A stretch of DNA of 64,000 bases, taken from NCBI GenBank assembly GCA_000146465.1, contig CP001950.1; one strand, written 5' to 3'. This document shows positions 1 through 64,000 of the stretch, in pieces. The position numbers and the translations under genes are program-made. The notes beneath the pieces are model-generated. The model saw only the letters and a list, made by a program, of their open reading frames with translations, was not told where the DNA came from and did not search any database. Numbering within the stretch: position 1 is the first letter of the stretch; each line of letters opens with the position of its first letter.

Positions 1-340
1 TCAGAGCCTTTTCGTTGTTAAGTATGTTTATTTGGAGGGATCTCCCGGCATATGCTACTGCCTCTTTGTATGCCTTAATCTTTGCAAGACATATCGTAAG
101 ATTGTTGTATACACTAACAAGCCTCTCATCACACTCCTCCATTAGATTCAGGCACTTTAGGTACAAGACTGCAGCCTCGCTGTACATCTTCTCTTTCAAC
201 AACAAAAGACCTCTATCCATGTACTCTCTGATACTTTTCTCTCTCCGGTTTCTTCTCCATGCACGAACCCCCTGCCACACAAGTATAGCTCCAGACATCA
301 CAGTAACAGCTAGAAAAGCAGAAGTCTTCCTCCCTACCAT
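1..340 (-). CDS. TPR-repeat protein with N-terminal membrane anchor (Tom70-like mitosomal import receptor candidate); 5' portion only, CDS continues beyond window start
   Basis: Minus-strand ATG at 340..338. Translation MVGRKTSAFLAVTVMSGAILVWQG (hydrophobic anchor) followed by TPR-like helices (YSEAAVLYLKCLNL, YNNLTICLAKIKAYKEAVAYAGRSL). No stop before position 1. Absent from the ORF track because it is truncated. Confidence 0.4.
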   Translation of the reverse strand, partial: MVGRKTSAFLAVTVMSGAILVWQGVRAWRRNRREKSIREYMDRGLLLLKEKMYSEAAVLYLKCLNLMEECDERLVSVYNNLTICLAKIKAYKEAVAYAGRSLQINILNNEKAL

Positions 341-374
341 TGGGTCCAAAATATTGCCCAATTTTTACTTCAAC

Positions 375-2546
375 CTAAATGCCTGTTCTCTCAGACTTCT
401 GGTTTCCATAAAGCTCCTTGAACTTGTCTCTAAACCTTGAACACTCCCCTCTAATCAACAACCCCAACTCATGTACCTGTTCTCTATCGGCATCAAGCAG
501 AAAGTATAACATTGTTTCTTTGATTCTATCGACATACTCCTCGGGAAACCTCCCTTCAATCCATGAGAGACAAGAGATAATAAGCTCATAATACCTTTCC
601 AAATGAGAGCTTGTCTGTCCAAAGTCCACTGTGGCACCAGACAAAATCATAGCCCTCGATCCAACACACATGTACATGGCCTCCAGATCCTTTGAAGCTT
701 CTTCTCTCCTCCACTCACATACAGCGCATCCTCTAATGTACAGACAAACCATTCTTGATGTTTCCAGAGACACCCTTTGGACTCCATTAAGAAGTCTATG
801 CAGAATCCCAATGACACTTGCATTGAAGCAAACAAAATCTTTTTGCAATCTCCCTACAAAGGCATTCAGAAAAATCGACTTCTCCTCTTCAGACCCTAGG
901 GAACTTATGTAGTCGGATATAATACATCTCAATCTGATAGTCCTTTGGTCCAAGCTCTGAATATTCCTTAGAAACAAGTCTACAAGGATGTTCCACTTCT
1001 TTTCAGTCTCAATATGTCCAAAAATCTTTATCAGCAGATATCCAGAGTACAGCAGAAGATCTGGCTGGCTTCCTATAGATTCCACAAATAGCTCGATATA
1101 TACAAGATGCTCAGGGTTCTTTACGAAGAGACTGTCAAACATAAACGCTAGCCACTCCTCCTGTAGTCCTGGATGGCAAGCAAAGACAATCATGTCGGAC
1201 CATGAAATATCTCTTTTCAGGCTTTCAAGGACTCTAAGTACTTTGGACGGATGTCTTGCACGTTCTATGTCATTGTAGAACATAATGCGATCGAAAGACG
1301 TCTTCCATGGATGCAAGGATTCCAAGCTCCTATATTTTGCCACAAGAAACCTGTTATGGATTCGGTCCCATTCATCCAAGCCCACCTGTTCTACCCTCTG
1401 TAAGGTCAGTCCTTGCAGTGAGGAGTAGGCTGACGAAAAGTTGAACCCGGCCGACCCTTCCAAGAGACGGCATATCGACGGAATTGTCTCCAGAACACAT
1501 ACTACTGCAAAGACTTCTTCATAGAGCGACATACTCCCAGAAGAAAGAGATTCAAGACGGAATATTACCTCTTTGAGTATTCCGGAGGATGTTTTGGAGA
1601 CAGAGGTGGTGAAGTGAAACCTAGATAGAAGATCAATGGTTGAAATGATCTCTCCTGCATCCTTTTCATTGATGAACATAAAGCTTGTGTGACGAGAAAC
1701 TATGTCAACAAGATAAGAGATTAGTGACAGGACATATTCGTCTCTTCCATTCATAGTGTCTGGGATGTACTTGAGCACCGACTGGAGGACGATACAGCAG
1801 GCCACAATGTTCTTATCAAGGAGATTCCGTGTTACATATGTAGTTAGCCTGGAAAACATTGGAAGGAGTCTCTTGAAACACATTGTTTCATTATCTAGCA
1901 GAAGCATGACCAGACCTATTTCCTTATGGCTAAATCCACAACTGAATATTCTTTTTATCATTGACTTGTACAGGCTGTACGTCTGGCTATATCCAAAGTA
2001 TCCTCGATAGTATTCAAGATCGATGTGGGACAATCCTAACTCACTGATGCAGCCAACAAAGTCCTCCATCCCAACAGGGATTATGGCTTTCTTTACGAAT
2101 TCGGACATTTTCTGGTCGAAATCCACTTCCACAATCTTCTCAGCTTCTGCAAACTCCTTAAAAAAGGCCTTGAGCTCCTTCATGATCTGAGAAGTTCCCT
2201 CCTCGGCCGAGATAGGGAGATTTACAAGCAGGAAGTATCTTACATAGATGTCTGGGATGGAAAGGATGTCTGCTATGGATGGAGGCGAAGTCCCCGCTGT
2301 TGTTTCTATAATCTTCTGTCTATCTGTTTCTATGTAGAAGCCTATGTCGCGTACAACTGCCATCCAGGCCTGGTGTGGAATGAGTTTTAAGTGCAGAGCC
2401 ACCAATGAAGTTCCAGGACATGTGTCGTGTGATGGAAAGTGTTTGATCTGAACACACCGATTTGACGAGCCCCAGAGCGTAACCCCGGATGTCAAGGATA
2501 GGGGATAAAAGCCTTGGGCTCGAGAAGAAAATACACAAGGCAGCAC
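375..2546 (-). CDS. large alpha-helical hypothetical protein (723 aa ORF; true start possibly downstream of first Met)
   Basis: Long uninterrupted minus-strand ORF in a compact genome. No motif I can assign with confidence. Confidence 0.45.
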   Translation of the reverse strand: MLPCVFSSRAQGFYPLSLTSGVTLWGSSNRCVQIKHFPSHDTCPGTSLVALHLKLIPHQAWMAVVRDIGFYIETDRQKIIETTAGTSPPSIADILSIPDIYVRYFLLVNLPISAEEGTSQIMKELKAFFKEFAEAEKIVEVDFDQKMSEFVKKAIIPVGMEDFVGCISELGLSHIDLEYYRGYFGYSQTYSLYKSMIKRIFSCGFSHKEIGLVMLLLDNETMCFKRLLPMFSRLTTYVTRNLLDKNIVACCIVLQSVLKYIPDTMNGRDEYVLSLISYLVDIVSRHTSFMFINEKDAGEIISTIDLLSRFHFTTSVSKTSSGILKEVIFRLESLSSGSMSLYEEVFAVVCVLETIPSICRLLEGSAGFNFSSAYSSLQGLTLQRVEQVGLDEWDRIHNRFLVAKYRSLESLHPWKTSFDRIMFYNDIERARHPSKVLRVLESLKRDISWSDMIVFACHPGLQEEWLAFMFDSLFVKNPEHLVYIELFVESIGSQPDLLLYSGYLLIKIFGHIETEKKWNILVDLFLRNIQSLDQRTIRLRCIISDYISSLGSEEEKSIFLNAFVGRLQKDFVCFNASVIGILHRLLNGVQRVSLETSRMVCLYIRGCAVCEWRREEASKDLEAMYMCVGSRAMILSGATVDFGQTSSHLERYYELIISCLSWIEGRFPEEYVDRIKETMLYFLLDADREQVHELGLLIRGECSRFRDKFKELYGNQKSERTGI

Positions 2547-3025
2547 TTCTTGAGACAGTTACGGTCTTGAACGATGTTGCCGATGGCAAGAAAAAAAGAA
2601 AGAGCAGAGAGGATACTTCGGTGGCAGAGGTAAGGGAGAAAAAAAATAAGAAGGATACCCGAAAGAAAACCGATAGCCAGGGAATAAGACCCAGTAAGCA
2701 AAAAAGAAATGCAGCTAGAAAGAATGGAGAGATTACAAAGAAGAAAGTGGAGGAAAAGACAAATGAAGACAAAGACTCTACAGAATGCTTGAAAAAGATG
2801 ACAAGGAAAGAAAGAAGACTGGAAAAGCTAAGAAGTAAGGGGAAAGGACTACCTTCGAAAGAATATTTTGAGAAATTTATCAAGAAGTATAAGGATGACT
2901 CTCCACAGGAGAAGGCCACCCGGGGTGTTCTCCCTTCCAAGCGGAAGGAGGACTTCCCCAAAGGAGATGGAAACAAGAGAAAGAAAGGATCCTTCTCCAA
3001 AAAAAGAAAAGGTAGAGATCAGTAA
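2489..3025 (+). CDS. Lys/Glu-rich low-complexity protein (nucleolar-like); uncertain
   Basis: 178-aa ORF, KKKRK-rich. It is purine-rich on the + strand. The antisense ORF 2320..3000 is the Phe/Leu/Ser-rich mirror. It overlaps the 5' end of the neighbouring minus-strand ORF by about 57 nt. Confidence 0.25.
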   Translation: MSRIGDKSLGLEKKIHKAALLETVTVLNDVADGKKKRKSREDTSVAEVREKKNKKDTRKKTDSQGIRPSKQKRNAARKNGEITKKKVEEKTNEDKDSTECLKKMTRKERRLEKLRSKGKGLPSKEYFEKFIKKYKDDSPQEKATRGVLPSKRKEDFPKGDGNKRKKGSFSKKRKGRDQ

Positions 3026-4872
3026 AGATCTATCCCTGGAATTAAATCTTTTCTGGGCTTTTTTCTCTCTATTGAAATGGCTTTTGTATGTGACAGCGGT
3101 ATGTCTTGACCGGAATGGAGCTTTACAACAGAGCAGTATATGGACGACACATCTTCGAGTATGCAGACTTCTATTGTTTTTCTTGCTTTGAAATAAATCG
3201 GCGTCTTATCTGAAGACCAGACCTTCAAATGGACGTCTTGGTGATCTTTCTCGAAGAGAAGAGAGGCTGAAAATCTCACAGGCATCCGACCGCAAACCTT
3301 GACTCTTGATGGAACATCCACATCATATTTCAGAAATCTTATGGAGCCAAAGTCCAGGCTTCTTATGTATTCTGCTATGTTTTTAGTGTTGTTAGCCATC
3401 GAGGGATCAAAGCCGGTATTTGCAAAGAGAAACGGGATTCTTTGGAGTATATTGCTTTTCCCTTTACGGAGCAGCTCGGCCATTCCTTTGTAAATATAGT
3501 AGATAAACCAATATCGGTGGTCATTTTCCTTTTTCATACGGCGGAACAGCCTCCTGTAGTTCTTTTCTCTTTGCTCTCCCCCATCCAGCTCCTCAAGAAA
3601 TTGATGAAGGATATCTCTAAAGAAGACATATCCTCCTCCACACCCGTCCGGCTCCGAGCATTCCATGATTTCAAGAAACAGGAAATGGTTCTCAATCACC
3701 TCGCTCATTCTTATTCCTGGGTTGGCTTTCTTCAGCTCCCGGAGAACCACCAGCCTTGCAATATAGAAAGTATCTTCTAGAGAAGACTCGACCTGTGCAA
3801 TGCTTGTATGCTTATAAAATCTATCCATATTTGCAAAGAACAGCTTTCTGTTCCTGGATACAATCTTTCTTATACATCTAAACACATCCCTGGATCTCAC
3901 GTTCACATCCATGTGGGAAACCAGGATGTCGAAGATCTCCACATCCTCGTACTTGAGGTTTGCAAGTAGACTAAGAATGTTTGCCTTGACCTTACTTCTT
4001 CGCTCTTTGAGACTTTCGCAGATCTGTCGGACTATCTCTCGGTCTATGACCAGCGTGTACTTTATGCTCATCTTCTTGAGGCATAGTGTAGAAAGCTCCC
4101 GAAGGTCTCCATCCTCATCGTTTAGTGAATCAACAATGAAGTCGAAGGCTCGGGAAACAATCCCCGGCGTGACCAGAGAGTATACAGAAGAGATTGTATT
4201 CCTACGGACGTCGGAGTATTCATCTTCAACCCCATATATCAGTGCTCCACATAGCTTTTGGTCATCAAGGCTTGTGACTTGCTTGCTCAGGAGTTTTTCG
4301 ACGACCTCATCAGAAAGGTCCTTAAACTCCCCAATTGCCCTGGAGACAAACACCCGTATTGTGAGCTCCCTATCATGTATCCTGTGGCATACAGATCGGA
4401 GAATCTTTATTTTATACTTCTCGTCCTCAGAAAATCTCATTAATTGATGTAAGGCTGCAATCCTAACGTCCGGGTTTTCATCCTCAGCCTGTTTAATCAA
4501 AGAAGAAATCCTTAGGTTCCACCTCTGGCTCAAATAGACTGCCCGGACAGAGTGGTCTGGATCATCTTGGAAAGAAGGCGGAATTATGTCTGGAAAATTT
4601 CTATAATGCAACATCAGTGATATCCTCCTTACCTTGGAATTTCTATGCAAAAGCATTCTGGATATGTCTTCGTATTCAACTTGAGTGCCTCGGCAGAGTG
4701 CATTCTCCAAATACACAATTAGATGATGATCGTTGCACTCGGAGGTGCATTCCGAAGAGTGGTACTTGGATATTGGCTTGGGGCTGCAGTCCTCGAAGTC
4801 TTTGCCAATGGTGTTTAGAATCTTGCACTTCGACGGCTCGTGAAGGTCGAATATCTGCAATCCTGGAAGCAT
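3019..4872 (-). CDS. HEAT/ARM-repeat protein (617 aa)
   Basis: Repeated HEAT-like units (NPDVRIAALHQLMRF, SDVRRNTISSVYSLV, DLRELSTLCLKKMS). Confidence 0.5.
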   Translation of the reverse strand: MLPGLQIFDLHEPSKCKILNTIGKDFEDCSPKPISKYHSSECTSECNDHHLIVYLENALCRGTQVEYEDISRMLLHRNSKVRRISLMLHYRNFPDIIPPSFQDDPDHSVRAVYLSQRWNLRISSLIKQAEDENPDVRIAALHQLMRFSEDEKYKIKILRSVCHRIHDRELTIRVFVSRAIGEFKDLSDEVVEKLLSKQVTSLDDQKLCGALIYGVEDEYSDVRRNTISSVYSLVTPGIVSRAFDFIVDSLNDEDGDLRELSTLCLKKMSIKYTLVIDREIVRQICESLKERRSKVKANILSLLANLKYEDVEIFDILVSHMDVNVRSRDVFRCIRKIVSRNRKLFFANMDRFYKHTSIAQVESSLEDTFYIARLVVLRELKKANPGIRMSEVIENHFLFLEIMECSEPDGCGGGYVFFRDILHQFLEELDGGEQREKNYRRLFRRMKKENDHRYWFIYYIYKGMAELLRKGKSNILQRIPFLFANTGFDPSMANNTKNIAEYIRSLDFGSIRFLKYDVDVPSRVKVCGRMPVRFSASLLFEKDHQDVHLKVWSSDKTPIYFKARKTIEVCILEDVSSIYCSVVKLHSGQDIPLSHTKAISIERKKPRKDLIPGIDLY

Positions 4873-4918
4873 ATGGGCGCGGAAGTGGAAGCTTAAAAAA
4901 TACCCCTGCTCTTAGTCC

Positions 4919-5920
4919 ATGGACGGACCAAAAAATGTCAGAGATCTTTGCAGAAAAGTGAAGGACGAGCTTTCGTTCAGAAAAGAGGTGAAGGGTATTG
5001 ACTTCGAGAAGGAATGGGACTTCATGGAAATAATAAAGTCTTTTGAAACGACTGGGTTCCAGGGGACAAATCTATACAAGGCAATTGAGGAGATTGAAAG
5101 GATGAGAGGCTCGAAGATATTTTTTGGATGCACCAGCAACATAATCAGCTCTGGACTCAGAGATATTATTGCCACGCTTGTCAAGAGGAAGTATGTCCAT
5201 GTACTTGTGACTACAGGAGGAGGAATAGAGGAGGACTTGATTAAGACATTCAAGCCGACCTTCTGTGGGGATTTCAACCTTAAGGGAAAGGACCTCCGAG
5301 ACAACGGGTTGAACCGAATAGGAAACCTTGTAATCCCAAGTGAAAACTATGAAGACTTCGAGACGTGGCTGAACGAGGTTGTAAACGACATAACCGAGGG
5401 ATATACAAAGGAACATCCAAGAATACTGACGCCATCGTCATTCATAAAAATCCTTGGAGAAAGAATAAATAACGAGTCTTCGGTGCTCTACTGGGCTGCA
5501 AAGAATAACATACCTGTATACTCTCCAGCAGTTACCGATGGATCAATTGGAGATATACTATCATTCCATCCAAGAAGAAATATGCTGAAGCTGGATATTG
5601 TCGAGGATACATATCGGATGAACTGTGAAGCTGTTTTTAATGGGGAAACAGGGGCCATCATACTTGGATGTGGGATTGTTAAGCATCACATCCTCAATGC
5701 TAATCTATTCAAGAACGGGCTTAATTACTGTGTCCTAATCAACAATGCTCAGGAGTTTGATGGAAGTGATGCAGGAGCCAATATAGATGAGGCAGTTAGC
5801 TGGGGAAAGATTAAATCCGAAGCAAAGGGAGTGAAGGTGTTTGGTGATGCAACAATCTTGTTTCCCCTGGTTGTAGCAGCCACATTTATGAAGCAGGACA
5901 AAGCCTGCCCGGAAAGATAA
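4919..5920 (+). CDS. DYS1: deoxyhypusine synthase
   Basis: Classic DHS motifs: GCTSNIISSGLRD, VTTGGGIEEDLIK, NRIGNLVIP, SPAVTDGSIGD, GCGIVKHH. Confidence 0.9.
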   Translation: MDGPKNVRDLCRKVKDELSFRKEVKGIDFEKEWDFMEIIKSFETTGFQGTNLYKAIEEIERMRGSKIFFGCTSNIISSGLRDIIATLVKRKYVHVLVTTGGGIEEDLIKTFKPTFCGDFNLKGKDLRDNGLNRIGNLVIPSENYEDFETWLNEVVNDITEGYTKEHPRILTPSSFIKILGERINNESSVLYWAAKNNIPVYSPAVTDGSIGDILSFHPRRNMLKLDIVEDTYRMNCEAVFNGETGAIILGCGIVKHHILNANLFKNGLNYCVLINNAQEFDGSDAGANIDEAVSWGKIKSEAKGVKVFGDATILFPLVVAATFMKQDKACPER

Positions 5921-5942
5921 TAAAGCCTTTATATCTGTTTGT

Positions 5943-6667
5943 TCAGTCTACTGTGTACTCAAGCCCGAAGCTTTTTCCATATCCACAGAGCTTCATTGAT
6001 GCGTTGTATGCAGCTCCATCAGTTTCGGAGGAATCACCTGTAGATTTCATCCCCACACAATATAGAAAACACTCCATCGACTCTGTCCTGCTTGCTCTTG
6101 GTTTCAGTAGAACCACTCCATTATAGAATCTCCTGAAGTGGTTAATCATCCATTCTGTGTACTTTCCTTGGAGACACTTGCCCACAAATGAAGAGCCTGG
6201 CTTTGAAATCCTCAAGGAAGCGCTAAGTGCAGACATCAGCAACTCTATTTGGAGATACTCATCTATCTCATGGATTCCGGTTATGTCCGGAGCTCCGTCA
6301 CACATTACAAGGTCTGCCAGTACTCCTTCTAGAGCCTCTACTATACTCCGTAAGCACGAGTCTGAAGTTATATCGCCCTTAATGCACACCACACCCTCCA
6401 TCGGGACAATGTCCTGGACATCCACAGACACTATTTTTGGACATCCCTCCTTGGAAAGCAGCCTTTCGGATGCATACTGAGACCAGCTTCCCGGCGCCGC
6501 ACATAGATCAACACACTTTCAACTCCCTCAAACAGATTGTACTCCTCGTCGATATCAATGAGCTTGTACACGCTTCTGGCTCTGTACTTGTTCTTCTTTG
6601 CAAGTCTGTAATAGACGTCTCTTTTTTCTTCTCCATCCATTCCCGGGGACAAAAACCACATTGCCAT
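5943..6667 (-). CDS. FtsJ/RrmJ-type 2'-O-ribose RNA methyltransferase (Trm7/FtsJ1-like) with an apparent 1-nt frameshift near 6505-6516
   Basis: The N-terminal ORF (6431..6667) reads DVYYRLAKKNKYRARSVYKLIDIDEEYNLFEGVES. The continuation CVDLCAAPGSWSQ...DLVMCDGAPDITG...LLKPRASRTESMECF lies in another frame (ORF 5943..6431). Hand translation of all three frames across 6481..6530 shows the SAM-binding motif VDLCAAPGSW is only in-frame after a +/-1 shift. Confidence 0.65.
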
Positions 6668-6966
6668 TGCACCTCATACTTTGGGCCAAAAAAGCCCCTA
6701 AATGTTTAGTCTGATGTCTGTTGTGTACGGAGTCCTGTTTCTCTTGAACTCCATAGTTATACTCGACGAAAAGAGATTTCTGTCCAGAGTGGGCCTTCCC
6801 TTATCTCCAGAAGCCAGAGGCATCCTTGGCCCAAGCCGTAAGAAGGTTGTCGACTTGATCAGAGCGATCAAGACCGTAATGAAGATTCCTTTAATAGTGT
6901 TGAATATAATGTGTATAACATACGAGGTATTTCTTGGATAGAAAGGAGGAGTGGATTCTGTTTATT

Positions 6967-7581
6967 TCACAGAGTATCGCTCAGATCATGGCAGTCTATC
7001 TCGAACGAAGCGTCGCCGTCCTTGTCGGATTCCTCGGATACCACTGCATTGTTCCTAAATAAATCATTGGAGTCTAAAGCCTTTTCATTTATCTTGTGGA
7101 TTCTTTGTATCTCTTTGATGTAGTTCTTGTCATAACAGCAGTTTCCCAGTGAGTTTCCGAACTGCCTCAGAGCCCTCTTGAGAGCATCCGTTGCTGCTTC
7201 TTTCTTTGCTTTTTCATATGCAATGGCCTTGGATTTCTGGTTTTCCGAACTCCCAAACCCGATGTCTTCTCTGTATGTTCCATCCTTGAGCATGACCCTA
7301 ACTAGGCAAGATACCCCCAGCCCAATCTTCTTGTCCCCTCCCTCTTCATAATCAATCGTCATGCTCCGTATTTCCGACGACCAGCCGTTGAATCCAAAAA
7401 TCCGGTTTGCCAGGCTTATGGCCATCCAGCCCTCGACATATGCTATCTTCGACATGTTAAACCCAGGCCTGTAGCTGATAAACTCCGGCCCAAGCTTTTG
7501 CCTGAGAAGTTTCGATATCTTCTTTGCTTTCTTCTTACTAAAAGTACCGGGTCTCCAGCTCCTTGGTTCTCCTTCTTGCAT
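6967..7581 (-). CDS. RAD52: RAD52 DNA recombination/repair protein (N-terminal RAD52 domain)
   Basis: LGPEFISYRPGFNMSKIAYVEGWMAISLANRIFGFNGWSSEIRSMTIDY...VRVMLKDGTYREDIGFGSSEN...KKEAATDALKRALRQFGNSLGNCCYDKNY matches the conserved RAD52 core. Start taken at Met of MQEGEP; the upstream part of the track ORF overlaps the next gene. Confidence 0.8.
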   Translation of the reverse strand: MQEGEPRSWRPGTFSKKKAKKISKLLRQKLGPEFISYRPGFNMSKIAYVEGWMAISLANRIFGFNGWSSEIRSMTIDYEEGGDKKIGLGVSCLVRVMLKDGTYREDIGFGSSENQKSKAIAYEKAKKEAATDALKRALRQFGNSLGNCCYDKNYIKEIQRIHKINEKALDSNDLFRNNAVVSEESDKDGDASFEIDCHDLSDTL

Positions 7582-7650
7582 AATACCCCTTAAAGGACTG
7601 CATTTCCGAAACAAGAACAAATAAATATTTCCTTGGTAGGGGTAACAAAA

Positions 7651-8166
7651 ATGGATCCTCTCATGAGTGCGTTCAAAGCAAGAGAAAGTAAAACATTTTA
7701 CAGCCCAATTCCACATAAGTATGAACAGATGTTCAAGCCAAAAAAATATGATCTAGAACACTTCGGACTGACTTTCTTCCAACGTGCAGTATGCTTCTCT
7801 GCATGCCTTGGGGCCGGGATTCTTTCGTTCCTCTACAGCATGATCAAGATAGTCCGCCTCTCTCCATCTGGGTTCATTCTTCCATACACAATCTCAAACT
7901 TTCTGTTCTTCATTATGTTTGGGTTTCTGCTTGGCTTCAGATCCTATCTCGAAGGCTTGTTCTCTAAGAAGAAGCGCATCCACAGCTCATGGTTTATTGG
8001 CTGTACACTTCTGACCCTCTATGTTGTCTTGAAATACGACAGATACCTCCTCAACTTAGTATTCTGCTTCGTCCAAGTGACGTCGTTCATCATGTTCTCC
8101 TTGACCTTCATTCCCGGAGGAACCTCGGGTATGTCCTCCATGGTCAATATGTTCTTCAAGAAATAA
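7651..8166 (+). CDS. SFT2-like vesicle transport protein (four TM)
   Basis: Four hydrophobic segments with SFT2-family spacing (FFQRAVCFSACLGAGILSFLYS, ILPYTISNFLFFIMFGFLLG, GCTLLTLYVVL, FVQVTSFIMFSLTFIPGG). Confidence 0.55.
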   Translation: MDPLMSAFKARESKTFYSPIPHKYEQMFKPKKYDLEHFGLTFFQRAVCFSACLGAGILSFLYSMIKIVRLSPSGFILPYTISNFLFFIMFGFLLGFRSYLEGLFSKKKRIHSSWFIGCTLLTLYVVLKYDRYLLNLVFCFVQVTSFIMFSLTFIPGGTSGMSSMVNMFFKK

Positions 8167-8238
8167 ATGCTTTCTATAGCCTTAACACACCGGCTTTGAT
8201 GTTTGTAGCGTTAAAAGAAACTCCTGTAAAGAATTCAA

Positions 8239-8502
8239 TCATTTACTAGATAAGAAGGAAAAGGCAATGGACAACAAGACCACCATCAGGGCTATTGCGG
8301 CCTGTGGTAGTGACGAGCTGGGCACAAGCTTTCCAAGTATGTGTAGGAGAAACACATTTGCAATGAAAATCAGGGATATCACAAGAACCTGCATCGGTGA
8401 TATTAGAAGTCTTGATGGCTGGTTATACAGCAGCTCGTTGAGCTTGCTTTGCCTCTTCTTGTACTGCTGAATCTGGTTCCTATTGCTTATTTGCTTCACC
8501 AT
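8239..8502 (-). CDS. Sec61 beta subunit-like tail-anchored protein
   Basis: LLISPMQVLVISLIFIANVFLLHILGKL resembles the Sec61beta/Sbh1 C-terminal TM region ([21 protein letters not shown]). Confidence 0.5.
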   Translation of the reverse strand: MVKQISNRNQIQQYKKRQSKLNELLYNQPSRLLISPMQVLVISLIFIANVFLLHILGKLVPSSSLPQAAIALMVVLLSIAFSFLSSK

Positions 8503-8573
8503 TTTGAGGGCTAAACATACGCAATTTTAAGCATCCGAAATGCCTACATCCATTGATTCTTTGCTGCACAGGT

Positions 8574-9623
8574 CTAAAAGTCCATATCAAACCCAAACTG
8601 CAGCCTCTGGATCTGTTTGTTATTGGTAAGCGGAATGGCAAAGCTTATGCCTACCACCGGCCCGTCCTTTGCCTTCATGACAGGAACACTTGCTCCCAGC
8701 CCAACAGATGCTCCAAGACACTCGCTATCCTTGTAAGAGTGGGACTCCATGATTGACTTGAAGCTCCTCGTTATGTTTCTATCTTCAGACACATAGCCTA
8801 ACGACCAGAAGAAAAATCCTTTTGCATCCCATCTGGACACCCCCATCCGATGCGATACTTCAAAGAAGGAGTTTCCTCCAATCTTCAGTCCAGAGTTGCT
8901 TGGAGATATGCTCATTCCTCTATATCCCCGGATATTCTCTCCAAGGTAATACCTCTCTGCAATGTGTGGCTCTCCAAGTATTGTTCCTGTCGAAAGATGT
9001 ATGTCTGTGAACAGGTTCCTTGGAAAAGCTTTTCTCAGAATCATTTCTGCCTGTGTCTTCAAAAATAGTCTACACGGCCGTGAGTCAAATATTCCTATCT
9101 TGCTTTTGATGTCGATTGCCCCAAGCTTCTTCCTGAGTTCTATGAATGCCTGGTCTAGATATCCAATCCGTTCTCTCCCGACACATATCCTTTGTGTTTC
9201 CCTTTCAACCTCTAGAGAGGCACGGGTATGAGGATACTCTTCATGAGGAGACTTCATTGTGTCTCTAGACCCAAATATCCTAAGAAAACTCAGAGACTTA
9301 GCCAGAACAGGTTTAGAGAACTGGAAGCTCATGTCCTTGGAGGTTGACACAGACACCTCGAGGTTCTCTGCCCTTCCAAAGAGATTCGGAAGTTTCATCT
9401 TGAGATATCCCTTCGGGACTTTCCCTGTCGTGTCCCCGCTGAAGCTAATGCTTCTCTTCTCTTCGGTCACAGACAGTCCGTCGCAAGTCTTGGCAACTGC
9501 AGAAAATATCTTAAGCTTTCGGAGTCTGCCTATAACCTCATCCACTCCGCTTTTCCCCGGAATCCCCTGGATCTCGTCAAGGAAACTTTTGTCTGTTCTT
9601 CTTGTTCCCGTTATCTTGAACAT
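8574..9623 (-). CDS. Omp85/Sam50-like outer-membrane beta-barrel protein (mitosomal SAM50 candidate)
   Basis: POTRA-like N-terminus (MFKITGTRRTDKSFLDEIQ), alternating beta-strand pattern, and a C-terminal ...FGFDMDF ending in Phe (beta-barrel signature). Confidence 0.5.
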   Translation of the reverse strand: MFKITGTRRTDKSFLDEIQGIPGKSGVDEVIGRLRKLKIFSAVAKTCDGLSVTEEKRSISFSGDTTGKVPKGYLKMKLPNLFGRAENLEVSVSTSKDMSFQFSKPVLAKSLSFLRIFGSRDTMKSPHEEYPHTRASLEVERETQRICVGRERIGYLDQAFIELRKKLGAIDIKSKIGIFDSRPCRLFLKTQAEMILRKAFPRNLFTDIHLSTGTILGEPHIAERYYLGENIRGYRGMSISPSNSGLKIGGNSFFEVSHRMGVSRWDAKGFFFWSLGYVSEDRNITRSFKSIMESHSYKDSECLGASVGLGASVPVMKAKDGPVVGISFAIPLTNNKQIQRLQFGFDMDF

Positions 9624-9715
9624 AAGATATCCTGGGGAGATTCCAATACATTAAATACTATCGAGCCAATACACTATCCTCCTTACAAACAGACTTAGAA
9701 CAAATCCTTTAATAT

Positions 9716-10171
9716 TTAGATCTCGACAGCTGTCTTGCAGAAGAGAATATCCTTGACCCATCCAACACGAGGGAAGTAGCATCCCCGAAGCTCGAAGCAG
9801 GGCTTGTCGGAAAGATCCCCAGCTATGTCGTATGTGCTTCTAAACACCCCCCTAAGCTTCTGGGGATCGTTCCACCCAACAATTCTACTCCAGATTATCT
9901 CCGACTTGTCTGTTCTCCCTCCATAAATGGCTCTTACATACACAAATACCTGCTTGAGGTTGAAGTGAAATTGGCTCGAGAGGTCGATGCTCGGCTCAAA
10001 AAGAACCACCTGTGTTCTTCCATAGGCCTTGTACTCTCTTATTCGCAGGTCAGACACAGGCGGCGCCTTCGTTACAAAGAACGAAAATAGAAACACAGAC
10101 AAAAGAAGAATGACTGTGGGGTTGAATGTAAACGATACCAATGCGCTGAGTCTCTTACCTGCTGTTTTCAT
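9716..10171 (-). CDS. SPC3: signal peptidase complex subunit 3 (SPC22/23)
   Basis: N-terminal TM, then NLKQVFVYVRAIYGG....EIIWSRIVGWNDPQKLRG matching the SPCS3 core (NVKQLFLYLSAEY...VVLWDKIV). Start set at the internal Met (MKTAGKRL). Confidence 0.6.
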   Translation of the reverse strand: MKTAGKRLSALVSFTFNPTVILLLSVFLFSFFVTKAPPVSDLRIREYKAYGRTQVVLFEPSIDLSSQFHFNLKQVFVYVRAIYGGRTDKSEIIWSRIVGWNDPQKLRGVFRSTYDIAGDLSDKPCFELRGCYFPRVGWVKDILFCKTAVEI

Positions 10172-10315
10172 GGGGTAAATAAAATAATTCAAAAAAGCTG
10201 AGCCTGGGCCTTCCATAGACGGCCTTATTGGGAAATACAGGTCTCGGCACTCCTAGATTAATCAATACATTTATTGACTGGGAAACAATTTATCCGAAGA
10301 TTTTGGAATCTGTAA

Positions 10316-10840
10316 TTAATTTCCTATCTGGGGATATGATATATAGCTCAACACCAGCCACAAAATGTACTTGATAGGAACATTCCAGTTACTAACTATC
10401 TTGATCCTTGAAGGTCTTTGTGATTCTTGGTCTTTGCTACTATTGTCCTTCTTCAAATCCTTGGAGACCGACCGGGAGTTTTGGAACCATATCTGTATTG
10501 TTCTCGGAGACATGTTCAGTAAAATAGCTAGATTTTGCCTTGTATCATGCGGGGGATAGGGAGTGATTTCAAAGACTTGCTTCAAAACATAGACTTGAAC
10601 CCGTGTCTTGTACTTGTAGCCCGAAAGACCAAGGTAACTCTTATCCGATAGTCTTCGGAGCTTTATAAGTCCAAGTATTGCCTCACCTTCCATCATCCAT
10701 CTTGAGTCCTTCATCTGAGCAAATCCCTGTCTTTCGTTCATTTTATCTGATGATTTGTTCAGATAAATTAAATCGAAGGTTTTCAACGGGTTAATTACTC
10801 TGCATTGTACGGAATACAATTCCTGCCCATTTCTAATCAT
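10316..10840 (-). CDS. homeobox transcription factor
   Basis: Homeodomain helix 3: LAILLNMSPRTIQIWFQNSRSVSK, preceded by RVQVYVLKQVFEITPYPPHDTRQN. Confidence 0.7.
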   Translation of the reverse strand: MIRNGQELYSVQCRVINPLKTFDLIYLNKSSDKMNERQGFAQMKDSRWMMEGEAILGLIKLRRLSDKSYLGLSGYKYKTRVQVYVLKQVFEITPYPPHDTRQNLAILLNMSPRTIQIWFQNSRSVSKDLKKDNSSKDQESQRPSRIKIVSNWNVPIKYILWLVLSYISYPQIGN

Positions 10841-11020
10841 AATTCTGTCTTGAATTTAATTATCCTTTCCTCTCCTGCATAAAACCGCTCTAGCTAAATA
10901 CAGGACCTCCATGGCCACCGGCTACTTCCACCCAAGGCCTTCCAAGGCTTTATGTGTCTGAAAACACAATAACAAAGGTAATTGTGTCCAAGATGTATTT
11001 GATTTTTAAGTCCATCCCCA

Positions 11021-11929
11021 ATGAAAGAGCTTGTGTCCAAACTTCTGAATCTCGAGCTTCTTACAGAGATAGAAGTCGAGAATATCTGCAACAAAGTGTC
11101 TGAAATCCTCATCTGCGAGCCAAATATCCCAAACAAAAAGTCTCCAGTTATTGTCTGTGGAGACATCCACGGCCAGTTCTTTGATCTGGTGAGTTTGTTC
11201 AGGATCGACGGAGTTCCCTCGAAAAAAAGATATGTCTTCCTAGGAGATTATGTGGATAGAGGGAGAAACTCCCTTGAATGCATATTGTTTCTCTTTCTTC
11301 TGAAGATCTTGTACCCAGAGAATGTCACTCTCATAAGAGGAAATCATGAGCAGTCTACCATAAACAGGGTCTACGGATTCTACGAAGAGATCATGGAGAA
11401 GTATGGGACGCCAAGAATATGGAGGATGATCAACGAAGTGTTTAATCTTATGTGTATTGGATGTCTGATCGATGGAAGGATACTGTGTGTGCATGGAGGG
11501 ATATCACCCAAGATCACGTCACTGAACCAAATAAAAAGGCTTGACAGACTGCTTCCCATTAGGGAGGAAAGTGAGTTTGCAGACATCCTATGGGGAGATC
11601 CTTACGATGGAAAGGGCTTTCAACCTAGTCCTCGAGGAAGTGGATATCTTTACGGGGAGGACGTGGTAATAAGATTTCTTGAACTGAATGGGCTTACAAG
11701 CATTGTAAGATCACACCAACTGGTCATAGAGGGGTACAAGTTCCATTTTCCTGGGAGAAACGTGATTACTGTGTGGAGTGCTCCGAATTACATGGGAAAG
11801 TGTGGTAATCCTGCAAGTATCCTGAGGATCAACGAGACACTGGACATTTCCGATAAGGATTTCTGCATATTCAAGGCCACACCGCAGAGAAAGGAGTTTC
11901 TCACAAAGCTAGAGGGGCTTGACTTATAG
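11021..11929 (+). CDS. PPP-family Ser/Thr protein phosphatase catalytic subunit (PP2A/PP4/PP6-like)
   Basis: GDIHGQ, GDYVDRG, RGNHE, LCVHGG, and WSAPNY motifs all present in canonical order. Confidence 0.9.
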   Translation: MKELVSKLLNLELLTEIEVENICNKVSEILICEPNIPNKKSPVIVCGDIHGQFFDLVSLFRIDGVPSKKRYVFLGDYVDRGRNSLECILFLFLLKILYPENVTLIRGNHEQSTINRVYGFYEEIMEKYGTPRIWRMINEVFNLMCIGCLIDGRILCVHGGISPKITSLNQIKRLDRLLPIREESEFADILWGDPYDGKGFQPSPRGSGYLYGEDVVIRFLELNGLTSIVRSHQLVIEGYKFHFPGRNVITVWSAPNYMGKCGNPASILRINETLDISDKDFCIFKATPQRKEFLTKLEGLDL

Positions 11930-12755
11930 TAGATTGGAGGATTTCTTTATTCGCTTCATCCCATGGATGTTTAGTAGGCTCAAGAGTCCGGAGGAGGAGC
12001 GGGGAGTCGATGTTCTTAAAGGATATGCAGTGAGGACCTCCAAGCATGAAATAAAAAGGTTTCTCCGCTCCATGGAGTACAGGAGACTTCCTCGGCATCT
12101 GAAGAGAATCAAGACATGGAACGAGGATTTGCTTGTACTTGTTGATATTGTTGAGGAGTGTGATCCGATAGACTCTGTTGCCAATCTGGTTGAAGAAATG
12201 GTCAAAGAAGGGTTTGGATCTAAGCTTTCGGGGCGTAGACAAGAGTCTCTGATTGAGACAGTAAGCATTCCAAAGTATCAGCCGCTAACCGACTCCCAAT
12301 ACGTCGAAAGTGCAAAGCTCTGGCCGTGCATTAGATCGTGCAGATTTGAGGAAGAACTAGATGATGATTATATTGGAAGCATGGTAAGAGTTCTGAAGAC
12401 AAAAAGAAGTATGGCGATTTGTACAGGGGCCTGCATCATAGCAGATGGGAAACAAGAGCTATCGATTCATGAGGACACCGACAATGTCCTAGGACATTCG
12501 ATACTGAAAGCCGTTGAAGAGGTCAGTAAGGCCCAGATTCTCTATCTGTGCACTGGGTTTGATGCATTTATACTCAAGGAGCCCTGTTTGTCGTGTTCGA
12601 TGGCACTTGTGCACGGAAGAATTAAGAGGGTCTTCTGCCTCAAAAGGGATCCTGAAGGTCCTTTCTCGAGAATTAAGATTAACTACAACAAGAACTTGAA
12701 TCACAGATATCCTGTTTATTTTATGGATGAAACATGTGCAGATTGCCCAATGTAA
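11919..12755 (+). CDS. cytidine/adenosine deaminase-fold protein, tRNA-specific adenosine deaminase subunit TAD3-like
   Basis: HSILKAVEEV ... KEPCLSCSMALVHGRIKRVFC resembles the H(A)E...PCxxC zinc-deaminase motif of ADAT3/TAD3. Confidence 0.45.
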   Translation: MTYSRLEDFFIRFIPWMFSRLKSPEEERGVDVLKGYAVRTSKHEIKRFLRSMEYRRLPRHLKRIKTWNEDLLVLVDIVEECDPIDSVANLVEEMVKEGFGSKLSGRRQESLIETVSIPKYQPLTDSQYVESAKLWPCIRSCRFEEELDDDYIGSMVRVLKTKRSMAICTGACIIADGKQELSIHEDTDNVLGHSILKAVEEVSKAQILYLCTGFDAFILKEPCLSCSMALVHGRIKRVFCLKRDPEGPFSRIKINYNKNLNHRYPVYFMDETCADCPM

Positions 12756-12840
12756 CAACAGAATTATAATAAAAGTTTAGCTTTTCCTGTTGAAGCCTTT
12801 GCTTGGAGAAAAGACAAGGACATATATAATATTGAAGAGT

Positions 12841-13992
12841 TTAATGGACTTCGGCGACTGTTTCTGCCTTCTTTGCTCCGTAGAATGCCTTCTTCTCTGC
12901 ACTTGTCTGGAACCGCCCATGTCCTATCTTCGACGATGTGTCGACAAACTTGATCACAAGCTCCTCGCTCGGCCTCTGCTGTGTAAGACTCTTTCGAAGC
13001 GTCACAACCCTCTTCCGTGGCCCGACAACCGCCCCCTTCACCATGATGAAGTCGTTCTTCACTTCTCCATAGTGAGGGAATCCTCCCATCGGCGAAATCG
13101 CCTTCTCGGTTAGGTCAAACTCAGTCTTGATCTTGGTGCTTCCATTTCCAATCATGTACACCCTCTTGTTCTTCTCTGTTCTTCTATGGAACCCCATCTG
13201 CCCTGCTCGTGCAACAGAGTACATCACACGGCTCGGATGCCATGCTCCAATGCATGCAACCTTTCGGATCCCCTTTCGAGACTTGCGCGGCTGCTTTCGT
13301 ACTCCAAACCTCTTCACTGTTCCTTGGAATCCCTTTCCCTTCGTCACCCCAATCACATCGATGTTCTCATTCTCTCCAAACACCTCTGCAATCTGGATCT
13401 CCTTCTCAAGCCTCTCCAGAGCCCACTCAACCTTCTCGCAGATGCTTCCTCCATTCAACTGTATCTCCGCGATGTGTGCTTTCTTCAGCCCAAGTGTCTT
13501 CACCATCTCCGGCTGTGTCTGAACAAGTACTCGCACACACTCTGCCCTCTTCTTGATCTCTTCAACCCGGGACTCCGTCACTTCTCCTCGGCAGAACTGG
13601 GCCGCCGCCTCCTTCTCCATGTACTTGTTACCAAACATCCTGCGGAGAACTCCATCGTTCACATAGGATACCGTGACAATCGGGAGTCTGTGCAGTCCAG
13701 TCACAGTCCTCTCATATCCCACAATCCCATACACAACCATCGGCGGTGCTTCAACCACAGTCACTGCATCCATCACCTCCCTAGAAAGTTGCTTGTTCTT
13801 TGCAACCTGGGTCTTAGTCCTTATCACATGTGTCATCCCTGCCTTGTACCCCATAAATCCAGTCAGATGCACAGGCTGGGAGATATCGTCAGCCGGAAAC
13901 GCCCCTACAGACGGCCTGATTGTCTTCGATCTTTTCCTTGGGCAGAACTGCAAAGATCCATGTCTCGGTGCGTTGAACTTCCTGCAGCTCAT
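12841..13992 (-). CDS. RPL3: 60S ribosomal protein L3 (uL3)
   Basis: [22 protein letters not shown]...[13 protein letters not shown]...[18 protein letters not shown]...[13 protein letters not shown]. Full-length match to uL3. The annotated ATG at 13992 is preceded by the AAATTT+CCC promoter motif. Confidence 0.95.
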
Positions 13993-14013
13993 TTGGCAAG
14001 GGCACAAATTTTT
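13993..14013 (-). promoter_or_regulatory. AAATTT-like + CCC core promoter motif upstream of RPL3 (aaaaatttgtgcccttgccaa-ATG); a second TTGTGCCCTTG copy lies at 14064..14074
   Basis: Read directly on the minus strand. The same architecture is found upstream of RPS3, RPS28, RPS22 and eIF5A in this window. Confidence 0.6.
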
Positions 14014-14123
14014 CCATTAACCGATCTTCTCTCGAAAAGTATCAAACAATGCTAACAACAGGCCCAAGGGCACAATTGAGTGTACTCCCAACCACTTGAT
14101 GGATAGAATTTCCTACCCTACCG

Positions 14124-14405
14124 ATGAGTTTCCATCCGGAGTACAAGGAGTATTTTAAACAAGGATCAACAGCAAAAATATACAATGGAGTGTTTGAGGA
14201 TGCAGGATTCTACGACGAGGTAGACATAAAGGAGTTCAAGTACAACAAGGAGAACAAGACATTCTATTATCCATGTCCTTGCGGGGACAACTTCGAGATA
14301 TCTCTGGAAGATCTAAAGAATGGAGAGATTGCAGCTAGATGTCCTTCTTGTTCCCTTATCATTTGCACGGTGTACGAAGCAGAGGATCTTAAGATGTATC
14401 TCTAG
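14124..14405 (+). CDS. DPH3: diphthamide biosynthesis protein 3 (DPH3/KTI11, CSL zinc finger)
   Basis: YDEVDIKEFKYNKENKTFYYPCPCGDNFEISLEDLKNGEIAARCPSCSLII is the CSL zinc-finger signature. Confidence 0.85.
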   Translation: MSFHPEYKEYFKQGSTAKIYNGVFEDAGFYDEVDIKEFKYNKENKTFYYPCPCGDNFEISLEDLKNGEIAARCPSCSLIICTVYEAEDLKMYL

Positions 14406-14498
14406 TATCTATGACACAAGGAGATGCCCTGGAAAAAAGACCCCCGACCTCAACATCCCACACCCCAAGACTTAAACCTATTGCTAAGTAAACCCAAA

Positions 14499-15248
14499 AT
14501 GGCGAAGAAACAGCAAGAGACCAAGCAAAAGTCCATCAGAGACATTCGGAAGGAGCTAGAAGAAAAGGCATTTGGGCTGAAGAACAAGAAGCAGAAGGCG
14601 GCGATTCTAAAGCAAATTGAAAGTCTTAATCTTAAGGAACAGCTTGAGAAGAAGGAAAAGATGAAGAAGGAAGAGAAGAATGTGCCTGTGAAGCAGGTGA
14701 TTCCGGTGGGCGTGGATCCCAAGACGATTCAATGCGTCAATTTTCTAAACAAGATTTGCCCGGATGGCGATGCATGTAAGTTTGCACATAAAGAAGTCAA
14801 GAAGGTTGAAAAGCCAAAAGAGGAAAATGCATCCGAAGGCCCCAAGCGCATATGCCAGTTCCTTATTGATGCTTTGAATTCTGGGGAATATGGAGACAAC
14901 TGGAAATGCCCGTTTCCAAAATGTGTTGACATCCATAGGCTTGTGGAAATCAAGGAAAATGCACAGGTGGAGCTGAGTCTTGAAGAATACATAGAACTGT
15001 CCAGGCAGTCTCTTCCGGAGAAGCTTACTCCACTAACCGAGGAAACATTCAAGCAATGGAAGCTCAGGAAGCAGAAGGAGGAGAAAGAGCATGCCAGAAA
15101 GGTCAAGGCCATAGCAACAGGGATGAAGGGAATAGAGCTGTTTGAAGCAAGGAGAGAGCTATTCAAGGATGACGAGGAGGCCGAGGACTTGGACTACACA
15201 GAAAGATGTTATTCGGAGTCTGAGGACGAGGAGGACCATTCCAAATAA
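14499..15248 (+). CDS. CCCH zinc-finger protein ZC3H15/Tma46 (DFRP1, Rbg1/DRG1 partner)
   Basis: MAKKQQETKQK...EKAFGLKNKKQKAAILKQIE matches the Tma46/ZC3H15 N-terminus. Followed by CCCH-like fingers (CVNFLNKICPDGDACKFAH; CQFLIDALNSGEYGDNWKCPF). Start placed at an internal Met. Confidence 0.65.
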   Translation: MAKKQQETKQKSIRDIRKELEEKAFGLKNKKQKAAILKQIESLNLKEQLEKKEKMKKEEKNVPVKQVIPVGVDPKTIQCVNFLNKICPDGDACKFAHKEVKKVEKPKEENASEGPKRICQFLIDALNSGEYGDNWKCPFPKCVDIHRLVEIKENAQVELSLEEYIELSRQSLPEKLTPLTEETFKQWKLRKQKEEKEHARKVKAIATGMKGIELFEARRELFKDDEEAEDLDYTERCYSESEDEEDHSK

Positions 15249-15262
15249 ATACTTTATTCTTA

Positions 15263-15649
15263 TTATTCTTCTTTGCATGGCAAAAAGTCGTCTTCGCAGC
15301 ATCCATACTCTTCTATATCGAATCCCCATTTCCTAAGGGAGAATGCTCTGAAAATTTCAACTGGATGTATGTTGTATTGTGTGTGCAATATCGATATGCA
15401 CTCGGAGACACAGTCTTTCCATCTTTCTATCACGCTTTCCAAGTCCCCATGTGTTTCTCGGAATTGCTTCATCATCCTCAACTTCCTATTGGTGTCTTTC
15501 TGAATAAACAACGGATCCTTGAACTGATCGGAATATCTTCTTTTTCTTACCGCCTCCTGCTTCTTTCCCTTGAGCTTATAGAACACTCTTCCATCCACAT
15601 GTAGCTCCCGATAGTCTTCTAAGTGCTCTGGCTTGTCAGTGGTGTACAT
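15263..15649 (-). CDS. small hypothetical protein (possible Sfr1/Mei5-like recombination mediator; weak)
   Basis: 128-aa ORF. The C-terminal KLRMMKQFRETHGDLESVIERWKDCVSECISILH loosely resembles the Mei5/Sfr1 LIxKWR...Q.A...L motif. Confidence 0.3.
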   Translation of the reverse strand: MYTTDKPEHLEDYRELHVDGRVFYKLKGKKQEAVRKRRYSDQFKDPLFIQKDTNRKLRMMKQFRETHGDLESVIERWKDCVSECISILHTQYNIHPVEIFRAFSLRKWGFDIEEYGCCEDDFLPCKEE

Positions 15650-15678
15650 CGGGGGAAGATGATTACAGAGATATTTTC

Positions 15679-16431
15679 TTGAATTCCAAGGATTTAGCTC
15701 TGTTTTGCCAGATGGCCAATGCTCTTGTTCTCTGGGAAGGACCCATTGATGAGTTCTCCCGCCAATATCAAAATGTTTTTATGGGCTGGAGGAAGCCTGA
15801 GAGGATGATGAAAAGGGTATTTCAGGACATCACAAATGTCAGTAGAAAGAACATCAAGCTGACAATCCACCGGTCATCACACAGAAGAAAACTGGTCAAA
15901 TGGCTGTACGAGGTGATGGACGACTTCGGATACTCCCAGGTCACATTCTCAACAGCAGTTTTCATCCTGGACAGATACACAGAAGTAAGAGGACTTGACC
16001 TTGGGAAGTACCAGCTGGTGGGGATCTCATCACTCTTCCTCAGTGCAAAGATAGAAGAGAAGAGGTGTAAGGAAATAGATGACTATGTTCATGTCACAGA
16101 CAACACATACTCTAGAAGAGAGATCCTAGACAAGGAGATCGAGATTCTGGAGGTGTTTGGGTTCAATCTGATGTTCAGGCTCCCTCACTCCTTTCTTAAG
16201 GAGAAGTATCTTGAGAAGATGTCCAGCGAATACACTGTGAAGCAATGCCAGGAAATATTCTTTTGTGCATTTTCGTATGTAATAGAGAAGAACATCTGTG
16301 GATCCAGTATGTATTGGATATACCTGGAAGGAATCAAGGAGGCTGAGAAGGTGCTTTCGGGGCATAAGGCAAGCGAAGACTTCAGGTTCTATCTGGAGAA
16401 CAACAGAAGGATTAAAAACATATTTATGTAG
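15679..16431 (+). CDS. cyclin (cyclin-box protein)
   Basis: Cyclin box: KLVKWLYEVMDDFGYSQVTFSTAVFILDRYT...LVGISSLFLSAKIEEK...EIDDYVHVTDNTYSRREILDKEIEIL. The track start codon is non-ATG; the true ATG may be at 15712. Confidence 0.8.
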   Translation: MNSKDLALFCQMANALVLWEGPIDEFSRQYQNVFMGWRKPERMMKRVFQDITNVSRKNIKLTIHRSSHRRKLVKWLYEVMDDFGYSQVTFSTAVFILDRYTEVRGLDLGKYQLVGISSLFLSAKIEEKRCKEIDDYVHVTDNTYSRREILDKEIEILEVFGFNLMFRLPHSFLKEKYLEKMSSEYTVKQCQEIFFCAFSYVIEKNICGSSMYWIYLEGIKEAEKVLSGHKASEDFRFYLENNRRIKNIFM

Positions 16432-16452
16432 ACTTATAAGATAAGGTTGATC

Positions 16453-17535
16453 CTATAAAAAAACATCTTTGAACAATTCACTCTCCTCCGTAGGCTTACT
16501 TTTTTTTGCAGCATCCATGTCTTTCTCAACCTCCTCGAGAACACATCTTTCCAACTCCCCAAGCTCTTCCTCAGAACGGAACTCAAGAAGACGTTTCCTT
16601 ATGTCTTCCATGCAGTCGTTCTTCCTTTCTCTATCCACTTCTTCTTTGCTTCTGTATGTTTCCTTCGAATCAACTGTAGAATGTGTGCAAAGTCTGTATG
16701 TATCGATTTGCACAATAATAGGCCCTTTCTCAGCCGAGTGTTTCCTTGCATATCCAAGTACTGATATCAGCCCAAATATATTGTTGTGTGGAACTCGAAT
16801 TCCCGGAATGCGTCCTCCTCGAAGATAGAAGTTTGTGTCTGCGCTTACACTTTCTGCAGGAGTCCACATTCCATATCTGTTGTTTTCGCACACAAAAACT
16901 ATAGGAAGCTTCCAAACCATTGCCATGTTGAAGCTCTCCCACGCCTGGCCTTGGTTTGCAGCACCGTCCCCATAAAAGACATAGGAAACCTTCCCCTTCT
17001 GACTTTTGCTCCCAAGTACTCTCTCTTTGTATTTAATTGCATATGCTATACCCACTCCAAGAGGAATCTGTGCCCCAACAATTCCATGTCCTCCAAAGAA
17101 GTGACTGTTGTACAGATGCATGGATCCTCCCTTACCTTTGGAAACTCCCCCCTGCCTTCCAAGGACCTCTTGCATTATCTCACGAGTTCTACAACCAGAA
17201 ACATATGCAATTCCATGGCATCGGTATGAAGACACAACTATGTCATCATCCATCATATACTCAAGAGCAGTGTATATCCCTTCCTGCCCAATCGAAAGGT
17301 GGCAGAATCCCCTAATATTTTCTTTTTTGTACTCTATGTCCATTAGTTTGTCTACAAATCGAATCTTCATCATCTGCTTGTAAATGTATATCATCTCCTC
17401 TATTTTGAGCTTGTGTACCATATCTATTTCCTCCTTCCGGACTTCATGAACCCTGATGGTCGCAAGGATTTCCTGAACATTACACTGTATATACTTCTCC
17501 TTCTCCATTCCTCCATAATTCTGAGATGAGTTCAA
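16453..17535 (-). CDS. PDHA: pyruvate dehydrogenase E1 component alpha subunit
   Basis: IRGFCHLSIGQEG, YRCHGIAYVSG, GGVSKGKGGSMHLY, GGHGIVGAQIPLGVGIAYA, YGDGAANQGQ, VFVCENNRYGM: the full TPP-binding E1alpha signature. Confidence 0.9.
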   Translation of the reverse strand: MNSSQNYGGMEKEKYIQCNVQEILATIRVHEVRKEEIDMVHKLKIEEMIYIYKQMMKIRFVDKLMDIEYKKENIRGFCHLSIGQEGIYTALEYMMDDDIVVSSYRCHGIAYVSGCRTREIMQEVLGRQGGVSKGKGGSMHLYNSHFFGGHGIVGAQIPLGVGIAYAIKYKERVLGSKSQKGKVSYVFYGDGAANQGQAWESFNMAMVWKLPIVFVCENNRYGMWTPAESVSADTNFYLRGGRIPGIRVPHNNIFGLISVLGYARKHSAEKGPIIVQIDTYRLCTHSTVDSKETYRSKEEVDRERKNDCMEDIRKRLLEFRSEEELGELERCVLEEVEKDMDAAKKSKPTEESELFKDVFL

Positions 17536-17544
17536 ACTTTTCTT

Positions 17545-18210
17545 GTGACAATGTTTTGTCTGATGTCATTGAGATGGCAACTAGGCCCCCAACAAATGGC
17601 CAGTCAAAGAATCCTAAGTGCAGTTGATTCGATCAATAATCTTCTAAAGGCCCTGCCATTCAGGCCGTCTGTTAGAAGATGCCACGATTCATTTGTTCCG
17701 AAAGAAATGGTTGGGCTTCTAAGAAAGAGAGCATTGGAAAGTACTCTTCCTATCCTTAAGGAAATCATAGACGGCATTAAGCTTGGACAGAAGAAGGAGG
17801 ATATCATAGATGACCGAGAAATATGTAGCAGAAGAGAATTTGCAACAGGGCAGCTCCGGCACCTGAGACTTTCCATGGAAAGTGAATTTGAAGAGGGCAG
17901 AATCAACAAGATCAAGGATCTTCTCAACGAAATCGAATATTATGAAAAAATAGGAGTGAAGCCTATCAAGAAAATAAATGTTGGAAAGGAGATGACCTTG
18001 AAGATTTTCCAAATGCTGTCCTGCAGTGGAGAAGCACCAATGGATCCCTACATCGGAGAATACCTAGGGAGGAGGATCTGTTTTTTCCATGAGTCCCCTT
18101 CGGAAATCGAAATTTCGTCTCTGAGGACAATGTTAAGGTTTCTTCAGGAGAGTGGAGGGGAGACAGCTGGAAGGAGAGGAGAGGATCAGGCTTACGAGGA
18201 TCTGGAATAA
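17545..18210 (+). CDS. hypothetical protein
   Basis: 221-aa ORF fitting tightly between neighbours. No recognisable motif. Confidence 0.35.
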   Translation: MTMFCLMSLRWQLGPQQMASQRILSAVDSINNLLKALPFRPSVRRCHDSFVPKEMVGLLRKRALESTLPILKEIIDGIKLGQKKEDIIDDREICSRREFATGQLRHLRLSMESEFEEGRINKIKDLLNEIEYYEKIGVKPIKKINVGKEMTLKIFQMLSCSGEAPMDPYIGEYLGRRICFFHESPSEIEISSLRTMLRFLQESGGETAGRRGEDQAYEDLE

Positions 18211-18265
18211 AGTTTAATATAGTCTTTCTTTTCGAATAGGCTTAGGATACAAAGCTCTAACTTGT

Positions 18266-18913
18266 TTAGCCAGCCCCGTTGACCACCACACGCTTGTTTC
18301 TTAGAGATGCTGTGTTCATTCCCACCCTTGTCTTCTCGACAAAGTTGGGTCTCTTTGGTGGTGGTGTCTCTATGTTGATTGAGGTGGCAATTCTTATGAG
18401 TATGAGGTTGAGCAGGTTCAAGCATAGCGACGGAATGGCTATGGTGATGTAGTAGTATTTGATCATTGAGATGTTCTTCATGATTATTCTAGTGCATGTC
18501 ATCTGGTTGGTGCACTCCATGAAATACAGGATTATGTTTCTGACAGATGCATTGTTGTAGAGTCTTCCTAACTGCCTGGAAACATCGGACTGGTAGCCTA
18601 TCCTAACATAAAGAAGCATTGTTATCAACATAAAAAGTAAAAGCACGCCGGTCAAAAGATACAGTTTCATGTACAGCCTGGTCTTACTATTGATTCCGCA
18701 GCTTGCAAACAATCCCAGAGTTATGTTTGCCATCGAGGTACTTCTGAATATTGTAGTCACCCCTCTGATCCCCATTCTGAGATGCTCAGACTCCATCCGT
18801 ACAAACATCAGATGAGGAATGAGGAAGAATGGTAGTGGGATGTTGATTACAATCAGTAGGACGGACACAAGTTGGCTGAGAGACCTCACGTTCTTGAATG
18901 CCGTGGTTGTCAT
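18266..18913 (-). CDS. hypothetical multi-pass membrane protein
   Basis: Several hydrophobic helices (LSQLVSVLLIVINIPLPFFLIPHL, LLTGVLLLFMLITMLLYV, YYYITIAIPSLCLNLLNLILI). Confidence 0.4.
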   Translation of the reverse strand: MTTTAFKNVRSLSQLVSVLLIVINIPLPFFLIPHLMFVRMESEHLRMGIRGVTTIFRSTSMANITLGLFASCGINSKTRLYMKLYLLTGVLLLFMLITMLLYVRIGYQSDVSRQLGRLYNNASVRNIILYFMECTNQMTCTRIIMKNISMIKYYYITIAIPSLCLNLLNLILIRIATSINIETPPPKRPNFVEKTRVGMNTASLRNKRVVVNGAG

Positions 18914-18937
18914 TGAATGTCAGGCCTCGTTGATTTT

Positions 18938-19128
18938 TAAGGCCAGGTTCTTCCAATCGGAGCTTTATGCTTTAAGGGGTCACCTTCGATTCGGCCTGGT
19001 AATAAAGGAGAATATGCTTTATCTGCTGTGTTCTTTAAGTTCTCTTCTCAAGCCCAACACATGCCCTGAAGCCCAAAATAGATGCCTTCCAGTCCTTAAG
19101 CCCAATATTACGCTATCTCAAGGCCAAC
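18938..19128. repeat. periodic T[TC]AAG[GC]CCAA-like motif array in the divergent intergenic region between 18266..18913(-) and GPI8(+)
   Basis: ttaaggccagg (18938), ttaaggggtca (18972), tcaagcccaac (19048), tgaagcccaaa (19067), ttaagcccaat (19096), tcaaggccaac (19118), spaced about 19-30 nt apart. Confidence 0.5.
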
Positions 19129-19141
19129 CCCATAGTAGGAA

Positions 19142-19948
19142 ATGTCTCTGGTTTTTCTTTATGCTTTGAGTGTTGCAGCAAAGAACTATGCCATCTTAAT
19201 GAATTCGTCACGGGGATTCCACAACTACAGACATATGGCAAATGTATATATTTTCTACAATGTCCTAAAAGAGAACGGGTTCAAGGACGACCAAATCCTG
19301 ATCATCTCGTACGAGAATCAAATCGAAGACATCCGAAATGTAGACCGGGGTGGAGTTTACATCGATGAGGATCAGAGGATTCCCTACTCTGCATTCACAC
19401 CAAGCAGCAATGCTCTTGCAGATCTTCTTAATGCGCTTGAGGGAAGGAATATCAAGCTGAAGGATGCAGATGAGTCCTCTAATGTCTTTATATATCTCAA
19501 TGGGCATGGAAACGAGACATTCCTGAAGTTTGGAAACATTCACTTTATGACTAAAGATGACTTGATGGCAAGGATATTGAAGTTGGCTGAAAGAGTCAAC
19601 AAGATTCTGCTTGTGCTCGACACGTGCCAGGCCGAAGCTTTAATTGATAGAGAGATTCTGCCTAGTAATGTATTTATAGTGGCCACGAGCAAGACGGGGC
19701 AGCCGGCCATTTCCTCATTTAGCTCATCACTTATATGTGCAAATGTTTCCGATAACTTCCCGTACTTTTTCTTCAAGAGATTTGGAAAGGGGATTGACAG
19801 GAAGATCAGACTTCCCGATCTATTTTCCGAAATTGCCAAAGAGCCTCTTGGATCGGAGCTTGTGTTTGACGAGGAAAAAGACTTCAGGTTTGAGGACTTC
19901 TTTGTGCAAAACAACAGTGCAGAGCTTCTTCCCTTCAAGGAAAGATGA
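19142..19948 (+). CDS. GPI8: GPI-anchor transamidase catalytic subunit GPI8/PIG-K (C13 peptidase)
   Basis: NYAILMNSSRGFHNYRHMANV, catalytic His in IYLNGHGNETFLKF and catalytic Cys in LVLDTCQAEAL. Matches the legumain/GPI8 family. Confidence 0.8.
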   Translation: MSLVFLYALSVAAKNYAILMNSSRGFHNYRHMANVYIFYNVLKENGFKDDQILIISYENQIEDIRNVDRGGVYIDEDQRIPYSAFTPSSNALADLLNALEGRNIKLKDADESSNVFIYLNGHGNETFLKFGNIHFMTKDDLMARILKLAERVNKILLVLDTCQAEALIDREILPSNVFIVATSKTGQPAISSFSSSLICANVSDNFPYFFFKRFGKGIDRKIRLPDLFSEIAKEPLGSELVFDEEKDFRFEDFFVQNNSAELLPFKER

Positions 19949-20009
19949 ATGTGTTCGATTAAAGAATGTAACTTTGTAAGGCTTTTTGAGTTAAAGTATC
20001 GGTCCCCTG

Positions 20010-20846
20010 ATGGAAGAAGAAGGAAACATCTCTGCTTCTAGAGGGAGACCTGACAAGGATAGATGGGACGAGTATAGCATCCTCAACGACAGTTCTTACA
20101 AAGGAGGAGTGACGGATAAAGGAAACTCTCTTGAATGGAAGTCATTTGAAAAAGAAGAATGTGTCTTCTCGGAAGAGTTGCCAGAAAAGATAGAGGGTTT
20201 GCAGGAAGAGGAGGGATCTAGGGAGAAGAAAAAAGACTGGGATGGAGAGATCAGGAAGGGGAATGATAATCCCATAAGGCCAAGGAAATATGTTGCAAGT
20301 AATACCGAGTATGATAGGGGAGAAAAAGGAAGCCCAACTTCGGAGGAAGCCAAAAAGGAGATCCTCTTGGAGAATCTGGGGGTTCATCAAAACATTTCAA
20401 AGCAGAGATATGAAGAGCATATAAGGAAGTTAAGGGCGGCAAGCGATAAGTACACGGGGGAAGGAGAAGAAGTAGAGGATTTGGTAGGGGCTCGGAAAGC
20501 ACAGACAGAAAAAGAAGAGAATATGAGAAGGGCCCTCAAGATACAAGAGAACGATCTTTGGATCAAGGACCAAGAGATTGTCTTACTTCGAGAAAAGGTG
20601 GCAAGACTTGAAATGAAGATGGAAATTGAAGGGAAGGAGTATATAGAGAAGTGTATCCAAAGGGGAGAGGCAGCCGTGAAGATTCTAGAGGAAGAAATGA
20701 AGAAGGAACGAAGGGAGCTTCTGGAGAGGATTGGGCAGGAGACAGAAAAATCAAGGGTGCTATCCCGGAGGGTCGAGGGTCTTAAGAAGATCATCAACGA
20801 GCTGGTTCGCAAGATAAAAAGAATGAAGCAGAGATCGGAGGGGTGA
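20010..20846 (+). CDS. Glu/Lys-rich coiled-coil protein
   Basis: Long heptad-like charged segments (LREKVARLEMKMEIEGKEYIEKCIQ...LEEEMKKERRELLERIGQE). Confidence 0.4.
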   Translation: MEEEGNISASRGRPDKDRWDEYSILNDSSYKGGVTDKGNSLEWKSFEKEECVFSEELPEKIEGLQEEEGSREKKKDWDGEIRKGNDNPIRPRKYVASNTEYDRGEKGSPTSEEAKKEILLENLGVHQNISKQRYEEHIRKLRAASDKYTGEGEEVEDLVGARKAQTEKEENMRRALKIQENDLWIKDQEIVLLREKVARLEMKMEIEGKEYIEKCIQRGEAAVKILEEEMKKERRELLERIGQETEKSRVLSRRVEGLKKIINELVRKIKRMKQRSEG

Positions 20847-20887
20847 GAAGATGGAATGAAGAGATAGAGGAGGATGGATAACCCCAA

Positions 20888-21409
20888 ATGTTTGAATCGG
20901 AATACTTCAAGAATCTTCTGAATGAAACTACGGCGTTGATAGCCAACAAAGTGGAGGAGGGAAACAACAGAGAAGAGATGGAGGCCCGGATCGAGAGCAA
21001 CGTGGCAACATTGAAGTATCTTGCAAGGGAAATAACAGACAGAGATCTGCAAAGCAAAACACTGAAGAGAATAGACATGCTGTGTCTCGAGCCCGAGGAG
21101 TTTGAAATGAGTGATGTTAGAAACAGGACAGTGGGAGCTAGAGGTAGTGAGCATTCGGACAGAATGGAAAGAGATATCCTCAAGTACACAAAAAGACTAC
21201 GTGGGAAGGTCAAGGAATTTATGGAAAGCGTTGATATGGACAGTAGGGTGCTGGAAGAGGTGACCGACAAAATGTCCAAGAATCTGGCAGGGACATCTTC
21301 TACACTGAAGTCCTTGAAGATAGAGGGATGTAGGATTCCAATTCTGGGCCTTCTTACCTCTGTTACAGCAGTCTTTGTTGTGATGTACTTTGTCATAAGA
21401 TTTCTGTAG
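20888..21409 (+). CDS. tail-anchored coiled-coil protein (SNARE-like; Use1/Sec20/Bet1 class candidate)
   Basis: C-terminal single TM anchor ILGLLTSVTAVFVVMYFVIRFL immediately before the stop. Preceded by a heptad region (VLEEVTDKMSKNLAGTSSTLKSLK). Confidence 0.4.
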   Translation: MFESEYFKNLLNETTALIANKVEEGNNREEMEARIESNVATLKYLAREITDRDLQSKTLKRIDMLCLEPEEFEMSDVRNRTVGARGSEHSDRMERDILKYTKRLRGKVKEFMESVDMDSRVLEEVTDKMSKNLAGTSSTLKSLKIEGCRIPILGLLTSVTAVFVVMYFVIRFL

Positions 21410-21450
21410 AAGATAATGTTTAATGGAAGTCTGCTACTAAATTTGTTGTT

Positions 21451-21909
21451 TTATATGTCGTCTTGGAAGTCTTCTTTACTTCTTCTTCGCTCCAGGAATA
21501 TCTCTTTTCCTGTTTTCCCTGTCCTCGGCTTTTCTGCTCTGGGAGTTCCCTTCTTCCAGTTCATAAAGTCCTCCTCGGTTATCTTCTGCTTATCGTCTAT
21601 GTTGTAGCTGATTGATATTCTCTTTACATCACTCACTATGTTGCTTCCTTCCAGCTTCCTGACAACTATTCTAACCATATCGAAGATCATAGGTGTCGAG
21701 ATGTACTTCTTTGTCTCCTCTCTTACTTCTGCTAATATGTTGTCTTCCACATCCGATGACATCTCTGGAATGGTGTTGGGGTAGCCTTCTGAGCATCGGA
21801 ACTCAAAGGAGTTCCCCTCAGCAGATATCTTGTAGACATGCTCTGTGTCCCTTGTGTAGTGTTCCAAATCGCCTCCAAAAATATATCTCAAAGCATCGCA
21901 CTCATCCAT
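21451..21909 (-). CDS. RWD-domain protein Gir2/RWDD1-like (DFRP2, Rbg2/DRG2 partner)
   Basis: RWD pattern: DECDALRYIFGGDLEHY...FEFRCSEGYPNTIPEMS...MIFDMVRIVVRKL. C-terminal DFRP-like ITEEDFMNWKKGT...KTGKEIFLERR. Start set at the internal Met because the upstream part of the track ORF overlaps the next gene. Confidence 0.55.
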   Translation of the reverse strand: MDECDALRYIFGGDLEHYTRDTEHVYKISAEGNSFEFRCSEGYPNTIPEMSSDVEDNILAEVREETKKYISTPMIFDMVRIVVRKLEGSNIVSDVKRISISYNIDDKQKITEEDFMNWKKGTPRAEKPRTGKTGKEIFLERRRSKEDFQDDI

Positions 21910-22059
21910 GGGGTATTCCCATCGAGCCTTCTTCTCCAGACACTGATATTTAGTCTGTCTGTCTTTTCTATCTAATAAAGTGTTTTTATTAAACTCTATA
22001 GCTGTTCTCGCCAAGCATATTCTATTTATAGAAACCAATTCTTTATATAATCTAAGCCG

Positions 22060-23571
22060 TTGTTTGTACAGATGGAAAACACAAGATGGATAAAAGCTGA
22101 AATTAAAAATGTAAACGATGGCTCTGTAGCCAGAGAAGTCTTGGCCAACGAGACAAATTCCTTTGTCAGAGAACTCAATCACTATGAAAAAAATCTTAAG
22201 GATATTCTTGAAGAACTAGAGAATCAAAACATAACTAACAAGGAAGAAGGAATTTCGTCCGTTAAGAAAGCCTTGGAGGTGTTAGAAACTCTTGAAAAAG
22301 ATGTCAGCTCAGCAGTTCCTGAAGAGACATCTATTTGGACGAAAGACTTTTTCAAAGCTGTTGATAGACTAAGAGATAGTTGTAATCTATCACTCAAGTC
22401 ACTTGAGGAGGCTCTTGAAAAATTTCTGGCCTATATTGATAATAACTCGGATCTAAAGGGAGATCTTTTGCAGAAGGCCAAGCTCATTCCCCTTCTGTGT
22501 GCATCTAGCAAGCTTAAAGAATTTTCTTCGGGTATAAGGAAGTCGGGGACCAATGCCTTTACGTGGTTTTTTAAGTTTGTTAGAAGGATTCCCGTCGAGA
22601 ATTTCAAGAAGAACATTAACTCGAGCTTAAATGGCCTAAAGGAAAAGATTTGCCGTGTATCTGGATCCCAAAGAGCAACAGGGAAGCAAGAAATCCGGGA
22701 GGCACAGAAGATTGTGGATTCTTTTTTACGCGATGTAACCGAACTTCAGGATGAATATGAGAAAACTCTTGGCCTTCTTATAAGATCGGAGATATCCTTT
22801 TCAGATGCATTTGAGACTATGCAGGGAAAGATAAGTAACTTTGATGGCCACATGAGTGATCTGGAAAAGAAGATTAAAGACATCGAAACAGCTTTCCAAC
22901 CCATCCTTCTTTCCAAGGAATCCCACGAAAGATCGTTGCCTGAAGATAGTTTTCTTAAGAACATATATCTTGTGTTGATAATTGTGTTATGCATACAGGG
23001 TGTTCTCTGGTACACAGACAATGAAAAGTCTTCTGCTGGAACTGTGTGGAACATGGTAGTGTACTCTGTGGCAGTTGTGGGGACGATTCTGTACATGGCC
23101 TGGGTGTGGGGATTTGGCGGAAGGAGATGGACTAGTGCTGCGAGCATGGTACCTATGATGGTTGGGCTTCTGAATTTGGGGAAGAGGGTGAGCTGTGAGT
23201 ACGGGATGGAGATGGCAGGGCTTGGGTTTGTAATGGTTTGTATGGAGAGTCTTGCAAGACACGGGATGTCATCATGGGAGATTTTGGCAGGATTGATCGG
23301 AAATGGAATTGTAGTGATGGGATGGGTCAGTTGGGCTACAATGAGGGATAGATATGGAGAGAGGATGAGCCAGTGGATGTGTGGGGGACTTATTGTGTTT
23401 GGAATTCTCATGGCTGTGATGATGTATATGAAGGAAGGGAGAAATGTGGAAAGGAGCACTGGAAGTTATATGGTGTTTATTATGACAGTGGTTGTTGGAA
23501 CAGCTGTGTCTTATGCATGTGGAAAGGATTACAGACAACTTGCATCTAAGAGAATGTCTCTGAAATCTTGA
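22060..23571 (+). CDS. lineage-specific family protein A: N-terminal coiled-coil/helical region plus C-terminal Gly/Met/Trp/Val-rich multi-TM domain
   Basis: 503-aa ORF, paralogous to 31371..32239 (shared blocks GISSVKKALEVLETLEKD / GINAVKETLDTLRRLKE and DVTELQDEYEKTLGLL / DVTELQDEYERIFGLL). The C-terminal 23000..23560 is strongly G+T-skewed DNA encoding 4-5 hydrophobic helices. Confidence 0.5.
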   Translation: MFVQMENTRWIKAEIKNVNDGSVAREVLANETNSFVRELNHYEKNLKDILEELENQNITNKEEGISSVKKALEVLETLEKDVSSAVPEETSIWTKDFFKAVDRLRDSCNLSLKSLEEALEKFLAYIDNNSDLKGDLLQKAKLIPLLCASSKLKEFSSGIRKSGTNAFTWFFKFVRRIPVENFKKNINSSLNGLKEKICRVSGSQRATGKQEIREAQKIVDSFLRDVTELQDEYEKTLGLLIRSEISFSDAFETMQGKISNFDGHMSDLEKKIKDIETAFQPILLSKESHERSLPEDSFLKNIYLVLIIVLCIQGVLWYTDNEKSSAGTVWNMVVYSVAVVGTILYMAWVWGFGGRRWTSAASMVPMMVGLLNLGKRVSCEYGMEMAGLGFVMVCMESLARHGMSSWEILAGLIGNGIVVMGWVSWATMRDRYGERMSQWMCGGLIVFGILMAVMMYMKEGRNVERSTGSYMVFIMTVVVGTAVSYACGKDYRQLASKRMSLKS

Positions 23572-23834
23572 ATGCAAGATGTCAAATCTTTAAAGTAATC
23601 AAAAACACAAAACAGAAAACCTCTAAAAGCTAGCTATCCTTTTTTTCTTGGATGTTTAGTAGTCTAGGTGTATTGGGCAATTGCATCAAGGATGAACCAA
23701 ACGGACACCAACTTCCAATCACTTCATGGAATACTATATTTCCAAAAAAGGCACATTCCTCAGTGAACCTGTTAAGTTTTTTTCTAATCATCTTTTTAAC
23801 CCGTTGTATAAACCAGGGACTCTAGGAAACCCTT

Positions 23835-24620
23835 ATGATTAGCATTTTATTCCTTGGCCATGCAGAAGCCGCAACGGGTATCCCTTCAGATCTCTGGGAT
23901 TCAGTAAACTACTATAGCCTCCTTTTGCCAAAGAGGCCTGAAGTGGCCTTGATCTTGTTTGTTGCGGGCCTCTTTGTGAATTTTCTGGGGATTCGTGCAA
24001 AAAGATGCTCTCTGTCTATGATCTCGTTCCCTTTACTTCGTCTGAGCATTGGAAGCATAATGAATGTGCTAAAGGAAATAGTTATAGATAAATATGGAAG
24101 CATATCCGAGGCTCCCCAGATGGTTAGGAATGGGCTTGAGATACTAAAGAAGGTGGACGAGAACAGATTCTTCATGATCTTTCTGTCTGTTGTTCTTGGG
24201 CTTGTGATGGTTTTCTTTGCCAAGGCTGTAATATACATCTTGATGGTATATCTTGCATTCCATCTGTGGGGAATACTGGAATCATCTGCCCAGGGGACAA
24301 TGGAAGGGAAACTGTATTACATTTACCAAACAATAATGTTATGCATTGGGATCTTGGTTCTGGTTCTTGTAAAGCCAATCACCTTCTTAATCTACATCCT
24401 CATCTTCTCTGTGTTTGGATCTCTCTTCATCATAGTCGGAGCCAATTTTGGATCTGGATTGAACCTCCATCTAAATCAATACATCGATATGCTTCGAAAA
24501 GGAGACTTCTATCAAGATCTGGTTGAGAATAAGATCTCTGTAGGATATATCTCCCTCGTGACGATGGGGACTATTTGCCAGATACTTCTTAGGAAGAAGC
24601 CCACGGCGAAGGCAAACTAA
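23835..24620 (+). CDS. hypothetical multi-pass membrane protein
   Basis: 261-aa ORF with 5-6 hydrophobic helices (LILFVAGLFVNFLGI, FMIFLSVVLGLVMVFFAKAVIYILMVYLAF, IMLCIGILVLVLV, FLIYILIFSVFGSLFIIVGA). Confidence 0.4.
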   Translation: MISILFLGHAEAATGIPSDLWDSVNYYSLLLPKRPEVALILFVAGLFVNFLGIRAKRCSLSMISFPLLRLSIGSIMNVLKEIVIDKYGSISEAPQMVRNGLEILKKVDENRFFMIFLSVVLGLVMVFFAKAVIYILMVYLAFHLWGILESSAQGTMEGKLYYIYQTIMLCIGILVLVLVKPITFLIYILIFSVFGSLFIIVGANFGSGLNLHLNQYIDMLRKGDFYQDLVENKISVGYISLVTMGTICQILLRKKPTAKAN

Positions 24621-24682
24621 ATGCCTCTGGGAAAGGAATTCATTTCTATATTAAAAGTTTTGGTATAATTTAATTGCCTTCC

Positions 24683-25795
24683 TCAGCACGGTGGATAAAA
24701 GCATCCAAAAAGAATTGCATATGCTATTCCAAATCCAAAGTAGAACCTGAACAGAACTTTTTTCCAGAGTCCGTTATTCATTGTGTAGTATTTTTCTGCC
24801 AGAATCCAATATATTAGAGGATTGAACGAGACAAATCTAAAGTACATGTTCCAATGAATCAAGAATACTGTGATAAGAGTTTGAGCCAGAAGGACAACCG
24901 CACACATGTCTGTGTTGAAGTGCTGAAGGATGCCAATGGCCTTGGAACTCCCTGCACATCTTTTGTTCCAGTACTCTCTGAGAATAAACAAAGAAATCAG
25001 GATGAATGGAAGCCCAACCAATACATTGGGGATGTTCTTGTATGTGAAGAATCGGAATAGTCCTTGTTCCCACAGGGTCCTCTGTATGAAAGAATAAGGA
25101 ATGAAGATTTTGTAGGTATTGTTAGCTCTGTTGATCATAAGCAGGGTGTAGTATTGAAATGCAGCAAGTGGAAGTAGAAATACAGCGATTTTTGTGAATG
25201 TATATCTACTTAAAGGACACATGAGAAATGGAGCAAATAAAACCGCATTCGATCTGCACAGGCCGCACAAAGACAAAAACAACACTCCGCGAACAGTGTC
25301 TCTGTTTTCTATGAAATACATTCCCAAGAGAAAGAGAAGCATGAACAAGGATTCCGAATACATGGCTGTGTACACTATAGATGCCGGGTTGAAAATGAAG
25401 AGGATACAGCTCATCGCTGCTATTTTGTTTCCGTACCTTTTTTGGGTGATCCTGTAGAGCAATGCAGAACTAAAGACAAAGGCTGTACACGAGACAAGAA
25501 CTCCCACTGTGTATGGATCTAGTGGAAGAACCTTGTGGATACAGCGGGATAGATACGGAAGAAGGGGAAAGAATGCAGCCTCATGGGTTTTCCTGTATCC
25601 TCTCTCCATGATCTCTAGGAAGTGAATGGAGTCCCACGAAAGGAGAAATTTCATACATGAGTTGCTGGGAATAAGTTCTGTGGATTTGTCAAAGCGAGGA
25701 AGAAGGAGATATGCAACATATGAGATACCTATGTAGAAGGCACGAGAGGCTGCTGCCAACCTGATTACTCCTTGAATGTTCGTGGCGAATGGCAT
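24683..25795 (-). CDS. GPI18: GPI mannosyltransferase 2 (PIG-V/GPI18 family)
   Basis: LSWDSIHFLEIMERGYRKTHEAAFFPLLP matches the PIG-V SHWDAEHFLFIAEHGY..EH.FAFFP motif. Also MYSESLFMLLFLLG, LCRSNAVL and AFQYYT blocks; multi-TM throughout. Confidence 0.7.
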   Translation of the reverse strand: MPFATNIQGVIRLAAASRAFYIGISYVAYLLLPRFDKSTELIPSNSCMKFLLSWDSIHFLEIMERGYRKTHEAAFFPLLPYLSRCIHKVLPLDPYTVGVLVSCTAFVFSSALLYRITQKRYGNKIAAMSCILFIFNPASIVYTAMYSESLFMLLFLLGMYFIENRDTVRGVLFLSLCGLCRSNAVLFAPFLMCPLSRYTFTKIAVFLLPLAAFQYYTLLMINRANNTYKIFIPYSFIQRTLWEQGLFRFFTYKNIPNVLVGLPFILISLFILREYWNKRCAGSSKAIGILQHFNTDMCAVVLLAQTLITVFLIHWNMYFRFVSFNPLIYWILAEKYYTMNNGLWKKVLFRFYFGFGIAYAILFGCFYPPC

Positions 25796-25861
25796 TCCAA
25801 TAGGGGAGCATCTTGGAATTTGTTTATCTCAACTTGTAAATTTTACAAGGTTACACACCCC

Positions 25862-26683
25862 ATGTTTGTTTTTCTTCTCCACCTGCTCGGATGTTTGTGC
25901 AGCGAACATGTCTTTATACAAGAGGCGTCGCTACTGTCGCCATATGTAGATGAGATTGGCAGGTTCCTCAACTGGAAGACATTTGGGGAGCAAGTAATAA
26001 AGGTCCATGGAAAGGATATGTTTGTACAGTTAGGATACTCGTCTCCAAATAGCTCTGGGGCTGTTGTGGCATCTCACCCCATAGGTTCTGAGAGGTTTGG
26101 GATGGATCTGATTATTGAGGTGGACTCTGGACAGAAAGGGGACACCAACGAGGGAATGGCCATATGGATATCTGATGAGGAAACGTTTAAGGAGGGGCCT
26201 TGTTTTGGGAGGTCATGTAGTTTCAAAGGCCTTTTGGTTGTCATAAAGCCCTCTGGAAAGTCTTATGTTGGGGTGAAGGCTGGTGATGTTATGATCAACA
26301 CCAGTAATATGGCCAAGAATTTTGACAAGGTTGAATACAGAGACTTTTCCTCTGGAGAGAAATTCGTTCTTAGAATTGAGCAAAAGGATTATGAGCTGTC
26401 TATATATATAGGAGAGGGGGAAGACTTCTCTCTTGTGCATTCTTACAGATACAATCTTGTAAAGGAAGGAGACCTTCTTGGGGTTTCTGCATCAACGGAC
26501 AGATCGTCGACTTCATTCAGGTTGATTGGAATTGAAAGTTACCATCTAAAGAACATGGAGGGCAAGGGATATGCAAAGGAAGATGTACACAGCGGTGGAA
26601 GACTTATTTGGTTTATCCTTGCAGTTGTAGTTTCAATAACCGCATACTACCTCTACAACATCCAAGTAAAAAAGGATAATTAA
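25862..26683 (+). CDS. L-type (legume-like) lectin domain cargo receptor (ERGIC-53/Emp46/47-like), type I membrane protein
   Basis: Signal peptide MFVFLLHLLGCLC. Lectin-fold blocks EGMAIWISDEETFKEGPCFGRSCSFKGLLVVI and GVSASTDRSSTSFRL. C-terminal TM LIWFILAVVVSITAYYLY plus a short tail. Confidence 0.55.
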   Translation: MFVFLLHLLGCLCSEHVFIQEASLLSPYVDEIGRFLNWKTFGEQVIKVHGKDMFVQLGYSSPNSSGAVVASHPIGSERFGMDLIIEVDSGQKGDTNEGMAIWISDEETFKEGPCFGRSCSFKGLLVVIKPSGKSYVGVKAGDVMINTSNMAKNFDKVEYRDFSSGEKFVLRIEQKDYELSIYIGEGEDFSLVHSYRYNLVKEGDLLGVSASTDRSSTSFRLIGIESYHLKNMEGKGYAKEDVHSGGRLIWFILAVVVSITAYYLYNIQVKKDN

Positions 26684-26922
26684 CTTCTAGTCCTTCTATT
26701 CTATAGTCTTTAAGCTGTACTTAATCATCCAACACCCCGAATTTGGAACTTCGGAAATATTCTCCCAACCGGTGCCAAATAGAACAAGAGGTCTTTCTAC
26801 AAGGAGAGGTGGCAGTCCAGTGGAGGATCTCCTCGAAAACTACTTCTAGTTGGGTAGATTCGAGAGTAGCCATTGTTGGCTTGATCCCACCAGACAAAGG
26901 GGCAGGGTAGATCCTATTTCGT

Positions 26923-28545
26923 GTGGGCCCTTTGGATGGAAGGGCCTGGAGAGCAGCGGAGGGCATGTGTTCTCCGGCAATAGAGGGCCCTGGTGAATTC
27001 ATCGAGTTCCTGAAGCCCCTGATGATTGAAAGTCCTGCAATAAAAAAGTTTATTGTTAATTACTTTATTGAACACAGCCAAGAGAACATTGATGATATAG
27101 CAGCCAGGATCGACGGATGTCTTCGGAAGAGGTTTGTGGAGAACGAGGTGGTGTCTGTTGTAAGGTCTGGGGAGTGGGGAAGGATTTCTCGAGTGGCTGG
27201 AGACAGGTATGTTGTAAGCATCCTGTCTCTAGATGGAGGGCGAGAGGAAAGGCTCCACTTTTCGGAGCTTGCAAGGAAGGACATGGCGGGGCGGACGGAG
27301 GTCAAGGGATATCTGCTTGGGATAACAATGGAAACTCCTTTTGGACGGGTGCTGAAGGAGAATGCATTCCGAAGCATAAGAGACTCTGGGGAAGTGATGA
27401 AATGCAAGGTTCCACAGAGCCAGTGCTATGAAGGGAGTTTTGTGTCTCGGAGGGGTGTTGGGGGGACGGAGAGAAGGAAATGGAAGACGGAGAAGGAAGG
27501 GCAAGGCTCGAGAGAGAAGAACGAGGAAAGGGAGACAGAGGGCAGTAGGGCGAAGCGGGCCTCCGTGCGAAAGGAGGGGACGAAGGAGACGAGTGTGAGT
27601 TCGATCCTCTTGGTGGGGCCTTCGCAGGCTCTGGAGATCCCGGGGCTTAGGAAGGAAGATATCGAGCTAGTGATGAAGATCTTTGGAGTGGTAGCAAACT
27701 TCGGGGGGTTTTTTGGGATCCAAGAGATTGATGTTTTGTCGCTAGGGAGGGCTATTGTTGATCCTTGGTATGAGGATGATACGATATGCAAGATCCATTT
27801 GAAGCTGATCTCTGGACTTCGGACAGAAATGGATTCTGTGGGGATGGAGGAGTTTGTGGAGAACAGCAAGGCATGCATTGAATGGGCCAAGGAGCAAGGA
27901 AGGGAGGAGGATTTGGCTGGAGATGGGGGGGAGATGGAGGAGTGTCTTGAACAGTCTCTGGGCTGTGGGGAAGAGGGCTGGAAGAAAGACCTAAGGAAGC
28001 TTATTGAGAGTATTTGCGATGATGGGGACACAGACATTTTTGGTATTGTGAGGAGCATCTCTGGAAGGAGCAGGGCTCTTGGGAGGGGAGAGATAAGAAA
28101 GAGGCTTGTTGTGATTGAGCTGCTGATGAACATGTTCTTTACAACAGAACAGTTCCGAGAGATTATATGGGAGAAGATGGAGGAGTCGAAGGATCTTGAG
28201 AAGAAGAAGAGGGAGCTCCAGACAAGGCTTAAGAGGAGTGTGGGATGGGATGGAGAGAGCAAGGAGGCAGGAGAAGGCTCTCGAGCCGAGATGGAGAAGG
28301 AGCTTGGGGACACAAGAGAGAAGATATTCCAGCTTCCTGTGAATACTGGGGTTGGAACTGTGGATGGGGTTGGGCTTCTTCATCTTGGGAGGAAGATCTA
28401 TGCAGCCTGGGAAGGAGACTACTATTTGGTGGGGAGAGACAGGCTGGCAGATCTATGTAAGAAATATAAGGCAAAGAACAAAGAGGAGAGACATGTGCTG
28501 GAAAGCATAGGACAGAACATAGAAGGGTTGAAAGGCCATCTTTGA
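26923..28545 (+). CDS. hypothetical nuclear protein with possible DDT domain (ISWI-accessory-like) in a purine/GC-rich block
   Basis: 540-aa ORF. IPGLRKEDIELVMKIFGVVANFGGFFGIQEIDVLSLGRAIV resembles a DDT domain. The N-terminal barrel-like segment VVSVVRSGEWGRISRVAGDRYVVSIL is followed by charged low-complexity. Confidence 0.4.
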   Translation: MGPLDGRAWRAAEGMCSPAIEGPGEFIEFLKPLMIESPAIKKFIVNYFIEHSQENIDDIAARIDGCLRKRFVENEVVSVVRSGEWGRISRVAGDRYVVSILSLDGGREERLHFSELARKDMAGRTEVKGYLLGITMETPFGRVLKENAFRSIRDSGEVMKCKVPQSQCYEGSFVSRRGVGGTERRKWKTEKEGQGSREKNEERETEGSRAKRASVRKEGTKETSVSSILLVGPSQALEIPGLRKEDIELVMKIFGVVANFGGFFGIQEIDVLSLGRAIVDPWYEDDTICKIHLKLISGLRTEMDSVGMEEFVENSKACIEWAKEQGREEDLAGDGGEMEECLEQSLGCGEEGWKKDLRKLIESICDDGDTDIFGIVRSISGRSRALGRGEIRKRLVVIELLMNMFFTTEQFREIIWEKMEESKDLEKKKRELQTRLKRSVGWDGESKEAGEGSRAEMEKELGDTREKIFQLPVNTGVGTVDGVGLLHLGRKIYAAWEGDYYLVGRDRLADLCKKYKAKNKEERHVLESIGQNIEGLKGHL

Positions 28546-28567
28546 CTGTCTGTTTGTTTATGATGTA

Positions 28568-30010
28568 TTGGAAGGGGTTTTATCTGTGAGTAAACAACCA
28601 ATACAAATGGAAAGGCAGAGATTTACAAACCTGCTGAAGGATGGAGAGAGAGGGATTCCTCCGGAGTACAGCATGAGCTTGGGGAAACACTCTGTGACTG
28701 TGCGGAACCTAAAGAAAAAGTATCTTATAAACAAGATTACATTGCTAGACATCTACAACTACTACAGAACCCCGTTATCGGTATACACATCACAGAAGAT
28801 CAGGAACATGTTCGTAACGGCATCTCTGTGTCTTACTGTGTATCTGGCATCGAACATAGATTCAATCAGAAGCAACAAGATTCCGAGGCTTGGAGTAAAC
28901 TTCTCGTCTGCAGCCCTGGTTATTGGCGGGGTGTTTGTTGGCAGGGAGGCGATTTCGTATGCGATCAACTTCAGGAAGATGGTGTCTATATTCTACATGT
29001 ACAGATACATTCTGGAGAGAGACATGGAGGAGATCCGGTTCAAGGATGTTGTGTCGGGGATGATCAAGCTGGAAAGAGAGGTGCACAACAGAGACCTGGA
29101 GGAGAAGGATGTGCGGGACATTGTGAACCATAACAGGCTACTCCTTCTGTTGATGATGAGGAAGTTTCCTTCGATATTCCGGCCGGCATGTTCCAGGTTC
29201 CTGCTGCACATCCTCCATGGCTACATCCACAGAATAGAAGAGGGCCCTGTGGAAGAGCTGGGAGACGAGATCCGGGTGGTTTCGATTGGAATCTTCATAT
29301 TGTCCCCGGCGATTTCGATCTTCTTTATTCTGTACTACATTGCAAAGATCATAGAAAAGTCCCAGAGCAATATGTTCTATGTGTTCAAGAAGTCCCACAG
29401 GCCGTGGTTCAAGTACATGATGGCCAAAAGAAACGAGTATCCACACGAAACACACAGGAAGATACAGAAGGGAGCTGGATATCTAAACGGATTTTTTCTT
29501 TCAAGAAAGAGAGACTGCATCCCAAGGGTCTGCTCTGGGATCTCGTTTCTTCTGAGCTGTCTTGTGTTTCTGGTTGGATATCTTATTCTGAGCATCTTGG
29601 TTGCATCCAAGCCAAACCTGAGCCAGAGCCTTTCCCAGGATATAACTGTCTTTGGGAGGACAACAAACATAGTGTATCTCTCGTACCTCATGGGGGGAAT
29701 ATCCTGCTGCCTGAGATGTCTCAGCATCGAGTATGGGGTTTCGAACCGTCGAAAGATGTTTGCCAAGTGGTGTGTGCTGATGGAGCAGACGGAGGTGCTG
29801 AAGTACTGTGGAAGGCGGGGATCCCTTGAGGCGATTATGTCGAAGATCTTTGTTCCGCGTATATATTTATTTCTTGTAGAGATAGTGTCTCCATTTATTG
29901 TTCCTTTCCAGTTGGAAGGAATGAGAAGGAGGTTGGAGAGGATCCGGCAGGAGTTTGAATCTGTGGGGGAGGGGGAGTACGACAGGCGGGTCTCGATCCT
30001 TGATCTATGA
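28568..30010 (+). CDS. polytopic membrane protein, weakly Atg9-like
   Basis: LLDIYNYYRTPLSVYTSQKIRNMFVTASLCLTVYL resembles the Atg9 core LDxFLxxVYxYYxGxG...L; then FKDVVSGMIKLEREVHNRDLEEKDVRDIVNHNRLL (compare Atg9 W.EV..RI..LQ......LDAHDIANRIMRKENY). Multiple TM helices. The assignment is tentative. Confidence 0.4.
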   Translation: MEGVLSVSKQPIQMERQRFTNLLKDGERGIPPEYSMSLGKHSVTVRNLKKKYLINKITLLDIYNYYRTPLSVYTSQKIRNMFVTASLCLTVYLASNIDSIRSNKIPRLGVNFSSAALVIGGVFVGREAISYAINFRKMVSIFYMYRYILERDMEEIRFKDVVSGMIKLEREVHNRDLEEKDVRDIVNHNRLLLLLMMRKFPSIFRPACSRFLLHILHGYIHRIEEGPVEELGDEIRVVSIGIFILSPAISIFFILYYIAKIIEKSQSNMFYVFKKSHRPWFKYMMAKRNEYPHETHRKIQKGAGYLNGFFLSRKRDCIPRVCSGISFLLSCLVFLVGYLILSILVASKPNLSQSLSQDITVFGRTTNIVYLSYLMGGISCCLRCLSIEYGVSNRRKMFAKWCVLMEQTEVLKYCGRRGSLEAIMSKIFVPRIYLFLVEIVSPFIVPFQLEGMRRRLERIRQEFESVGEGEYDRRVSILDL

Positions 30011-30037
30011 CGGGAGGAAACACGGCATGGATCATAT

Positions 30038-31171
30038 TCACAGATTGATTTCTTTGTGGGGTTCCAGAACACCCAGGTCTCGGAGCTTGTCGCTCACCAC
30101 AGATGCCTTGACAACATACTTACTTCCAAATCTTCTTACAAGCTCTCCGAGATCTTTACAGCGAAGAAGCTCTTTTTCAAGTTCCCCCAAAAGCTCTTCG
30201 GGAAATACTTCGCGCTCTACTAGTGGAAGAGAAATCCAGGAGGAGCAGAATGACGGAAATATAGTAAACTTACAGGAAGGAAATCCAAGACATGGCTTCC
30301 GACATGTTCTAGATGGCTCCATCCTTTCCGAATCCAACTCTATCCATTCACAACTACTTTCTTCCTCCGAAGATTCCTCTTCTGTGCTTTCAATAACTTC
30401 TGCATCCTCGCAATCTTCCCAATCAGAATCTTCCTCGTAGTCTAAAACTTGTGGAAGCCTTGTAAGGCTGTTTTTCACATAATGTTTCTGTCCTCCAAAT
30501 CCATAGAGAGGTGGCCTAAGCTGGTTGGAAAATTTGATGAAGGATAATCTTCTTGGATCTTGAATGTCTTTTCTTATGCGTATTGTGGAACTGAGAGGAC
30601 TCGAAGGCATGCTGACTGCTGTCTCCTTGTCGAAGCATATTGGGGAAAATAGTCCAAGCATATCCGCCGAAGGCTTCTTTATGCCTTCTACCTGAATAAA
30701 TCTCAGCATACCAGAAGTGTTTGCTTCTTCTTTTTCTGTATCTCTCTCCAAGCCAGAAATCCCTTTATCTTTAGCTTTTTTCTTTCTCGCTCTCTTCAAT
30801 AGGCTTCGAACACCTTTAGAGATTCCATCAAGGCTCTTAAGAAAGTATATATTTCCCTCTCCACTTACTTCCACATCGAAATTGGACTCAACAGCCTTCT
30901 TCAGACTATTTACTCTGTCTTTTCTCCTCTTCGACGTTTTTTTATACGAATATAGGATTTTGTCCATCCAATAGTAGTCCACCTTCTGCTTCCCTTCTAC
31001 TAGGAGAGCTATAAGATCTAGAGGAACCTCTTCTTCTCGTCCTCTCTTCCACTCATGCAGAATCTTTAGCACTTCCGGATGGAATAAAACATCCGTAATC
31101 ATAAAAAGGATAAGAATAAAACAATATAAAGATATTGGGAAGATACAATGGCAATATGTTCTTTCTACCAA
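30038..31171 (-). CDS. chromatin assembly factor 1 large subunit (CAF-1 p150/Cac1-like)
   Basis: RPPLYGFGGQKHYVKNSLTRLPQVLDYEEDSDWEDCEDAEVIESTEEESSEEESS matches the CAF-1 p150 block RPAYYGTWRKRSK...LLDYEVDSDEEWEEEEPGESL (ED domain). A K/R-rich KER-like segment lies upstream. The true start may be the internal Met (31102). Confidence 0.55.
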   Translation of the reverse strand: MVERTYCHCIFPISLYCFILILFMITDVLFHPEVLKILHEWKRGREEEVPLDLIALLVEGKQKVDYYWMDKILYSYKKTSKRRKDRVNSLKKAVESNFDVEVSGEGNIYFLKSLDGISKGVRSLLKRARKKKAKDKGISGLERDTEKEEANTSGMLRFIQVEGIKKPSADMLGLFSPICFDKETAVSMPSSPLSSTIRIRKDIQDPRRLSFIKFSNQLRPPLYGFGGQKHYVKNSLTRLPQVLDYEEDSDWEDCEDAEVIESTEEESSEEESSCEWIELDSERMEPSRTCRKPCLGFPSCKFTIFPSFCSSWISLPLVEREVFPEELLGELEKELLRCKDLGELVRRFGSKYVVKASVVSDKLRDLGVLEPHKEINL

Positions 31172-31370
31172 ATACTTCCCATCATACCCACAGTTTCATG
31201 GGGATTATATGAAGGATACCCTGGCTCTTCCCCTTCTTTAGACAAGAATAAGCATCCAACTAAAAGCCCCTCTTCAAGTTCCGGCCCCTTTAAAGCCAAA
31301 CCGCCAAGGATGTTTTTACTAAACAGTTGTCCACTATTCTTATGATTCCCCTTCTAATTGGCCAATTATA

Positions 31371-32239
31371 GTGAGGACTCCCACATACGCTCCAATAGCA
31401 GTGCCCTTAATGAATCATATCAACCGTATCCGAGATATACTCATCAACCTTGATTCACAAAGCTCTCTTCATGAAGAAACAGTTGCAGAATGTGCATTGG
31501 TATATTATTATAATGCTGTAAGTAAGTTTCTGAATGGAATCCTCTTCTATGAGGAGAAGTTAAATGAAGTCTTGGAGTCTTTGAACAACAAGCTCAATTC
31601 ACAGAGTGAAAAGGGAATTAACGCGGTCAAAGAAACTCTGGACACACTTCGTAGGCTTAAGGAGACAATACAACCTAAAATCGAATGTCCTTTTAACCAA
31701 CTTTCTCATCCTCCAGAACTAACAAATATTGAAATCCTCGAGTACAACTTCAAAACTTTTGAAGAGTACTTCAAAGCAATCGATAGAATGGTTTCTTCGG
31801 AAGGACAGATTCCATTTGAAGAGTTCAAGGATGCACTCAGGAATGTCTTGCCATATGTCGATTATCCACTGACCCACAGTACAGGATCCCATTCTATTGT
31901 TCTCAAAAACGTATTTCTTCAACTCTTGGGGGAGTATAATGTCTCTGCTGTATTTGAAAATACCTGTCTCAATAAGTATTATGAAAACTTAAGAATAATA
32001 GGAAGAAAAGTTCTCCAGAAGCATTTTGAATCTCTCATAAAAAGTCTTGTCTCAGAAAACTGGAAAAACGAAATAGAAAAGGAACTAAGTGCTTTGGAAA
32101 GGGAGGTATCCCTGGCGTATAAACATCAAAGGAAAAGAATAGAACAAGGAATCCAAGATGCTCGAGCTGTCTTAAACTCCCTTTCTCAGGATGTAACCGA
32201 ACTTCAGGATGAATATGAGAGAATTTTTGGCCTTCTTAT
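31371..32239 (+). CDS. lineage-specific family protein B (paralog of 22060..23571), 3' end lost in assembly gap
   Basis: The N-terminal helical region is collinear with family member A. The ORF runs into the N-run at 32240. Confidence 0.45.
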
Positions 32240-32339
32240 NNNNNNNNNNNNNNNNNNNNNNNNNNNNNNNNNNNNNNNNNNNNNNNNNNNNNNNNNNNNN
32301 NNNNNNNNNNNNNNNNNNNNNNNNNNNNNNNNNNNNNNN
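32240..32339. other. assembly gap (100 N)
   Basis: Run of exactly 100 n characters. Confidence 0.99.
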
Positions 32340-32408
32340 CAGGTCTCGGAGCTTGTCACTCACCACAGATGCCTTAACAATATACTTGTAGGATATGTAT
32401 TTCTTCAT
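32340..32408 (-). pseudogene. duplicated 3'-terminal fragment of the CAF-1-like gene (copy of 30074..30121)
   Basis: 32340..32387 matches 30074..30121 at 45 of 48 nt. It encodes ...KYIVKASVVSDKLRDL, identical to the C-terminus ...KYVVKASVVSDKLRDL of 30038..31171, then diverges. Confidence 0.5.
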
Positions 32409-32654
32409 AGAATATTGGAATAGTATGCATTGGAAAGGGTGGAGTAGCTTGCATCTAAGAGGACATCCTCGAAGTCCTGAGTGTAGTATTCTTGATTATT
32501 AAATATAATTAAAAACTATGCATTGGAAGTATTGGAGGTTAATTATCCTTTTTTACTTGAGTGTTGCAAAGATATGCGATTATCAGGACTACACTATGGA
32601 TCCAACAAGGAGGCCTTTCCCTTGTATGGATTCTGAAGAATCCCAGAGAGATCA

Positions 32655-33188
32655 TTATTCTTTTTTAGATTGACTTTCTAAGAACCTGTTCTGCACTTCC
32701 ACCACTTCAGCACTTGACGTGCACTTGGAGTACTCCTCAAGAAGATCTTCATTTAACTTGTAGAATTCATTTCCATAATTAAATTCGTTAAGAATCTCAT
32801 AGGCTTCCTCTTTGAAGCCACAGATATACAGCGAAGCACTCAGTGCCTCGGCACAGTTCAGCTTAAAAGGCTTGCCATAGTTTACCGGGTTTGCTGCAAC
32901 CATAAACGGAAGAAGCCTGTTGTGCTTCCTTGGAAGCCTTTTAAAGTCCACAGAGTCTAACTGTGCCCATGAACAGTCTATAAGCCCTATTCCAAATCTT
33001 TCTATGACGTCTCTGTCTGCAGGAGAGATAGACTGATCTGCATCTGGAGAAAGAACCACTCCTTTGAAGTTTTTATTCTTTTTTATTGGCTCAATCTTGT
33101 TCTGTTTGATAAGTTTCTTCCCAGAACACTTTTTTGGATCGCACTGCTCAAACTCGTAGATTATCTTCCTCATCCCAGGACTACCCAA
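32655..33188 (-). CDS. TSR3: TSR3, 18S rRNA aminocarboxypropyltransferase (DUF367)
   Basis: FEQCDPKKCSGKKL, GVVLSPDADQSISPADRDVIERFGIGLIDCSWAQLD, RLLPFMVAANPVNYGKPFKLNCAEAL are all Tsr3 hallmark blocks. Confidence 0.85.
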   Translation of the reverse strand: MGSPGMRKIIYEFEQCDPKKCSGKKLIKQNKIEPIKKNKNFKGVVLSPDADQSISPADRDVIERFGIGLIDCSWAQLDSVDFKRLPRKHNRLLPFMVAANPVNYGKPFKLNCAEALSASLYICGFKEEAYEILNEFNYGNEFYKLNEDLLEEYSKCTSSAEVVEVQNRFLESQSKKE

Positions 33189-33204
33189 TTATAAAGACTT
33201 TATT

Positions 33205-34404
33205 CTATGCAGAAGAGACAGAAAGGTTCTTGCTATCCCTTTCCATACTTTCGTCAGGCTCCAGAATCCCCTCAACCATTTTTCTGAAGTTCTCGTACCC
33301 TATCTTGTAGATATTTCCCTTCTCTTGGTAAAAAGATGGCTCTCCCCCAACAGCAACCACCCTTGCATCCTCCTTTCTCTGTATTTCTTTGTACACATCA
33401 AACGAAACATCCTTCGTCGAAACCACCGTTCTTATGTCGAAACTCGAATATTCAAAGAAAAGAAGCTCGGCAAGAATCTGAGGAAGAGGACGGGCAGAGA
33501 CAAAGTAGACTGTCTGCTTTGTTCTATGGAGCTTCACAACAGAGTCGTATAGACGTGTTATTCGGCTTTTAAGTAGCCTATCTACACTGTAGAAAAGAGG
33601 CGTGCATGTAAACTTGAACCTTTCTGAGCTGTTAAATATCCTTTCAAACCGATGGTATTTGTCCCTCTTCAAGTTCCGAAGTGTAGTTGCTTCATGGCCT
33701 TCTCCTCCGTCTTCCTCACCCAAGCTCCCGAGGGTGATGATTCTAGAGCAACTGTTGTCGATGCAAAATAGAATGTCTCTGATCTCGGAGATTCTTCTTG
33801 ATGTCTCTTCCTTTGCCTGGCATCTTAGCCCTCCAATTCCAAATATGGGATCAAGATCAATCACAAATACACTTCGGACACTAGTCAACCCATCCTTGAT
33901 TTCGCACACCTCTTTGGTGGTTATTTCAGGGAGCTCAATTAGAAGTGACTTTATCTCTTCTTTTGTGTCGCTTGCTTTGTTGAATTCCCTCTTGATCATC
34001 TTGTCTCTTCTTCTGTCTGCTTCAATCTTAGATATTATAAATGAGTTTTCCGTATCTTCAAACATCTTCTCGTAATTTTTCATGCATTGGAAGTGCTTCT
34101 TCACATCCTCAAATTTCTCCCTCCTAATCAGGCCCATCTTATAGAGGTAGTAATATGTTGAGTACACATATTGATTGATGTTCTTCCTGTCCTCAATGGA
34201 GGGAACGAGTTCATCTGCAGGTGCCTCTACAGCTTCAATCAACCTTACTATAGCAGTGTTCCTTTTTGTCCCAAGTAAGCTTCGGACTTGGTCCCTTAGA
34301 GGCTGCTGGATCATCTTCGTTCTTATCTGCTCCTTGTTGTCATTTACAAATGCTTTGTCCTTGCATCTTTCCAAGAGATCCGAAATGTCCATTCCCTTTT
34401 CCAT
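33205..34404 (-). CDS. hypothetical protein (possible PIN/NYN-like nuclease fold; weak)
   Basis: 399-aa ORF. VRSVFVIDLDPIFGIGG and a later acidic cluster hint at a PIN/NYN-type fold; this is not secure. Confidence 0.35.
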   Translation of the reverse strand: MEKGMDISDLLERCKDKAFVNDNKEQIRTKMIQQPLRDQVRSLLGTKRNTAIVRLIEAVEAPADELVPSIEDRKNINQYVYSTYYYLYKMGLIRREKFEDVKKHFQCMKNYEKMFEDTENSFIISKIEADRRRDKMIKREFNKASDTKEEIKSLLIELPEITTKEVCEIKDGLTSVRSVFVIDLDPIFGIGGLRCQAKEETSRRISEIRDILFCIDNSCSRIITLGSLGEEDGGEGHEATTLRNLKRDKYHRFERIFNSSERFKFTCTPLFYSVDRLLKSRITRLYDSVVKLHRTKQTVYFVSARPLPQILAELLFFEYSSFDIRTVVSTKDVSFDVYKEIQRKEDARVVAVGGEPSFYQEKGNIYKIGYENFRKMVEGILEPDESMERDSKNLSVSSA

Positions 34405-34467
34405 TCAAAGGGCTTTGTAAATTCCTGCTTTGTTGGTGCCTCTTCCCTCTTCAACCACATCATTCCT

Positions 34468-35100
34468 TCACTTCTCCAGAACAACAAATAGACTCTCCTC
34501 CTCAGGCCCATGGTCTAGAACCTTGAATCCGGAAGATTTGCAGAGCTCCACCAAATCCTCCATGCCATAAAGATGGTAGTATCTCTTGGCATCATCCCTG
34601 AGATTCCATGTTGCAAAATAGTCCTGTTCAGATCCTCCGATGATCTTCGAAAACTTCCTCTTTCCACTTACAGAACTTCCCCACACATATACTAGCATCT
34701 TGCCTCCATCTCTCAGGACCCTTCTCATCTCCTCCATCGCCTTCTTCCTCCTACAATCAGTACTAAGATGATGGATCACCCCGACACTCAGCACAAGATC
34801 AAAGCTACAATCTACAAAGGGAAGCTCCAAAACATCTCCTCGGATCAGCCCATAGTTCTTTACAGCCTTCCCGTCTCTCAAGAGACCCCAGCAGTAATCC
34901 AACCCGACTATTCCCGGCACCAGAAACGATCTTCCGTTTCCACATCCAGCATCAAGCACAATAGAATCGGCTGTCCAGTACCTGTCCAGGAAGGTTTCTG
35001 TCATCTTCCAATGCTTCCTCCTTGTTGCCGAAAACTCCCTCGAGTTTTCATTGTAGAATTTGTGTACAAACTCTCCTTCAAACTCGTTTGGATCTTCCAT
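34468..35100 (-). CDS. TRM9: SAM-dependent methyltransferase, tRNA wobble-uridine methyltransferase TRM9-like
   Basis: VHKFYNENSREFSATRRKHW, IVLDAGCGNGRS (motif I), CSFDLVLSVGVIHHLST, LRDGGKMLVYVWG. Collinear with Trm9/ALKBH8 MTase domains. Confidence 0.7.
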   Translation of the reverse strand: MEDPNEFEGEFVHKFYNENSREFSATRRKHWKMTETFLDRYWTADSIVLDAGCGNGRSFLVPGIVGLDYCWGLLRDGKAVKNYGLIRGDVLELPFVDCSFDLVLSVGVIHHLSTDCRRKKAMEEMRRVLRDGGKMLVYVWGSSVSGKRKFSKIIGGSEQDYFATWNLRDDAKRYYHLYGMEDLVELCKSSGFKVLDHGPEEESLFVVLEK

Positions 35101-35166
35101 AGTATAGGCTCAGAAGTCAATAAATATTTAAAAGACTCAAATACATATTCTTTACTAAGTTCTATG

Positions 35167-36546
35167 CTATTTCAAAAGGCCTTTGGCTGCCCTTCTGATC
35201 TCGGAATCCGAACTGTCGCATAGCCTACAAACAATTTCTTTTATGCCCTCGTCCATTTCCTGCGCATCTATTCTTTCCAGTGTGCACAACTTCACATTTT
35301 CAATCGGGTCCGACAACAGCTTCTTCCCAAACCCCGTTCCGTGGGCCTTATCAAAGGAGAGTGCTGCCTCCACCGAAGTTATCCTATACAGATAGGACTT
35401 TGATGAGGAGATGGCTTCTATCTCGGGGAGCCATTCAACCGTCCAGGGATATATCGAAACTAACTCCCCAATTACCTTGGAAGCCTCTGCCCTTACCTCA
35501 TACACCTTGTCCTTAAGATAGCCAAGAAGATGCCTTCCCAAAAACTCCTTGAGAAGCTTTTCATCCTGCTTCGAGGCACATGAAATAGACTCGAGGATCT
35601 CCTTTCTTGTCCTCCAATTAGGTGTGGAGTTGAGGGTGTTTATAAGAGGGATGACAATGCTTTTGTATGTATCCACCCTCTGGACACACAGAAGAGCCTT
35701 TTTAACTTCCCAACTTGTATCCGTGATAACATCCTTTAGCATCTCTTGAAACTCCTCTCTGTTTCCTATCATCTGGATGATCAGGGCCCGGACTCCAGGA
35801 CTACTGTCTTTCAGAAACAACGGAACAAGCCTGTCCCAACCTTCAACGTGCTCCATGTTTCCTGCAAGACATATTCTAATCTCCTCCTCAGGATCCTGGG
35901 ACAGATGTGAATACACAGCAGCTCGGTCGCTTACATTGAGCCTGCGAATCTCCTTAGCAATTGCATACCTTCTCCTCCAGGATTTCGATGTGCATATCTC
36001 AGATACAAACTTTGTCTGTCTCTTTATAAGGGGAATCACACAAGAACTTGCACACTGAATCCATTCCGAGTAGGAGCCATGCAGATCGTTCACAATCTCT
36101 ACAAGCTCGTCGTCATCAAATGGAATCGTCTTGTATTCCTCTAGCGATAACGCTGCTTTTCTAGCTACTGCTGCAACAGGATCCTTCAAGCATCTTCTCA
36201 AAGCCTCCTTTGCCTCCTTGTACTCCATGTTCACAATCAAGGATGGAATAGCTTGTCTTTGTACATAAAATGGTGATTTAAGAAGCTTCTTGATGAATCT
36301 GTCCACCTCGTCTGGAAAAGATTCAAATATCCTTCGAATAACAGGTACAATCCTTTCGGGCTCCTCAATAAGAAGAAGCTCACAAATGATTAGATGTCCT
36401 TTGTCCGGAGCAAGAGCAGCAAGATACTCGACTAACAACTCGTTGAGCTTTGGATCAACCCCAACAAGTAACTCTAGCTTTTCTACAGATAGATGCATCC
36501 GGCCCCTCAACTTTTCCACAAGGTTCGACACTTCGTTGTCAATCAT
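35167..36546 (-). CDS. HEAT-repeat protein, PP2A scaffold (A/PR65) subunit-like
   Basis: Repeated xWRxRxA HEAT units (SWRRRYAIAKEIRRL, SWEVKKALLCVQRV, NWRTRKEILESIS, PGVRALIIQMIGN) typical of the PP2A A subunit. Confidence 0.45.
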   Translation of the reverse strand: MIDNEVSNLVEKLRGRMHLSVEKLELLVGVDPKLNELLVEYLAALAPDKGHLIICELLLIEEPERIVPVIRRIFESFPDEVDRFIKKLLKSPFYVQRQAIPSLIVNMEYKEAKEALRRCLKDPVAAVARKAALSLEEYKTIPFDDDELVEIVNDLHGSYSEWIQCASSCVIPLIKRQTKFVSEICTSKSWRRRYAIAKEIRRLNVSDRAAVYSHLSQDPEEEIRICLAGNMEHVEGWDRLVPLFLKDSSPGVRALIIQMIGNREEFQEMLKDVITDTSWEVKKALLCVQRVDTYKSIVIPLINTLNSTPNWRTRKEILESISCASKQDEKLLKEFLGRHLLGYLKDKVYEVRAEASKVIGELVSIYPWTVEWLPEIEAISSSKSYLYRITSVEAALSFDKAHGTGFGKKLLSDPIENVKLCTLERIDAQEMDEGIKEIVCRLCDSSDSEIRRAAKGLLK

Positions 36547-36662
36547 TTCAAAGGGTTTTGAAACAGGAGAATTTCAGGTTGGAGTTATAGGACGGAATCC
36601 TATTCCATTTTCTTTTGTGCCATCTATCCTACTCCTTAGTTTGGAATAATTTTATCCATAGC

Positions 36663-37505
36663 ATGAAGTACAAAATAACATCGAAGAGACTTGATGAGAA
36701 GATCCTGGCAGTTCATGTGAACGGGGCTGTTTACACAGGCGGAACATCTAGGACATTGGTCAACCAGGATACTGGAGAAGTGATGTGCCGGTGCCGGAAG
36801 TCGATAAGATCAATAGCAAGCCATGGAAGGTACATATGCTGTGCAAGCTATGATTGCACTGCAGTGCTGTTCCACGACGGGAAGGTTGTAGATGTCATCG
36901 AGGGCCCAGACACAGAGATCAAATGTGTTGGATTTTCCGAGGATGGACGGTATCTAGCCATGGCTACACGAGGAAAGTCGGTGTGGGTGGTGAAGATAGA
37001 CCCCGAGATAGAAATCGACGAGATTATAGAGGATCATCTTCATGATGTAAAGGGTTGTGTGTTCCATAAGGGATTTCTATTTACATATGGATACGACAAC
37101 ACAATAAAGATCTACGAAAGGTTTGACTACGATGACTCCTGGGAACTTGTGCAGTCGATCAGTGAGAAAAATACAGTATGGTGTGTTATATTTCACGGGG
37201 ATAAAATGGTATGTTCCACCGAGGAAGGGACGATCAGCTCGTATGTGCTGAGAAATGGGTGGGAGCTCGAGGCATGCAAGAAGTTGTCGATATTTCCTAT
37301 CTATTCGATTTGTAGTGTTGGGAGGGATATGGCATACGTTTTGAACAGAAACAACATCGGGATTATCGACAGTAACCTGAACCTTACCACGACTATTGAG
37401 GATATACATGAAGACTTCATAAATGGAATTGCATATGATGAAGGACGAGGCAGGATAATCAGTGGAGGAGACGATGGGATTCTGAATGTGATCGAGATGT
37501 TTTAG
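36663..37505 (+). CDS. CIA1: cytosolic iron-sulfur assembly protein CIA1/CIAO1 (WD40)
   Basis: EGPDTEIKCVGFSEDGRYLAMATRGKSVWVVKIDPE..E..IEDHLHDVKGCVFH...YDNTIKIYERFDYDDSWELVQSISEKNTVWCVIFHGD matches the CIAO1 pattern EGHENEVK..KSVWVW..H.QDVK..SYDDT.K.Y...DW...GH.STVW. Confidence 0.75.
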   Translation: MKYKITSKRLDEKILAVHVNGAVYTGGTSRTLVNQDTGEVMCRCRKSIRSIASHGRYICCASYDCTAVLFHDGKVVDVIEGPDTEIKCVGFSEDGRYLAMATRGKSVWVVKIDPEIEIDEIIEDHLHDVKGCVFHKGFLFTYGYDNTIKIYERFDYDDSWELVQSISEKNTVWCVIFHGDKMVCSTEEGTISSYVLRNGWELEACKKLSIFPIYSICSVGRDMAYVLNRNNIGIIDSNLNLTTTIEDIHEDFINGIAYDEGRGRIISGGDDGILNVIEMF

Positions 37506-37550
37506 AATCCTTTTTTAAAAAGGCGATAAAATTTTGCCCCTAAAGAAAGG

Positions 37551-37654
37551 ATGCAATTGACAAGGAAGACTAATCAACTGGCTATTCCTGATCTCTCAGG
37601 AAAGGTAACTGTGAAGGATCTACTGGAGGCTTTTTCGAAGTATGAAAAGGAAAT
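37551..37654 (+). CDS. RRM RNA-binding protein, exon 1 (two-RRM protein)
   Basis: ATG at 37551, preceded by ccccTAAAGAAAGG. Encodes MQLTRKTNQLAIPDLSGKVTVKDLLEAFSKYEKE and ends in phase 2 immediately before GTAAGT. Confidence 0.6.
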
Positions 37655-37729
37655 GTAAGTGAAGATAAAGTATCCTTGGTTCGTGAAACTGAGCCATGAT
37701 GAGAACTTTGGGCAGATACTAACTTTTAG
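37655..37729 (+). other. spliceosomal intron (75 nt): 5' GTAAGTG ... TACTAAC (37717..37723) ... TTTTAG 3'
   Basis: GTAAGT at 37655. A perfect yeast-type branch site TACTAAC lies 6 nt upstream of the AG at 37728..37729. The intron contains the in-frame TAA (37656) that otherwise splits the gene. Removal joins at|a to an Ile codon and keeps the RRM reading frame. Confidence 0.65.
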
Positions 37730-38183
37730 AACAAGCGTCAAGCTTAGCAAGCAAAGGAGATCAAGAGATGAGGATCTCAAGGTTGGATATGTTGAGTTTG
37801 AAACGGTTGAGGATACGGAAAAGGCCTATGGAGAGGGAAGCATCAAGGTTGGGGGAGAGATGAAGGCTCTACACTATGCAAAGAGAAAGGACCAAAGAAT
37901 GAGAGAACGGGTTGTTGTTTCTAACAAGAAGGTGTATATTTCTGGAATTCCCGAGGATACCGACAAGGACGAGCTTTCTGCACTCTTGGGAAATTGCAGG
38001 ATATCTGGAGGAGACAAGGGCAAAAGCTATCTTTTTGCAGAGTATGACAACAGCGAGGAACAGGAGAAGGCACTGAACAGAATCAATAACTCGAAGATCA
38101 AAGGCTCTAAGTTGTTTGCAACTCAAGCATATGAAAAGGCAAACATTGGAAGAACTGGTAGAAAGAGGAGCGATTCCAATTAA
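37730..38183 (+). CDS. RRM RNA-binding protein, exon 2
   Basis: RNP1-like GYVEFETVEDTEKAY closes RRM1. A second RRM follows: KVYISGIPEDTDKDELSALLGNC...KSYLFAEYDNSEEQEKAL...IKGSKLF. Confidence 0.7.
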
Positions 38184-38267
38184 ACAGGTTTTAGTTTTTA
38201 CACTATGTTCTAGGCAGTCCGTTACTCCTGGGGTTTGATTATATTTTTTCAGCTTTCTGGCCGTGAG

Positions 38268-39131
38268 ATGTCTTGCTTTGACTCCACGCTTGTGGTGGAA
38301 ACAGACGCAGTGAAGGATTTCAAGCTTCCCCACACACGGCAGATGATTCTTGTGAAGAATGTGTCTTCTATCCAGAGTTCCCCATTTCCCAAGTATCTCC
38401 ATGTGTTTGGTAGAAGCTGTATGTCCTATCAGCTTGCTCCATTCAAGTTGCTCAGAACTTTTGAGTACAGCGAAGATGTGATGGATGCAGTGGCCATCCG
38501 AGGCAAGATGGCTGTTCTCTCTAGAGACTCGATAGTTGTCTGGAACAAAGGGAAAGAGCAAGTTATTGCAGGGAAGTTTGATGGAAGACTCTCAGAAGTA
38601 GACGGGTGCCTCGGAGTTCAGGAACGGGCCAAGTTGTCGGTGTATTCGTTGGAGACGTTGGAGGTGATGAAGGTGTACAAGGCAAATGCCCACTGTTCAA
38701 TAAGAGACGTGCTTGTGACATCTCTGGATAATCTGGTTTCTTTGTACTTCAAGGGGGGAAAGATACTTGAGATTTCGATGCCGGAGGCAATATGTAAGCT
38801 GTGCACCGACCCACTACTTACAAACATATACTGTGGAACAGGTAGTGGAACCATATTCTGCTGCAACACAAGCAATGGAGAGCCAAGTAGTATGAAGTAC
38901 CATAGAAGCCAGGTTGTGGGGCTGGGCATAAGTTTCTGTGGAAAGTACTTGTACTCTGCAGACATGGAGGGTCTTGTGTGCATATGGGATACAAAGTTCA
39001 ACACGGTGGTTGGAAAAGTGTCCATGGAGTCGGAAATAAGGAGGATGAAAGTGGTATATGTCTCCGAGTGGAGAAAAGCTCTGGACACGCCAGAGGATGA
39101 TCTAATAATTCCAGGGGGGACAACAAAATAA
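38268..39131 (+). CDS. WD40-repeat protein (hypothetical)
   Basis: C-terminal WD-like repeat GLVCIWDTKFNTVVGKV and earlier beta-propeller-like repeats. Start placed at Met of MSCFDS. Confidence 0.45.
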   Translation: MSCFDSTLVVETDAVKDFKLPHTRQMILVKNVSSIQSSPFPKYLHVFGRSCMSYQLAPFKLLRTFEYSEDVMDAVAIRGKMAVLSRDSIVVWNKGKEQVIAGKFDGRLSEVDGCLGVQERAKLSVYSLETLEVMKVYKANAHCSIRDVLVTSLDNLVSLYFKGGKILEISMPEAICKLCTDPLLTNIYCGTGSGTIFCCNTSNGEPSSMKYHRSQVVGLGISFCGKYLYSADMEGLVCIWDTKFNTVVGKVSMESEIRRMKVVYVSEWRKALDTPEDDLIIPGGTTK

Positions 39132-39212
39132 AAACGGTGAAGAGACCAAAGGTTTTATTATATTGATCAGATATTTAAAAAGTACAGGACATACGTCTCT
39201 AGAGTAGTACAG

Positions 39213-39821
39213 TCAGCAACACTTACTATTAACCTTTCTATTTGGATTCCCGCGAGAGGAAAGAGGGCTGTCAATGTCCCATTTTTGGCCTAGTGCCTGC
39301 TTCTTAAGGAGGATCATTGCCATGTCTTCAAAGATGTTGTTTACATTTTCTCCTGTCTTGGCACTTGTAGTGTAGTACCTTGCCTTCATTTCATCTGCCT
39401 TCTCTCTGAACCTACCTTCCATTGCTTTGTACGAAGCGCTGTCCACCTTGTCCCTTTTGTTTCCAACAAGAAACAAGGGAACACCTCCAGTCTCTTCTCT
39501 TATACGCCCAAACCATCTGTCCACACACGAGAATGTTCTTTCGTCACTGATGTCAAAAATAAGGAGTATCCCGTCTGCATTTCTATAGTAGCTCTTTGTT
39601 ATAGAGAAAAACCTCTCCTGCCCGGCGGTGTCCCAGATGTTAAGCATAATGTTCTTCCCGTTCAGAACTATACTCTTGGAGACTGTGTCCACTCCAATTG
39701 TTGTCATCAAAGACTGCTTGAAGTCGTCTTCCTTGTACTTGTGGAGAAGACATGTCTTCCCTACATCGCTTTCTCCTAAGACTATTATCTTGTAGCGGTA
39801 GTCTATCCGTGGAGCAGCCAT
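39213..39821 (-). CDS. Rab-family small GTPase
   Basis: GESDVGKT (P-loop), TIGVD (switch I), WDTAGQE (switch II), GNKRD, and a C-terminal CC prenylation motif. Confidence 0.85.
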   Translation of the reverse strand: MAAPRIDYRYKIIVLGESDVGKTCLLHKYKEDDFKQSLMTTIGVDTVSKSIVLNGKNIMLNIWDTAGQERFFSITKSYYRNADGILLIFDISDERTFSCVDRWFGRIREETGGVPLFLVGNKRDKVDSASYKAMEGRFREKADEMKARYYTTSAKTGENVNNIFEDMAMILLKKQALGQKWDIDSPLSSRGNPNRKVNSKCC

Positions 39822-40006
39822 TCTGATTAGGGGCTTTGCTGTTATTTGCAATTGATCCTATCCTAGAAACCTGATTCTTTGTGATTGAGGTATTTGCAGC
39901 AGGCAGGCCAAGATGAGTCAAAACAAACCAATGTGTGATGTGATCTCCTTAAGAACAAATAAAAGAAAATTGACATCGATATAATAGGAAGCCGAGAATA
40001 AGGGTT

Positions 40007-43000
40007 ATGACGGATTTGATGGGGAGATTTCGGCACATATCGAAGGAACAGAGAAGAAGATACCCTCCCAACATTATAAGGAACCAGAAGTACAAGTGGT
40101 ATACGTTTATATTTGCGGTTCTTAGGCTGCAGTTCAGCCACTTCTTCAATACATTTCTTTTTTTTGTGTGCATGACGCAGTTGAAGAAAGAGTATCTTGT
40201 GTCCTCTCTTGTGGCTTCTGTCGGGCCCTGGGCGATGGTTCTCATGTTTTCACTTTTCAAAGAGGGAGTGGAGGACTACAAGAGGTATGAGAGAGACAAG
40301 GTTACTAACAATCAGTTGTACGCAAAGCTCACAAGCCAGGGGTTTGTCCGGGTGCCCAGCTCTCGGATAGAAGTTGGAGATCTGATCCTTCTGGAGAAGA
40401 ATGAGCGTGTTCCTGCAGATATGGTTCTCTTGAAGGCTTCAGACGTGTCTGGAAATGTGTTTGTAAGAACAGACCAGCTGGATGGAGAGACGGACTGGAA
40501 GTTGAAGTTGTCGATTCCAAGGATACAGTCAGCAACATTTGACGAGGTTCGGAGATTGAGTATACTTGCAGAGCAACCAAACAAAAACATATACTCATTT
40601 GTAGGGAAGATTAAGATAGGAAGATTTTCACCGGAAGAGCTTGAGGAAGTTGAAGAAGAAGATGGAGAGAAAGAAAGGTTTGCAAGCTGGCTGGAAAGGT
40701 TTTTAGAGTTTGACTTTGGTAGAGAGGAGTCGGAAGCTGACGAGATGGAGAAGCCTAGAGACGTCTCTTGGGTCTATTCCTCGTCTACCCAGAGCAGTGA
40801 GGAGAATGGGTCTCGAGAGAACAGTCTGAAGACCCCTAGCGAGGTAAGTGAGAATTCTGTCTCTTCGGAGACGGCAGAAGGCCTTGAAGTGGGAAACGAA
40901 AGCAACATAGGAAGCGAAGCAGGGGACATTGATGCAAGTTTGAGAGACCAAGAGGGAGGAGAGAACATTGCTGAGGTGCTTAACTGCGAGAATATGCTAT
41001 GGATGAATACAGTTGTTGCAACATGCTCAGTTCTTGGGTGTGTTGTATACACGGGAAAGGATGCAAAAGCAATGCTCAACACCACTCAGCCAAGAAATAA
41101 GATAGGAAAAATAGAACTGGAGTTGAACGGATATATGAAGGTGCTAGGGATTGGATGCATGGTGCTTGCGGGAGTGTTTACATACATGCGGGGGCTTGAA
41201 TCAAGACCCGACATTATATTTATCCGGTTTCTTGTGCTGTTTTCGTCGGTGATACCTATTTCTTTGAGGATCACAGTGGATTGGGCGAGATACTGCTATG
41301 GGCGATACATAAGCAGGGATGAGAAGATAGAAGGAGCAATGATGCGATCAAATGGACTGCCTGAGGAGCTTGGGAGAGTGTCGTACTTCCTTACAGACAA
41401 GACAGGGACACTGACCAAGAATGAGATGGAAATGAAGAAAATACATCTTGGGACGATATGTTACACAAAGGAGCTAAACAGGGAGATCAGTAAGAATCTG
41501 GCCAAGGTGCTTAACAGCAGAAGCGATGGAAAAAAGGTGTTTTCCAGAGGTAAGAAGAACATCAACGCAAGGGTATACGACCTGGTCCAAGCACTTAGTG
41601 TTTGCCATAATGTTACACCTGTTGTTTCTGAGAACGAGGTAAGCTATCAAGCGTCAAGCCCCGATGAGGTTGCAATTGTCCAGTGGACAGAGTGTGTGGG
41701 AATGAAGCTATATAAAAGGGATCGGTCGACGATAGTTATAAGAGACCCTCTGAATGATGAACAAGAGTACCGGGTGCTCTATACTTTTCCATTCACCAGC
41801 GAGACAAAGAGAATGGGGATTATTGTAAGGTACAACGAGGAGATAATATTCTTTTTGAAGGGGGCTGATGTGGTGATGAAAAAGATAGTAAAAGGCAACG
41901 ATTGGGTTGAGGAAGAGGCAGATAACATGGCCCGGGATGGGTTAAGAACACTTGTCATAGCAAAGAAGGTTCTCAGCAAGAAGGAGTTTGAGACCTTTGA
42001 GGAAATGTACAACAAAGCGTGGATGAGTCTAGTCGATAGGGCTGAGGCAATAAACAAAGCAATGGAAACCATTGAGAACGACATGAGTGTTCTTGGGATA
42101 ACAGGGGTTGAAGACAAGCTTCAGGAAGATGTTAAGGTTACACTCGAGAATCTAAGGAATGCAGAAATGAAGATTTGGATGCTTACAGGAGACAAGATAG
42201 AGACAGCCATTTCTATTGCAAGGTCCTCGCGGATCTTCCATAGAGGAACCTCATACCTGGTGATCAGCAATGCAAGTTCTGTGGGAGATGTTAAGACAAA
42301 GCTTGACCTGCTCCGCGGCTCTGGATACAACTCCCTAGTTATCGACGGCCAAAGCTTGTCGTTTGTAATTGAGAGCTGCATGGACGAATTTATTGAGGTT
42401 GTCTCGGGGTTAGAATCTGTGGTAGGGTGTCGGTACACTCCCACACAGAAGGCGGCAGTTGCAAGAGAATTGAAGAGAAAGACCAAGAAATGTGTGTGCT
42501 GCATCGGAGATGGAGGGAACGACGTCTCGATGATAACGGAAGCAAATGTGGGAATAGGAATAGTGGGGAAGGAGGGAAACCAAGCATCGCTGGCTGCAGA
42601 CTTCAGTATAAATAAGTTTTGCCATGTGTCGGACCTTCTCTTCTGGCACGGGAGAAATTCGTATCAAAGAACAGCAAAGATAGCCCATCTGATAATTCAC
42701 AGAGGGCTTACCCTTACTGTGATTCAGGCAATTTTCTGCTCTCTCATCTACTTTGTCCCGGTGGGTCTTTTCCGAGGAGAGCTTCTTATGATGTTTATAA
42801 CAGTCTACACCTTTCTTCCAATATTTTCCATCATATGCTCAAGCGATATAAGCAGAAGCGTTGTCGTCAAGTTTCCAGAGCTCTACAAGGAACTGGTGGA
42901 GAACAAGCTCCTGTCGTTTAGACATTTTTCGGTATGGATCCTGATATCATTTTACCAGGGAACAATCATGATGATAACATTCTATCTTCTGAAACAAGAG

Positions 43001-43300
43001 TTCTTTATTATTTCGACACTGACCTTCACAAGCCTAATAATCAACGAGCTTCTGATGGTGATACTAACAACCACTCGGATGACGTCCTTGGTGTTTATAT
43101 CTTCTGGGATGTCACTTGCCATCTATGTCGTTTACTTTATCCTTAGAAAAGGTCTTCTAAGATACCAGAAGCCTTTTTATCTCTTTCTGTTGAAGATTGT
43201 GGTTGTAAACGCTCTTGCAATACTGGTCAGTGTAATCCAGAAGCTCTGGACCAAGTATATGAGCCCTCCAACCTACTCAAAACTAGAGGTTTTGGTATGA
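40007..43300 (+). CDS. P4-type ATPase (phospholipid flippase, Drs2/Neo1 family) with acidic low-complexity insertion
   Basis: DKTGTLT phosphorylation motif, TGDKIETA, and GDGGNDV. Ten TM segments and the P4 N-terminal motif NIIRNQKYKWYTF. An about 120-aa E/S-rich insert lies at nt 40600..40990. Confidence 0.9.
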   Translation: MTDLMGRFRHISKEQRRRYPPNIIRNQKYKWYTFIFAVLRLQFSHFFNTFLFFVCMTQLKKEYLVSSLVASVGPWAMVLMFSLFKEGVEDYKRYERDKVTNNQLYAKLTSQGFVRVPSSRIEVGDLILLEKNERVPADMVLLKASDVSGNVFVRTDQLDGETDWKLKLSIPRIQSATFDEVRRLSILAEQPNKNIYSFVGKIKIGRFSPEELEEVEEEDGEKERFASWLERFLEFDFGREESEADEMEKPRDVSWVYSSSTQSSEENGSRENSLKTPSEVSENSVSSETAEGLEVGNESNIGSEAGDIDASLRDQEGGENIAEVLNCENMLWMNTVVATCSVLGCVVYTGKDAKAMLNTTQPRNKIGKIELELNGYMKVLGIGCMVLAGVFTYMRGLESRPDIIFIRFLVLFSSVIPISLRITVDWARYCYGRYISRDEKIEGAMMRSNGLPEELGRVSYFLTDKTGTLTKNEMEMKKIHLGTICYTKELNREISKNLAKVLNSRSDGKKVFSRGKKNINARVYDLVQALSVCHNVTPVVSENEVSYQASSPDEVAIVQWTECVGMKLYKRDRSTIVIRDPLNDEQEYRVLYTFPFTSETKRMGIIVRYNEEIIFFLKGADVVMKKIVKGNDWVEEEADNMARDGLRTLVIAKKVLSKKEFETFEEMYNKAWMSLVDRAEAINKAMETIENDMSVLGITGVEDKLQEDVKVTLENLRNAEMKIWMLTGDKIETAISIARSSRIFHRGTSYLVISNASSVGDVKTKLDLLRGSGYNSLVIDGQSLSFVIESCMDEFIEVVSGLESVVGCRYTPTQKAAVARELKRKTKKCVCCIGDGGNDVSMITEANVGIGIVGKEGNQASLAADFSINKFCHVSDLLFWHGRNSYQRTAKIAHLIIHRGLTLTVIQAIFCSLIYFVPVGLFRGELLMMFITVYTFLPIFSIICSSDISRSVVVKFPELYKELVENKLLSFRHFSVWILISFYQGTIMMITFYLLKQEFFIISTLTFTSLIINELLMVILTTTRMTSLVFISSGMSLAIYVVYFILRKGLLRYQKPFYLFLLKIVVVNALAILVSVIQKLWTKYMSPPTYSKLEVLV

Positions 43301-43373
43301 GCTTCTGGCTTATCAATAAATACAGGTAATTAGAAGAAGGCACTTTAAAACTAAGCATTCAAGGAGGGCTGTT

Positions 43374-43919
43374 TTAATCTGTTGAGGAGACTTGTTCCCG
43401 TTCTGTCCCTGTCTTGACAATTTCTCCAAAGAACAGATTCAGGAGGAATCTTGCAATTGAAGTATGATATATCCTGTAGAAAGGATTACATCTGAGATCC
43501 AGCATTCTCAAAGAGCCTATCCCCTCCTTCCTAAGCTTCAAGAGATACCATGGGAAAAACCTTAATCTGTTATTAGATAGATTGAGTACCTTCAGATTCT
43601 TCATATTTTTCATCGAGCGCGGGAGCCTTCTTATCCTATTGTTAGAAGCATCTACCTCTTCAATCCACTCCAGACACCCAAAATCTGAGGGTAATTCCTT
43701 CAGCTTATTATCTGAAAGATCGAGTTTCCTGATCTTCTTGTTCCTTTTCAGGGCCTCCATCATTTCAGGAGATATGAACTCAAGGTCCATATCATGGAGA
43801 TCGCAGATTTTCAAATCTTCTAAGTTTTTAATGATACTTAGTGCTTCGTTCATATTGTCTGAGCACAAGACATGCATCAGAAAAAAAGGCAAAATGCTGA
43901 TCCTGAGTTTAGTATTCAT
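43374..43919 (-). CDS. secreted leucine-rich-repeat protein
   Basis: N-terminal signal peptide MNTKLRISILPFFLMHVLCS. LRR units (LDLSDNKLKELPSDFGCL, VDASNNRIRRLPRSMKNMKNLKVLNLSNNRLRFFP, LRMLDLRCNPF). Confidence 0.6.
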   Translation of the reverse strand: MNTKLRISILPFFLMHVLCSDNMNEALSIIKNLEDLKICDLHDMDLEFISPEMMEALKRNKKIRKLDLSDNKLKELPSDFGCLEWIEEVDASNNRIRRLPRSMKNMKNLKVLNLSNNRLRFFPWYLLKLRKEGIGSLRMLDLRCNPFYRIYHTSIARFLLNLFFGEIVKTGTEREQVSSTD

Positions 43920-43981
43920 TAGAAGGGAGAATTTTTGCTTTATTTTAATAAAAATTTAATTCTACTACATAAAAGTCTAAT

Positions 43982-44719
43982 CTACCATCTTCTAACTCTT
44001 GGGTACTCCTCGTCCCTCCTTCCCTTCGTTCGCTTAGAATGGTTGTGGTTTCCTTGTCCATCCAATCTTCTTCTAGACATTCCATAACTTTCATGAGGAT
44101 TTCCGTTTCTTATCGGCCCCTTTCTCAGGTTCTCTCCCGAGGCTTTGGCCCCACCATCAAACCAAGTGCTTTTTGTTCCTTTCTCTCCATACAATAGTCC
44201 CTGGGATTCAAACAATTCCTCTGCAAGATCGGTAGACACTCGGGCAGAGTGTATGAAACCACACTTCTCTCCCTTTTCGCACTTCTCCTTCTCATTGTCT
44301 GTGCACATTCCATCGTCTATCCTGTAGCAGTTTCCAAGTTCTGCAGCTATTCTCCTCCCGCTGTAGTATCTCTTTCCAATTTCTTCAACACATCTTAGTG
44401 CTGTCTTCTCTTCTTCAAACTCAATGTAGATATTTCCTAGGAGCTGGGAAGAGCTGTTGGAAGCAATAACAAGTCTTCGAATGGACCCATATCTTATAGA
44501 CAGCTCGGAAAACCAATCTTCGTAGAAAAGATCAAGATGGATCTGGATGGATTCCTTGCTCAGTGTGGATTCTGGATCATTCTTAGGATACAAGTACATT
44601 CCTTTTACAACAACAACCTTGCCTCTTATAGGAATCCGATGGGCTTTTGTGCACTCAAGACCATATCTGCATGCATTGGTTTTTGAGTAAAAAAGACATG
44701 TGTCTCTCCCTGTAGCCAT
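43982..44719 (-). CDS. U2AF1: U2 snRNP auxiliary factor small subunit (U2AF35-like: ZnF-RRM-ZnF)
   Basis: CLFYSKTNACRYGLECTKAHRIP (C3H1 finger 1); LGNIYIEFEEEKTALRCVEEIGKRYYSGRRIAAEL (UHM); CTDNEKEKCEKGEKCGFIH (finger 2). Collinear with human U2AF1. Confidence 0.75.
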   Translation of the reverse strand: MATGRDTCLFYSKTNACRYGLECTKAHRIPIRGKVVVVKGMYLYPKNDPESTLSKESIQIHLDLFYEDWFSELSIRYGSIRRLVIASNSSSQLLGNIYIEFEEEKTALRCVEEIGKRYYSGRRIAAELGNCYRIDDGMCTDNEKEKCEKGEKCGFIHSARVSTDLAEELFESQGLLYGEKGTKSTWFDGGAKASGENLRKGPIRNGNPHESYGMSRRRLDGQGNHNHSKRTKGRRDEEYPRVRRW

Positions 44720-44796
44720 TTGCTCTGGGGACTCTCGGCCGATGAAATTCTGCAGAGATTTGATATAAACTCAAATTTCTTCCCTATAAAGGCATT

Positions 44797-45258
44797 ATGG
44801 AGAGCGAAGTAAAAATTTCCATTACAACCTTGGCAAAGGAAATCTATTCTGGAGTTCTTGGTAGATACGCATCTGGGAAATACGTTATTCTGAAGAATGT
44901 GGTCCGAAGGCATCCGGGATCTACTGATAACAGGAGAGATGTCTTTGTCTATCCAGTCATGAGGTTTAAGATAGAAAATATCGGAGAAATCGGAATCACA
45001 TGGACTCCAAACAGTGGTGGAAAGGAGAATGGGCTTCTGGTTTTGGAAAGCTTGGGGAGTAAGGCTAGAATTCTTGAGGCCGGGGGAGATAAAGGGATAT
45101 GTTCAAGGTCCAGTGGAAGCCCGGAGGGTCTGGAAGGAACCAGAGGCGAAGTGGTGGAAAGGATTCTGGATACGCATAGGAGTCCTAGGATAGAGAGGTT
45201 GTTTAGGAGGCTTGACCTAGACTGTATGCCCAGCAGAGCAACCCGGCAAATAAGATGA
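44797..45258 (+). CDS. hypothetical protein
   Basis: 153-aa ORF in the expected intergenic position. No motif recognised. Confidence 0.3.
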   Translation: MESEVKISITTLAKEIYSGVLGRYASGKYVILKNVVRRHPGSTDNRRDVFVYPVMRFKIENIGEIGITWTPNSGGKENGLLVLESLGSKARILEAGGDKGICSRSSGSPEGLEGTRGEVVERILDTHRSPRIERLFRRLDLDCMPSRATRQIR

Positions 45259-45356
45259 TTTCGTTTGGTGAATAAACATCTCTGCTGCAGAACATTGGGC
45301 TGACTTCTCCTGGAGAGTCCCTGAGATATACCCTTTTATTATGACAAATCATCTAA

Positions 45357-46133
45357 TTGATAAAGCTAAGTTTAAAGAAACCAAGTCTATGGGTTTCAAT
45401 GTCAACAACAAACAGTGATGAAGACCAGAAGAGGATTCTTTACGAGTCTCTTTGCACAGTCGAGGCTGAGAACCTAAGCGAGGCGTGCACCAACGCCATA
45501 GAAGGGAAACGAACAGAGACGGGAAAAAAAGCTCATATCATAAGATTTATTGGAGAGATGTGCTGCTGTGGAGACATGTTTGACACAGATGCATTTATAA
45601 ACGAGTCTGTTTTTTCAGCCATGGCATATATAGAAAAGGACATTTCCGGCGTCAAGGATGTGTTCATCAGTGCCGAGTCGGAGGAAAACTCTAACAACTG
45701 TGCAAAGTTACTTGAACTGAATGAGAAGATAGAGTATTCCTCTGTCCATCCAAAGGATGTTGCAATGGGATTCCGAATTTATACTGAGGAAAACATAAAG
45801 AACGTAATCCCGCACAATGTTCGAAAAAAGGTTATTGAAGCGTACAGGAACAATGATGAGGAAAAGAAGAAAACAATAATCCCTCGAATCCCGTTTGTGA
45901 TAGGAGATTCGAAGAGGATGTTTCTTAAGTCTCTGAAAAGCATTTTCCTTGCGATCGAGGCAAACAATAAGGACGAGGGAGCTAATGTGGAGAAGATATA
46001 CAGGATATTTGGGTCCCTTATTATAAGAAGGCCTGATGGGATGCTTGACACAGATGGAGAAACATTGAAGATGATACTGATGGACTTGATGAAAGCCGAT
46101 TTTGATGAATTCCCTGTTTCATTCTACTCATGA
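45357..46133 (+). CDS. hypothetical protein
   Basis: 258-aa ORF. No motif recognised. The start may be the second Met (45399). Confidence 0.35.
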   Translation: MIKLSLKKPSLWVSMSTTNSDEDQKRILYESLCTVEAENLSEACTNAIEGKRTETGKKAHIIRFIGEMCCCGDMFDTDAFINESVFSAMAYIEKDISGVKDVFISAESEENSNNCAKLLELNEKIEYSSVHPKDVAMGFRIYTEENIKNVIPHNVRKKVIEAYRNNDEEKKKTIIPRIPFVIGDSKRMFLKSLKSIFLAIEANNKDEGANVEKIYRIFGSLIIRRPDGMLDTDGETLKMILMDLMKADFDEFPVSFYS

Positions 46134-46201
46134 AGGGCTGTCACCTTAGGATGTTTGAACTTTATAATAAATCAGCTTCTATGTCTGAAAATGCAAAAGG
46201 A

Positions 46202-46274
46202 CGTTCCGGGTGGGACTCGAACCCACGACCTCAGCTTTAGGAGAGCCGCGCTCTACCAACTGAGCTACAGGAAC
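46202..46274 (-). tRNA. tRNA-Arg (anticodon CCU)
   Basis: The minus strand folds as GTTCCTG / TA / GCTC-AGTTGGTA-GAGC / G / CGGCT-CTCCTAA-AGCTG / AGGTC / GTGGG-TTCGAGT-CCCAC / CCGGAAC-G. The 7-nt loop has CCT at positions 34-36. One U6:C67 acceptor-stem mismatch. Internal A/B-box-like GGTAGAGC and GGTTCGAGTCC are present. Confidence 0.8.
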
Positions 46275-46364
46275 TGTACCATGGCAGGGGAGGTTCCATC
46301 ACGCCGACTCTGCCTGGACGGGGATTCTAAAGGATACATTGTGCCACCAAACACTATCCCCAGG

Positions 46365-47645
46365 ATGGCAAAGAACAGTAACATAGCAATCCATAGTCAT
46401 GTAAAGTCCCTGGGCCTAGACAATCTTGGGAGGCCTCTGGACGTGCCGGATGCGGTGGTTGGACAGGAAGATGCACGAGAAGCTGCAGGTCTCATAGTAG
46501 AAATGGTTAGGACAAAGAAGATGTCTGGTAGAGCAGTACTTATATCCGGGCCTGCAGGGTGTGGGAAAACTGCTCTTGCTGTTGGAATCAGCGAGGAGCT
46601 AGGCCCTGGAACTCCATTTACCTCGATGAGTGGTAGCGAGATATACTCCAGCGAAGTGAAGAAGACCGAGGTCCTTGAAGAGGCTCTGAGAAGATCAATT
46701 CTTGTGCGGATGAGAGAATTGAAGGATGTTTATGAGGGAGAGATAGTTGATCTTCGGATTGTGGATGAGGAAAATCCATTGAGTACTCATGGTAGAAGAG
46801 TTAAGGAGATATTTGTTACTTTAAAGACAAGCAAGGAGTCAAAGAAACTTAAGCTTGCACCATCTCTCTATGAGCAGATAGATAAGCAAAGGATAGTCAA
46901 TGGGGATGTTGTTTACATCGAAGTCAATTCAGGAGTTATCAAGAAGTTAGGGAGGAGCGAGGCTCACATGAATGACTTTGATCTTGAAGCCGAAGCTTAT
47001 GTCCCTATTCCAAAGGGAGAAGTTCTGAAGAGAAAAGAGGTGGTACAATCTGTAACGCTTCACGACTTGGATATGGCAAATGCCCGGCCTTCTGGACAAG
47101 ACATGCTTTCGCTTGTTTTCCGGATACTGAGTCCCAAGAAGACAGAAATAACAGAAAGACTAAGAAGCGATGTCAACAAGATGGTGAACGAATATCTTGA
47201 GAAGGGGAATGCCGAGATTGTTCCTGGAGTTCTCTTTATTGACGAGGTCCATATGCTTGACATTGAATGCTTCACCTTCCTCCACAAGGTCATCGAGTCT
47301 CCGCTCAGCCCAACAATAGTATTTGCCTCTAACAGAGGAATGGCTCCAATTAAAGGAAGTGGAGGGCTCCTCGGGCCCTTTGGAATTACCAAGGACTTGC
47401 TTGATAGAGTTGTGATTATCAGTGTAAAGAGCAACTCAAGCGAGTCAAACAGAAAGATTATCGAGATGAGGTTGAAGGAAGAAGGGCTTGAGATGGATGA
47501 CGACGGACTTGTGTTTCTTGCAAGCTTGAGCTCTTCAAGGGGGCTGAGATATTGCATAAGTCTTATTCCTCTGCTGAAAACATACGGAAGGAGTGTTGGA
47601 GTTAGGGATGTGGAGGAGGTGAGTGAATTGTTCCATGACGGTTAA
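46365..47645 (+). CDS. RVB2: RuvB-like AAA+ helicase 2 (Rvb2/Reptin)
   Basis: AIHSHVKSLGLD, GQEDAREAAGLIVEMV, Walker A GPAGCGKTAL, GSEIYSSEVKKTEVL, KLGRS, KRKEVVQSVTLHDLD, and Walker B/sensor VLFIDEVHMLDIECFTFL. Start set at MAKNS because the upstream ORF extension overlaps the tRNA. Confidence 0.9.
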   Translation: MAKNSNIAIHSHVKSLGLDNLGRPLDVPDAVVGQEDAREAAGLIVEMVRTKKMSGRAVLISGPAGCGKTALAVGISEELGPGTPFTSMSGSEIYSSEVKKTEVLEEALRRSILVRMRELKDVYEGEIVDLRIVDEENPLSTHGRRVKEIFVTLKTSKESKKLKLAPSLYEQIDKQRIVNGDVVYIEVNSGVIKKLGRSEAHMNDFDLEAEAYVPIPKGEVLKRKEVVQSVTLHDLDMANARPSGQDMLSLVFRILSPKKTEITERLRSDVNKMVNEYLEKGNAEIVPGVLFIDEVHMLDIECFTFLHKVIESPLSPTIVFASNRGMAPIKGSGGLLGPFGITKDLLDRVVIISVKSNSSESNRKIIEMRLKEEGLEMDDDGLVFLASLSSSRGLRYCISLIPLLKTYGRSVGVRDVEEVSELFHDG

Positions 47646-47686
47646 CTTTTGGCGATTAAATAGTTTAATTATCCCCCCTGTTTAGG

Positions 47687-48955
47687 ATGATTCTGTGCTG
47701 TAAATGTGGAATACTTATCGAGCCGAGACTGATGAACATGTGTGACAGATGTCTTGTAACTGAAGTCACAATATCTTCCAAGGTAAAGAGAAATCTTGTT
47801 GTGGAACGCTGCAGAGGCTGCGAGCGGTATCTTCAGCCTCCAAAGAGTTGGGAGGGATTTTCTTGGGGATCGAAGGAGCTTCTTCTTTTTTTGATAAAGA
47901 AGAACAAAACACTCAACGGTCTCTGCATTGTGGACTCGAATTTTGTGTACACAGAACCGAATTCCAAAAGGATTGTGGTGGCACTCACAGTGTCGGAGTG
48001 TGGAGTGGAACAGCCTTTGGAGATCAAGTATGTGATTAAGAACATGCAGTGTTCGGATTGTGCAAAGGTGGAGGCAAAGCAGTTCTGGAACAGCCTGGTG
48101 CAAGTCCGGCACAGAGGAAGACACAAAAGGATGATGATATATCTAGAGCATCTTGTTCTGAAGAATAATGCATATGGAGATACCAGCAATATAAAACAAA
48201 GAAAAGAAGGACTGGACTTCTATTATATCGATCGAAATGCAGCGTCCAGAATGGTAAGTTTTCTGCAAAGTGTTCTTCCAGTCAAGACCAAGGTATCTGA
48301 AAGGCTGATAAGCAAGGATGTTCATACCAGTAAATGCAACTACAAGTTCAGCTATTCTGTTGAGATTGCACCTCTATGCAAAGATGATTTGGTTGTTGTT
48401 GGGAGAAGCCTTTCGCAGAGTCTTGGGATTGGGAGTCTAGTTCTTGTCCAAAAGATAGCCACAAGCATTGTCCTTTTTGATGTGGGATTGATGAAGAGTG
48501 TTAGGATTGCAGGGTCGTTTTACTGGAGTAACCAAGATGAATTCAAAGTGCTGATGAGTTCGAAAGACTTCACTAAATATTCTGTTGTGATGAGGGATGA
48601 AAGAAGAAGGAAAGGAGGAATAGGATACGACCTCACTGTGACATCCGATGGAAGTGTGTTTTCCGAGGCCAGATTTCATCTTGGGAATGTAGAGGAGGAT
48701 GATGAGATTCTGGGGTATGATCTTCGGCATTTGAACTTAACTGTGGAGTGTGAAGAGAAACCCGAAGTTGTTCTTGTGAGGAAGATGCCCCGAGACGATG
48801 TTGTATGGAAAATAGATGTTCCACAAGAAAGCCAAATGGAGTACAGGTTGTTTGTAGAGGATGTGGAGAATGACAAAGAGATGGTTGAAGGCCTTTGTTT
48901 GGTTGAAGAGAAAGGGGGAATAGACAAAAAAATAGAGGCATTCCGAGTTAGCTGA
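47687..48955 (+). CDS. NMD3: NMD3, 60S ribosomal subunit export adaptor
   Basis: MILCCKCGILIEPRLMNMCDRCL...ERCRGCERYLQPP...MQCSDCAK...GLDFYY...CNYKFSYSVEIAPLCKDDLVV matches the NMD3 N-terminal zinc-binding and OB regions almost block for block. Confidence 0.9.
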   Translation: MILCCKCGILIEPRLMNMCDRCLVTEVTISSKVKRNLVVERCRGCERYLQPPKSWEGFSWGSKELLLFLIKKNKTLNGLCIVDSNFVYTEPNSKRIVVALTVSECGVEQPLEIKYVIKNMQCSDCAKVEAKQFWNSLVQVRHRGRHKRMMIYLEHLVLKNNAYGDTSNIKQRKEGLDFYYIDRNAASRMVSFLQSVLPVKTKVSERLISKDVHTSKCNYKFSYSVEIAPLCKDDLVVVGRSLSQSLGIGSLVLVQKIATSIVLFDVGLMKSVRIAGSFYWSNQDEFKVLMSSKDFTKYSVVMRDERRRKGGIGYDLTVTSDGSVFSEARFHLGNVEEDDEILGYDLRHLNLTVECEEKPEVVLVRKMPRDDVVWKIDVPQESQMEYRLFVEDVENDKEMVEGLCLVEEKGGIDKKIEAFRVS

Positions 48956-48984
48956 GGATCTATGGGCAAATTGGCCATGCCGAA

Positions 48985-49317
48985 TTGGGATATATAATGG
49001 ATACTTCCAAAGGCCTTGAAATGAAAGGAGGAGAACTAGAAAAAGCCTTGGACAAAAATGAAAACCTAATAGTTTCGAAGGAGGGATGTCCATTCTGCCT
49101 AGATGCAGTAGAGATATTAAATGAATGGAAGATAAAGTTTGATGAGGTGAGAAACATAGAGAATGAAGAACTCTCGAAGGAGATAGAAAGGAGGTATGGG
49201 ATCTCCACATTCCCGAAGATTTTCCTTAAGAGACGATTTGTTGGGGGAGCAAGCGACTTGAGGAAGTATGTAACAAAAAAAGAGTTTGTTGATGCCTTTG
49301 GTTCTGAAAGAAAATAA
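48985..49317 (+). CDS. glutaredoxin (dithiol CPFC)
   Basis: CPFC active site, TFPKIF and GGASDL motifs, in a 110-aa Grx fold. Confidence 0.7.
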   Translation: MGYIMDTSKGLEMKGGELEKALDKNENLIVSKEGCPFCLDAVEILNEWKIKFDEVRNIENEELSKEIERRYGISTFPKIFLKRRFVGGASDLRKYVTKKEFVDAFGSERK

Positions 49318-49358
49318 AATTTGCATTGGTCTTATTTTTGGTGTTCCAAGGAAAAAAG

Positions 49359-49379
49359 GAAAATTCGTATAGCCCTGAA
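49359..49379 (+). promoter_or_regulatory. AAATTC + CCC core promoter motif upstream of eIF5A (ggaaaattcgtatagccctgaa-ATG)
   Basis: Same architecture as upstream of the ribosomal protein genes in this window. Confidence 0.5.
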
Positions 49380-49865
49380 ATGGAAAATTTAAGATTTGAG
49401 GAGACACCCACCAGTCCAAAGGACATAAGACCTGGAAACTATATTAAGGTTGAGGTTAATGGACAGATGAGGTCTGCACAGGTTGTTGATACCTCTTCTG
49501 TAAAGAACGGCAAGCATGGAGCGGCAAAGACAACGATTGCATCAAAGATCCTCTGCACGGGATCGAACCACAAGGGCATATATACTGCAAACGATTCCAT
49601 CATTGTGTGCAGGCCTGAGAAGGTCCAGCTCAAGTTAATTGATATTAGCGGATCGACAATAACGTTTTCCGATAGTAACGGGTCATTTGACTCTGTCGAC
49701 GTTTCTGGGAAGATGAGCTCTGAGGATATCAGCAAGATTGCTCAAAGTGTTGAGGGGTCTAGCAGCGAGAGCTTTGATCTTTCCCTTCGAGTGCTTCCAG
49801 ACTTCTACAAGCTAGAATCGATCAGGAAATCAGGAGGACCGTCTGGCTCTACTGCAGGAGGATGA
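49380..49865 (+). CDS. translation initiation factor eIF5A (hypusine-containing)
   Basis: KVEVNGQMRSAQVVDTSSVKNGKHGAAKTTIASKILCTG: the hypusination loop GKHG-AK is conserved. OB-fold C-terminus. Start at Met of MENLRFEE. Confidence 0.85.
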   Translation: MENLRFEETPTSPKDIRPGNYIKVEVNGQMRSAQVVDTSSVKNGKHGAAKTTIASKILCTGSNHKGIYTANDSIIVCRPEKVQLKLIDISGSTITFSDSNGSFDSVDVSGKMSSEDISKIAQSVEGSSSESFDLSLRVLPDFYKLESIRKSGGPSGSTAGG

Positions 49866-49976
49866 ATTTCCAGGAGGCGGGATTTGGATAATGTTCTGCC
49901 CAAATACTTTCAATAAAACCTTTTCTGGATGGATTTTTAGCTCCAATGATTTATCTTTTTCTCTGTATCCCTGAGA

Positions 49977-52061
49977 ATGAACCAAGTCAGTGAGTTGCGG
50001 AAGTTTGAGACATCTATAAATTACCAGTTGGACAAAGATAGACTGAGTAAGTTTTTGCTCTTCCATGAGGAGGATGGAGAATTAACCTATGTCAATCGGA
50101 TCCGAGAGTCTGAGGGGTGTGTTGAGATTGACACTGAGGACATAGCAGTATACGATGACAGTGGACTTGTGAGTAGAATTGAGGGGAATGCAATGTCTTA
50201 TATGAACCTGTTGTACACGGTGATAGACGAGATTTTGCTTGAGAATGGAGAAGCTTTTGGTGGAGAAGAGCCGGAAGATGTCTTTTTCCACCACAGAGTT
50301 TCAAGGCTTAAGGAGAGATTTCCTGAGAAGAATGTGATGGATGTGTTTCCTCCGTTTCTATTGAGAAGATACTCTTTGGTGTTGAAGCCGCGGAGAAATT
50401 CCAGGGTGTACTCTGTCCGGGGGCTGAAGTCGATGCATATTGGATCTCTAGTGAGGGTAAGCGGGGTTGTCACCAAGGCTAGCCAGGTGAAGCCAAGTAT
50501 CCGAGTTGCAACATACATCTGTGAGAACTGTGGTGCAGAAACGTACCAGCAGGTGGAGGGAGATGTGTTTGATCTATTAGAAGAATGTGGAAGTGAAAAA
50601 TGCAGGATTAGGAATGTTCGGGGAACTTTGGTTCTTGTTACAAGAGGGTCGAAGTTTATTAAGCATCAAACGGTATACATCCAAGAGCTTACGGGGGACA
50701 TTCCACGGGGATGTATTCCAAGAACCTTGGTAATGGAGTGTTACTCTTCTCTTGCCGAAAAGTGCAGGCCTGGAGATGTGGTGGTGGCTGGGGGAGTCTT
50801 TATGCCCAAGCCATATCATGGAATAAAGAAGTTGAAGGCTGGGTTACTTGCAGATACTTATCTCCATGCAACTAGTATTGAGAGGGTTGGGACAAGTGCT
50901 CCGAAGCTCAGTGGAAAAGTGAAAAAGTATCCTGTGGAGCAGATGGTAAGATCTATAGCGCCGGAGATCTTCGGGATGGAGGATATAAAAAAGATCTTAC
51001 TTCTGATGCTTGTAGGAGCACCTGGAAAAGTTCGTTCTGATGGAATGAGAATAAGAGGAGACATCAACGTATTACTTGTGGGAGATCCCGGAATTGCAAA
51101 AAGTCAGCTCTTGAAAACATGTGTGAAGATAAGCAGAAGGGGAGTGTACACAACAGGGAAGGGATCAAGTGGAGTTGGTCTTACGGCAAGTGTCACTAAG
51201 GACCAGATTACTGGAGAGATGGTTCTTGAAGGAGGAGCTCTAGTACTTGCAGATGGAGGGATATGCTGTATTGATGAGCTGGACAAGATGAACGAGGTGG
51301 ATAGAATCAGCATCCATGAGGTTATGGAACAACAGAGTGTATCGATCAGTAAGGCAGGAATCAACACAAGCTTAAATGCGAGATGCTGTGTCCTTGGGGC
51401 AGCCAACCCTGTAAGAGGAAAATACGATATAAGGCAGAGCGTTGAATATAACATTGGTCTTCCATGTGCTCTTCTTTCCAGATTTGATGTAGTTGCCATC
51501 CTCCGAGACGAACCTGATTTGGAAAGAGATGAAAGCCTTGCCAACCATATCACATCTCTCCATCTGGAAGAGGAAACCGAGTCTATTTCTTACGATGAAA
51601 TCCGGCAAGTTATTGACGAGGCCAAGAGAATAGACCCTGTCCTTCCACTCCACCTTTCGAACAGGCTAACAGATGCATATGTGAAGGCCAGGAAGGAAAG
51701 TCCTTATGTGACACCCAGATATCTCTTGTCATTGATAAGATTAAGCTTGGCACACTGCAGACTCCGTCTTTCAACGGAAGTGGAGGAAGATGATATTAAT
51801 GAAGCATTAAGACTTATGGAAGTAACAAAAATTCCTATTCCAAAGAAAAAGAGAGAAGAGGTTTCCAGTAAGAGGGAGATATACAATCTTATTCTCTCTC
51901 TTGCCATTGAAGAAGGAAACAAAAGATATGTAAAGCTAGCACGTCTTTGGGAGGCTACCAAGAACAAGTACAGTACTAGCGAAGTCGAAGATGTTATTTC
52001 TGATTTTGCCTCGTGTGGAATTTGGATAAGAAATAACGAAGAGCTAGTTATTTTCAATTAA
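49977..52061 (+). CDS. MCM2-7 family DNA replication licensing factor
   Basis: Zinc finger CENCGAE...CGSEKC. Walker A GDPGIAKSQLLK, Walker B CIDELDKM, arginine finger SRFD, and the MCM-box IHEVMEQQSVSISKAGI. Confidence 0.9.
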   Translation: MNQVSELRKFETSINYQLDKDRLSKFLLFHEEDGELTYVNRIRESEGCVEIDTEDIAVYDDSGLVSRIEGNAMSYMNLLYTVIDEILLENGEAFGGEEPEDVFFHHRVSRLKERFPEKNVMDVFPPFLLRRYSLVLKPRRNSRVYSVRGLKSMHIGSLVRVSGVVTKASQVKPSIRVATYICENCGAETYQQVEGDVFDLLEECGSEKCRIRNVRGTLVLVTRGSKFIKHQTVYIQELTGDIPRGCIPRTLVMECYSSLAEKCRPGDVVVAGGVFMPKPYHGIKKLKAGLLADTYLHATSIERVGTSAPKLSGKVKKYPVEQMVRSIAPEIFGMEDIKKILLLMLVGAPGKVRSDGMRIRGDINVLLVGDPGIAKSQLLKTCVKISRRGVYTTGKGSSGVGLTASVTKDQITGEMVLEGGALVLADGGICCIDELDKMNEVDRISIHEVMEQQSVSISKAGINTSLNARCCVLGAANPVRGKYDIRQSVEYNIGLPCALLSRFDVVAILRDEPDLERDESLANHITSLHLEEETESISYDEIRQVIDEAKRIDPVLPLHLSNRLTDAYVKARKESPYVTPRYLLSLIRLSLAHCRLRLSTEVEEDDINEALRLMEVTKIPIPKKKREEVSSKREIYNLILSLAIEEGNKRYVKLARLWEATKNKYSTSEVEDVISDFASCGIWIRNNEELVIFN

Positions 52062-52086
52062 AGGATGCCATGAAAAGAAATAGTTT

Positions 52087-52473
52087 TTAATAGAAGTATC
52101 CAAGGATTCTTCCTCCAACATTTTCTGTCAGACATTCCTTGTGGTCGAGGATACCTTTGGATGTATTGAACAGGACATGTCCGAACTGTCTAGCAGGAAG
52201 AAGCCTCTCTCTGAAGTTCTCAATCCCATCTCGCTTAACGATGTAGTTAGGAGAAATAGCTCCGCATCTGTTAAGCCTGCCGTTCAGGTCGATAATGCTC
52301 TTTCCACTTCTTTTGTCATGTATATAGGAAAACCCTGAGATATAGCCGTACTTCAGCATCTGGAGAAGAAACATACGCATCTCCTCTGTTGAGAACTTCA
52401 GGAGGAGCTGTCTCTTTCCTGCTCTACTGGCATTGTTGATAGCCTTGCACATGTTGGCCAATTCTGCGCTCAT
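52087..52473 (-). CDS. RPS22: 40S ribosomal protein S22/S15a (uS8)
   Basis: [25 protein letters not shown]...[39 protein letters not shown]...[23 protein letters not shown]...GGRILGYFY is collinear with eukaryotic S15a. The upstream part of the track ORF is non-coding leader. Confidence 0.9.
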
Positions 52474-52496
52474 TTCAAGGGGCAAATTTTTCTCTG
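52474..52496 (-). promoter_or_regulatory. AAATTT + CCCC core promoter motif upstream of RPS22 (cagagaaaaatttgccccttgaa-ATG on minus strand)
   Basis: Read directly from the sequence. Confidence 0.55.
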
Positions 52497-52562
52497 GATA
52501 ATTTGCTCCTATTGCTAAGGCAACAGTACAAGTGACATGAATAATCCGGGTATCCAACACCC

Positions 52563-53006
52563 ATGATCTTCCTCCTTATTTTCACTGTTGTGCTGGCAAT
52601 CTTCATTAGAATTGTAGCACACCTCATCACAAGAAGGGGACCTAGGGTGATAAAGTTTGTTGGACCTCGTGGAGCAGGAAAGACCAAGACACTTAATGCA
52701 CTGATGGGAATTCATGGTAGGACAGTCCCCACCCTTGAGAGCTACAAGGTAATATATAAAGGTATGGAAATACATGATGTAATTCCAAAGGATGGAAGCT
52801 TTTTTGAAAGATATGGCATTGATGATCCGTCGGCAACCTATTTCTTCTTCTTAAGAAGTATGGACGATTCTTATGGAATTCCGGGGGCAAAAGGATTGAA
52901 TGTAAGACTTGTATATTGTCAGCCATATGATGGCAAAGAGGCCTTGGAGAGAGGTGTCCTTGTGTTGGACAAGGATCTTACCCATATAGAAAAGTATTTC
53001 TCCTAG
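52563..53006 (+). CDS. reduced small GTPase with N-terminal TM anchor, SRP receptor beta subunit-like
   Basis: N-terminal [23 protein letters not shown], then P-loop [12 protein letters not shown]. The G3/G4 motifs are degenerate (LDKD). Confidence 0.4.
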
Positions 53007-53031
53007 AAATCCCAAATAAACTTAGATGGAA

Positions 53032-53991
53032 CTATGGCTTTTTGTTTCCCATATCAAGGATATCGTGGAACATTCCGTAGAACTGGAGTCTTGAGTTAAC
53101 ACCTTCAGATATTCTGAGGTTTGCCAAACCAATCACTTTAAGAAGTTCGTAGTTCTCCATGTTCTTTGCAGCCCGGAAAAACGAGTTTATCAGATCTAGG
53201 GGATCAAACTTCTCATCCCAGATTTCATCAAACATCTTTAAGGCCTCTTCAGCCTCATTCCTTAGAAGTCTCTCGAGGACTCTTTCAATTCTCTTTGGAG
53301 ACGGAAGGCCTATTATTTTGATTATGTAGCCTTGATCTATGGTTTCCGAGGAACTGATGCACGCCTGGAGGATGTTTAGTGACTGTCTCATATCTCCATC
53401 ACTGAGTTCAACAATGAGGTCTAAGGCCTCCTTGCTTATCTTAATGCCCTCATCCTTACTAATTTCCCTTAGTCTTTCCAGAATCATAGAGTTTTCTATT
53501 CTGTCGAATCTCAGTATTGCACATCTACTCTGAATAGGCTCGAATATCTTTGTTAGAGTATTACATATTAAGATGAACCTGCACTCCGAGCTGTGCACCT
53601 CCATTACCCTGCGCATGGCTTGCTGGGCTGCTGTGGTCATTGAATCCGCCTCGTCCAAAATAATAACCTTAAAGCTACAGTCCTTAATCCTTCTTTGAGC
53701 AAAGCTTTTGATGGTGGTCCGGACTGTCTCTATTCCTCTTTCATCAGATGCGTTCAGCTCTAGTAGTCCTTCCTTGCTGGGGAGAAGTTTTCTAGCGAGT
53801 ATCTTTGCACAAGTCGTTTTACCTGTTCCAGGAGGTCCCGCAAACAGTAGGTGTGGCATGTCTTTACTGTCAATGATTAATGAAACAAGCTCCACAGTCA
53901 TCTGGTTTCCAATTACATCTTGAACTTCATTTGGCCTGTATTTGTTAACAAGTAGATCCATCGGGGCTTTATAATTGTTCCTGATAACCAC
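53032..53991 (-). CDS. replication factor C small subunit (RFC2-5 class)
   Basis: LLFAGPPGTGKTT (Walker A), ELNASDERGI, ILDEADSMT (DEAD Walker B), SRC motif (IQSRCAILRF). Clamp-loader small-subunit order. Confidence 0.9.
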   Translation of the reverse strand: MVIRNNYKAPMDLLVNKYRPNEVQDVIGNQMTVELVSLIIDSKDMPHLLFAGPPGTGKTTCAKILARKLLPSKEGLLELNASDERGIETVRTTIKSFAQRRIKDCSFKVIILDEADSMTTAAQQAMRRVMEVHSSECRFILICNTLTKIFEPIQSRCAILRFDRIENSMILERLREISKDEGIKISKEALDLIVELSDGDMRQSLNILQACISSSETIDQGYIIKIIGLPSPKRIERVLERLLRNEAEEALKMFDEIWDEKFDPLDLINSFFRAAKNMENYELLKVIGLANLRISEGVNSRLQFYGMFHDILDMGNKKP

Positions 53992-54136
53992 CTTGATGGT
54001 AGTAGACGTTCTCTAAAATGGCCGCTAGAATTACATTTAAAACAGAATGGAGTATGTGGCAGTACTCATGGAGCCATTGTTATACTTATGAAACTATTGT
54101 TTCGGGGTCTTTGTTGATAAACTCGTAACAAATGCA

Positions 54137-56005
54137 TTGGATAGAATGCTGGTCTTCTTCTTAGGCCTAACATTTGCGAAAGATGCTTGCGTTTCCGGGT
54201 CTGCAGAATGTGTTGCAAACACCTTGAGAGTGTGCGGAATAAAGAATCAGTGGATATACGTTGACTGTCCCTCCGGGACGGAGTGTGCAGTAAAAGGCAG
54301 TGAGATATCTTGTGTTCCGAATGGTGGAAAGGGAGAATTAGAGTCCCATGACAAGAAGAAGCCTAAGAAGAGGGATGAATCTGAGGCTTCTCAAAGCCTT
54401 GAGGAAAAGCAAGATTCAGGTGATGATCTCGGTGAAAGCCCTGAAGATAATAGACAATCTGAAGACGATAAGCCAGAAGAGCCCAATGAAGAACAAAAGA
54501 AGAAGGTCCATGGGAAGAAGGGGGACGAAGATCAAGAAGGGAAGAAAAAGACAAAAAAAGAAAAAGACAGTGATGAGAAAACCAAGGACAAGCATTTGGG
54601 CTTAGGAGAAGATAAAAAGAAAAACACAAAGGGAAATAAGAAAAAGGAACCTAAGGTTGTAACCAAAACAGTAAGTGTCTTGAAGAAGGAGACCACTACT
54701 ACTGTCACTGTATTGAAGACAGTTGTTCAAAAGCAACAGCCTACAGAGATAAAATTGGAATACACATCAAGTGACATTGAATCGAAAGTTAAGCCTGTTG
54801 GCTCTTCATCACCAGGACAAGGACAAGCTTTGCAGGGCTCAAGTAGAAATGTTTCAAAGGCAGGGCACCCTACTTCTCTCCCTGGTATCGAGAGCATGGG
54901 AGGAGCCAGTTCACCAGGGAAAGCGGGGCAAGGTGCAACACCGGCAGCACCATCTTCGTCAGGCAGTCCCTCCTCAGGAAAGGGTACATCGGTAGGAAGT
55001 AGCTCTTCGTCAGCCCCTTCTTCGCCAACAAGCAACAAGTCTTCTTCCGCACCTTCATCTCAAGGCAGCACACCAGAGTCACAGGGAAAGGCACAAACAG
55101 CTGGTGGAGGCACTGGAGGAGCTACCCCTTCTACAGGTTCGCAGGGAGGAAAGGGAGCAGAAAGTGGTAAATCGTCAGGAGGGTCGGCAGGAAAGACTAC
55201 TGGTGGAACTAGTTCTTCTGCAGGTTCGCAGGAGAAAAAAGAAACTGGAGGAAGTGCTGGGGGGTCTACTCAAGCTTCGGGAGGATCCCAAGGGCAGAAA
55301 GAATCAGAAGGTAGTAAACAACCAGAGGGAGGTGCAGGGGGAACTAGTCCTTCTACAGAGTCCCAGGGAGGAAAGAAAACAGAAAGTGGAAAATCATCTT
55401 CTTCAGAAGGAAAAGGAGGTTCACTTCTCTCGGCCGATAAGCTGACTAAGGTAATGACGAATTTGGGATACTCTCCCAATTCAGAATATATCGATGCAGT
55501 CGTCCTTGGAGTGAACGAGAGATTTTCGGACCTTAATCAGGCTGTAATGTTCGTGGCTCAATGTGCTCATGAGTCTGGAGGATATCAATATATTGAGGAA
55601 ATAGCGTGTGCTGGAGGAACGGGATGTGCAGGGCAGTATGGAACAGGAGCCCCCGGGAAGTCCTATCACGGAAGAGGATTCATACAACTCTCATGGCCTG
55701 AAAACTACAAGGCTGCAGGAGAAGCCCTGGGTCGGGGAGATGAGCTCTATAATAACCCCGAGAAAGTTGTAGAGAACCCAAGTCTTGCAGTAGATGTGTC
55801 GATATTCTACTGGGAGTCGAGGGTTGCAGATGCTCCTGGAGTGAAGGAAAACCATTTTGGAGCCACTACAAAGGCAATTAATGGAGCGCTGGAGTGCACG
55901 GGGTCTAATATTGATAAGAGCAAGAAAAGGTATGAGATATACACTGCTCTTGTTGAAGAATTTGGCGTTAGCAATCCTGCCGATGAAAGCGGATGTTACA
56001 GTTAG
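54137..56005 (+). CDS. secreted glycoside hydrolase family 19 chitinase with N-terminal Cys-rich module, Lys/Glu-rich segment and long Ser/Gly/Thr-rich mucin-like linker
   Basis: Signal peptide MLVFFLGLTFA. A 6-Cys module (CVSGSAECV...CGIKNQWIYVDCPSGTECAVKGSEISC). An about 250-aa S/G/T/K low-complexity stretch. A C-terminal GH19 core: FVAQCAHESGGYQY...YHGRGFIQLSWPENYKAAGEALG...LYNNPEKVVENPSLAVDVSIFYW. Confidence 0.8.
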   Translation: MDRMLVFFLGLTFAKDACVSGSAECVANTLRVCGIKNQWIYVDCPSGTECAVKGSEISCVPNGGKGELESHDKKKPKKRDESEASQSLEEKQDSGDDLGESPEDNRQSEDDKPEEPNEEQKKKVHGKKGDEDQEGKKKTKKEKDSDEKTKDKHLGLGEDKKKNTKGNKKKEPKVVTKTVSVLKKETTTTVTVLKTVVQKQQPTEIKLEYTSSDIESKVKPVGSSSPGQGQALQGSSRNVSKAGHPTSLPGIESMGGASSPGKAGQGATPAAPSSSGSPSSGKGTSVGSSSSSAPSSPTSNKSSSAPSSQGSTPESQGKAQTAGGGTGGATPSTGSQGGKGAESGKSSGGSAGKTTGGTSSSAGSQEKKETGGSAGGSTQASGGSQGQKESEGSKQPEGGAGGTSPSTESQGGKKTESGKSSSSEGKGGSLLSADKLTKVMTNLGYSPNSEYIDAVVLGVNERFSDLNQAVMFVAQCAHESGGYQYIEEIACAGGTGCAGQYGTGAPGKSYHGRGFIQLSWPENYKAAGEALGRGDELYNNPEKVVENPSLAVDVSIFYWESRVADAPGVKENHFGATTKAINGALECTGSNIDKSKKRYEIYTALVEEFGVSNPADESGCYS

Positions 56006-56055
56006 TAGGAAAGTATATCAAATTCAAAGTCTTGTTATCTATATCAAATCTCGAT

Positions 56056-56961
56056 TTAAAGAATTAAACAATTTCTTTTACATTTTCGGGATGGTATAGG
56101 AGCTTTGCCGATTACGTCATAGGTATGGCTCTCAGGATCTATGTCCAGAAGCTCCAAGCCATGGATTGTATCGTTTACAGAGAGACCTGACTCTGCAGAT
56201 ATATTACTTATAGACACCTCCTGTCCATTTTTGTTCTGTAATGTTTCCAGCACCTTGTTTCTCCAGTACCTTTTGTATAGAGCACGTCCTCTTCCACTCA
56301 GAGGTTTCTCTGGGGTTCCTGCTTCCAAGATATAGCTTAGATCCACCATCAATGAGCCGTATCCCTTGGCCCTGTACGGAGGAAGAATTAGAAGACAGGA
56401 TAGATTATGCTCTATGCTTTCCTTTTCCTTACTAAAAAACCCTGTCGCTTTTCCTTCGGAAAATAGGACATAGAAAAGATATCCATCCACATCGAGATAT
56501 AAGGTCTTCCTTTTTATAAAGGCTTTTCCAATGATGCAGATTCTTTGGCATAAGACTCTCTCTTTCTCCCCATCAATCTCAATCACAGATATGTCCTCTT
56601 CCCTGTCGCTATATATACACTTTCCCGGAATTTCTAAGGAACAGCTTCTTCTGTGGCTAGCAAAGGACATCGAATCCCAACATTGAAGCAGACACCTATC
56701 ACATATATATATTGTGTTTTTATCCGAAAACAGCCAGACTCGGTTGGGAAAGTCTAAAAGGTTATCTCCAAATACAGCTTGTGTTACCTCGACGCTTCTT
56801 CCCTGAAATTTCATAGGCGGGATAGGCTCTGTGGACTGGTTTTTTCTTTTTATGGTATCGAAGTATTCTCTGAACTCGGGGTCTTTCTTCAGCATGTCGA
56901 TCTCCCCATCGTTAAGGTCCATGGGCTCACCGGAACACAGATATAAACAAAGGGAATCCAA
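56056..56961 (-). CDS. MYST-family histone acetyltransferase (Esa1/Sas2/MOF-like)
   Basis: C2HC zinc finger (IYICDRCLLQCWDSMSFASHRRSC). The acetyl-CoA site LCQRICIIGKAFIKRKTLYLDVDGYLFYVL...GFFSKEKES...PPYRAKGYGSLMVDLSY. Confidence 0.85.
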   Translation of the reverse strand: MDSLCLYLCSGEPMDLNDGEIDMLKKDPEFREYFDTIKRKNQSTEPIPPMKFQGRSVEVTQAVFGDNLLDFPNRVWLFSDKNTIYICDRCLLQCWDSMSFASHRRSCSLEIPGKCIYSDREEDISVIEIDGEKERVLCQRICIIGKAFIKRKTLYLDVDGYLFYVLFSEGKATGFFSKEKESIEHNLSCLLILPPYRAKGYGSLMVDLSYILEAGTPEKPLSGRGRALYKRYWRNKVLETLQNKNGQEVSISNISAESGLSVNDTIHGLELLDIDPESHTYDVIGKAPIPSRKCKRNCLIL

Positions 56962-56969
56962 GTCCTTTT

Positions 56970-57380
56970 ATGGAAGAGCATATTACAAGAAGGGCAGAGG
57001 CTTTGAAGATTGCTAAAAGCATTATAATGAAGTCGGACAACCCTCCCGAAGAGTTGGTGAGGAAGATTCTGATCCACCAGGAGCTTCTTTCAAATAGAGA
57101 CATTATCTTGAACGATGACTTCTATTCGATACTGACTAGTAAAGCCAATGTCCGGCCAGAGATGGTTGGTCTTGCAAGAAAGAAGGAACAGGTAGAGTGT
57201 GTTAGAGTGGAGAAGAAAATGATATGTCCTATCAGCCAAAAAGAAGTAACCGAGGCATATGTTGGAGAATGTGGGCATGTGCTGGAGGAAAAGGAAGCCA
57301 TAAAGTATATCCGAAATAACTCTCGGGCTATCTGCCCACAGATTGGATGCAACAAGAGACTCGTCCGGAAGAAAAGATAA
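56970..57380 (+). CDS. NSE2: SP-RING SUMO E3 ligase NSE2/MMS21 (Smc5/6 complex)
   Basis: MICPISQKEVTEAYVGECGHVLEEKEAIKYI...AICPQIGCNKR: the SP-RING with the conserved CPQIGC block. Confidence 0.65.
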   Translation: MEEHITRRAEALKIAKSIIMKSDNPPEELVRKILIHQELLSNRDIILNDDFYSILTSKANVRPEMVGLARKKEQVECVRVEKKMICPISQKEVTEAYVGECGHVLEEKEAIKYIRNNSRAICPQIGCNKRLVRKKR

Positions 57381-57450
57381 AGGCTTTACTGGTACTTGGT
57401 TGTTCCGAGAACGAATTTTGATTAAAGTTCTTTGACCGTTCCCCAGGAGG

Positions 57451-57942
57451 ATGAGGGAAAAGATGTATAGAGAGAGAAGACAGCCAAAGAACCGCAGGAT
57501 GTATGGAAGGTTGGAGAAGAAAAAAGACTTGGTTAAGAGACTTTCGAAGATTGGGAAGCAGAAGGAAGAGATTAGAAGAGCCAAAGAGGAAATCAAAAAC
57601 AAGAGTGGCCAGGAGTATTTCTTTGGATATTATTCAGTGGAAAGGAATGGGGCGAATATCTACAAGATCGACAGGCCCACTCTTGAGGAGCTTAGAAAGA
57701 TGAAGGCCTATGTCGATAATGAAATCCAAAGATCCAGGATGAAGTTGGAAAGATATATTCCCCGACCGTGTGGAACACATATAAAATTTGAAGAGGATAG
57801 CTCTTCGAAGAATGATACAGACATTGGCTTTGAGCACAACGAAGAGACTAGAAAAGAATTTGAGAAGTATTTAGAAGATCTAATTGGGAAGAGAAGGGAA
57901 ATTCAGGAGAGGATAGACGAGCTGAAGAACCAAAAGATATAG
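57451..57942 (+). CDS. basic Lys/Arg-rich hypothetical protein (nucleolar/ribosome-biogenesis-like)
   Basis: 163-aa ORF, highly basic at the N-terminus. No specific motif. Confidence 0.35.
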   Translation: MREKMYRERRQPKNRRMYGRLEKKKDLVKRLSKIGKQKEEIRRAKEEIKNKSGQEYFFGYYSVERNGANIYKIDRPTLEELRKMKAYVDNEIQRSRMKLERYIPRPCGTHIKFEEDSSSKNDTDIGFEHNEETRKEFEKYLEDLIGKRREIQERIDELKNQKI

Positions 57943-57995
57943 TGTGTGAACAAAGATTTATTTCTTGAACGGGTATTAAAAATTACTTTTTCCTT

Positions 57996-58511
57996 CTATT
58001 CAATAACGTCCATGGCAGATTCCAGGACTTCTTTACAGATCGGATGTCCATTAGAGCGGCAGAAGTCAAGGATTGTCGGATTGATGGATGCAGGATAATT
58101 CCTATGCATCACGTATAGCAGCTTGAGGTGTTTCAGGGTAACCATGCGGTTTAGTTCGCCACAAAAATATCTTTGAACAGGATCTATAGATATCTTTTTT
58201 TTCTTCTCAAGTATGTACCTTAGAAGCACCGGTGTATTTTCGTCTCTCTTCTTTACCAAGATGTCTATCATGTCATCCACATGGTTCAACGAGACCTTTT
58301 TGAGTGCACTTCCAAGAACTTCTGCCTCCTTTCTGGACAAATCTAGCCTCAGAATGTTATATATCTTACTTGTCTTGGCAAGGCGGCACAAGTCATTCCA
58401 CTTTCCCGGTGGTAGCTTTGGCTTTGCAGCAAGGATGTCTCGGTATATCTGAAAGTCGGAAGGTCTGTCCATCTCCTTGAGTGTATGAATTATCCTATCT
58501 GAAAGAGACAT
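57996..58511 (-). CDS. hypothetical protein
   Basis: 171-aa ORF. No motif recognised. Confidence 0.35.
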   Translation of the reverse strand: MSLSDRIIHTLKEMDRPSDFQIYRDILAAKPKLPPGKWNDLCRLAKTSKIYNILRLDLSRKEAEVLGSALKKVSLNHVDDMIDILVKKRDENTPVLLRYILEKKKKISIDPVQRYFCGELNRMVTLKHLKLLYVMHRNYPASINPTILDFCRSNGHPICKEVLESAMDVIE

Positions 58512-58535
58512 TTGGGGTGGATGTTTTAGAAGCCG

Positions 58536-58557
58536 AAAAAATTTATCCCTATTAAGG
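58536..58557 (+). promoter_or_regulatory. AAATTT + CCC core promoter motif upstream of RPS28 (aaaaaatttatccctattaagg-ATG)
   Basis: Read directly from the sequence. Confidence 0.55.
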
Positions 58558-58755
58558 ATGGAAGATCAGCAAGAATTTTTCGGAAAGGTTACACAGGTGC
58601 TTGGGAGAACTGGAGGATCTGGGCTACTGACCCAGGTGAAGATGGAGCTTATCCATAACAAGAGAATGATCCAGAGGGCGATCAAGGGGCCGATAAGCGA
58701 GGGGGACTTTGTCGAGATATTAGAGTGTGAGCGTGAGCATCGAAGAACAAGGTAG
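58558..58755 (+). CDS. RPS28: 40S ribosomal protein S28 (eS28)
   Basis: GKVTQVLGRTGGSGLLTQVKMELI...RMIQRAIKGPISEGDFVEILECEREHRRTR aligns with eS28 ([23 protein letters not shown]...[26 protein letters not shown]). Confidence 0.9.
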   Translation: MEDQQEFFGKVTQVLGRTGGSGLLTQVKMELIHNKRMIQRAIKGPISEGDFVEILECEREHRRTR

Positions 58756-58862
58756 ATAAAGTATCCAATAAAGATGATTTAATGTTCTTTGGCCGTTTTA
58801 ACTGTTTTTAGTTGTTTTTTTGTTGATAAGAATGAAAGGAGCCTGGGAAGCTAGACCCCGGA

Positions 58863-59855
58863 ATGTGCCGCCAGAATGAGATTTACGGGAAGCAAAGCGA
58901 AGAGGAAGGGCACTTGAACTATGGGGAGATTGAGAGGAAGCGCAGAGAAAGGGTCGACGAGTTGGCTTATAGGCTATTAGTAGAGAGAGAGAAAGCGAAC
59001 AGAAGTATTGAAGAGGAGCTTCAAAGGCTTTTTGAGCTTGAAAAAGATCCTGTAGACACAGAAACTCATTCCTCGGAAGAGCCTGCAAAGGAGATAGAGA
59101 CATATAGTCCTGTTATTCTGGAAGAACATGGACTTAGTGAAGAGTTATCCAAGAACAATTCTGGAATGCAACCCTTATGCTCGACAAACGTGCCTTTTAC
59201 TGACGAGCTTGTCTCTAGATTCATTCTTAACAAAGCCTATGTGTCTATAGAAGAAAAGATCTGGAGGGAAAGGCAGACTATGCCAAAGAACATACAAATG
59301 CAAACTAAGATTCAAGTCAATAAAAGACTTACCCAGGTTAGCGGAAAGGCTGGACAGGTTGACAGAATATTCAATGTTCTTAGGGAATATTCTCATTCAT
59401 ACGTATTTGTAGAGACATTCACGGTAAAGATTATAGAGCAGGGAAGATTACAAGTGAGTTCCTGTCCTGAGTCGTATAAAGAATTTGCAGAGCTCTTCTG
59501 CAGGTTTTACTCCTCTGAATTGATGGAGTACTTTCGAGTTATTTTGTTTACTAGAGAGGCTTCTTCCAGTACTATCAAGGGAGTTTACAGTATCTATTTT
59601 GGAGTACTAGAAATTCAAGGGAATTCTGACGAGGCATGGTTTTTCATTGCATCGATGCTGAACTCGAGGCAGAGCGAACTGTCCTGCTATGTTGTAGAAT
59701 GTTTTTTTTCTATACTTGGAAACTTGTTATTCAGAACATGCCGAGGACCTTTCTTCAAACTTATAGAATATGTCAAGAGGTACTACTTCAGGGAGATGAA
59801 CAACGAGCCATGTAAAATAAGGATATCTTCGATGTTTGAGAGATATGGGGCATGA
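58863..59855 (+). CDS. hypothetical helical protein (possible MIF4G-like fold; weak)
   Basis: 330-aa ORF, helical. No secure motif. Its 3' end overlaps the track start of the RIO2 ORF. Confidence 0.35.
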   Translation: MCRQNEIYGKQSEEEGHLNYGEIERKRRERVDELAYRLLVEREKANRSIEEELQRLFELEKDPVDTETHSSEEPAKEIETYSPVILEEHGLSEELSKNNSGMQPLCSTNVPFTDELVSRFILNKAYVSIEEKIWRERQTMPKNIQMQTKIQVNKRLTQVSGKAGQVDRIFNVLREYSHSYVFVETFTVKIIEQGRLQVSSCPESYKEFAELFCRFYSSELMEYFRVILFTREASSSTIKGVYSIYFGVLEIQGNSDEAWFFIASMLNSRQSELSCYVVECFFSILGNLLFRTCRGPFFKLIEYVKRYYFREMNNEPCKIRISSMFERYGA

Positions 59856-59916
59856 TGTAGACAAGGACATGTGTCACATGTGTAAGTTTTTGGTAAGTTC
59901 CAATTTTGATGCCCCG

Positions 59917-60903
59917 ATGAAACTTATAACCGACGGAGTCTGGTCTCTTTCAAGAACACATTTAAGAATACTTCGGACTGCAGAGCAATGCATGAAGTCA
60001 CACGTGGTTATTCCCTTTGATGTGCTGAAGACCAGATCACAAATAAAAGGCAACTTCATGGAGCATGTGATAGATCTGTGCAAACTCAAGTTCCTTTCTT
60101 ATGTGGAGAATGGATACAAACTGACGTACTCTGGACATGATTGCCTTGCAATTAACACACTGAGGTCACGCGGGCTTGAAGCAATGGGAGAAAAGATAGG
60201 GATTGGAAAGGAGTCTGACATTTATCTCGGGGTGTACAAGGGAAAGGATTCAATATTGAAGCTCCACAGGCTTGGGCGGAGCAGTTTTCGAAATGTGAGG
60301 AGAAATCGGGAATACGCAGGGGAGAAGACAGATTGGCTTGCATTGTCAAGAACTTCTTGTAGAAGAGAAGTTGAGTACTTGGAAAAGTTCAAGGACATGA
60401 ATGTTCCTGCAGTACTTGACCATGACAGACATGCTATTGTGCAGGAGTTGCTGGATTATCTCCCCTTATACAAGACAAGAGTGGAGAATGTGAAGACGAT
60501 TTTTTATCTTATGATAGACTTCATTAAGGACCTATGGAAAAGAGGATATGTGCACGGAGACTTCAATGAATTCAATGTTCTGGTGAAAGACGACATAAAG
60601 GTCATAGACTTTCCTCAGTGCATCCAGAGCAACGATGAGAGAGCAGTAAGCTACCTGAGAAGAGACTTTGAATGCGTCCTAACATATTTCAAAAAGAAAT
60701 ACAGATACGAGCCGGAGAATGGATGTTCTAAGTTTATGAGGGAATTGGGGATAGAAGACTTCCTAGATGAGCCTGAGACTTATGGGACTGATTCTGAGGA
60801 TTCATCCCTCTATTCGACTGATGAAGTGGGTTCCCAAAAGGAGATGGAGCTTCTAGAGACAAAAATGGAGAAGACTTTCATTTCTGATACCCAGAGTGCA
60901 TAA
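59917..60903 (+). CDS. RIO2: RIO2 serine kinase (40S maturation)
   Basis: N-terminal winged helix (LRILRTAEQCMKSHVVIPF...YKLTYSGHDCLAINTL). RIO domain GIGKESDIYLG, LKLHRLGRSSFRNV, DWLALSR, and the catalytic YVHGDFNEFNVLV...IDFPQ. Start moved to Met of MKLITDG to remove the overlap. Confidence 0.85.
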   Translation: MKLITDGVWSLSRTHLRILRTAEQCMKSHVVIPFDVLKTRSQIKGNFMEHVIDLCKLKFLSYVENGYKLTYSGHDCLAINTLRSRGLEAMGEKIGIGKESDIYLGVYKGKDSILKLHRLGRSSFRNVRRNREYAGEKTDWLALSRTSCRREVEYLEKFKDMNVPAVLDHDRHAIVQELLDYLPLYKTRVENVKTIFYLMIDFIKDLWKRGYVHGDFNEFNVLVKDDIKVIDFPQCIQSNDERAVSYLRRDFECVLTYFKKKYRYEPENGCSKFMRELGIEDFLDEPETYGTDSEDSSLYSTDEVGSQKEMELLETKMEKTFISDTQSA

Positions 60904-61094
60904 AGATTATTTATTTCCAAAGGTGTTCCTTAATCTACCTAGTAAAGACGTTGCCCGAGAAATGTCATTTTTATATTCCTAGAGTTAGAGGGAATTCACT
61001 TACCTGTAAAATGTCGTTGTATCTATCAAGAACTTCTTCCAGAGACTTCTCGAAACTATCCATTGGTAGGGTGTCTTTGGATGATTTCAGGAAA

Positions 61095-61113
61095 TAAAAA
61101 ATTTACCCTGGAA
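61095..61113 (+). promoter_or_regulatory. AAATTT + CCC core promoter motif upstream of RPS3 (aaaaaatttaccctggaa-ATG)
   Basis: Read directly from the sequence. Confidence 0.55.
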
Positions 61114-61764
61114 ATGAGCGATGACCAAGTTCTGAAAAGGTTTATGAAGAATGGACTTATGAATGCAGAGCTGAAGGAGTTTTTTGAGAAGGCACTTGTG
61201 AATGAAGGCTTTAATACTATGGAGCTTCGGATGCAGGAGACTCCGATTAAGATTATTTTAAAGGTTGCAAAGCCACACGAGGCAATAGGAGAAAAGAAAT
61301 ACAGGCTAAAGCAATTCCAGCACTTAGTTGCCCAGAGGCTTGAGGTTCCCGATGAAAATGTCGAGATAATTGTTGAAAAGGTCCACGAAAAGGGACTCTG
61401 TGCACTTATCCAGGCCAATTTTATCAGGGAGAAGATGCTGGGAGGAGTACAGTACAGGAGGTCGGTTAACATGGCCCTGAAGGCTGTAAGACATTCGGGA
61501 GCACAAGGATGCCAGATAATAGTTAGTGGAAAGCTGAAAGGGCAGCGTGCCAAATCCGTAAAGTTCCAGGATGGAGTGTTAATTCACAGTGGAAACCCAG
61601 TCAAAGACTATATTGATACGGGATATGCCACGGTTGAAACCAAGCAGGGAGTGATTGGAATTCAAGTTAGAATAATGCTGCCATACGATCCGGAAGGAGT
61701 GCTTGGGCCAAGCTACCCTCTTCCTGATAGGATTACCATTCTTGAGCCTAACGAAATTCAATAA
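61114..61764 (+). CDS. RPS3: 40S ribosomal protein S3 (uS3)
   Basis: KH domain and GLCALIQANFIREKMLGG...MALKAVRHSGAQGCQIIVSGKLKGQRAKSVKFQDGVLIHSGNPV...QGVIGIQVRIMLPYDP are collinear with human RPS3. Confidence 0.95.
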   Translation: MSDDQVLKRFMKNGLMNAELKEFFEKALVNEGFNTMELRMQETPIKIILKVAKPHEAIGEKKYRLKQFQHLVAQRLEVPDENVEIIVEKVHEKGLCALIQANFIREKMLGGVQYRRSVNMALKAVRHSGAQGCQIIVSGKLKGQRAKSVKFQDGVLIHSGNPVKDYIDTGYATVETKQGVIGIQVRIMLPYDPEGVLGPSYPLPDRITILEPNEIQ

Positions 61765-61805
61765 TTAATTAAAGCTAAGTCAAAGTATTTATTTCGATGT
61801 AGTCT

Positions 61806-62444
61806 CTAGGGATTCGGAAACTCAAGCTTACTGTCTTCGGAGAGAAGATGGTATATATCTCTTATATCGGTGTCCTTCTCTGCATCTATCCATACAAACC
61901 CATTTAGCCCCAATGCAATTCTAAATCTGTATTTCTTTCCTATTGTGGCCAATGTGGTACTCAGATAGAGAAGACGTACCTTCCAAGGCTCTAATGGAAG
62001 CACAACCCCGCTTAGCTTTCCAAAGCCCTCACCCACACATGTGAGTAGTGGCTCCGTACCTGTTCTCGCAATCTTACATAAAAGATAGTCTCCCTTGTTT
62101 ATCTCCGGTTTGTTTCTTTTTGTGGCATTTGTAAAGCTGAGAGAAGGAAGTGCACCAACCACGCCTCCAAGATCTATCCTATGCATGTCCTGGGATGTGA
62201 GTATAGCCTTCCCTATCACAATGTCGTCGATGCATGGATGGTATCGATTGGTTTTCGATACCACAAACAGATGATTGGATGTTTTGCACAGTGTTCCTAC
62301 AATTGTCGCCTTGGTTCCATGGATTCCAAGAGATTTTGAGCCATTGGAAGGCACATCGTCTCCGGGAAGTACATTTTTTATCTTAGTCAGCATTTGCAGA
62401 GGAGAAAAATATCGAAGAATTATTGGGAAATCCCAAGGGCCCAT
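61806..62444 (-). CDS. exosome S1/KH cap subunit (Rrp40/Rrp4-like)
   Basis: S1 domain DDIVIGKAILTSQDMHRIDLGG...ATKRNKPEINKGDYLLCKI...LLTCV, then KH IALGLNGFVWI. Matches the Rrp40 pattern GDYVIG..YRVDIG..ATKRNRP...GDLVYARV...LTCV...IAVGMNGRVWV. Confidence 0.65.
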   Translation of the reverse strand: MGPWDFPIILRYFSPLQMLTKIKNVLPGDDVPSNGSKSLGIHGTKATIVGTLCKTSNHLFVVSKTNRYHPCIDDIVIGKAILTSQDMHRIDLGGVVGALPSLSFTNATKRNKPEINKGDYLLCKIARTGTEPLLTCVGEGFGKLSGVVLPLEPWKVRLLYLSTTLATIGKKYRFRIALGLNGFVWIDAEKDTDIRDIYHLLSEDSKLEFPNP

Positions 62445-62445
62445 A

Positions 62446-62862
62446 ATGAATGTAAGGCCAAGGAAATCTGCATCAAAATACTCCTTTGAACCGAAGATTC
62501 CTCAGAACCAAGAGTTATTTGAGGTCGAAGAGTCTAAAGAAAAGAAGGAGTTTGTACTTGGAGACCAAGGAGAATATGCTCCAAAGTCTATGGACCAAGG
62601 GGTTGTAGAGTATCCGTTTATCCTTGGAAAGGAGGACGGAGTTGTCCTCACTCTCCCTTCCAATGCCCTAACATCGAAGATCATTGTATACGAAGATGGG
62701 AGCTGTGGACTAAAAATTGGAGATGAGATTCACCCGATTGCCACAAGATTCATTGGAGAGTCTCTTGCTATCGAGCACAAGGATATGGCATATAACATAG
62801 GAAGTGCTAAGTTTCAGCTGACTCCCCAAGTCCAAGACAGTTTAAAAGATAAAAGTCCATAG
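62446..62862 (+). CDS. small hypothetical ORF (138 aa) filling the gap between the Rrp40-like gene and the EF-hand gene; uncertain
   Basis: ATG at 62446, immediately after the divergent Rrp40 start. No motif recognised. It could be spurious. Confidence 0.25.
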   Translation: MNVRPRKSASKYSFEPKIPQNQELFEVEESKEKKEFVLGDQGEYAPKSMDQGVVEYPFILGKEDGVVLTLPSNALTSKIIVYEDGSCGLKIGDEIHPIATRFIGESLAIEHKDMAYNIGSAKFQLTPQVQDSLKDKSP

Positions 62863-62877
62863 AATAAAACATAGCGT

Positions 62878-63300
62878 TTAGTATCCAAATATGTTCTTGA
62901 TGATCAAGTCATAGCAAATCTTCCCGTCTCCATCGGGATTCAAAATGTTCAAAAGCTCTTCAATCTCTTCTTGACTAAACTTATTTTCTCCAGAAGAAAG
63001 AATCTGGACAAGCCTTCCTGCATCGATGTGCGAGGTATTTTCTGCATCCAGTCTTCGAAAGGACTTTTGCAGTTCCTCGCGTGTTATCTCTCTTTCCCGG
63101 ATTTTCTCGCAGATCTCTACAAGCTGGCTGAAGTCAAACATCTCTCCAGGAACTGAGGCCATGAGCTCTTCTGCATAACTTTCAGATATGATGTATCCTG
63201 CAAACCTCAAGATATCTCCCAACCTGTCGGTGGGAACTCTCTCAGTGGGCGACTCTGCAAATAGTTGGTAAACCTTTTGAAGGCGTTTTGTCTCCTCCAT
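62878..63300 (-). CDS. EF-hand calcium-binding protein (calmodulin / myosin light chain-like)
   Basis: Four-helix-loop arrangement with an EF-hand loop (LNPDGDGKICYD) and calmodulin-like spacing. Start placed at Met of MEETKRL. Confidence 0.6.
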   Translation of the reverse strand: MEETKRLQKVYQLFAESPTERVPTDRLGDILRFAGYIISESYAEELMASVPGEMFDFSQLVEICEKIREREITREELQKSFRRLDAENTSHIDAGRLVQILSSGENKFSQEEIEELLNILNPDGDGKICYDLIIKNIFGY

Positions 63301-63489
63301 CCCGATGGGGTATATTCTTGGCCAAGACCAAATGGCTAGGAGGAGTAACTGTTTTTCAGGCATGGCGGGAGTCAAGAACCCCTAGCAAAGCAATCCTGTC
63401 TGCTTCCTTTACCAATGAAGATGACTTATCCAAAACCAAATTAATCGCCGGGGAAATTACCCAAACAAATCTTCCGAAGCGAAAATTAG

Positions 63490-64000
63490 ATGAAGAGATT
63501 AAGCATTGCAATGGTATCCGACTTCTTTTATCCGGTAATGGGGGGAGTGGAGACCCATATAAGGTATTTGAGCGAGGAGTTGATTTCAATGGGGCACAAG
63601 GTCATAGTCATTACACACAAAATAGGGGACCTTGTTGGATGCAGAGCTGTGGGAAACATAAAGGTTTATTTTCTCGATATTCCTGTTTTATGCAGAAACA
63701 CAACATTCCCAAGTCTTTACTCCAACCTTCCTCTGTTCAAGGAAGTCTTCGATAACGAAAAGATCGAGATAGTTCATGGTCACCAGACAATGTCGAACAT
63801 GTGTATTGAGGCTTTATTTCATGCAAGAACATTGAACCTCAAGACAGTGATCACAGACCACTCGATATTCGAGGTGGGTCCCTTTGAGAACATTGTTGTT
63901 AACTCCCTGTGCAGACTTGCACTGAAGAACATAGACAGATGCATCTGCGTATCCTACACATCCAAGGAAAACACTCATATCAGAACCATGATCCCCCTTG
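63490..64000 (+). CDS. GPI3: phosphatidylinositol N-acetylglucosaminyltransferase catalytic subunit PIG-A/GPI3 (5' part; runs off window end)
   Basis: Hand translation from ATG 63490: [43 protein letters not shown]...FLDIPV...[11 protein letters not shown]...TDHSIFEV...[10 protein letters not shown] matches the PIG-A N-terminus ([22 protein letters not shown]...HKVIIVTH). Not in the ORF track because no stop is reached. Confidence 0.8.
   Translation, partial: [170 protein letters not shown]

Follow-up and report, generated by a model that had tools for sequence, protein, structure and literature searches.

A one-base gap in the Trm7-type tRNA methyltransferase gene of the 2010 Encephalitozoon intestinalis assembly, very probably a consensus error

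Trm7, acting with the partner proteins Trm732 and Trm734, 2'-O-methylates a few tRNAs at C32 and N34 of their anticodon loop. Yeast mutants deleted for trm7 grow slowly and are viable, and loss of human FTSJ1 leads to intellectual disability, not to lethality. An initial annotation of the locus described here had presented the enzyme as normally essential, which overstates its importance. The residues of the K-D-K-E tetrad of these methyltransferases are catalytic, as established from RrmJ.

The window that we analysed is a stretch of 64,000 nucleotides of chromosome IX of the 2010 assembly of Encephalitozoon intestinalis ATCC 50506 (Corradi et al., PMC4355639). It carries a gene of the FtsJ/Trm7 type among genes for deoxyhypusine synthase, a HEAT/condensin-like protein, Yos1, Rad52 and Got1, with very short spacers between them. 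Exact-sequence look-ups identified neighbouring proteins as ADM12216.1 and ADM12215.1 (Eint_090860) of ATCC 50506. The Yos1 gene (6702..6941) is located 61 bp from the start of the Trm7-type gene. For Rad52 and Trm7 the longest ORFs exceed the annotated genes: the Rad52 ORF of the window (6967..7716, minus strand) encodes 249 aa versus 204 aa annotated in newer assemblies, and an in-frame ATG at 6667 (MAMWFLSPG; 6641..6667, minus strand), unused by curated annotations, lies upstream of the Trm7 start. Another ATG upstream of the Trm7 start, at 6661, serves as the start codon in an automatic gene call (P0122, 239 aa).

A Trm7-type gene split between two reading frames

The gene occupies positions 5943..6640 on the minus strand and switches frame between LFEGVESV and the SAM-binding motif VDLCAAPGSWSQ. 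The initial annotation had placed it at 5943-6667; the start codon as annotated is the ATG at 6640 (MDGEEKRD...), not that at 6667. On translation, frame 1 of the minus strand reads MAMWFLSPGMDGEEKRDVYYRLAKKNKYRARSVYKLIDIDEEYNLFEGVESV, then LIYVRRREAGLSMHPKGCFPRRDVQK, up to a TAG stop at 6433..6431. From the ATG at 6667 this frame runs through ...DVYYRLAKKNKYRARSVYKLIDIDEEYNLFEGVESV, and past GVESV the residues LIYVRRREAGLSMHPKGCFPRRDVQK are unrelated. Frame 3 opens past a TGA (6521..6519); its translation is KCVDLCAAPGSWSQYASERLL...EYTVD up to its stop, with its end at 5943, and KCVDLCAAPGSWSQYASERLLSKEGCPKIVSVDVQD... is likewise read up to this stop. The overlap of the two frames spans about 85 nt (6518 to 6434). 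Because frame 1 is readable through GVESV and frame 3 opens only after the TGA, the shift must lie inside the minus-strand interval GAAAGTGTGTTGATC (6520..6506). This confirms the change of frame that the initial annotation had located at 6505-6516.

The single-base shift proposed there could be assigned to one position. When aligned with four other E. intestinalis sequences, the window proved to lack one T between 6513 and 6512 on the minus strand: it has AGTGTGTTGAT where the other DNA copies have AGTGTTGTTGAT. The base belongs to a TT pair (AGTG-TGTTGAT in the window) in the codons GTT GTT, which encode Val43 and Val44. On the plus strand, AACACAC in the window stands against AACAACAC in the intact copies. 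The gene is consequently 698 nt long in the window versus 699 nt elsewhere (232 codons plus stop).

The gap at 6512..6513 separates two segments, which we delimited by translation and by alignment to 8y2o_B and 6jp6_B. The N-terminal segment (frame A, residues 1-43, 6514..6640, minus strand) holds the first lysine of the catalytic tetrad, K26, in RARSVYKL. The C-terminal segment (frame B, residues 44-232 plus stop, 5943..6512, minus strand) holds VDLCAAPGSWSQ and the other members of the tetrad, D115, K155 and E190. Translation that starts at the ATG at 6640 and continues out of frame past the gap ends at the premature TAG (6431..6433, minus strand) and would give a product of 69 aa. The window version has K26 in one frame and the SAM loop with the remaining D, K and E in the other; a single continuous ORF for the whole FtsJ domain is absent from the window and present in every other E. 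intestinalis sequence examined.

Insertion of one base (...GVESVVDLCAAPGSWSQ...) yields a protein of 232 aa. Against the Pfam FtsJ profile (PF01728), the restored protein scores 165.2 bits (E 2e-48; curated cut-off 24.1), and the match covers positions 1-180 of the 181 in the profile and crosses the frame junction. A match that is nearly full-length and spans the junction is not a resemblance by chance. Of the solved structures, human FTSJ1 (8y2o_B, E 2e-60, 207 bits) and yeast Trm7 (6jp6_B, E 4.5e-46, 160 bits) match the restored protein best. The paralogues score well below these, with about 110 bits and about 1e-30 for Spb1/FTSJ3 and 96 bits and 1.6e-26 for MRM2, and so does E. coli FtsJ (9e-22). 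The highest-ranked named database matches are Trm7/FTSJ1, in agreement with the NCBI name of the intact protein. The restored protein contains VDLCAAPGSWSQ as its SAM-binding glycine-rich loop, and its residues K26, D115, K155 and E190 align with RARSAFKL, CDGAPD, FVAKIF and S(I/L)EAF, respectively, of 8y2o_B and 6jp6_B. All the motifs that the initial annotation had ascribed to an FtsJ/Trm7-type gene are thus found and aligned. On the strength of these similarities, the gene is the Trm7 orthologue, nearer to Trm7/FTSJ1 than to Spb1/FTSJ3 or Mrm2, and its product would by homology methylate C32 and N34 of tRNAs.

The first ATG 3' of the shift (6401) begins a remnant ORF of 152 aa (MEGVVCIKGD...TVD; 5943..6401, minus strand), which is an exact-sequence match to ADM12217.1 / XP_003073577.1, an entry located on a record of 233,397 bp. 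This remnant, named 'tRNA methyltransferase', is all that the 2010 GenBank/RefSeq annotation retains of the gene. It contains neither K26 nor the SAM-binding motif and could not be active. The N-terminal fragments of 78 and 69 aa have no entry in the protein collection by exact-sequence look-up and have thus been annotated by nobody.

Intact copies in E. intestinalis and its sister species

Over all 232 aa, the restored protein shows 100% identity to P0001, the sequence shared by UTX46025.1, KAL7345044.1, KAL7346990.1 and KAL7348939.1. UTX46025.1 originates from the 2023 telomere-to-telomere assembly of ATCC 50506, a strain identical to that of the window. At the DNA level, the site of the missing base was read by motif extraction in seven loci corresponding to four independent sources, in addition to alignments and a table of differences. 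The sources are the telomere-to-telomere assembly of ATCC 50506 (L017; CP075166.1, 268,753 bp, GCA_024399295.1), the draft assemblies JBLUPJ of ATCC 50507 (L012) and JBLUPL of ATCC 50651 (L001, L008 and L011), and a Logan-assembled contig of the unrelated public run ERR13302946 (L002 and L009). The assignment of the two draft accessions to isolates follows PMC12697097; no mention of run ERR13302946 was found in the literature. All four sources have CTGTTTGAGGGAGTTGAAAGTGTTGTTGATC where the window has ...AAGTGTGTTGATC. The remaining KAL protein record is presumably accounted for by ATCC 50603, which is covered at the protein level only.

The copy of the same strain is the most direct comparison for the window. 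In L017 the locus is arranged as in the window, between deoxyhypusine synthase and Yos1/Rad52, and the gene and its flanks are otherwise identical; it differs by one additional T (GTT GTT), which makes the ORF continuous. This copy reads AGTGTTGTTGAT and translates to an uninterrupted protein of 232 aa. Similarly, the alignment of L001 with the window over the gene and its flanks comprises 6,699 columns, with 0 mismatches and one gap, and the DNA of the gene is the same in L001, L012 and L017 but for this gap. The initial annotation had held that a base restoring one continuous ORF would mark a plain sequencing error. At the level of assemblies, such a base is seen in the same strain, in two other isolates and in an independent run. 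It had also proposed to look for an intact frame in related genomes: the orthologues of E. cuniculi, E. hellem and E. romaleae are intact and read ...VVDLCAAPGSWSQ... in a single frame. These proteins of 237-238 aa are 72-74% identical to the restored protein across their full length.

These copies bear on the idea that the window shows a species-level pseudogene, E. intestinalis having lost a functional Trm7 through genome reduction. Microsporidian genomes are highly reduced, and the 2010 RefSeq proteome has only the 152-aa remnant, both of which would fit such a loss. Against it, the intact 232-aa record is found in four later annotated E. intestinalis assemblies, and intact DNA was read in three of these four and in one independent run. 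The identity of 72-74% to the sister-species orthologues extends over the full length of the protein, and the window copy bears no other lesion: no second change of the kind seen in decaying pseudogenes was found over the 6,699 positions compared with L001. A lesion that is neither common to conspecifics nor joined by further disabling changes is not that of a decaying pseudogene, and loss of the gene at the level of the species is extremely improbable.

We also considered a short intron that would restore the frame. The only GT...AG across the site delimits GTTGAAAG, at 8 nt much too small for an intron, and the intact alleles differ by a simple one-base change; an intron is thus ruled out.

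Accuracy of the 2010 assembly and origin of the gap

For the 2010 genome, half a GAIIx lane yielded 31-bp paired reads, which Velvet assembled at a hash length of 19 and at 40x into 137 scaffolds; nested PCR, cloning and Sanger sequencing then served to validate and join the breaks (PMC4355639). The 2023 genome was based on Nanopore, PacBio and Illumina data, and Pilon was applied to it repeatedly until the sequence was unchanged (PMC10158259), and the three draft isolates were covered at 303-361x with 151-bp Illumina reads (PMC12697097). The main text of the telomere-to-telomere paper says nothing on Trm7/FtsJ or on frameshift corrections relative to the 2010 assembly (PMC10158259).

To place the gap among other differences, we tabulated those between the window and loci covering 61,782 of its approximately 63,900 determined bases. 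The gap in the FtsJ gene is the sole indel in the 61,782 bases compared, and at this position every other source contradicts the window. The possibility that the window is riddled with indels in general was rejected on this count. The other differences are about a dozen substitutions. One, at 18980, occurs in ATCC 50651 alone. The gene for ribosomal protein L3 (12841..13992, minus strand) has three within about 210 bp, at 13458, 13471 and 13670, where the window departs from the telomere-to-telomere assembly of its own strain; at two of the three, ATCC 50651 agrees with the later assembly. Three more, at 22855, 23232 and 23298, cluster in a gene of the repeated DUF1686/InterC family (22060..23571) and set it apart from its versions in the later assemblies, plausibly because reads from paralogues were mixed when the short reads were assembled. 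Within this gene, the 50 bp at 22732..22781 have 94% identity to 32190..32239, which lies immediately ahead of an N gap. The remaining ones, at 26687, at 28358 and four at 30072..30115, are found at or within a duplicated block.

This block adjoins the gap of 100 N at 32240..32339. The 5.5 kb ahead of the gap (26706..32239), which comprise DUF5097, ATG9, Eint_091150 (a gene with a CAF1A domain) and the first part of a DUF1686 gene, match a second DUF5097-ATG9 copy with 9 mismatches in 5,534. On the telomere-to-telomere chromosome, that second copy is found at a distance of about 60 kb (L014; CP075166.1, 82-91 kb), where it is followed by Eint_091150 and the DUF1686 gene in the same order as in the window. 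At the position of the window, the later assembly has ATG9 followed directly by a gene with Fer4_RLI and Ribo_biogen_C domains. The junction is marked by an imperfect repeat of 48 bp (30074..30121 versus 32340..32387, 45/48 identical). The 2010 scaffold thus looks chimeric at a segmental duplication of about 3.4 kb. The chimeric join and its N gap are 24 kb from the Trm7 lesion. The 2010 consensus is good overall, with demonstrable local errors.

The deletion is present in the 2010 assembly and nowhere else among the sequences compared, and the gene of the same strain is intact. Regarding its origin, the slip of a single base in the 2010 data is much more likely than a concordant insertion across independent later data sets. 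We infer a technical cause rather than a mutation in the 2010 DNA: the frame break is very probably an error of the 2010 consensus, already corrected in the 2023 assembly of the same strain. The real E. intestinalis gene is a continuous ORF of 232 codons, from which the 2010 consensus would have dropped one T of GTT GTT, Val43-Val44, giving rise to an apparent frameshift. The base may have been lost either during the early short-read assembly or during patching by PCR and Sanger sequencing. Two points count against such an error. A lone indel in 61,782 bases is also what a single private mutation would look like, and the site is a TT doublet, not the long homopolymer that is typical of base-calling indels.

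The private mutation would imply that the 2010 spore preparation, from lab-passaged ATCC 50506, truly carried a one-base deletion inactivating Trm7, either fixed in the culture or as a variant chosen by the assembler, and that the later ATCC stock is without it. The otherwise high accuracy of the window consensus (one indel in 61,782 bases) favours such a mutation, as do the few same-strain substitutions (13458, 13471, 13670), which show some divergence between the two DNA sources or between the consensus sequences obtained from them. The tolerance of yeast to the loss of Trm7, at the cost of slow growth, points in the same direction. On the other side, the same strain designation is intact under three technologies, as is the gene in all other isolates and in the retrieved Encephalitozoon orthologues; no decay accompanies the lesion, and the method of 2010 was error-prone (31-bp reads, k=19, cloned PCR patches). 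A genuine mutation in the 2010 preparation is therefore unlikely. It is slightly less likely still that the 2010 line of ATCC 50506 was viable with its only Trm7-type tRNA methyltransferase gene reduced to a null allele; if it was, this minimal eukaryote would be able, in cell culture, to do without 2'-O-methylation of the anticodon loop.

With a consensus error as the preferred explanation, the biological weight of the frameshift is very small: E. intestinalis possesses an ordinary, intact Trm7 gene, the feature is nothing new biologically and its correction is already public. The consequences concern data quality. The 2010 RefSeq proteome under-represents Trm7, of which it lists only the 152-aa XP_003073577.1, and comparative studies that rely on it could mistakenly count Trm7 among the truncated or lost genes of the smallest eukaryotic nuclear genome known. 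The preferable reference is the telomere-to-telomere assembly of 2023.

Comparison with frameshift sites and with Trm7 and FTSJ1

Full-length Trm7 could in principle be made from the two frames of the window by recoding at GTG TGT T, through a programmed -1 ribosomal frameshift or transcriptional slippage. The overlap of the frames over about 85 nt would allow it, and a -1 shift after GTG gives the conserved ...ESVVDL... However, the gene is in one frame in all other E. intestinalis sequences and in the three sister species, and a single frame in the intact allele means that recoding is neither needed nor conserved. The signals expected for recoding are lacking as well. Read from the sequence, the site GAA AGT GTG TTG ATC contains no slippery heptamer of the X XXY YYZ type, nor is there an A/T homopolymer run for polymerase slippage at the shift site. 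The 117 nt downstream of the site do not form a particularly stable structure: their folding energy is -35.2 kcal/mol versus a mean of -32.65 +/- 3.33 kcal/mol for shuffled sequences (z -0.77), and 47 of 200 shuffles fold as well. With slippery site, stimulatory structure and conserved two-frame layout all missing, we attach almost no credence to recoding. Among the origins contemplated by the initial annotation, namely assembly error, pseudogene and programmed frameshift, the first is thus strongly supported, and the other two are contradicted by the intact conspecific copies and orthologues and by the lack of recoding signals.

The window site resembles the -1 frameshift sites of retroviruses, coronaviruses and dnaX in geometry only, in that its overlapping frames can be joined by a -1 shift. 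It differs from them by having no slippery heptamer, no stimulatory structure and no conserved two-frame arrangement.

The closer likeness is to Trm7 of S. cerevisiae and human FTSJ1, with which the restored protein shares a full-length FtsJ domain, the SAM motif and an aligned K-D-K-E tetrad. Unlike these proteins of 310-330 aa, it comprises 232 aa and, as in the other Encephalitozoon orthologues, most of the C-terminal extension is absent. In the window alone, the gene also differs from Trm7 and FTSJ1 in being broken by a one-base gap.

Follow-up and report, generated by a model that had tools for sequence, protein, structure and literature searches.

In a 64,000-nucleotide stretch of the Encephalitozoon intestinalis genome (hereafter the window), most annotated start codons are closely preceded by a cytosine triplet on the sense strand, to which the ribosomal-protein genes add an AAATTT element. 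The combined AAATTT and CCC signal is real and highly non-random in the window, and the two elements are in all probability the proximal promoter signals of microsporidian genes transcribed by RNA polymerase II. There is no novelty in the signal, which was published in 2009 and is routinely used in annotation. The interpretation offered by an earlier sequence-only reading of this DNA is correct, and the finding was already known, because it matches Cornman et al. (2009), Peyretaillade et al. (2009) and the MicroAnnot workflow.

A 21-kb stretch of CP075166.1 matches window positions 2842-23992 at 99.97% identity, and two more E. intestinalis loci (99.9-100%) span nearly all of the remainder up to position 63961. 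Positions 30122-32339, which include a gap of 100 Ns, are uncovered by these loci. Gene density is very high, with 63 annotated genes in about 61 kb, 52 kb of it coding. The 63 annotated starts, projected onto the window from public E. intestinalis assemblies, constitute the sample of start codons, and the ribosomal-protein sample consists of four genes in the window. Pfam and homology confirm the identities of RPL3, RPS3, RPS28, eIF5A and deoxyhypusine synthase (DHS), as well as that of RPS22, which falls in the Ribosomal_S8 family.

A sense-strand CCC is found within 15 nt upstream of 45 of the 63 annotated starts (71%). The control frequencies are far lower: CCC precedes 9.5% of 2218 other ATG trinucleotides at the same distance (Fisher p = 1.7e-30) and 12 of 252 in-frame internal ATGs (4.8%). 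Because GGG occurs within the identical 15 nt at just 11/63 starts, the signal is strand-specific. The triplets begin exclusively between -16 and -3, with background frequencies farther upstream and over the initial 60 nt of the coding region; the gap between the last C and the ATG has a median of 4.5 nt and ranges up to 12 nt, with a single case at 20. As the annotation might itself have been guided by the motif, the count was repeated on the 49 genes that are annotated as starting at the first ATG to follow the upstream stop. CCC is present at 36 of these (73%), a subset that allows no motif-guided choice, and the CCC test is therefore not circular. When the first-ATG rule is forced on all genes, CCC is still found at 37/63.

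In an unbiased k-mer enrichment of the 30 nt preceding the window's annotated starts, CCC and CCCC rank first (p ~1e-17), followed by AATT, AAAATT, AAATT, AATTT and AAATTT. Per-position composition shows 74-82% A+T and 4-14% C at -28 to -23, a C maximum of 46% at -6, 47% A at -1, and A or G in 72% at +4. CCC is missing within 20 nt of the start in 18 of the 63 genes, 7 of which have GGG within 20 nt (p = 0.014), and CCC, or GGG within 20 nt, is present in 83% of the 63. A CCC box had been described as standing alone at Rab (39821, minus strand), MCM (49977, plus), RuvBL (46365, plus) and GPI8 (19142, plus), and it is seen in all four, with AAATTT absent from each.

AAATTT occurs at 22 sites in the window and shows no overall enrichment; eight of these sites are followed by a start codon at a distance of 9-32 nt (binomial p = 3e-8). 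These eight belong to the four ribosomal-protein genes and, beyond these, to a two-RRM gene (37551) orthologous to ECU09_1470, a gene for a 153-aa protein of unknown function (44797), a lectin-like gene (25862) and an LRR gene (43919). In its strict form, A5-6TTT-N1-3-CCC, the element is found in 4/4 genes for ribosomal proteins and in 0/59 of the remaining genes (Fisher p = 1.7e-6), and in all four ribosomal-protein genes AAATTT falls within -22 to -10 from the ATG, the general A/T peak being at -28 to -23. The raw count of the looser composite AAATTT-N0-4-CCC is not above shuffles (8 listed matches, representing 7 distinct sites, against 5.3 expected), and it is position and orientation alone that carry the signal, both being those of a promoter at 6 of the 7 distinct sites (p = 2e-12). 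A depletion of AAATTT relative to dinucleotide shuffles (22 against 41 expected) was considered as a trace of selection against stray promoter motifs and rejected, since a second-order Markov model gives an observed/expected ratio of 0.92. The 153-aa protein was likewise considered as a ribosome-associated factor of the solved microsporidian ribosomes, and it has no PDB or Pfam match.

The sequence-only reading had assigned A5-6TTT followed by CCC to six genes, RPL3, RPS3, RPS28, RPS22, eIF5A and DHS. The four strings that it quoted are all present exactly, at RPL3, RPS22/uS8, RPS28 and RPS3 (Table 1), and these genes have the element as described. "All six" becomes four of six because eIF5A and DHS only approximate the pattern. 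The eIF5A element, AAAATTC, is degenerate, since it departs from the AAATTT-like form at one position and is separated from the CCC by 6 nt, and the DHS upstream sequence, AAAAAATACCCC, is an A-rich tract with a CCC box and without TTT, and hence not an AAATTT element. The spacer had been given as 2-4 nt and is 1-3 nt in the four exact cases. The end of the CCC had been placed 5-10 nt before the ATG; the distance is 5-8 nt in these four and 12 nt in DHS. In the E. cuniculi ortholog of DHS, CCCC abuts the ATG. The interval originally named, 13990-14075, extends from the RPL3 ATG to the end of the second copy of an 11-mer; it contains the RPL3 instance and, apart from that, only this second copy, with the other genes lying outside it.

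Table 1. Promoter elements and related features in the window, with the sequences upstream of RPL3 in other Microsporidia
Feature	Position	Strand	Sequence or composition	Remarks
RPL3, quoted string	14013..13990	-	aaaaatttgtgcccttgccaaATG	exact match
RPL3, proximal promoter	13993..14013	-	AAAAATTT (14013-14006), GTG, CCC (14002-14000), TTGCCAA	ATG 13992-13990
RPL3, 28 nt before ATG	13993..14020	-	TTAATGGAAAAATTTGTGCCCTTGCCAA	sole upstream sequence common to the second RPL3 copy on CP075160
11-mer (core of RPL3 CCC box), second copy	14065-14075	-	CAAGGGCACAA / TTGTGCCCTTG	first copy 13997-14007
DPH3 (Zn_ribbon_CSL), promoter	14106..14123	+	GAATTTCCTACCCTACCG	ATG 14124; divergent neighbour of RPL3
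RPS22, quoted string	52491..52471	-	aaaaatttgccccttgaaATG	exact match
RPS22/uS8, promoter	52474..52491	-	AAAAATTT-G-CCCC-TTGAA	ATG 52473-52471; PF00410
RPS28, quoted string	58536-58560	+	aaaaaatttatccctattaaggATG	exact match
RPS28, promoter	58536..58557	+	AAAAAATTT-AT-CCC-TATTAAGG	ATG 58558; PF01200
RPS3, quoted string	61096-61116	+	aaaaaatttaccctggaaATG	exact match
RPS3, promoter	61096..61113	+	AAAAAATTT-A-CCC-TGGAA	ATG 61114
Two-RRM gene, promoter	37528..37550	+	AAAATTTT-G-CCCC-TAAAGAAAGG	
Two-RRM gene, ortholog of ECU09_1470	exon 1 37551-37654, intron 37655-37729, exon 2 37730-38183	+		
153-aa protein (function unknown), promoter	44773..44796	+	AAATTT-CTT-CCC-TATAAAGGCATT	
eIF5A, upstream	49352..49379	+	A6-GG-AAAATTC (49360-49366), GTATAG, CCC (49373-49375), TGAA	ATG 49380
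DHS, upstream	4895..4918	+	AAAAAATA (4895-4902), CCCC (4903-4906), 12 nt	ATG 4919; PF01916
RPL3 upstream, E. cuniculi			GGGAAAAATTTGTGCCCTTATCAA	
RPL3 upstream, E. hellem			GCGAAAAATTTGCGCCCTTACTAA	
RPL3 upstream, Ordospora			GCAAATTTTTCGTGCCCTCTATCA	
RPL3 upstream, Vittaforma			AAAATTTTTCGTTTCTTGCCCACCA	
RPL3 upstream, Hamiltosporidium			AAAAATATTTTTTTACCCTAAAAA	element form AAATATTT
RPL3 upstream, Nematocida displodere			TTTAAATTTTTACTCCCTTGTAA	

An exact-sequence query with the window's RPL3 gave no hit, and the species was recognised by homology search. The 383-aa RPL3 ORF (12841-13992, minus strand) encodes a protein that is 100% identical to that of E. intestinalis ATCC 50506, 87% identical to those of E. 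hellem and E. cuniculi, and 73% identical to that of Ordospora. The E. intestinalis genome carries RPL3 twice, on different chromosomes, and the two copies share an identity block of 1205 nt with 3 mismatches, running from -28 to +25 past the stop; outside this block the flanks are unrelated. The block is consistent with a self-sufficient promoter inside 28 bp, although it is not proof of one. The second copy of the 11-mer lies 68 nt upstream of the first and is followed by no ATG. On the other side of the intergenic region, the sequence GGAATTTTCTACCCC upstream of DPH3 is kept in E. cuniculi. A scan of 13900-14200 for bacterial promoters and terminators found none, and is irrelevant for a eukaryote.

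Upstream of RPL3, AAATTT..CCC is present in nine other microsporidian sequences, as far as Nematocida, with diverged flanks; these include two relatives represented by sequencing-run assemblies (Logan contigs). The Logan RPL3 contigs were considered as proxies for transcript 5' ends and set aside: they reach 65-68 nt upstream, have no poly(A) and are indistinguishable from genomic DNA. In 24 syntenic pairs of E. intestinalis and E. cuniculi genes, the C-run (or G-run) beside the ATG is kept in most, despite upstream divergence. The GGG of the GGG-type genes Rad52, Got1 and Homeodomain is retained in E. cuniculi, and that of the first two in Ordospora as well. CCC is found at 11/16 genes in Ordospora and, in a small sample, at 2/9 genes in Nematocida, RPL3 among them.

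The sequence-only reading had also stated that the motifs match signals described for Microsporidia, and the sequence-level features of the 2009 papers are all reproduced here. Using MEME, Cornman et al. (2009; PMC2685015) detected, in N. ceranae and E. cuniculi, a triplet of cytosines on the sense strand that lies no more than 15 nt from the start and is concentrated at -10 to -3; they also described a TATA-like peak near -27 in N. ceranae. Peyretaillade et al. (2009; PMC2803860) described a CCC-like signal and an alternative GGG-like signal, which together cover most genes, as well as an AAATTT-like signal upstream of CCC in all ribosomal-protein genes of five species and in some abundant-protein genes. 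RACE of six E. cuniculi genes in that study gave 5' UTRs of 1-7 nt, a figure for intracellular stages, and the signals were used to correct 18% of start codons (PMC2803860). They have been used in later Encephalitozoon genome work (PMC4589312) and in the MicroAnnot workflow (2024), which was validated by re-annotation of E. intestinalis (PMC10815200). In E. cuniculi, a portion of the RACE products have 5' ends far upstream, and longer UTRs and more start sites have been reported for spore-stage transcripts (PMC3629993).

For the CCC-like and GGG-like signals there is no substantive difference from the published description: position, presence in the majority of genes, the GGG minority, the A/T-rich lead and the use in start choice all recur in the window, where the figure for CCC comes from just 63 genes. 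The AAATTT-like strings of the window are near-identical to the E. cuniculi strings for RPS3, RPS28 and S15A, which are listed in the published supplement as AAATAAAAAATTTGCCCTCGAA (S3, flagged as a mispredicted start), AAAAATTTATCCCTACTAAGG (S28) and AAAATTTTACCCTTCGAA (S15A) (PMC2803860). The palindromic AAATTT of RPS28 also lies 27 nt upstream of a divergent 171-aa gene (ATG 58511, minus strand), and is thus common to a divergent pair, as in the published S16/L13. The versions at eIF5A and DHS, by comparison, are only degenerate or A-rich.

On the preferred reading, the elements are Pol II promoter signals. Most genes in the window share a sense-strand layout composed of an A/T-rich, C-poor segment at about -28 to -23, a C triplet or quadruplet at -16 to -3, A-rich positions -2 and -1, the ATG, and A or G at +4. 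By analogy with 5' RACE in E. cuniculi, transcription would start immediately past the C-run, at a point 1-7 nt ahead of the ATG, which suggests that the CCC box serves as a core-promoter element close to the start site. In ribosomal-protein genes, and in a small number of translation-related or abundant-protein genes, A(3-6)T(3-4) is added 1-3 nt upstream of the CCC, and this addition may mark a co-regulated, highly expressed gene class. As AAATTT lies about 8-10 bp closer than the A/T peak, it is more likely to be a class-specific or melting-easing element than a canonical TATA box. A narrower proposal can be put forward only tentatively, namely that AAATTT is not a TATA surrogate but a cis-element of a translation-apparatus regulon, locked in position 1-3 nt from the CCC box and some 10 bp from the start site, acting through a putative factor or through melting. 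If this is true, a complete high-output Pol II promoter would occupy 28 bp, given that the RPL3 copies share just -28 to +25.

It is conceivable, if doubtful, that AAATTT is instead the plain TATA box of strong promoters, a TBP site and not a separate class-specific element. Like a TATA box, it is A/T-rich and upstream, and it may be linked to strong expression; it takes the place of the general A/T-rich region or lengthens it, and the A/T tract of RPS3 runs from -25 to -10. A TATA-like role was in fact proposed by Peyretaillade et al. (PMC2803860). The general A/T peak is itself at a TATA-like distance, however, whereas AAATTT lies closer to the ATG, and RPL3 has a separate conserved TTAAT at -28 to -24. 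A start site 1-7 nt from the ATG puts AAATTT some 10 bp too close for canonical TBP-to-TSS geometry; at about -8 to -20 from the presumed start site, it is off the usual TATA-to-TSS distance. AAATTT also fails the TATAWAW consensus, whose canonical place is about 25-35 bp upstream of the start site. The metazoan TCT/5'TOP initiator offers another comparison, as it too is a signature of the ribosomal-protein class with a pyrimidine run at or near the presumed start site (CCCTT, CCCCTT and CCCTAT here), but in the window the C-run is common to most genes and the class-specific part is the upstream AAATTT.

The remaining alternatives would place the signal at the level of RNA, or deny that there is one. 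Multigene transcripts and overlapping ones have been described from both E. cuniculi and A. locustae, and CCC (perhaps with AAATTT) could be a site at which long overlapping or polycistronic RNAs are cut into monocistronic mRNAs, for which a strictly sense-strand motif would be suitable. This is nevertheless unlikely. Each member of the divergent pairs RPL3/DPH3, RPS28/171-aa gene and RPS22/147-aa gene carries its own sense-strand signals, in intergenic regions of 46-131 bp without an upstream co-directional gene, and Microsporidia are not known to have 5'-processing machinery of such a kind. The motif is, moreover, accompanied by the A/T peak at a TATA-like distance, as it is in N. ceranae (PMC2685015). 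A translational leader signal, guiding the ribosome to the AUG in the manner of a Kozak or Shine-Dalgarno sequence, would account for the sense-strand specificity, the tight coupling to the AUG (-16 to -3) and the overlap of the C peak at -6 to -3 with the would-be Kozak region. It is very improbable all the same: with 5' UTRs of 1-7 nt, as in E. cuniculi, most C-runs would be upstream of the transcript, given their median distance from the ATG, the AAATTT element would never be transcribed, and a GGG-like alternative is hard to explain by pairing with a single rRNA site. The divergent-pair arrangement and the geometry are less readily accommodated by the RNA-processing, translational and TATA explanations than by the preferred reading. 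The raw counts of AAATTT and of the composite given above could suggest chance, or an artefact of base composition in short intergenic regions; this has next to no likelihood, being refuted by positional and strand specificity, the first-ATG subset, conservation across genera and class specificity.

Because the signals are placed within about 30 nt of the ATG, they help to pick the right start codon. This was examined in a way that does not depend on the annotation. In E. intestinalis, the ORFs of unk204, DFRP, SPC22 and FtsJ (CCC-type) and of Rad52 and Homeodomain (GGG-type) have an upstream in-frame ATG. In E. cuniculi and Ordospora the upstream extension of these six genes is missing or unrelated, and the N-terminus at the motif-proximal ATG is conserved. 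The RPS3 promoter lies inside the longest ORF, which starts at 61081. Residue 12 of this long ORF is where its alignment with the 216-aa chain 7QEP_S3 of the E. cuniculi ribosome begins, which supports 61114 as the RPS3 start, and other microsporidian uS3 chains likewise align from the ATG at that position. Start calls had been described as unusually reliable here; as 18 of the 63 genes are without CCC within 20 nt, they are helped by the signals and not made fully reliable.

The motif is nonetheless a practical annotation aid in the extremely compact genomes of Microsporidia, since it points to the start that orthologs support in cases where choosing the longest ORF goes wrong, as in RPS3, SPC22, DFRP and FtsJ. 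Biologically, the signal illustrates the degree of compression that a Pol II promoter can reach in a eukaryote. The motif further draws attention to a hidden 5' exon in the ortholog of ECU09_1470; the latter is one of the genes that the published supplement lists for highly abundant spore proteins of E. cuniculi (PMC2803860). The ECU09_1470 string given in 2009 falls inside sequence now annotated as intron, and the AAATTT and CCC promoter before exon 1 of the E. intestinalis ortholog was for this reason not among the signals listed at that time.

Encephalitozoon intestinalis carries two copies of RPL3, one in CP075166 (the copy in the window) and one in CP075160. In a comparison of these two loci (L001 and L002), the copies share 99.75% identity over a block that spans exactly -28, counted from the ATG, to +25 past the stop codon, and the regions that flank this block are unrelated. 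This pattern suggests that gene conversion has been confined to the RPL3 transcription unit and its 28-nt promoter. The RPL3 locus examined in E. cuniculi is in the first location, that of the window copy; the one examined in E. hellem is in the second, that of the CP075160 copy. Upstream of the window copy, one member of an exact 11-nt direct repeat (14065-14075) duplicates the core of the RPL3 CCC box 68 nt upstream of the real box, with no ATG following it. This extra copy was not found at the second RPL3 copy or at the RPL3 loci examined in other species.

Features in the window (CP001950.1)
Feature	Coordinates	Strand	Details
FtsJ methyltransferase gene	5943-6640	-	frameshifted in the window
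Rad52/Got1 intergenic region	7582-7650	divergent pair	69 bp, common to both genes
RPL3 identity block	12816-14020	-	also L001 and L002 9973-11177
Exact 11-nt direct repeat CAAGGGCACAA	13997-14007 and 14065-14075		reads TTGTGCCCTTG on the minus strand
Cyclin gene	15781-16431	+	annotated start MGWRKPERMMKR...
Segment missing from CP075166.1 at this position	30122-32339		~2.2 kb; N run 32240-32339
Two-RRM protein gene	37551-38183	+	intron 37655-37729

The two-RRM protein gene is the orthologue of E. cuniculi ECU09_1470, known for the longest and best-spliced intron, and its own intron is 75 nt long (GTAAGT...TACTAAC...AG). Its promoter, AAAATTTTGCCCC, is of the ribosomal-protein type. For ECU09_1470, the supplementary file of the 2009 paper (PMC2803860) gives a string that matches sequence internal to the intron, and the AAAATTTTGCCCC promoter is therefore absent from that list. 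The divergent Rad52 and Got1 genes both carry the GGG-like variant (AAGGGGTA...) without CCC, and this variant is preserved in E. cuniculi and Ordospora. Cyclin orthologues begin with MKRVF, and the annotated N-terminus is unmatched among them; the real start may lie 8-9 codons downstream of the annotated one. The conserved sequence upstream of this candidate start, GCCTGA, is a CCC-like signal with one degenerate base.

The segment missing at this position from CP075166.1, the newer assembly, includes a 100-N gap. It is bordered by near-identical 48-nt stretches and holds one whole ORF (31410-32423, plus strand) and most of a second (30038-31102, minus strand). Its absence from the newer assembly reflects either an indel between strains or an artefact of assembly. 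The FtsJ frameshift falls after about codon 43 and is the sole gap in a 21-kb alignment with CP075166.1, where the gene is intact and encodes 232 aa. A sequencing error in the window's assembly is its probable origin.

Follow-up and report, generated by a model that had tools for sequence, protein, structure and literature searches.

The 100-N gap in the 2010 chromosome IX record of Encephalitozoon intestinalis very probably marks a false join between two collapsed repeats

Introduction

Duplicated segments in the telomere-to-telomere (T2T) assemblies of Encephalitozoon measure 3.0-37.5 kb with at least 96.5% identity; the main text of that study discusses subtelomeric duplications and terms the chromosome cores repeat-poor (PMC10158259). 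According to the same paper, DUF1686 proteins are InterC transmembrane proteins, a multigene family that belongs to the subtelomere gene content (PMC10158259).

The chromosome IX locus analyzed here resembles these systems in part. A 3,416-nt duplicated pair falls within the size and identity range given in PMC10158259, but that study describes telomeric or subtelomeric segments common to chromosome ends, whereas the present pair is intrachromosomal, lies 60.7 kb apart and carries conserved housekeeping-type genes; chromosome IX and the 3,416-nt pair have no mention in the main text of that paper. Two DUF1686 genes are also involved, and they share PF07937 with the InterC family of Encephalitozoon (carried by Eint_091090 and by a 550-aa protein of the T2T assembly). 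In contrast to the subtelomeric setting of that family, these two members sit among conserved genes, at ~88 and ~140 kb of the 269-kb chromosome, and they differ from it further in a sharply bounded 821-nt near-identical C-terminal tract, their N-terminal halves being weakly similar.

The 2010 genome assembly of E. intestinalis was produced with Velvet at hash 19 from paired 31-bp Illumina reads (insert size 337 bp), and its scaffolds were linked by PCR and Sanger sequencing (PMC4355639). Its authors termed the assembly gap free (PMC4355639); the record nonetheless contains a run of 100 Ns and a gene annotated as partial (Eint_091160), and the version number of the protein ADM12242.2 hints at a later revision. 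The locus shares with short-read de Bruijn-graph (Velvet-type) collapse the presence of repeats longer than reads and inserts, contig ends that fall at repeat edges to within the scale of k, a single copy in place of two, joined flanks of different copies, and Ns between sequences that are not neighbours. What is special here is that two repeats (3.4 kb and 821 nt) jointly make one gap, each side of which matches a different place. The evidence presented below makes it almost certain that the gap is a false join, in a short-read assembly that was unable to span two repeats on chromosome IX.

Results and Discussion

The gap and its flanks

The analyzed window is a stretch of 64,000 nt of CP001950.1 (GCA_000146465.1), in which a single N run, a 100-N placeholder that creates a false adjacency, occupies 32240..32339. 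Comparison of the window with itself by BLAST yielded four non-trivial matches, two of which abut the gap. On the left side, 32190-32239 is identical to 22732-22781 at 47/50 positions (94%, E 2.7e-14); on the right side, 32340-32387 is identical to 30074-30121 in the same orientation at 45/48 positions (93.75%, E 3.2e-13). Both matches are flush with the gap, in agreement with the first-pass annotation, which had described an assembly gap with duplicated sequence on either side. The right-flank identity of 45/48 was reproduced exactly, and the left-flank match is real, although it had been placed one position off (32190 pairs with 22732) and given as 92% rather than 94% identical.

The left flank belongs to Eint_091160, a partial gene on the plus strand (31410..32239; its 276 aa are encoded by 31410-32237) that corresponds to residues 1-276 of UTX45990.1 (550 aa, DUF1686) and is ended by the contig end. 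What matches is not an isolated short similarity but the opening of a near-identical tract of 821 nt. The other copy of this tract lies at 22732..23552 (plus strand), where it forms the C-terminal 273 codons of Eint_091090 (499 aa). Because the 50 nt at 32190..32239 (plus strand) are the beginning of the tract, the contig stops just inside a repeat. Window positions 22732-23552 are 98.2% identical to the gene for the 550-aa DUF1686 protein in CP075166.1, the T2T sequence of the chromosome, and the two 821-nt copies within CP075166.1 have 12 differences (98.5% identity). The two DUF1686 proteins resemble each other only weakly as far as DVTELQDEYE and are nearly identical beyond it. Eint_091090 matches PF07937 with 81.3 bits (cut-off 25), and the complete 550-aa T2T protein has PF07937 in precomputed annotation; the Eint_091160 fragment (residues 1-276) has no PF07937 match because the domain is C-terminal.

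Right of the gap, the minus strand translates as ...MKKYISYKYIVKASVVSDKLRDL, compared with a CAF1A C-terminus of ...GSKYVVKASVVSDKLRDLGVLEPHKEINL (stop); the right-flank peptide ...KYIVKASVVSDKLRDL stands against ...KYVVKASVVSDKLRDLGVLEPHKEINL (stop). The C-terminal peptide that had been reported as shared with the CAF-1-like gene is thus present. That gene, Eint_091150 (354 aa), is intact at 30038..31102 on the minus strand and matches PF12253 with 28.5 bits (cut-off 25, E 1.7e-6). Its gene model has an ATG start; the ORF drawn from a mechanical TTG start matched nothing in the look-up. Beyond the gap, CAF1A is reduced to 16 codons in the window and to a remnant of 28 codons in CP075166.1, so this piece is not a gene; in copy A of CP075166.1 (see below) it sits in a 34-codon ORF, MKKYISYKYIVKASVVSDKLRDLGVLEPHKEINL (stop).

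Proteins of the window exactly match Eint_091090, Eint_091150 and TSR3 from the 233,397-bp record of E. intestinalis ATCC 50506; the window also carries Eint_091130 (DUF5097) and Eint_091140 (ATG9). The older annotation of ATG9 (Eint_091140) gives 400 aa from an internal Met (28808-30010), and the T2T and 2025 annotations give 467 aa in the same reading frame (28607-30010).

Two copies of a 3,416-nt segment on chromosome IX

The telomere-to-telomere assembly of chromosome IX of E. intestinalis ATCC 50506 (CP075166.1, 268,753 bp) contains a 3,416-nt segment twice, at 83013-86428 (copy B) and 143761-147176 (copy A). These are direct copies, 60.7 kb apart and 99.6% identical with 14 differing sites, and each comprises DUF5097, ATG9 and the last 84 nt of CAF1A, the DUF5097 and ATG9 ORFs being intact at both. 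The gene order at copy A is DUF1686 (499 aa) - 261 aa - mannosyltransferase - lectin-like - DUF5097 - ATG9 - 378 nt - TSR3, and that at copy B is Noc2 - DUF5097 - ATG9 - CAF1A - DUF1686 (550 aa) - 306 aa.

A single, collapsed and chimeric version of the segment lies in the window at 26706..30121 (plus strand) and matches both CP075166.1 loci. It consists of 316 nt of upstream region, DUF5097 (27022-28545), ATG9 (28607-30010) and the last 84 nt of CAF1A (minus strand). At the 14 diagnostic sites, the first nine window alleles (26738-27027) are A-type and the last five (28358, 30072, 30092, 30110 and 30115) are B-type, after which the unique flank of copy B follows. The switch from A to B is placed in the interval 27028..28357, which contains no A/B differences; had the consensus at 28358 been picked arbitrarily between the copies, the switch could have occurred as far on as 30071.

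Alignment to CP075166.1 divides the window accordingly. Positions 14683-30121 align to the copy A locus, as do 32340-38061 at 100%, and 26706-32239 are 99.84% identical to the copy B locus and match the independent 73.6-kb contig L004 equally well. The stretch 30122..32239 is the misplaced right flank of copy B, found in CP075166.1 ~58 kb upstream at ~86.4-88.5 kb; between ATG9 of copy A and TSR3, CP075166.1 contains none of this sequence. The true neighbour of CAF1A is ATG9 of copy B. Beyond the gap, 32340..32387 (minus strand) represents the last 48 nt of copy A, carrying the CAF1A 3' end remnant, and 32388..32654 is the genuine right flank of copy A, identical at 100% to CP075166.1, L005, the GCA_051312815.1 contig and the ERR13302946 assembly. 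This flank is intergenic up to the TSR3 stop codon and contains a direct repeat (32412-32444 and 32505-32537).

The repeat edges were examined in other contigs, and all four junctions are carried outside CP075166.1. The lectin-repeat junction is present in contig L002 and in the window; the junction of the repeat with the TSR3 flank is present in a 109-kb contig of GCA_051312815.1 (L006) and in the Logan assembly of ERR13302946 (L007); and the Noc2-repeat and repeat-CAF1A junctions are both present in L004, whose gene order (Noc2 - DUF5097 - ATG9 - CAF1A - DUF1686) is the same as that of CP075166.1.

Repeats can be over-expanded by long-read assemblers, and the opposite reading would be that the 2010 arrangement is correct and that the second 3.4-kb copy is an artefact of the T2T assembly; no observation in favor of this reading was found. 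The presence of every repeat junction on non-T2T contigs makes this exceedingly improbable. Moreover, the window itself holds both right-hand junctions (30121/30122 and 32387/32388), so at least two copies must exist.

Another reading takes the scaffold as mostly correct and regards the sequence right of the gap as a real local duplication, in which a 3' fragment of CAF1A was copied 2.2 kb downstream and a small stretch was left unsequenced. The 45/48 identity of the two CAF1A ends in the same orientation is in its favor. However, in three separate datasets (CP075166.1, L006 and L007) the sequence left of the position equivalent to 32340 is the 3' flank of ATG9 (...GGGGTTCCAGAACATC joined to CAGGTCTCGG) and not the DUF1686 gene, and in none of them does a CAF1A or DUF1686 gene occur between the ATG9 flank and the post-gap sequence. 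In addition, a further 274 codons of the DUF1686 gene interrupted by the gap lie beside the 306-aa gene ~58 kb away. We therefore consider a local duplication hardly credible. The first-pass annotation had offered it as one of two options and had placed the CAF1A parent only 2.2 kb upstream of the fragment; the fragment and the segmental duplication are real, but the duplication is not local, the true distance being ~58 kb and the 2.2-kb spacing an artefact.

The locus of copy B in the 2010 record

In the 2010 record, Eint_090520 (ZGRF1-like), Eint_090530 (Noc2), Eint_090540 and Eint_090550 (306 aa) have consecutive accessions and locus tags. Eint_090540 (261 aa) equals residues 290-550 of the 550-aa DUF1686 protein, and the record has DUF5097 and ATG9 only as Eint_091130 and Eint_091140. 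Judged by these tags and accessions, the consecutive run Eint_090530-090550 leaves no room at the true locus for copy B, for CAF1A or for the 5' half of the DUF1686 gene. Copy B is thus missing at its own place and present only at that of copy A, which indicates a collapse plus a misjoin. The 2010 record splits one 550-aa gene into Eint_091160 and Eint_090540.

These observations also bear on whether the 2010 culture carried a real structural variant, in which unequal crossing-over between copies A and B gave an A/B hybrid copy with the right flank of copy B behind it and the 100 Ns hide a duplicated stretch of ~57 kb. The clean pattern of A alleles followed by B alleles is also expected of a crossover product, and the 100-N run sets no length. 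A copy-adding crossover would, however, keep copy B, CAF1A and the N-terminal half of DUF1686 at the Noc2 locus, where the 2010 record lacks them. Both contig ends fall at repeat edges on the k-mer scale; long reads of the same ATCC strain and separate 2025 assemblies give the simple two-copy arrangement; and the older chromosome record is the shorter one (233,397 versus 268,753 bp). A variant of this kind is very unlikely.

Repeat collapse in the short-read assembly

Repeat lengths of 3,416 and 821 nt are beyond the span of 31-bp reads and 337-bp inserts. In a k=19 graph computed from the two CP075166.1 loci, the copies share runs of 1,312 and 1,695 consecutive 19-mers, and position 32340 is exactly the first copy-A-specific 19-mer, after one shared 19-mer. 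The pre-gap contig ends within the copy-B-specific branch of the DUF1686 repeat, 5 nt before the node end predicted by a strict two-copy k=19 graph. The two repeats also interrupt other short-read assemblies: L002 ends at 27148, L004 317 nt into the DUF1686 repeat, and L006 171 nt into the 3.4-kb repeat.

A false join could have arisen as follows. With 31-bp reads and k=19, identical stretches would have been collapsed into shared graph nodes, and a path entering by A and leaving by B would have been picked wrongly. What the alignments show is a contig that comes into the 3.4-kb repeat through the lectin-like gene on the left of copy A, passes out through CAF1A and the gene for the 550-aa DUF1686 protein on the right of copy B, and halts 50 nt into the 821-nt repeat. 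The next contig begins in the last 48 nt of copy A, its true left neighbour being ATG9 of copy A, and the two contigs were probably set side by side with 100 Ns during finishing. The 2010 assembly thus has one repeat copy instead of two, displaces CAF1A, within ~2.2 kb of sequence, by ~58 kb and splits a DUF1686 gene. On this account, the 100 Ns mark two unrelated contig ends and no missing stretch. The case is a textbook repeat collapse, and the local juxtaposition is no real feature. The collapsed repeat or misjoin proposed at first reading is supported by long-read and independent short-read assemblies of E. intestinalis, and in the 2023 long-read assembly of this strain the misjoin is already resolved.

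Several substitutions in the DUF1686 genes of the 2010 record are private. Those at 22855, 23232 and 23298 in Eint_091090, and those at residues 406, 473 and 532 (numbering of the 550-aa protein) in Eint_090540, match neither T2T copy. The possibility that the sites at 22855, 23232 and 23298 are paralogue alleles was rejected as the paralogue differs there, and a simple mixture of two copies in the consensus is consequently no explanation. They could be consensus errors in the repeat or alleles of a third DUF1686 copy; such a hypothetical copy would also account for the 5 nt by which the pre-gap contig falls short.

Inverted lectin 3' ends and small repeats

Between the CAF1A remnant and TSR3, at 32494..32583 (minus strand), the 3' end of the lectin-like gene recurs as an inverted and degenerate copy. 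This copy is identical to its partner at 26636-26729 (plus strand) at 71/94 positions, and an exact 22-mer is found at 26663 (plus) and 32538 (minus), with 0 expected by chance. Copy A is thus bracketed by inverted arms. An inverted repeat with the same origin, 203 nt long and 93% complementary, occurs in E. hellem (L011 6522-6724 and 9693-9895), where its arms flank a block of three genes (261aa-mannosyltransferase-lectin). This block has opposite orientations in E. intestinalis and E. hellem. A single inversion between the lectin-3' inverted repeats was rejected as the origin of the E. intestinalis order, as it cannot reproduce the orientation of the fragment near TSR3. Contig JAGEXW010000014.1 of the E. 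hellem assembly GCA_018342045.1 (end at locus position 6701) breaks off within the 203-nt arm, 182 nt beyond the stop codon of TSR3, and is another repeat-caused assembly break at the orthologous site.

The direct repeat right of the gap (32412-32444 versus 32505-32537) is 73% identical over 33 nt. It is genuine, being identical in the T2T and two other assemblies, and its second copy adjoins the inverted lectin-3' fragment. The exact 12-mer TATGCATTGGAA occurs at 32424 and 32517, and with at most one mismatch it has four matches in the window against 0.36 expected by chance. Two direct repeats had been noted here before; both are real, but the first copy starts at 32424 rather than 32425 and reads ...GGAAAGGGTGGAG. 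The self-comparison also gave a direct repeat at 55106-55176 and 55328-55398 (71 nt, 79% identity). It falls within a 622-aa ORF (54137-56005, plus strand), in a middle part that is Ser/Gly-rich and of low complexity, and encodes an internal peptide repeat, ...PSTGSQGGKGAESGKSS... versus ...PSTESQGGKKTESGKSS....

Origin and evolution of the duplication

The DUF5097-ATG9-CAF1A trio occurs once in E. hellem and once in E. cuniculi, and no DUF5097 or ATG9 gene adjoins TSR3 in E. hellem, which together indicate that copy B is ancestral. Copy A is a derived insertion that brought 84 nt of CAF1A along, and 32340-32387 is a real remnant of that gene. Differences between A and B are concentrated at the edges of the segment, with 12 in 427 nt of edges versus 2 in the 2,989-nt DUF5097-ATG9 core (Fisher p = 9e-10). 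Because purifying selection alone would leave synonymous differences, this distribution suggests that the core underwent gene conversion or was later overwritten a second time.

A Logan contig of a related microsporidian (SRR21023582, L013 7001-9908; TSR3 78% identical) has TSR3 followed directly by Noc2 and a ZGRF1-like gene. In E. intestinalis, copy A, ~57 kb and copy B lie between TSR3 and Noc2. Given that TSR3 and Noc2 are adjacent in this relative, the two copies of the duplication sit at both ends of a block that is absent there.

Ectopic gene conversion appears to keep the 3.4-kb coding core near-identical. The similarity of this core, the 821-nt DUF1686 tract, the inverted lectin 3' arms and the three-gene inversion relative to E. 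hellem raise the tentative possibility, which we hold to be somewhat less probable than its opposite, that recombination is active at this locus, in a chromosome whose structure is otherwise regarded as frozen.

Implications for use of the chromosome IX record

The gap itself yields no new biology, and the consequences of the misjoin are practical rather than conceptual. The 2010 record of chromosome IX undercounts two genes, the second copies of DUF5097 and ATG9, and presents one DUF1686 (InterC) gene to its users as two partials (Eint_091160 and Eint_090540). It also puts CAF1A (Eint_091150) ~58 kb off, beside the wrong ATG9 copy, and synteny comparisons made from it may lead to the inference of a false transposition. 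CP075166.1 should take the place of the 2010 record.

Follow-up and report, generated by a model that had tools for sequence, protein, structure and literature searches.

The DNA analysed here, a stretch of 64,000 nt that we call the window, is from Encephalitozoon intestinalis chromosome IX, and four proteins that it encodes match GenBank entries of E. intestinalis ATCC 50506 exactly. On its plus strand lies Eint_091220, a two-exon gene for a protein with two RRMs. Excision of 37655..37729 joins 37654 to 37730 in an ATA (Ile) codon and gives a continuous CDS of 558 nt, the 185-aa product of which is identical at 185/185 positions to Eint_091220 / ADM12251.2; the intron is therefore already annotated, with exactly these boundaries. 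RRM_1 is found in two stretches of the spliced protein (Pfam, E 2e-14), and the solved structures closest to it by sequence are those of the tandem-RRM proteins nucleolin RBD1-2, Pab1 and hnRNP A1. The locus comprises the following features.

37528..37540, plus strand: promoter- or TSS-like element, AAATTT with a CCC motif (AAAATTTTGCCCC), 10 nt 5' of the ATG
37551..37654, plus strand: exon 1 of Eint_091220, 34 codons and 2 nt, ATG at 37551, N-terminal part of RRM1
37655..37729, plus strand: 75-nt phase-2 GT-AG spliceosomal intron of the microsporidian 'Poly-A long intron' family
37655..37660, plus strand: 5' splice site GUAAGU, invariant in 11 orthologues; its first 3 nt, GUA, can pair with UAC at 37717..37719 (terminal stem of the putative snoRNA)
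37717..37723, plus strand: branch-point UACUAAC, branch A at 37722, 7 nt before the last intron base
37728..37729, plus strand: 3' splice site AG
37730..38183, plus strand: exon 2 of Eint_091220 including the stop codon; remainder of RRM1, RRM2 and a basic tail

The promoter-like motif is kept as AAAAATTTGCCCC 5' of most Eint_091220 orthologues, AAATTTNNCCC has four occurrences in the window, and CCC-like motifs near transcription start sites have been described (Belkorchia et al., 2017). The initial annotation, made from the letters of the DNA, had proposed a spliceosomal intron at this place, and all of its coordinates are correct (GTAAGTG at 37655..37661, TAA at 37656..37658, TACTAAC at 37717..37723 and TTTTAG with its AG at 37728..37729, within a segment of 75 nt), as are the Ile codon that it placed at the junction and the continuous two-RRM protein that it derived. 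Its view that this is a genuine microsporidian intron in a non-ribosomal gene is borne out by the annotated orthologues and by the same phase-2 intron in 11 syntenic orthologues, and the short distance from branch motif to AG is indeed of the microsporidian type, CTAACTT fitting the E. cuniculi consensus CTAAYTT. The stop codon to which it pointed in the unspliced RNA is present, but since a phase-2 GTAAGT donor (xxG/TAA GT) always yields an in-frame stop, it provides no independent evidence for the intron. Similarly, the U2AF35-like ORF that it noted ~6 kb away (43982..44719) exists, with zf-CCCH and RRM domains and the annotation "U2 small nuclear RNA auxiliary factor", but it lies on the minus strand and no link between it and the intron was found here.

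The composite signal GTAAGT...TACTAAC...AG, for which the initial annotation had suggested scanning, occurs once in the 64-kb window, both strands included, and no second credible intron was found there. Two matches of a relaxed scan were treated as chance: use of 16696..16721 as an intron results only in a 65-aa ORF, and 59882..59938 lies just upstream of an MKLITDG... start, inside an uninterrupted ORF of 355 aa that is presumably RIO2-like. At gathering thresholds a tRNA-Arg is the sole Rfam match in the window, which accordingly holds no snRNA gene against which pairing to U2 could be tested directly.

Comparative data agree on the splice junction. The annotated full-length orthologues in E. 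hellem and E. romaleae have their exons joined at the same point, and the 11 orthologues that share the phase-2 intron are syntenic, the longer loci having in common the flanking order HEAT-repeat, WD40, RRM, WD40, Rab, P4-ATPase and the short contigs showing part of it. A contig of a JGI data set (L011) carries an intron-less, 59%-identical orthologue in which the junction is exactly GAAAT/AACC and a long A-run starts 17 nt past the stop; it looks like the spliced, polyadenylated mRNA of a relative, and if it were genomic instead it would represent a precise intron loss, so that either way it supports the intron boundaries. In E. cuniculi, where the Poly-A long-intron family was first found, the intron of the orthologue ECU09_1470 (76 nt) is the longest of the species and, by RNA-seq, its most efficiently spliced (~80%, against <20% for most short introns). 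The family, which occupies a Poly-A-binding-like gene and RPS23, has been described in three papers (Lee et al., 2010; Grisdale et al., 2013; Whelan et al., 2018, PMC6349667), and Eint_091220 is named in the legend to Fig. 1 of the last, within the alignment of the 'Poly-A long intron' family. Removal of a phase-2 GT-AG intron with optimal U1 and U2 signals, to give a two-RRM protein, is documented for orthologues and, for Eint_091220, indirectly supported by contig L011 and by the RNA-seq of ECU09_1470; the Eint_091220 intron is already known from GenBank and these papers, and as an intron it is nothing new.

With the published Poly-A/S23 long introns (75–78 nt) the Eint_091220 intron shares host gene, position, phase, GUAAGU, the extended UACUAAC region and the same internal conserved block with CUGA and UGAUGA, and there is no structural difference between them. 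With the short Encephalitozoon introns (22–52 nt, mostly in ribosomal protein genes) it shares GT-AG ends, a GUAAGU-type donor and CTAAYTT near the AG, but these are two to three times shorter, mostly stand right after the ATG, are poorly spliced (most <20%) and, unlike the Eint_091220 intron, have no conserved interior. Conservation of the long introns, their CUGA and UGAUGA motifs and a possible hairpin were noted by Whelan et al. (2018), who speculated on a "highly divergent snoRNA" with no target; that description names neither a target nor terminal boxes nor a snoRNA family.

The order of elements along the intron body suggests that it holds a full box C/D snoRNA layout occupying ~65 of the 75 nt, as follows.

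37655-58, plus strand: leader, 4 nt
37659..37665, plus strand: box C-like GUGAAGA (consensus RUGAUGA), starting 4 nt from the intron 5' end; Rfam C/D models align box C here
37673..37685, plus strand: putative guide UCCUUGGUUCGUG, 13 nt, complementary to LSU rRNA CACGGACCAAGGA; invariant in 11 orthologues
37686-88, plus strand: spacer AAA between guide and box D'
37689..37692, plus strand: putative box D' CUGA, invariant; Rfam snoR30 and SNORD18 align D' here
37693-96, plus strand: D'–C' loop, 4 nt (4–5 nt, varying among orthologues)
37697..37702, plus strand: putative box C' UGAUGA, 4 nt past D', invariant in 11 sequences
37703-12, plus strand: spacer, 10 nt
37713..37716, plus strand: box D-like CAGA (consensus CUGA); CUGA in O. 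colligata and in its relative L014
37717-19, plus strand: 3' side UAC of the putative terminal stem, pairing with GUA at 37655-57; invariant, and closing the minimum-free-energy fold

In E. intestinalis each of the two terminal boxes, GUGAAGA and CAGA, is one mismatch away from consensus, and the GUA/UAC terminal stem has only 3 bp, shows no covariation and overlaps splice signals that are bound by U1 and U2. A relaxed C–D'–C'–D pattern has a single match in the window, at the intron, against 0.0067 expected, a figure that shows rarity only because the pattern was written after the sequence had been seen. The fold of the intron is not significantly more stable than those of shuffled sequences (z −0.89, −1.55 and, for Ordospora, +0.46). 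The CAGA also falls within the 'hyperextended' branch-point pairing to U2 proposed earlier (Whelan et al., 2018).

Across nine orthologues the intron has a mean pairwise nucleotide identity of 0.88, against 0.73 in exon 2 and 0.68 in exon 1, this last value being somewhat lowered because at two loci the ATG assigned lies upstream of the likely start; identity per column of the intron alignment is 87–91%. The invariant blocks of the 11-sequence alignment are GUAAGUGA-GA, AUCCUUGGUUCGUGA, CUGA, UGAUGA and C-GAUACUAA (a dash marks a varying position), and what varies freely is the 4–5 nt between CUGA and UGAUGA and the 10–13 nt before the branch region. With a profile search, orthologues were recovered from Ordospora colligata and from one close relative of that species (L014) but not from Nosema or Vavraia. 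Of two metagenome scans for further copies of the intron, one found nothing and the other returned an AT-rich contig (L012) that has no other similarity and was judged a chance match.

In the O. colligata intron, which reads GUAA-GUGAUGA-...-AUCCUUGGUUCGUGAAA-CUGA-ACUG-UGAUGA-...-CUGA-UACUAAC, both terminal boxes are exact consensus (GUGAUGA and CUGA) and stand in the same columns as GUGAAGA and CAGA of Encephalitozoon, and the relative L014 has GUGAAGA with CUGA. In a C/D kink-turn, position 5 of box C faces position 2 of box D. The pair at these positions passes across taxa from U/U to A/U and then to A/A (nine sequences), and the change from CAGA to CUGA weakens the proposed extended pairing to U2 and creates a consensus box D. 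The two roles of this tetranucleotide, in U2 pairing and as a box D, may coexist.

The candidate guide is complementary to CACGGACCAAGGA, which lies within the conserved LSU rRNA stretch ...UUGAAACACGGACCAAGGAGA..., and the duplex has 13 contiguous bp (one G-U) and a free energy of −23.1 kcal/mol in all 11 orthologues (RNAduplex), a value reached by 0/2000 dinucleotide shuffles per sequence; the LSU sequence used was taken from published primers and general eukaryotic conservation rather than from E. intestinalis rDNA. The target is the complement of primer HG4R (TCTCCTTGGTCCGTGTTTCAA), which has been used on microsporidia, and there is overlap with ls580r, a microsporidian primer, and with universal 28S primers that contain AACACGGACCAAGG. 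C/D guides direct methylation to the rRNA nucleotide that pairs with position five upstream of box D or D'. Counted from D', this position is U37684, opposite the last A of AAACA in AAACACGG, so that the predicted 2'-O-methyl site would be the A of GAAACACGG in LSU rRNA, which corresponds to yeast 25S-Am649, the U18 site. Complementary to LSU ...AACACGGACC..., the guide would select the A equivalent to yeast A649 in the same register as the SNORD18 consensus; yeast A649 lies, we take it, in exactly this sequence context of 25S. In yeast, U18 guides 25S-Am649 together with the neighbouring 650; its N. crassa homologues, CD46A and CD46B, lie in introns and act through D' on 26S-Am635, and Arabidopsis U18-1 and U18-2 target Am660.

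Rfam comparisons point the same way at scores below threshold. In a permissive scan with the E. intestinalis intron, CD-box families made up 8/10 matches, all below threshold, and with the Ordospora intron they made up 25/29. Full-length alignments of the Ordospora intron gave 26.5 bits for snoR30 (E 0.013) and 22.6 bits for SNORD18 (E 0.017), both below their thresholds; the gathering threshold of SNORD18 (RF00093) is 41 bits, and the E. intestinalis intron is unlisted for this family at E≤10. In the Ordospora alignment the SNORD18 guide consensus GGUCCGUGUUUCUGA stands opposite GGUUCGUGAAACUGA, so that the SNORD18 consensus independently confirms both the guide and its register. Of the Rfam families, Plasmodium snoR30 (RF01605; 18.8 and 26.5 bits, against a threshold of 43) gives the best alignment with either intron, and box C, the CUUGGU..GUG guide, D' CUGA, C' and D of the model are all collinear with it; the E. 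intestinalis intron aligns end to end, GUGAAGA falling on box C, CUUGGUUCGUG on the model guide CUUGGUcuGUG and CUGA on D'.

With U18 (SNORD18, snR18; RF00093) the candidate RNA shares a guide upstream of D' that is complementary to ...ACACGGACC... in the same register and with the same predicted modified A, and it is intron-encoded as U18 is in N. crassa and yeast, the two intronic copies of N. crassa paralleling the Poly-A/S23 pair. It differs in that the positions adjacent to D' are AAA and not the UUU of SNORD18, which leaves three guide positions there unpaired (A opposite A), and in that pairing runs further 3' on the rRNA (to AAGGA). Further differences are that the terminal boxes are degenerate in Encephalitozoon and that the putative snoRNA fills its intron, its ends being the 5' splice site and the branch point. 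That this RNA would work in the manner of U18 is the stronger claim, compared with its being a recognisable sequence member of the SNORD18 family.

We propose that the annotated intron, once spliced out, also yields a U18-type C/D snoRNA of ~65 nt that would direct one LSU rRNA methylation, and we put the probability of this reading at roughly three in four. In the mechanism envisaged, U1 would recognise GUAAGU and U2 would recognise UACUAAC 7 nt from the AG, and splicing would restore the 185-aa two-RRM protein; in unspliced RNA, translation would stop one codon into the intron. Yeast U18 and U24 mature through debranching and exonuclease trimming. By analogy with them, debranching and trimming of the excised intron would leave the ~65-nt RNA, with a terminal stem in which the initial GUA of the 5' splice site pairs with the initial UAC of the branch-point motif. 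This RNA would assemble with Snu13, Nop56/58 and fibrillarin, and the resulting snoRNP would direct 2'-O-methylation of the last A of GAAACA in LSU rRNA ...GAAACACGGACCAAGG..., equivalent to yeast 25S-Am649. It also appears probable to us on balance that the microsporidian long intron in general is essentially a minimal U18 snoRNA gene, in which the 5' splice site and the branch-point region would together build the terminal C/D kink-turn. A snoRNA in the intron would account for an intron more conserved than its exons and for an invariant guide beside variable spacers, as well as for retention in every intron-bearing microsporidian and efficient splicing in a highly expressed host gene. RPS23, an unrelated gene, has a near-identical intron in other species, and this would then be a snoRNA paralogue, like the U18 pair of N. 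crassa.

Of the alternatives, the one that we take most seriously, although we regard it as unlikely, is an ordinary, highly optimised intron whose interior acts only in cis, serving efficient splicing by a reduced spliceosome through extended U2 pairing and an internal hairpin, and whose RNA has no role once excised. Such pairing to U2, in a hyperextended form, and a conserved stem-loop have been proposed (Whelan et al., 2018, PMC6349667), all nine Encephalitozoon-like sequences carry CAGAUACUAAC unchanged, and the splicing level of ECU09_1470 is the highest in E. cuniculi. The proposed hairpin is 97.5% paired in the alignment, but the changes in it are one-sided transitions only, with no double-sided compensatory change and an invariant 5' arm, and the fold is no more stable than shuffles (z −0.89; Ordospora +0.46). 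What action in cis leaves unexplained is the 13-nt match, in perfect register, to the U18 methylation site, and the replacement of CAGA by CUGA in Ordospora, where pairing to U2 becomes weaker and the box D consensus is attained together with GUGAUGA.

Much less probable, in our estimate, is that the C/D-like motifs are K-turns to which Snu13, or the host RRM protein, binds in the pre-mRNA and so regulates or assists splicing, much as in the autoregulation of yeast RPL30, with no guiding of methylation. Inspection of the sequence shows K-turn/K-loop geometry for the GA-containing motifs, both terminal and internal, and Snu13, being common to the U4 snRNP and to snoRNPs, counts in favour of such binding; a spliceosomal protein on the internal conserved loop was also a possibility that Whelan et al. 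(2018, PMC6349667) could not rule out. Yet protein binding does not call for 13 nt of invariant antisense sequence at a distance of exactly 3 nt from CUGA, and no evidence of autoregulation was found. We give hardly any credence to the view that there is no splicing here at all, the locus being two separate genes or a disrupted gene that resembles a spliced one by chance. Automatic gene callers do split it into ORFs of 35 aa and 174 aa; against this stand the composite signal, unique in the window, and the identical join in curated orthologues, and also the intronic block conserved in 11 taxa, the spliced, polyadenylated contig of a relative and the RNA-seq data for the E. cuniculi orthologue. 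The U18-type snoRNA remains the reading that we favour.

Microsporidia retain snoRNP proteins, and few snoRNAs are known from them. The Encephalitozoon snoRNAs U31/snR67, U38/snR61 and U40-U46/snR63 (Belkorchia et al., 2017) are likewise compact guides with LSU rRNA as their only target, but, unlike the candidate described here, each is an independent intergenic gene that has CCC/TATA signals of its own. The survey in question covered intergenic DNA only, intronic ncRNAs having been set aside beforehand as unlikely, and consequently it did not cover the Eint_091220 intron. In the searchable literature (subscription-only papers and theses lying outside the search) no paper links a microsporidian intron to U18/SNORD18 or names its rRNA target, and a snoRNA reading with a named target seems not to have been reported before.

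Finally, if the proposal is right, it would answer the question left open by Whelan et al. (2018, PMC6349667) of why all intron-bearing microsporidia keep one long, efficiently spliced intron that is more conserved than the exons around it, and why this intron recurs with hardly a change in two unrelated genes. The very few known snoRNAs of Encephalitozoon would gain a fourth targeted methylation guide, an intronic one that surveys limited to intergenic DNA would have missed; the proposal predicts an RNA of ~65 nt and Am at one defined LSU position. The locus would be an extreme case in which an intron has shrunk to the size of the RNA that it carries, intron and snoRNA being almost coextensive. 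The splicing signals and the ends of the snoRNA would be the same nucleotides, and the Poly-A-like and RPS23 introns would be snoRNA paralogues. The need to release the guide would then help to explain the survival of this intron under extreme genome reduction and, more speculatively, may bear on why intron-bearing microsporidia keep a working spliceosome.

The gene model at the orthologous locus in the public E. cuniculi assembly GCA_027571585.1 (L005:2853-3486, CP091433.1) is truncated: P0004, annotated there as a 161-aa 'heterogeneous nuclear ribonucleoprotein A2/B1', lacks exon 1, takes as its start codon the ATG within the UGAUGA box of the intron, and carries an N-terminus (MRTLRQILTSR...) that is the translated 3' part of the intron. 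The same fault recurs in the Logan gene calls P0003, P0005, P0007 and P0009-P0011. An orthologue without the intron is found at L011:1-981 (JGI 3300030740, Ga0265460_10432413; 59% identity), where the junction reads GAAAT|AACC. Its 5' end falls within the upstream WD40 gene, and an A-run of ~30 nt begins 17 nt past the stop, followed by low-complexity sequence. The contig has the appearance of a polyadenylated read-through mRNA from a microsporidian, and suggests that transcription is able to begin inside the upstream WD40 gene.

The intron gene is closely packed with its WD40-repeat neighbours, the gaps being only ~45-50 nt. The flanking and other features of the window are as follows.

Features of the window
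36615-37505, same strand as the intron gene: WD40-repeat gene, on one side of it
37528-37540, 10 nt 5' of the ATG: AAAATTTTGCCCC, conserved in most orthologues as AAAAATTTGCCCC
38235-39131, same strand as the intron gene: WD40-repeat gene, on the other side
43982-44719, minus strand, opposite to the intron gene: zf-CCCH + RRM protein, 245 aa, identical to E. intestinalis ADM12256.1
46202-46274, minus strand: tRNA-Arg (CCT), reaching the Rfam gathering score

In Encephalitozoon, AAATTT/CCC signals have been described at transcription starts, and the motif at 37528-37540 is similar to these; further copies of AAATTTNNCCC lie at 34111 and 58539, and at 52479 on the minus strand. ADM12256.1 is annotated as 'putative U2 small nuclear RNA auxiliary factor', and the 245-aa protein has an arginine-rich tail at its C-terminus. 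The tRNA is the only RNA gene at the Rfam gathering score within the window. An intron-like string (GTAAGT...TTATAAC...AG, 59882-59938) lies just 5' of the point where a kinase gene, which we take to be RIO2-like, probably begins (MKLITDG...); it was rejected as a chance match because the ORF containing it is uninterrupted.

Across the intron alignment of eleven orthologues, position 5 of box C (column 9; window 37663) and position 2 of box D (column 64; window 37714) change together, being U/U in O. colligata, A/U in its close relative L014 and A/A in the other nine; these positions are expected to lie opposite each other in a C/D kink-turn. Between D' and C', changes at the variable bases (columns 40-44; window 37693-37696) are mostly transitions, which preserve G-C, G-U or A-U pairs with the invariant guide (UUGG). 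Some constraint may therefore act on a fold-back masking the guide, in addition to the putative snoRNA function.
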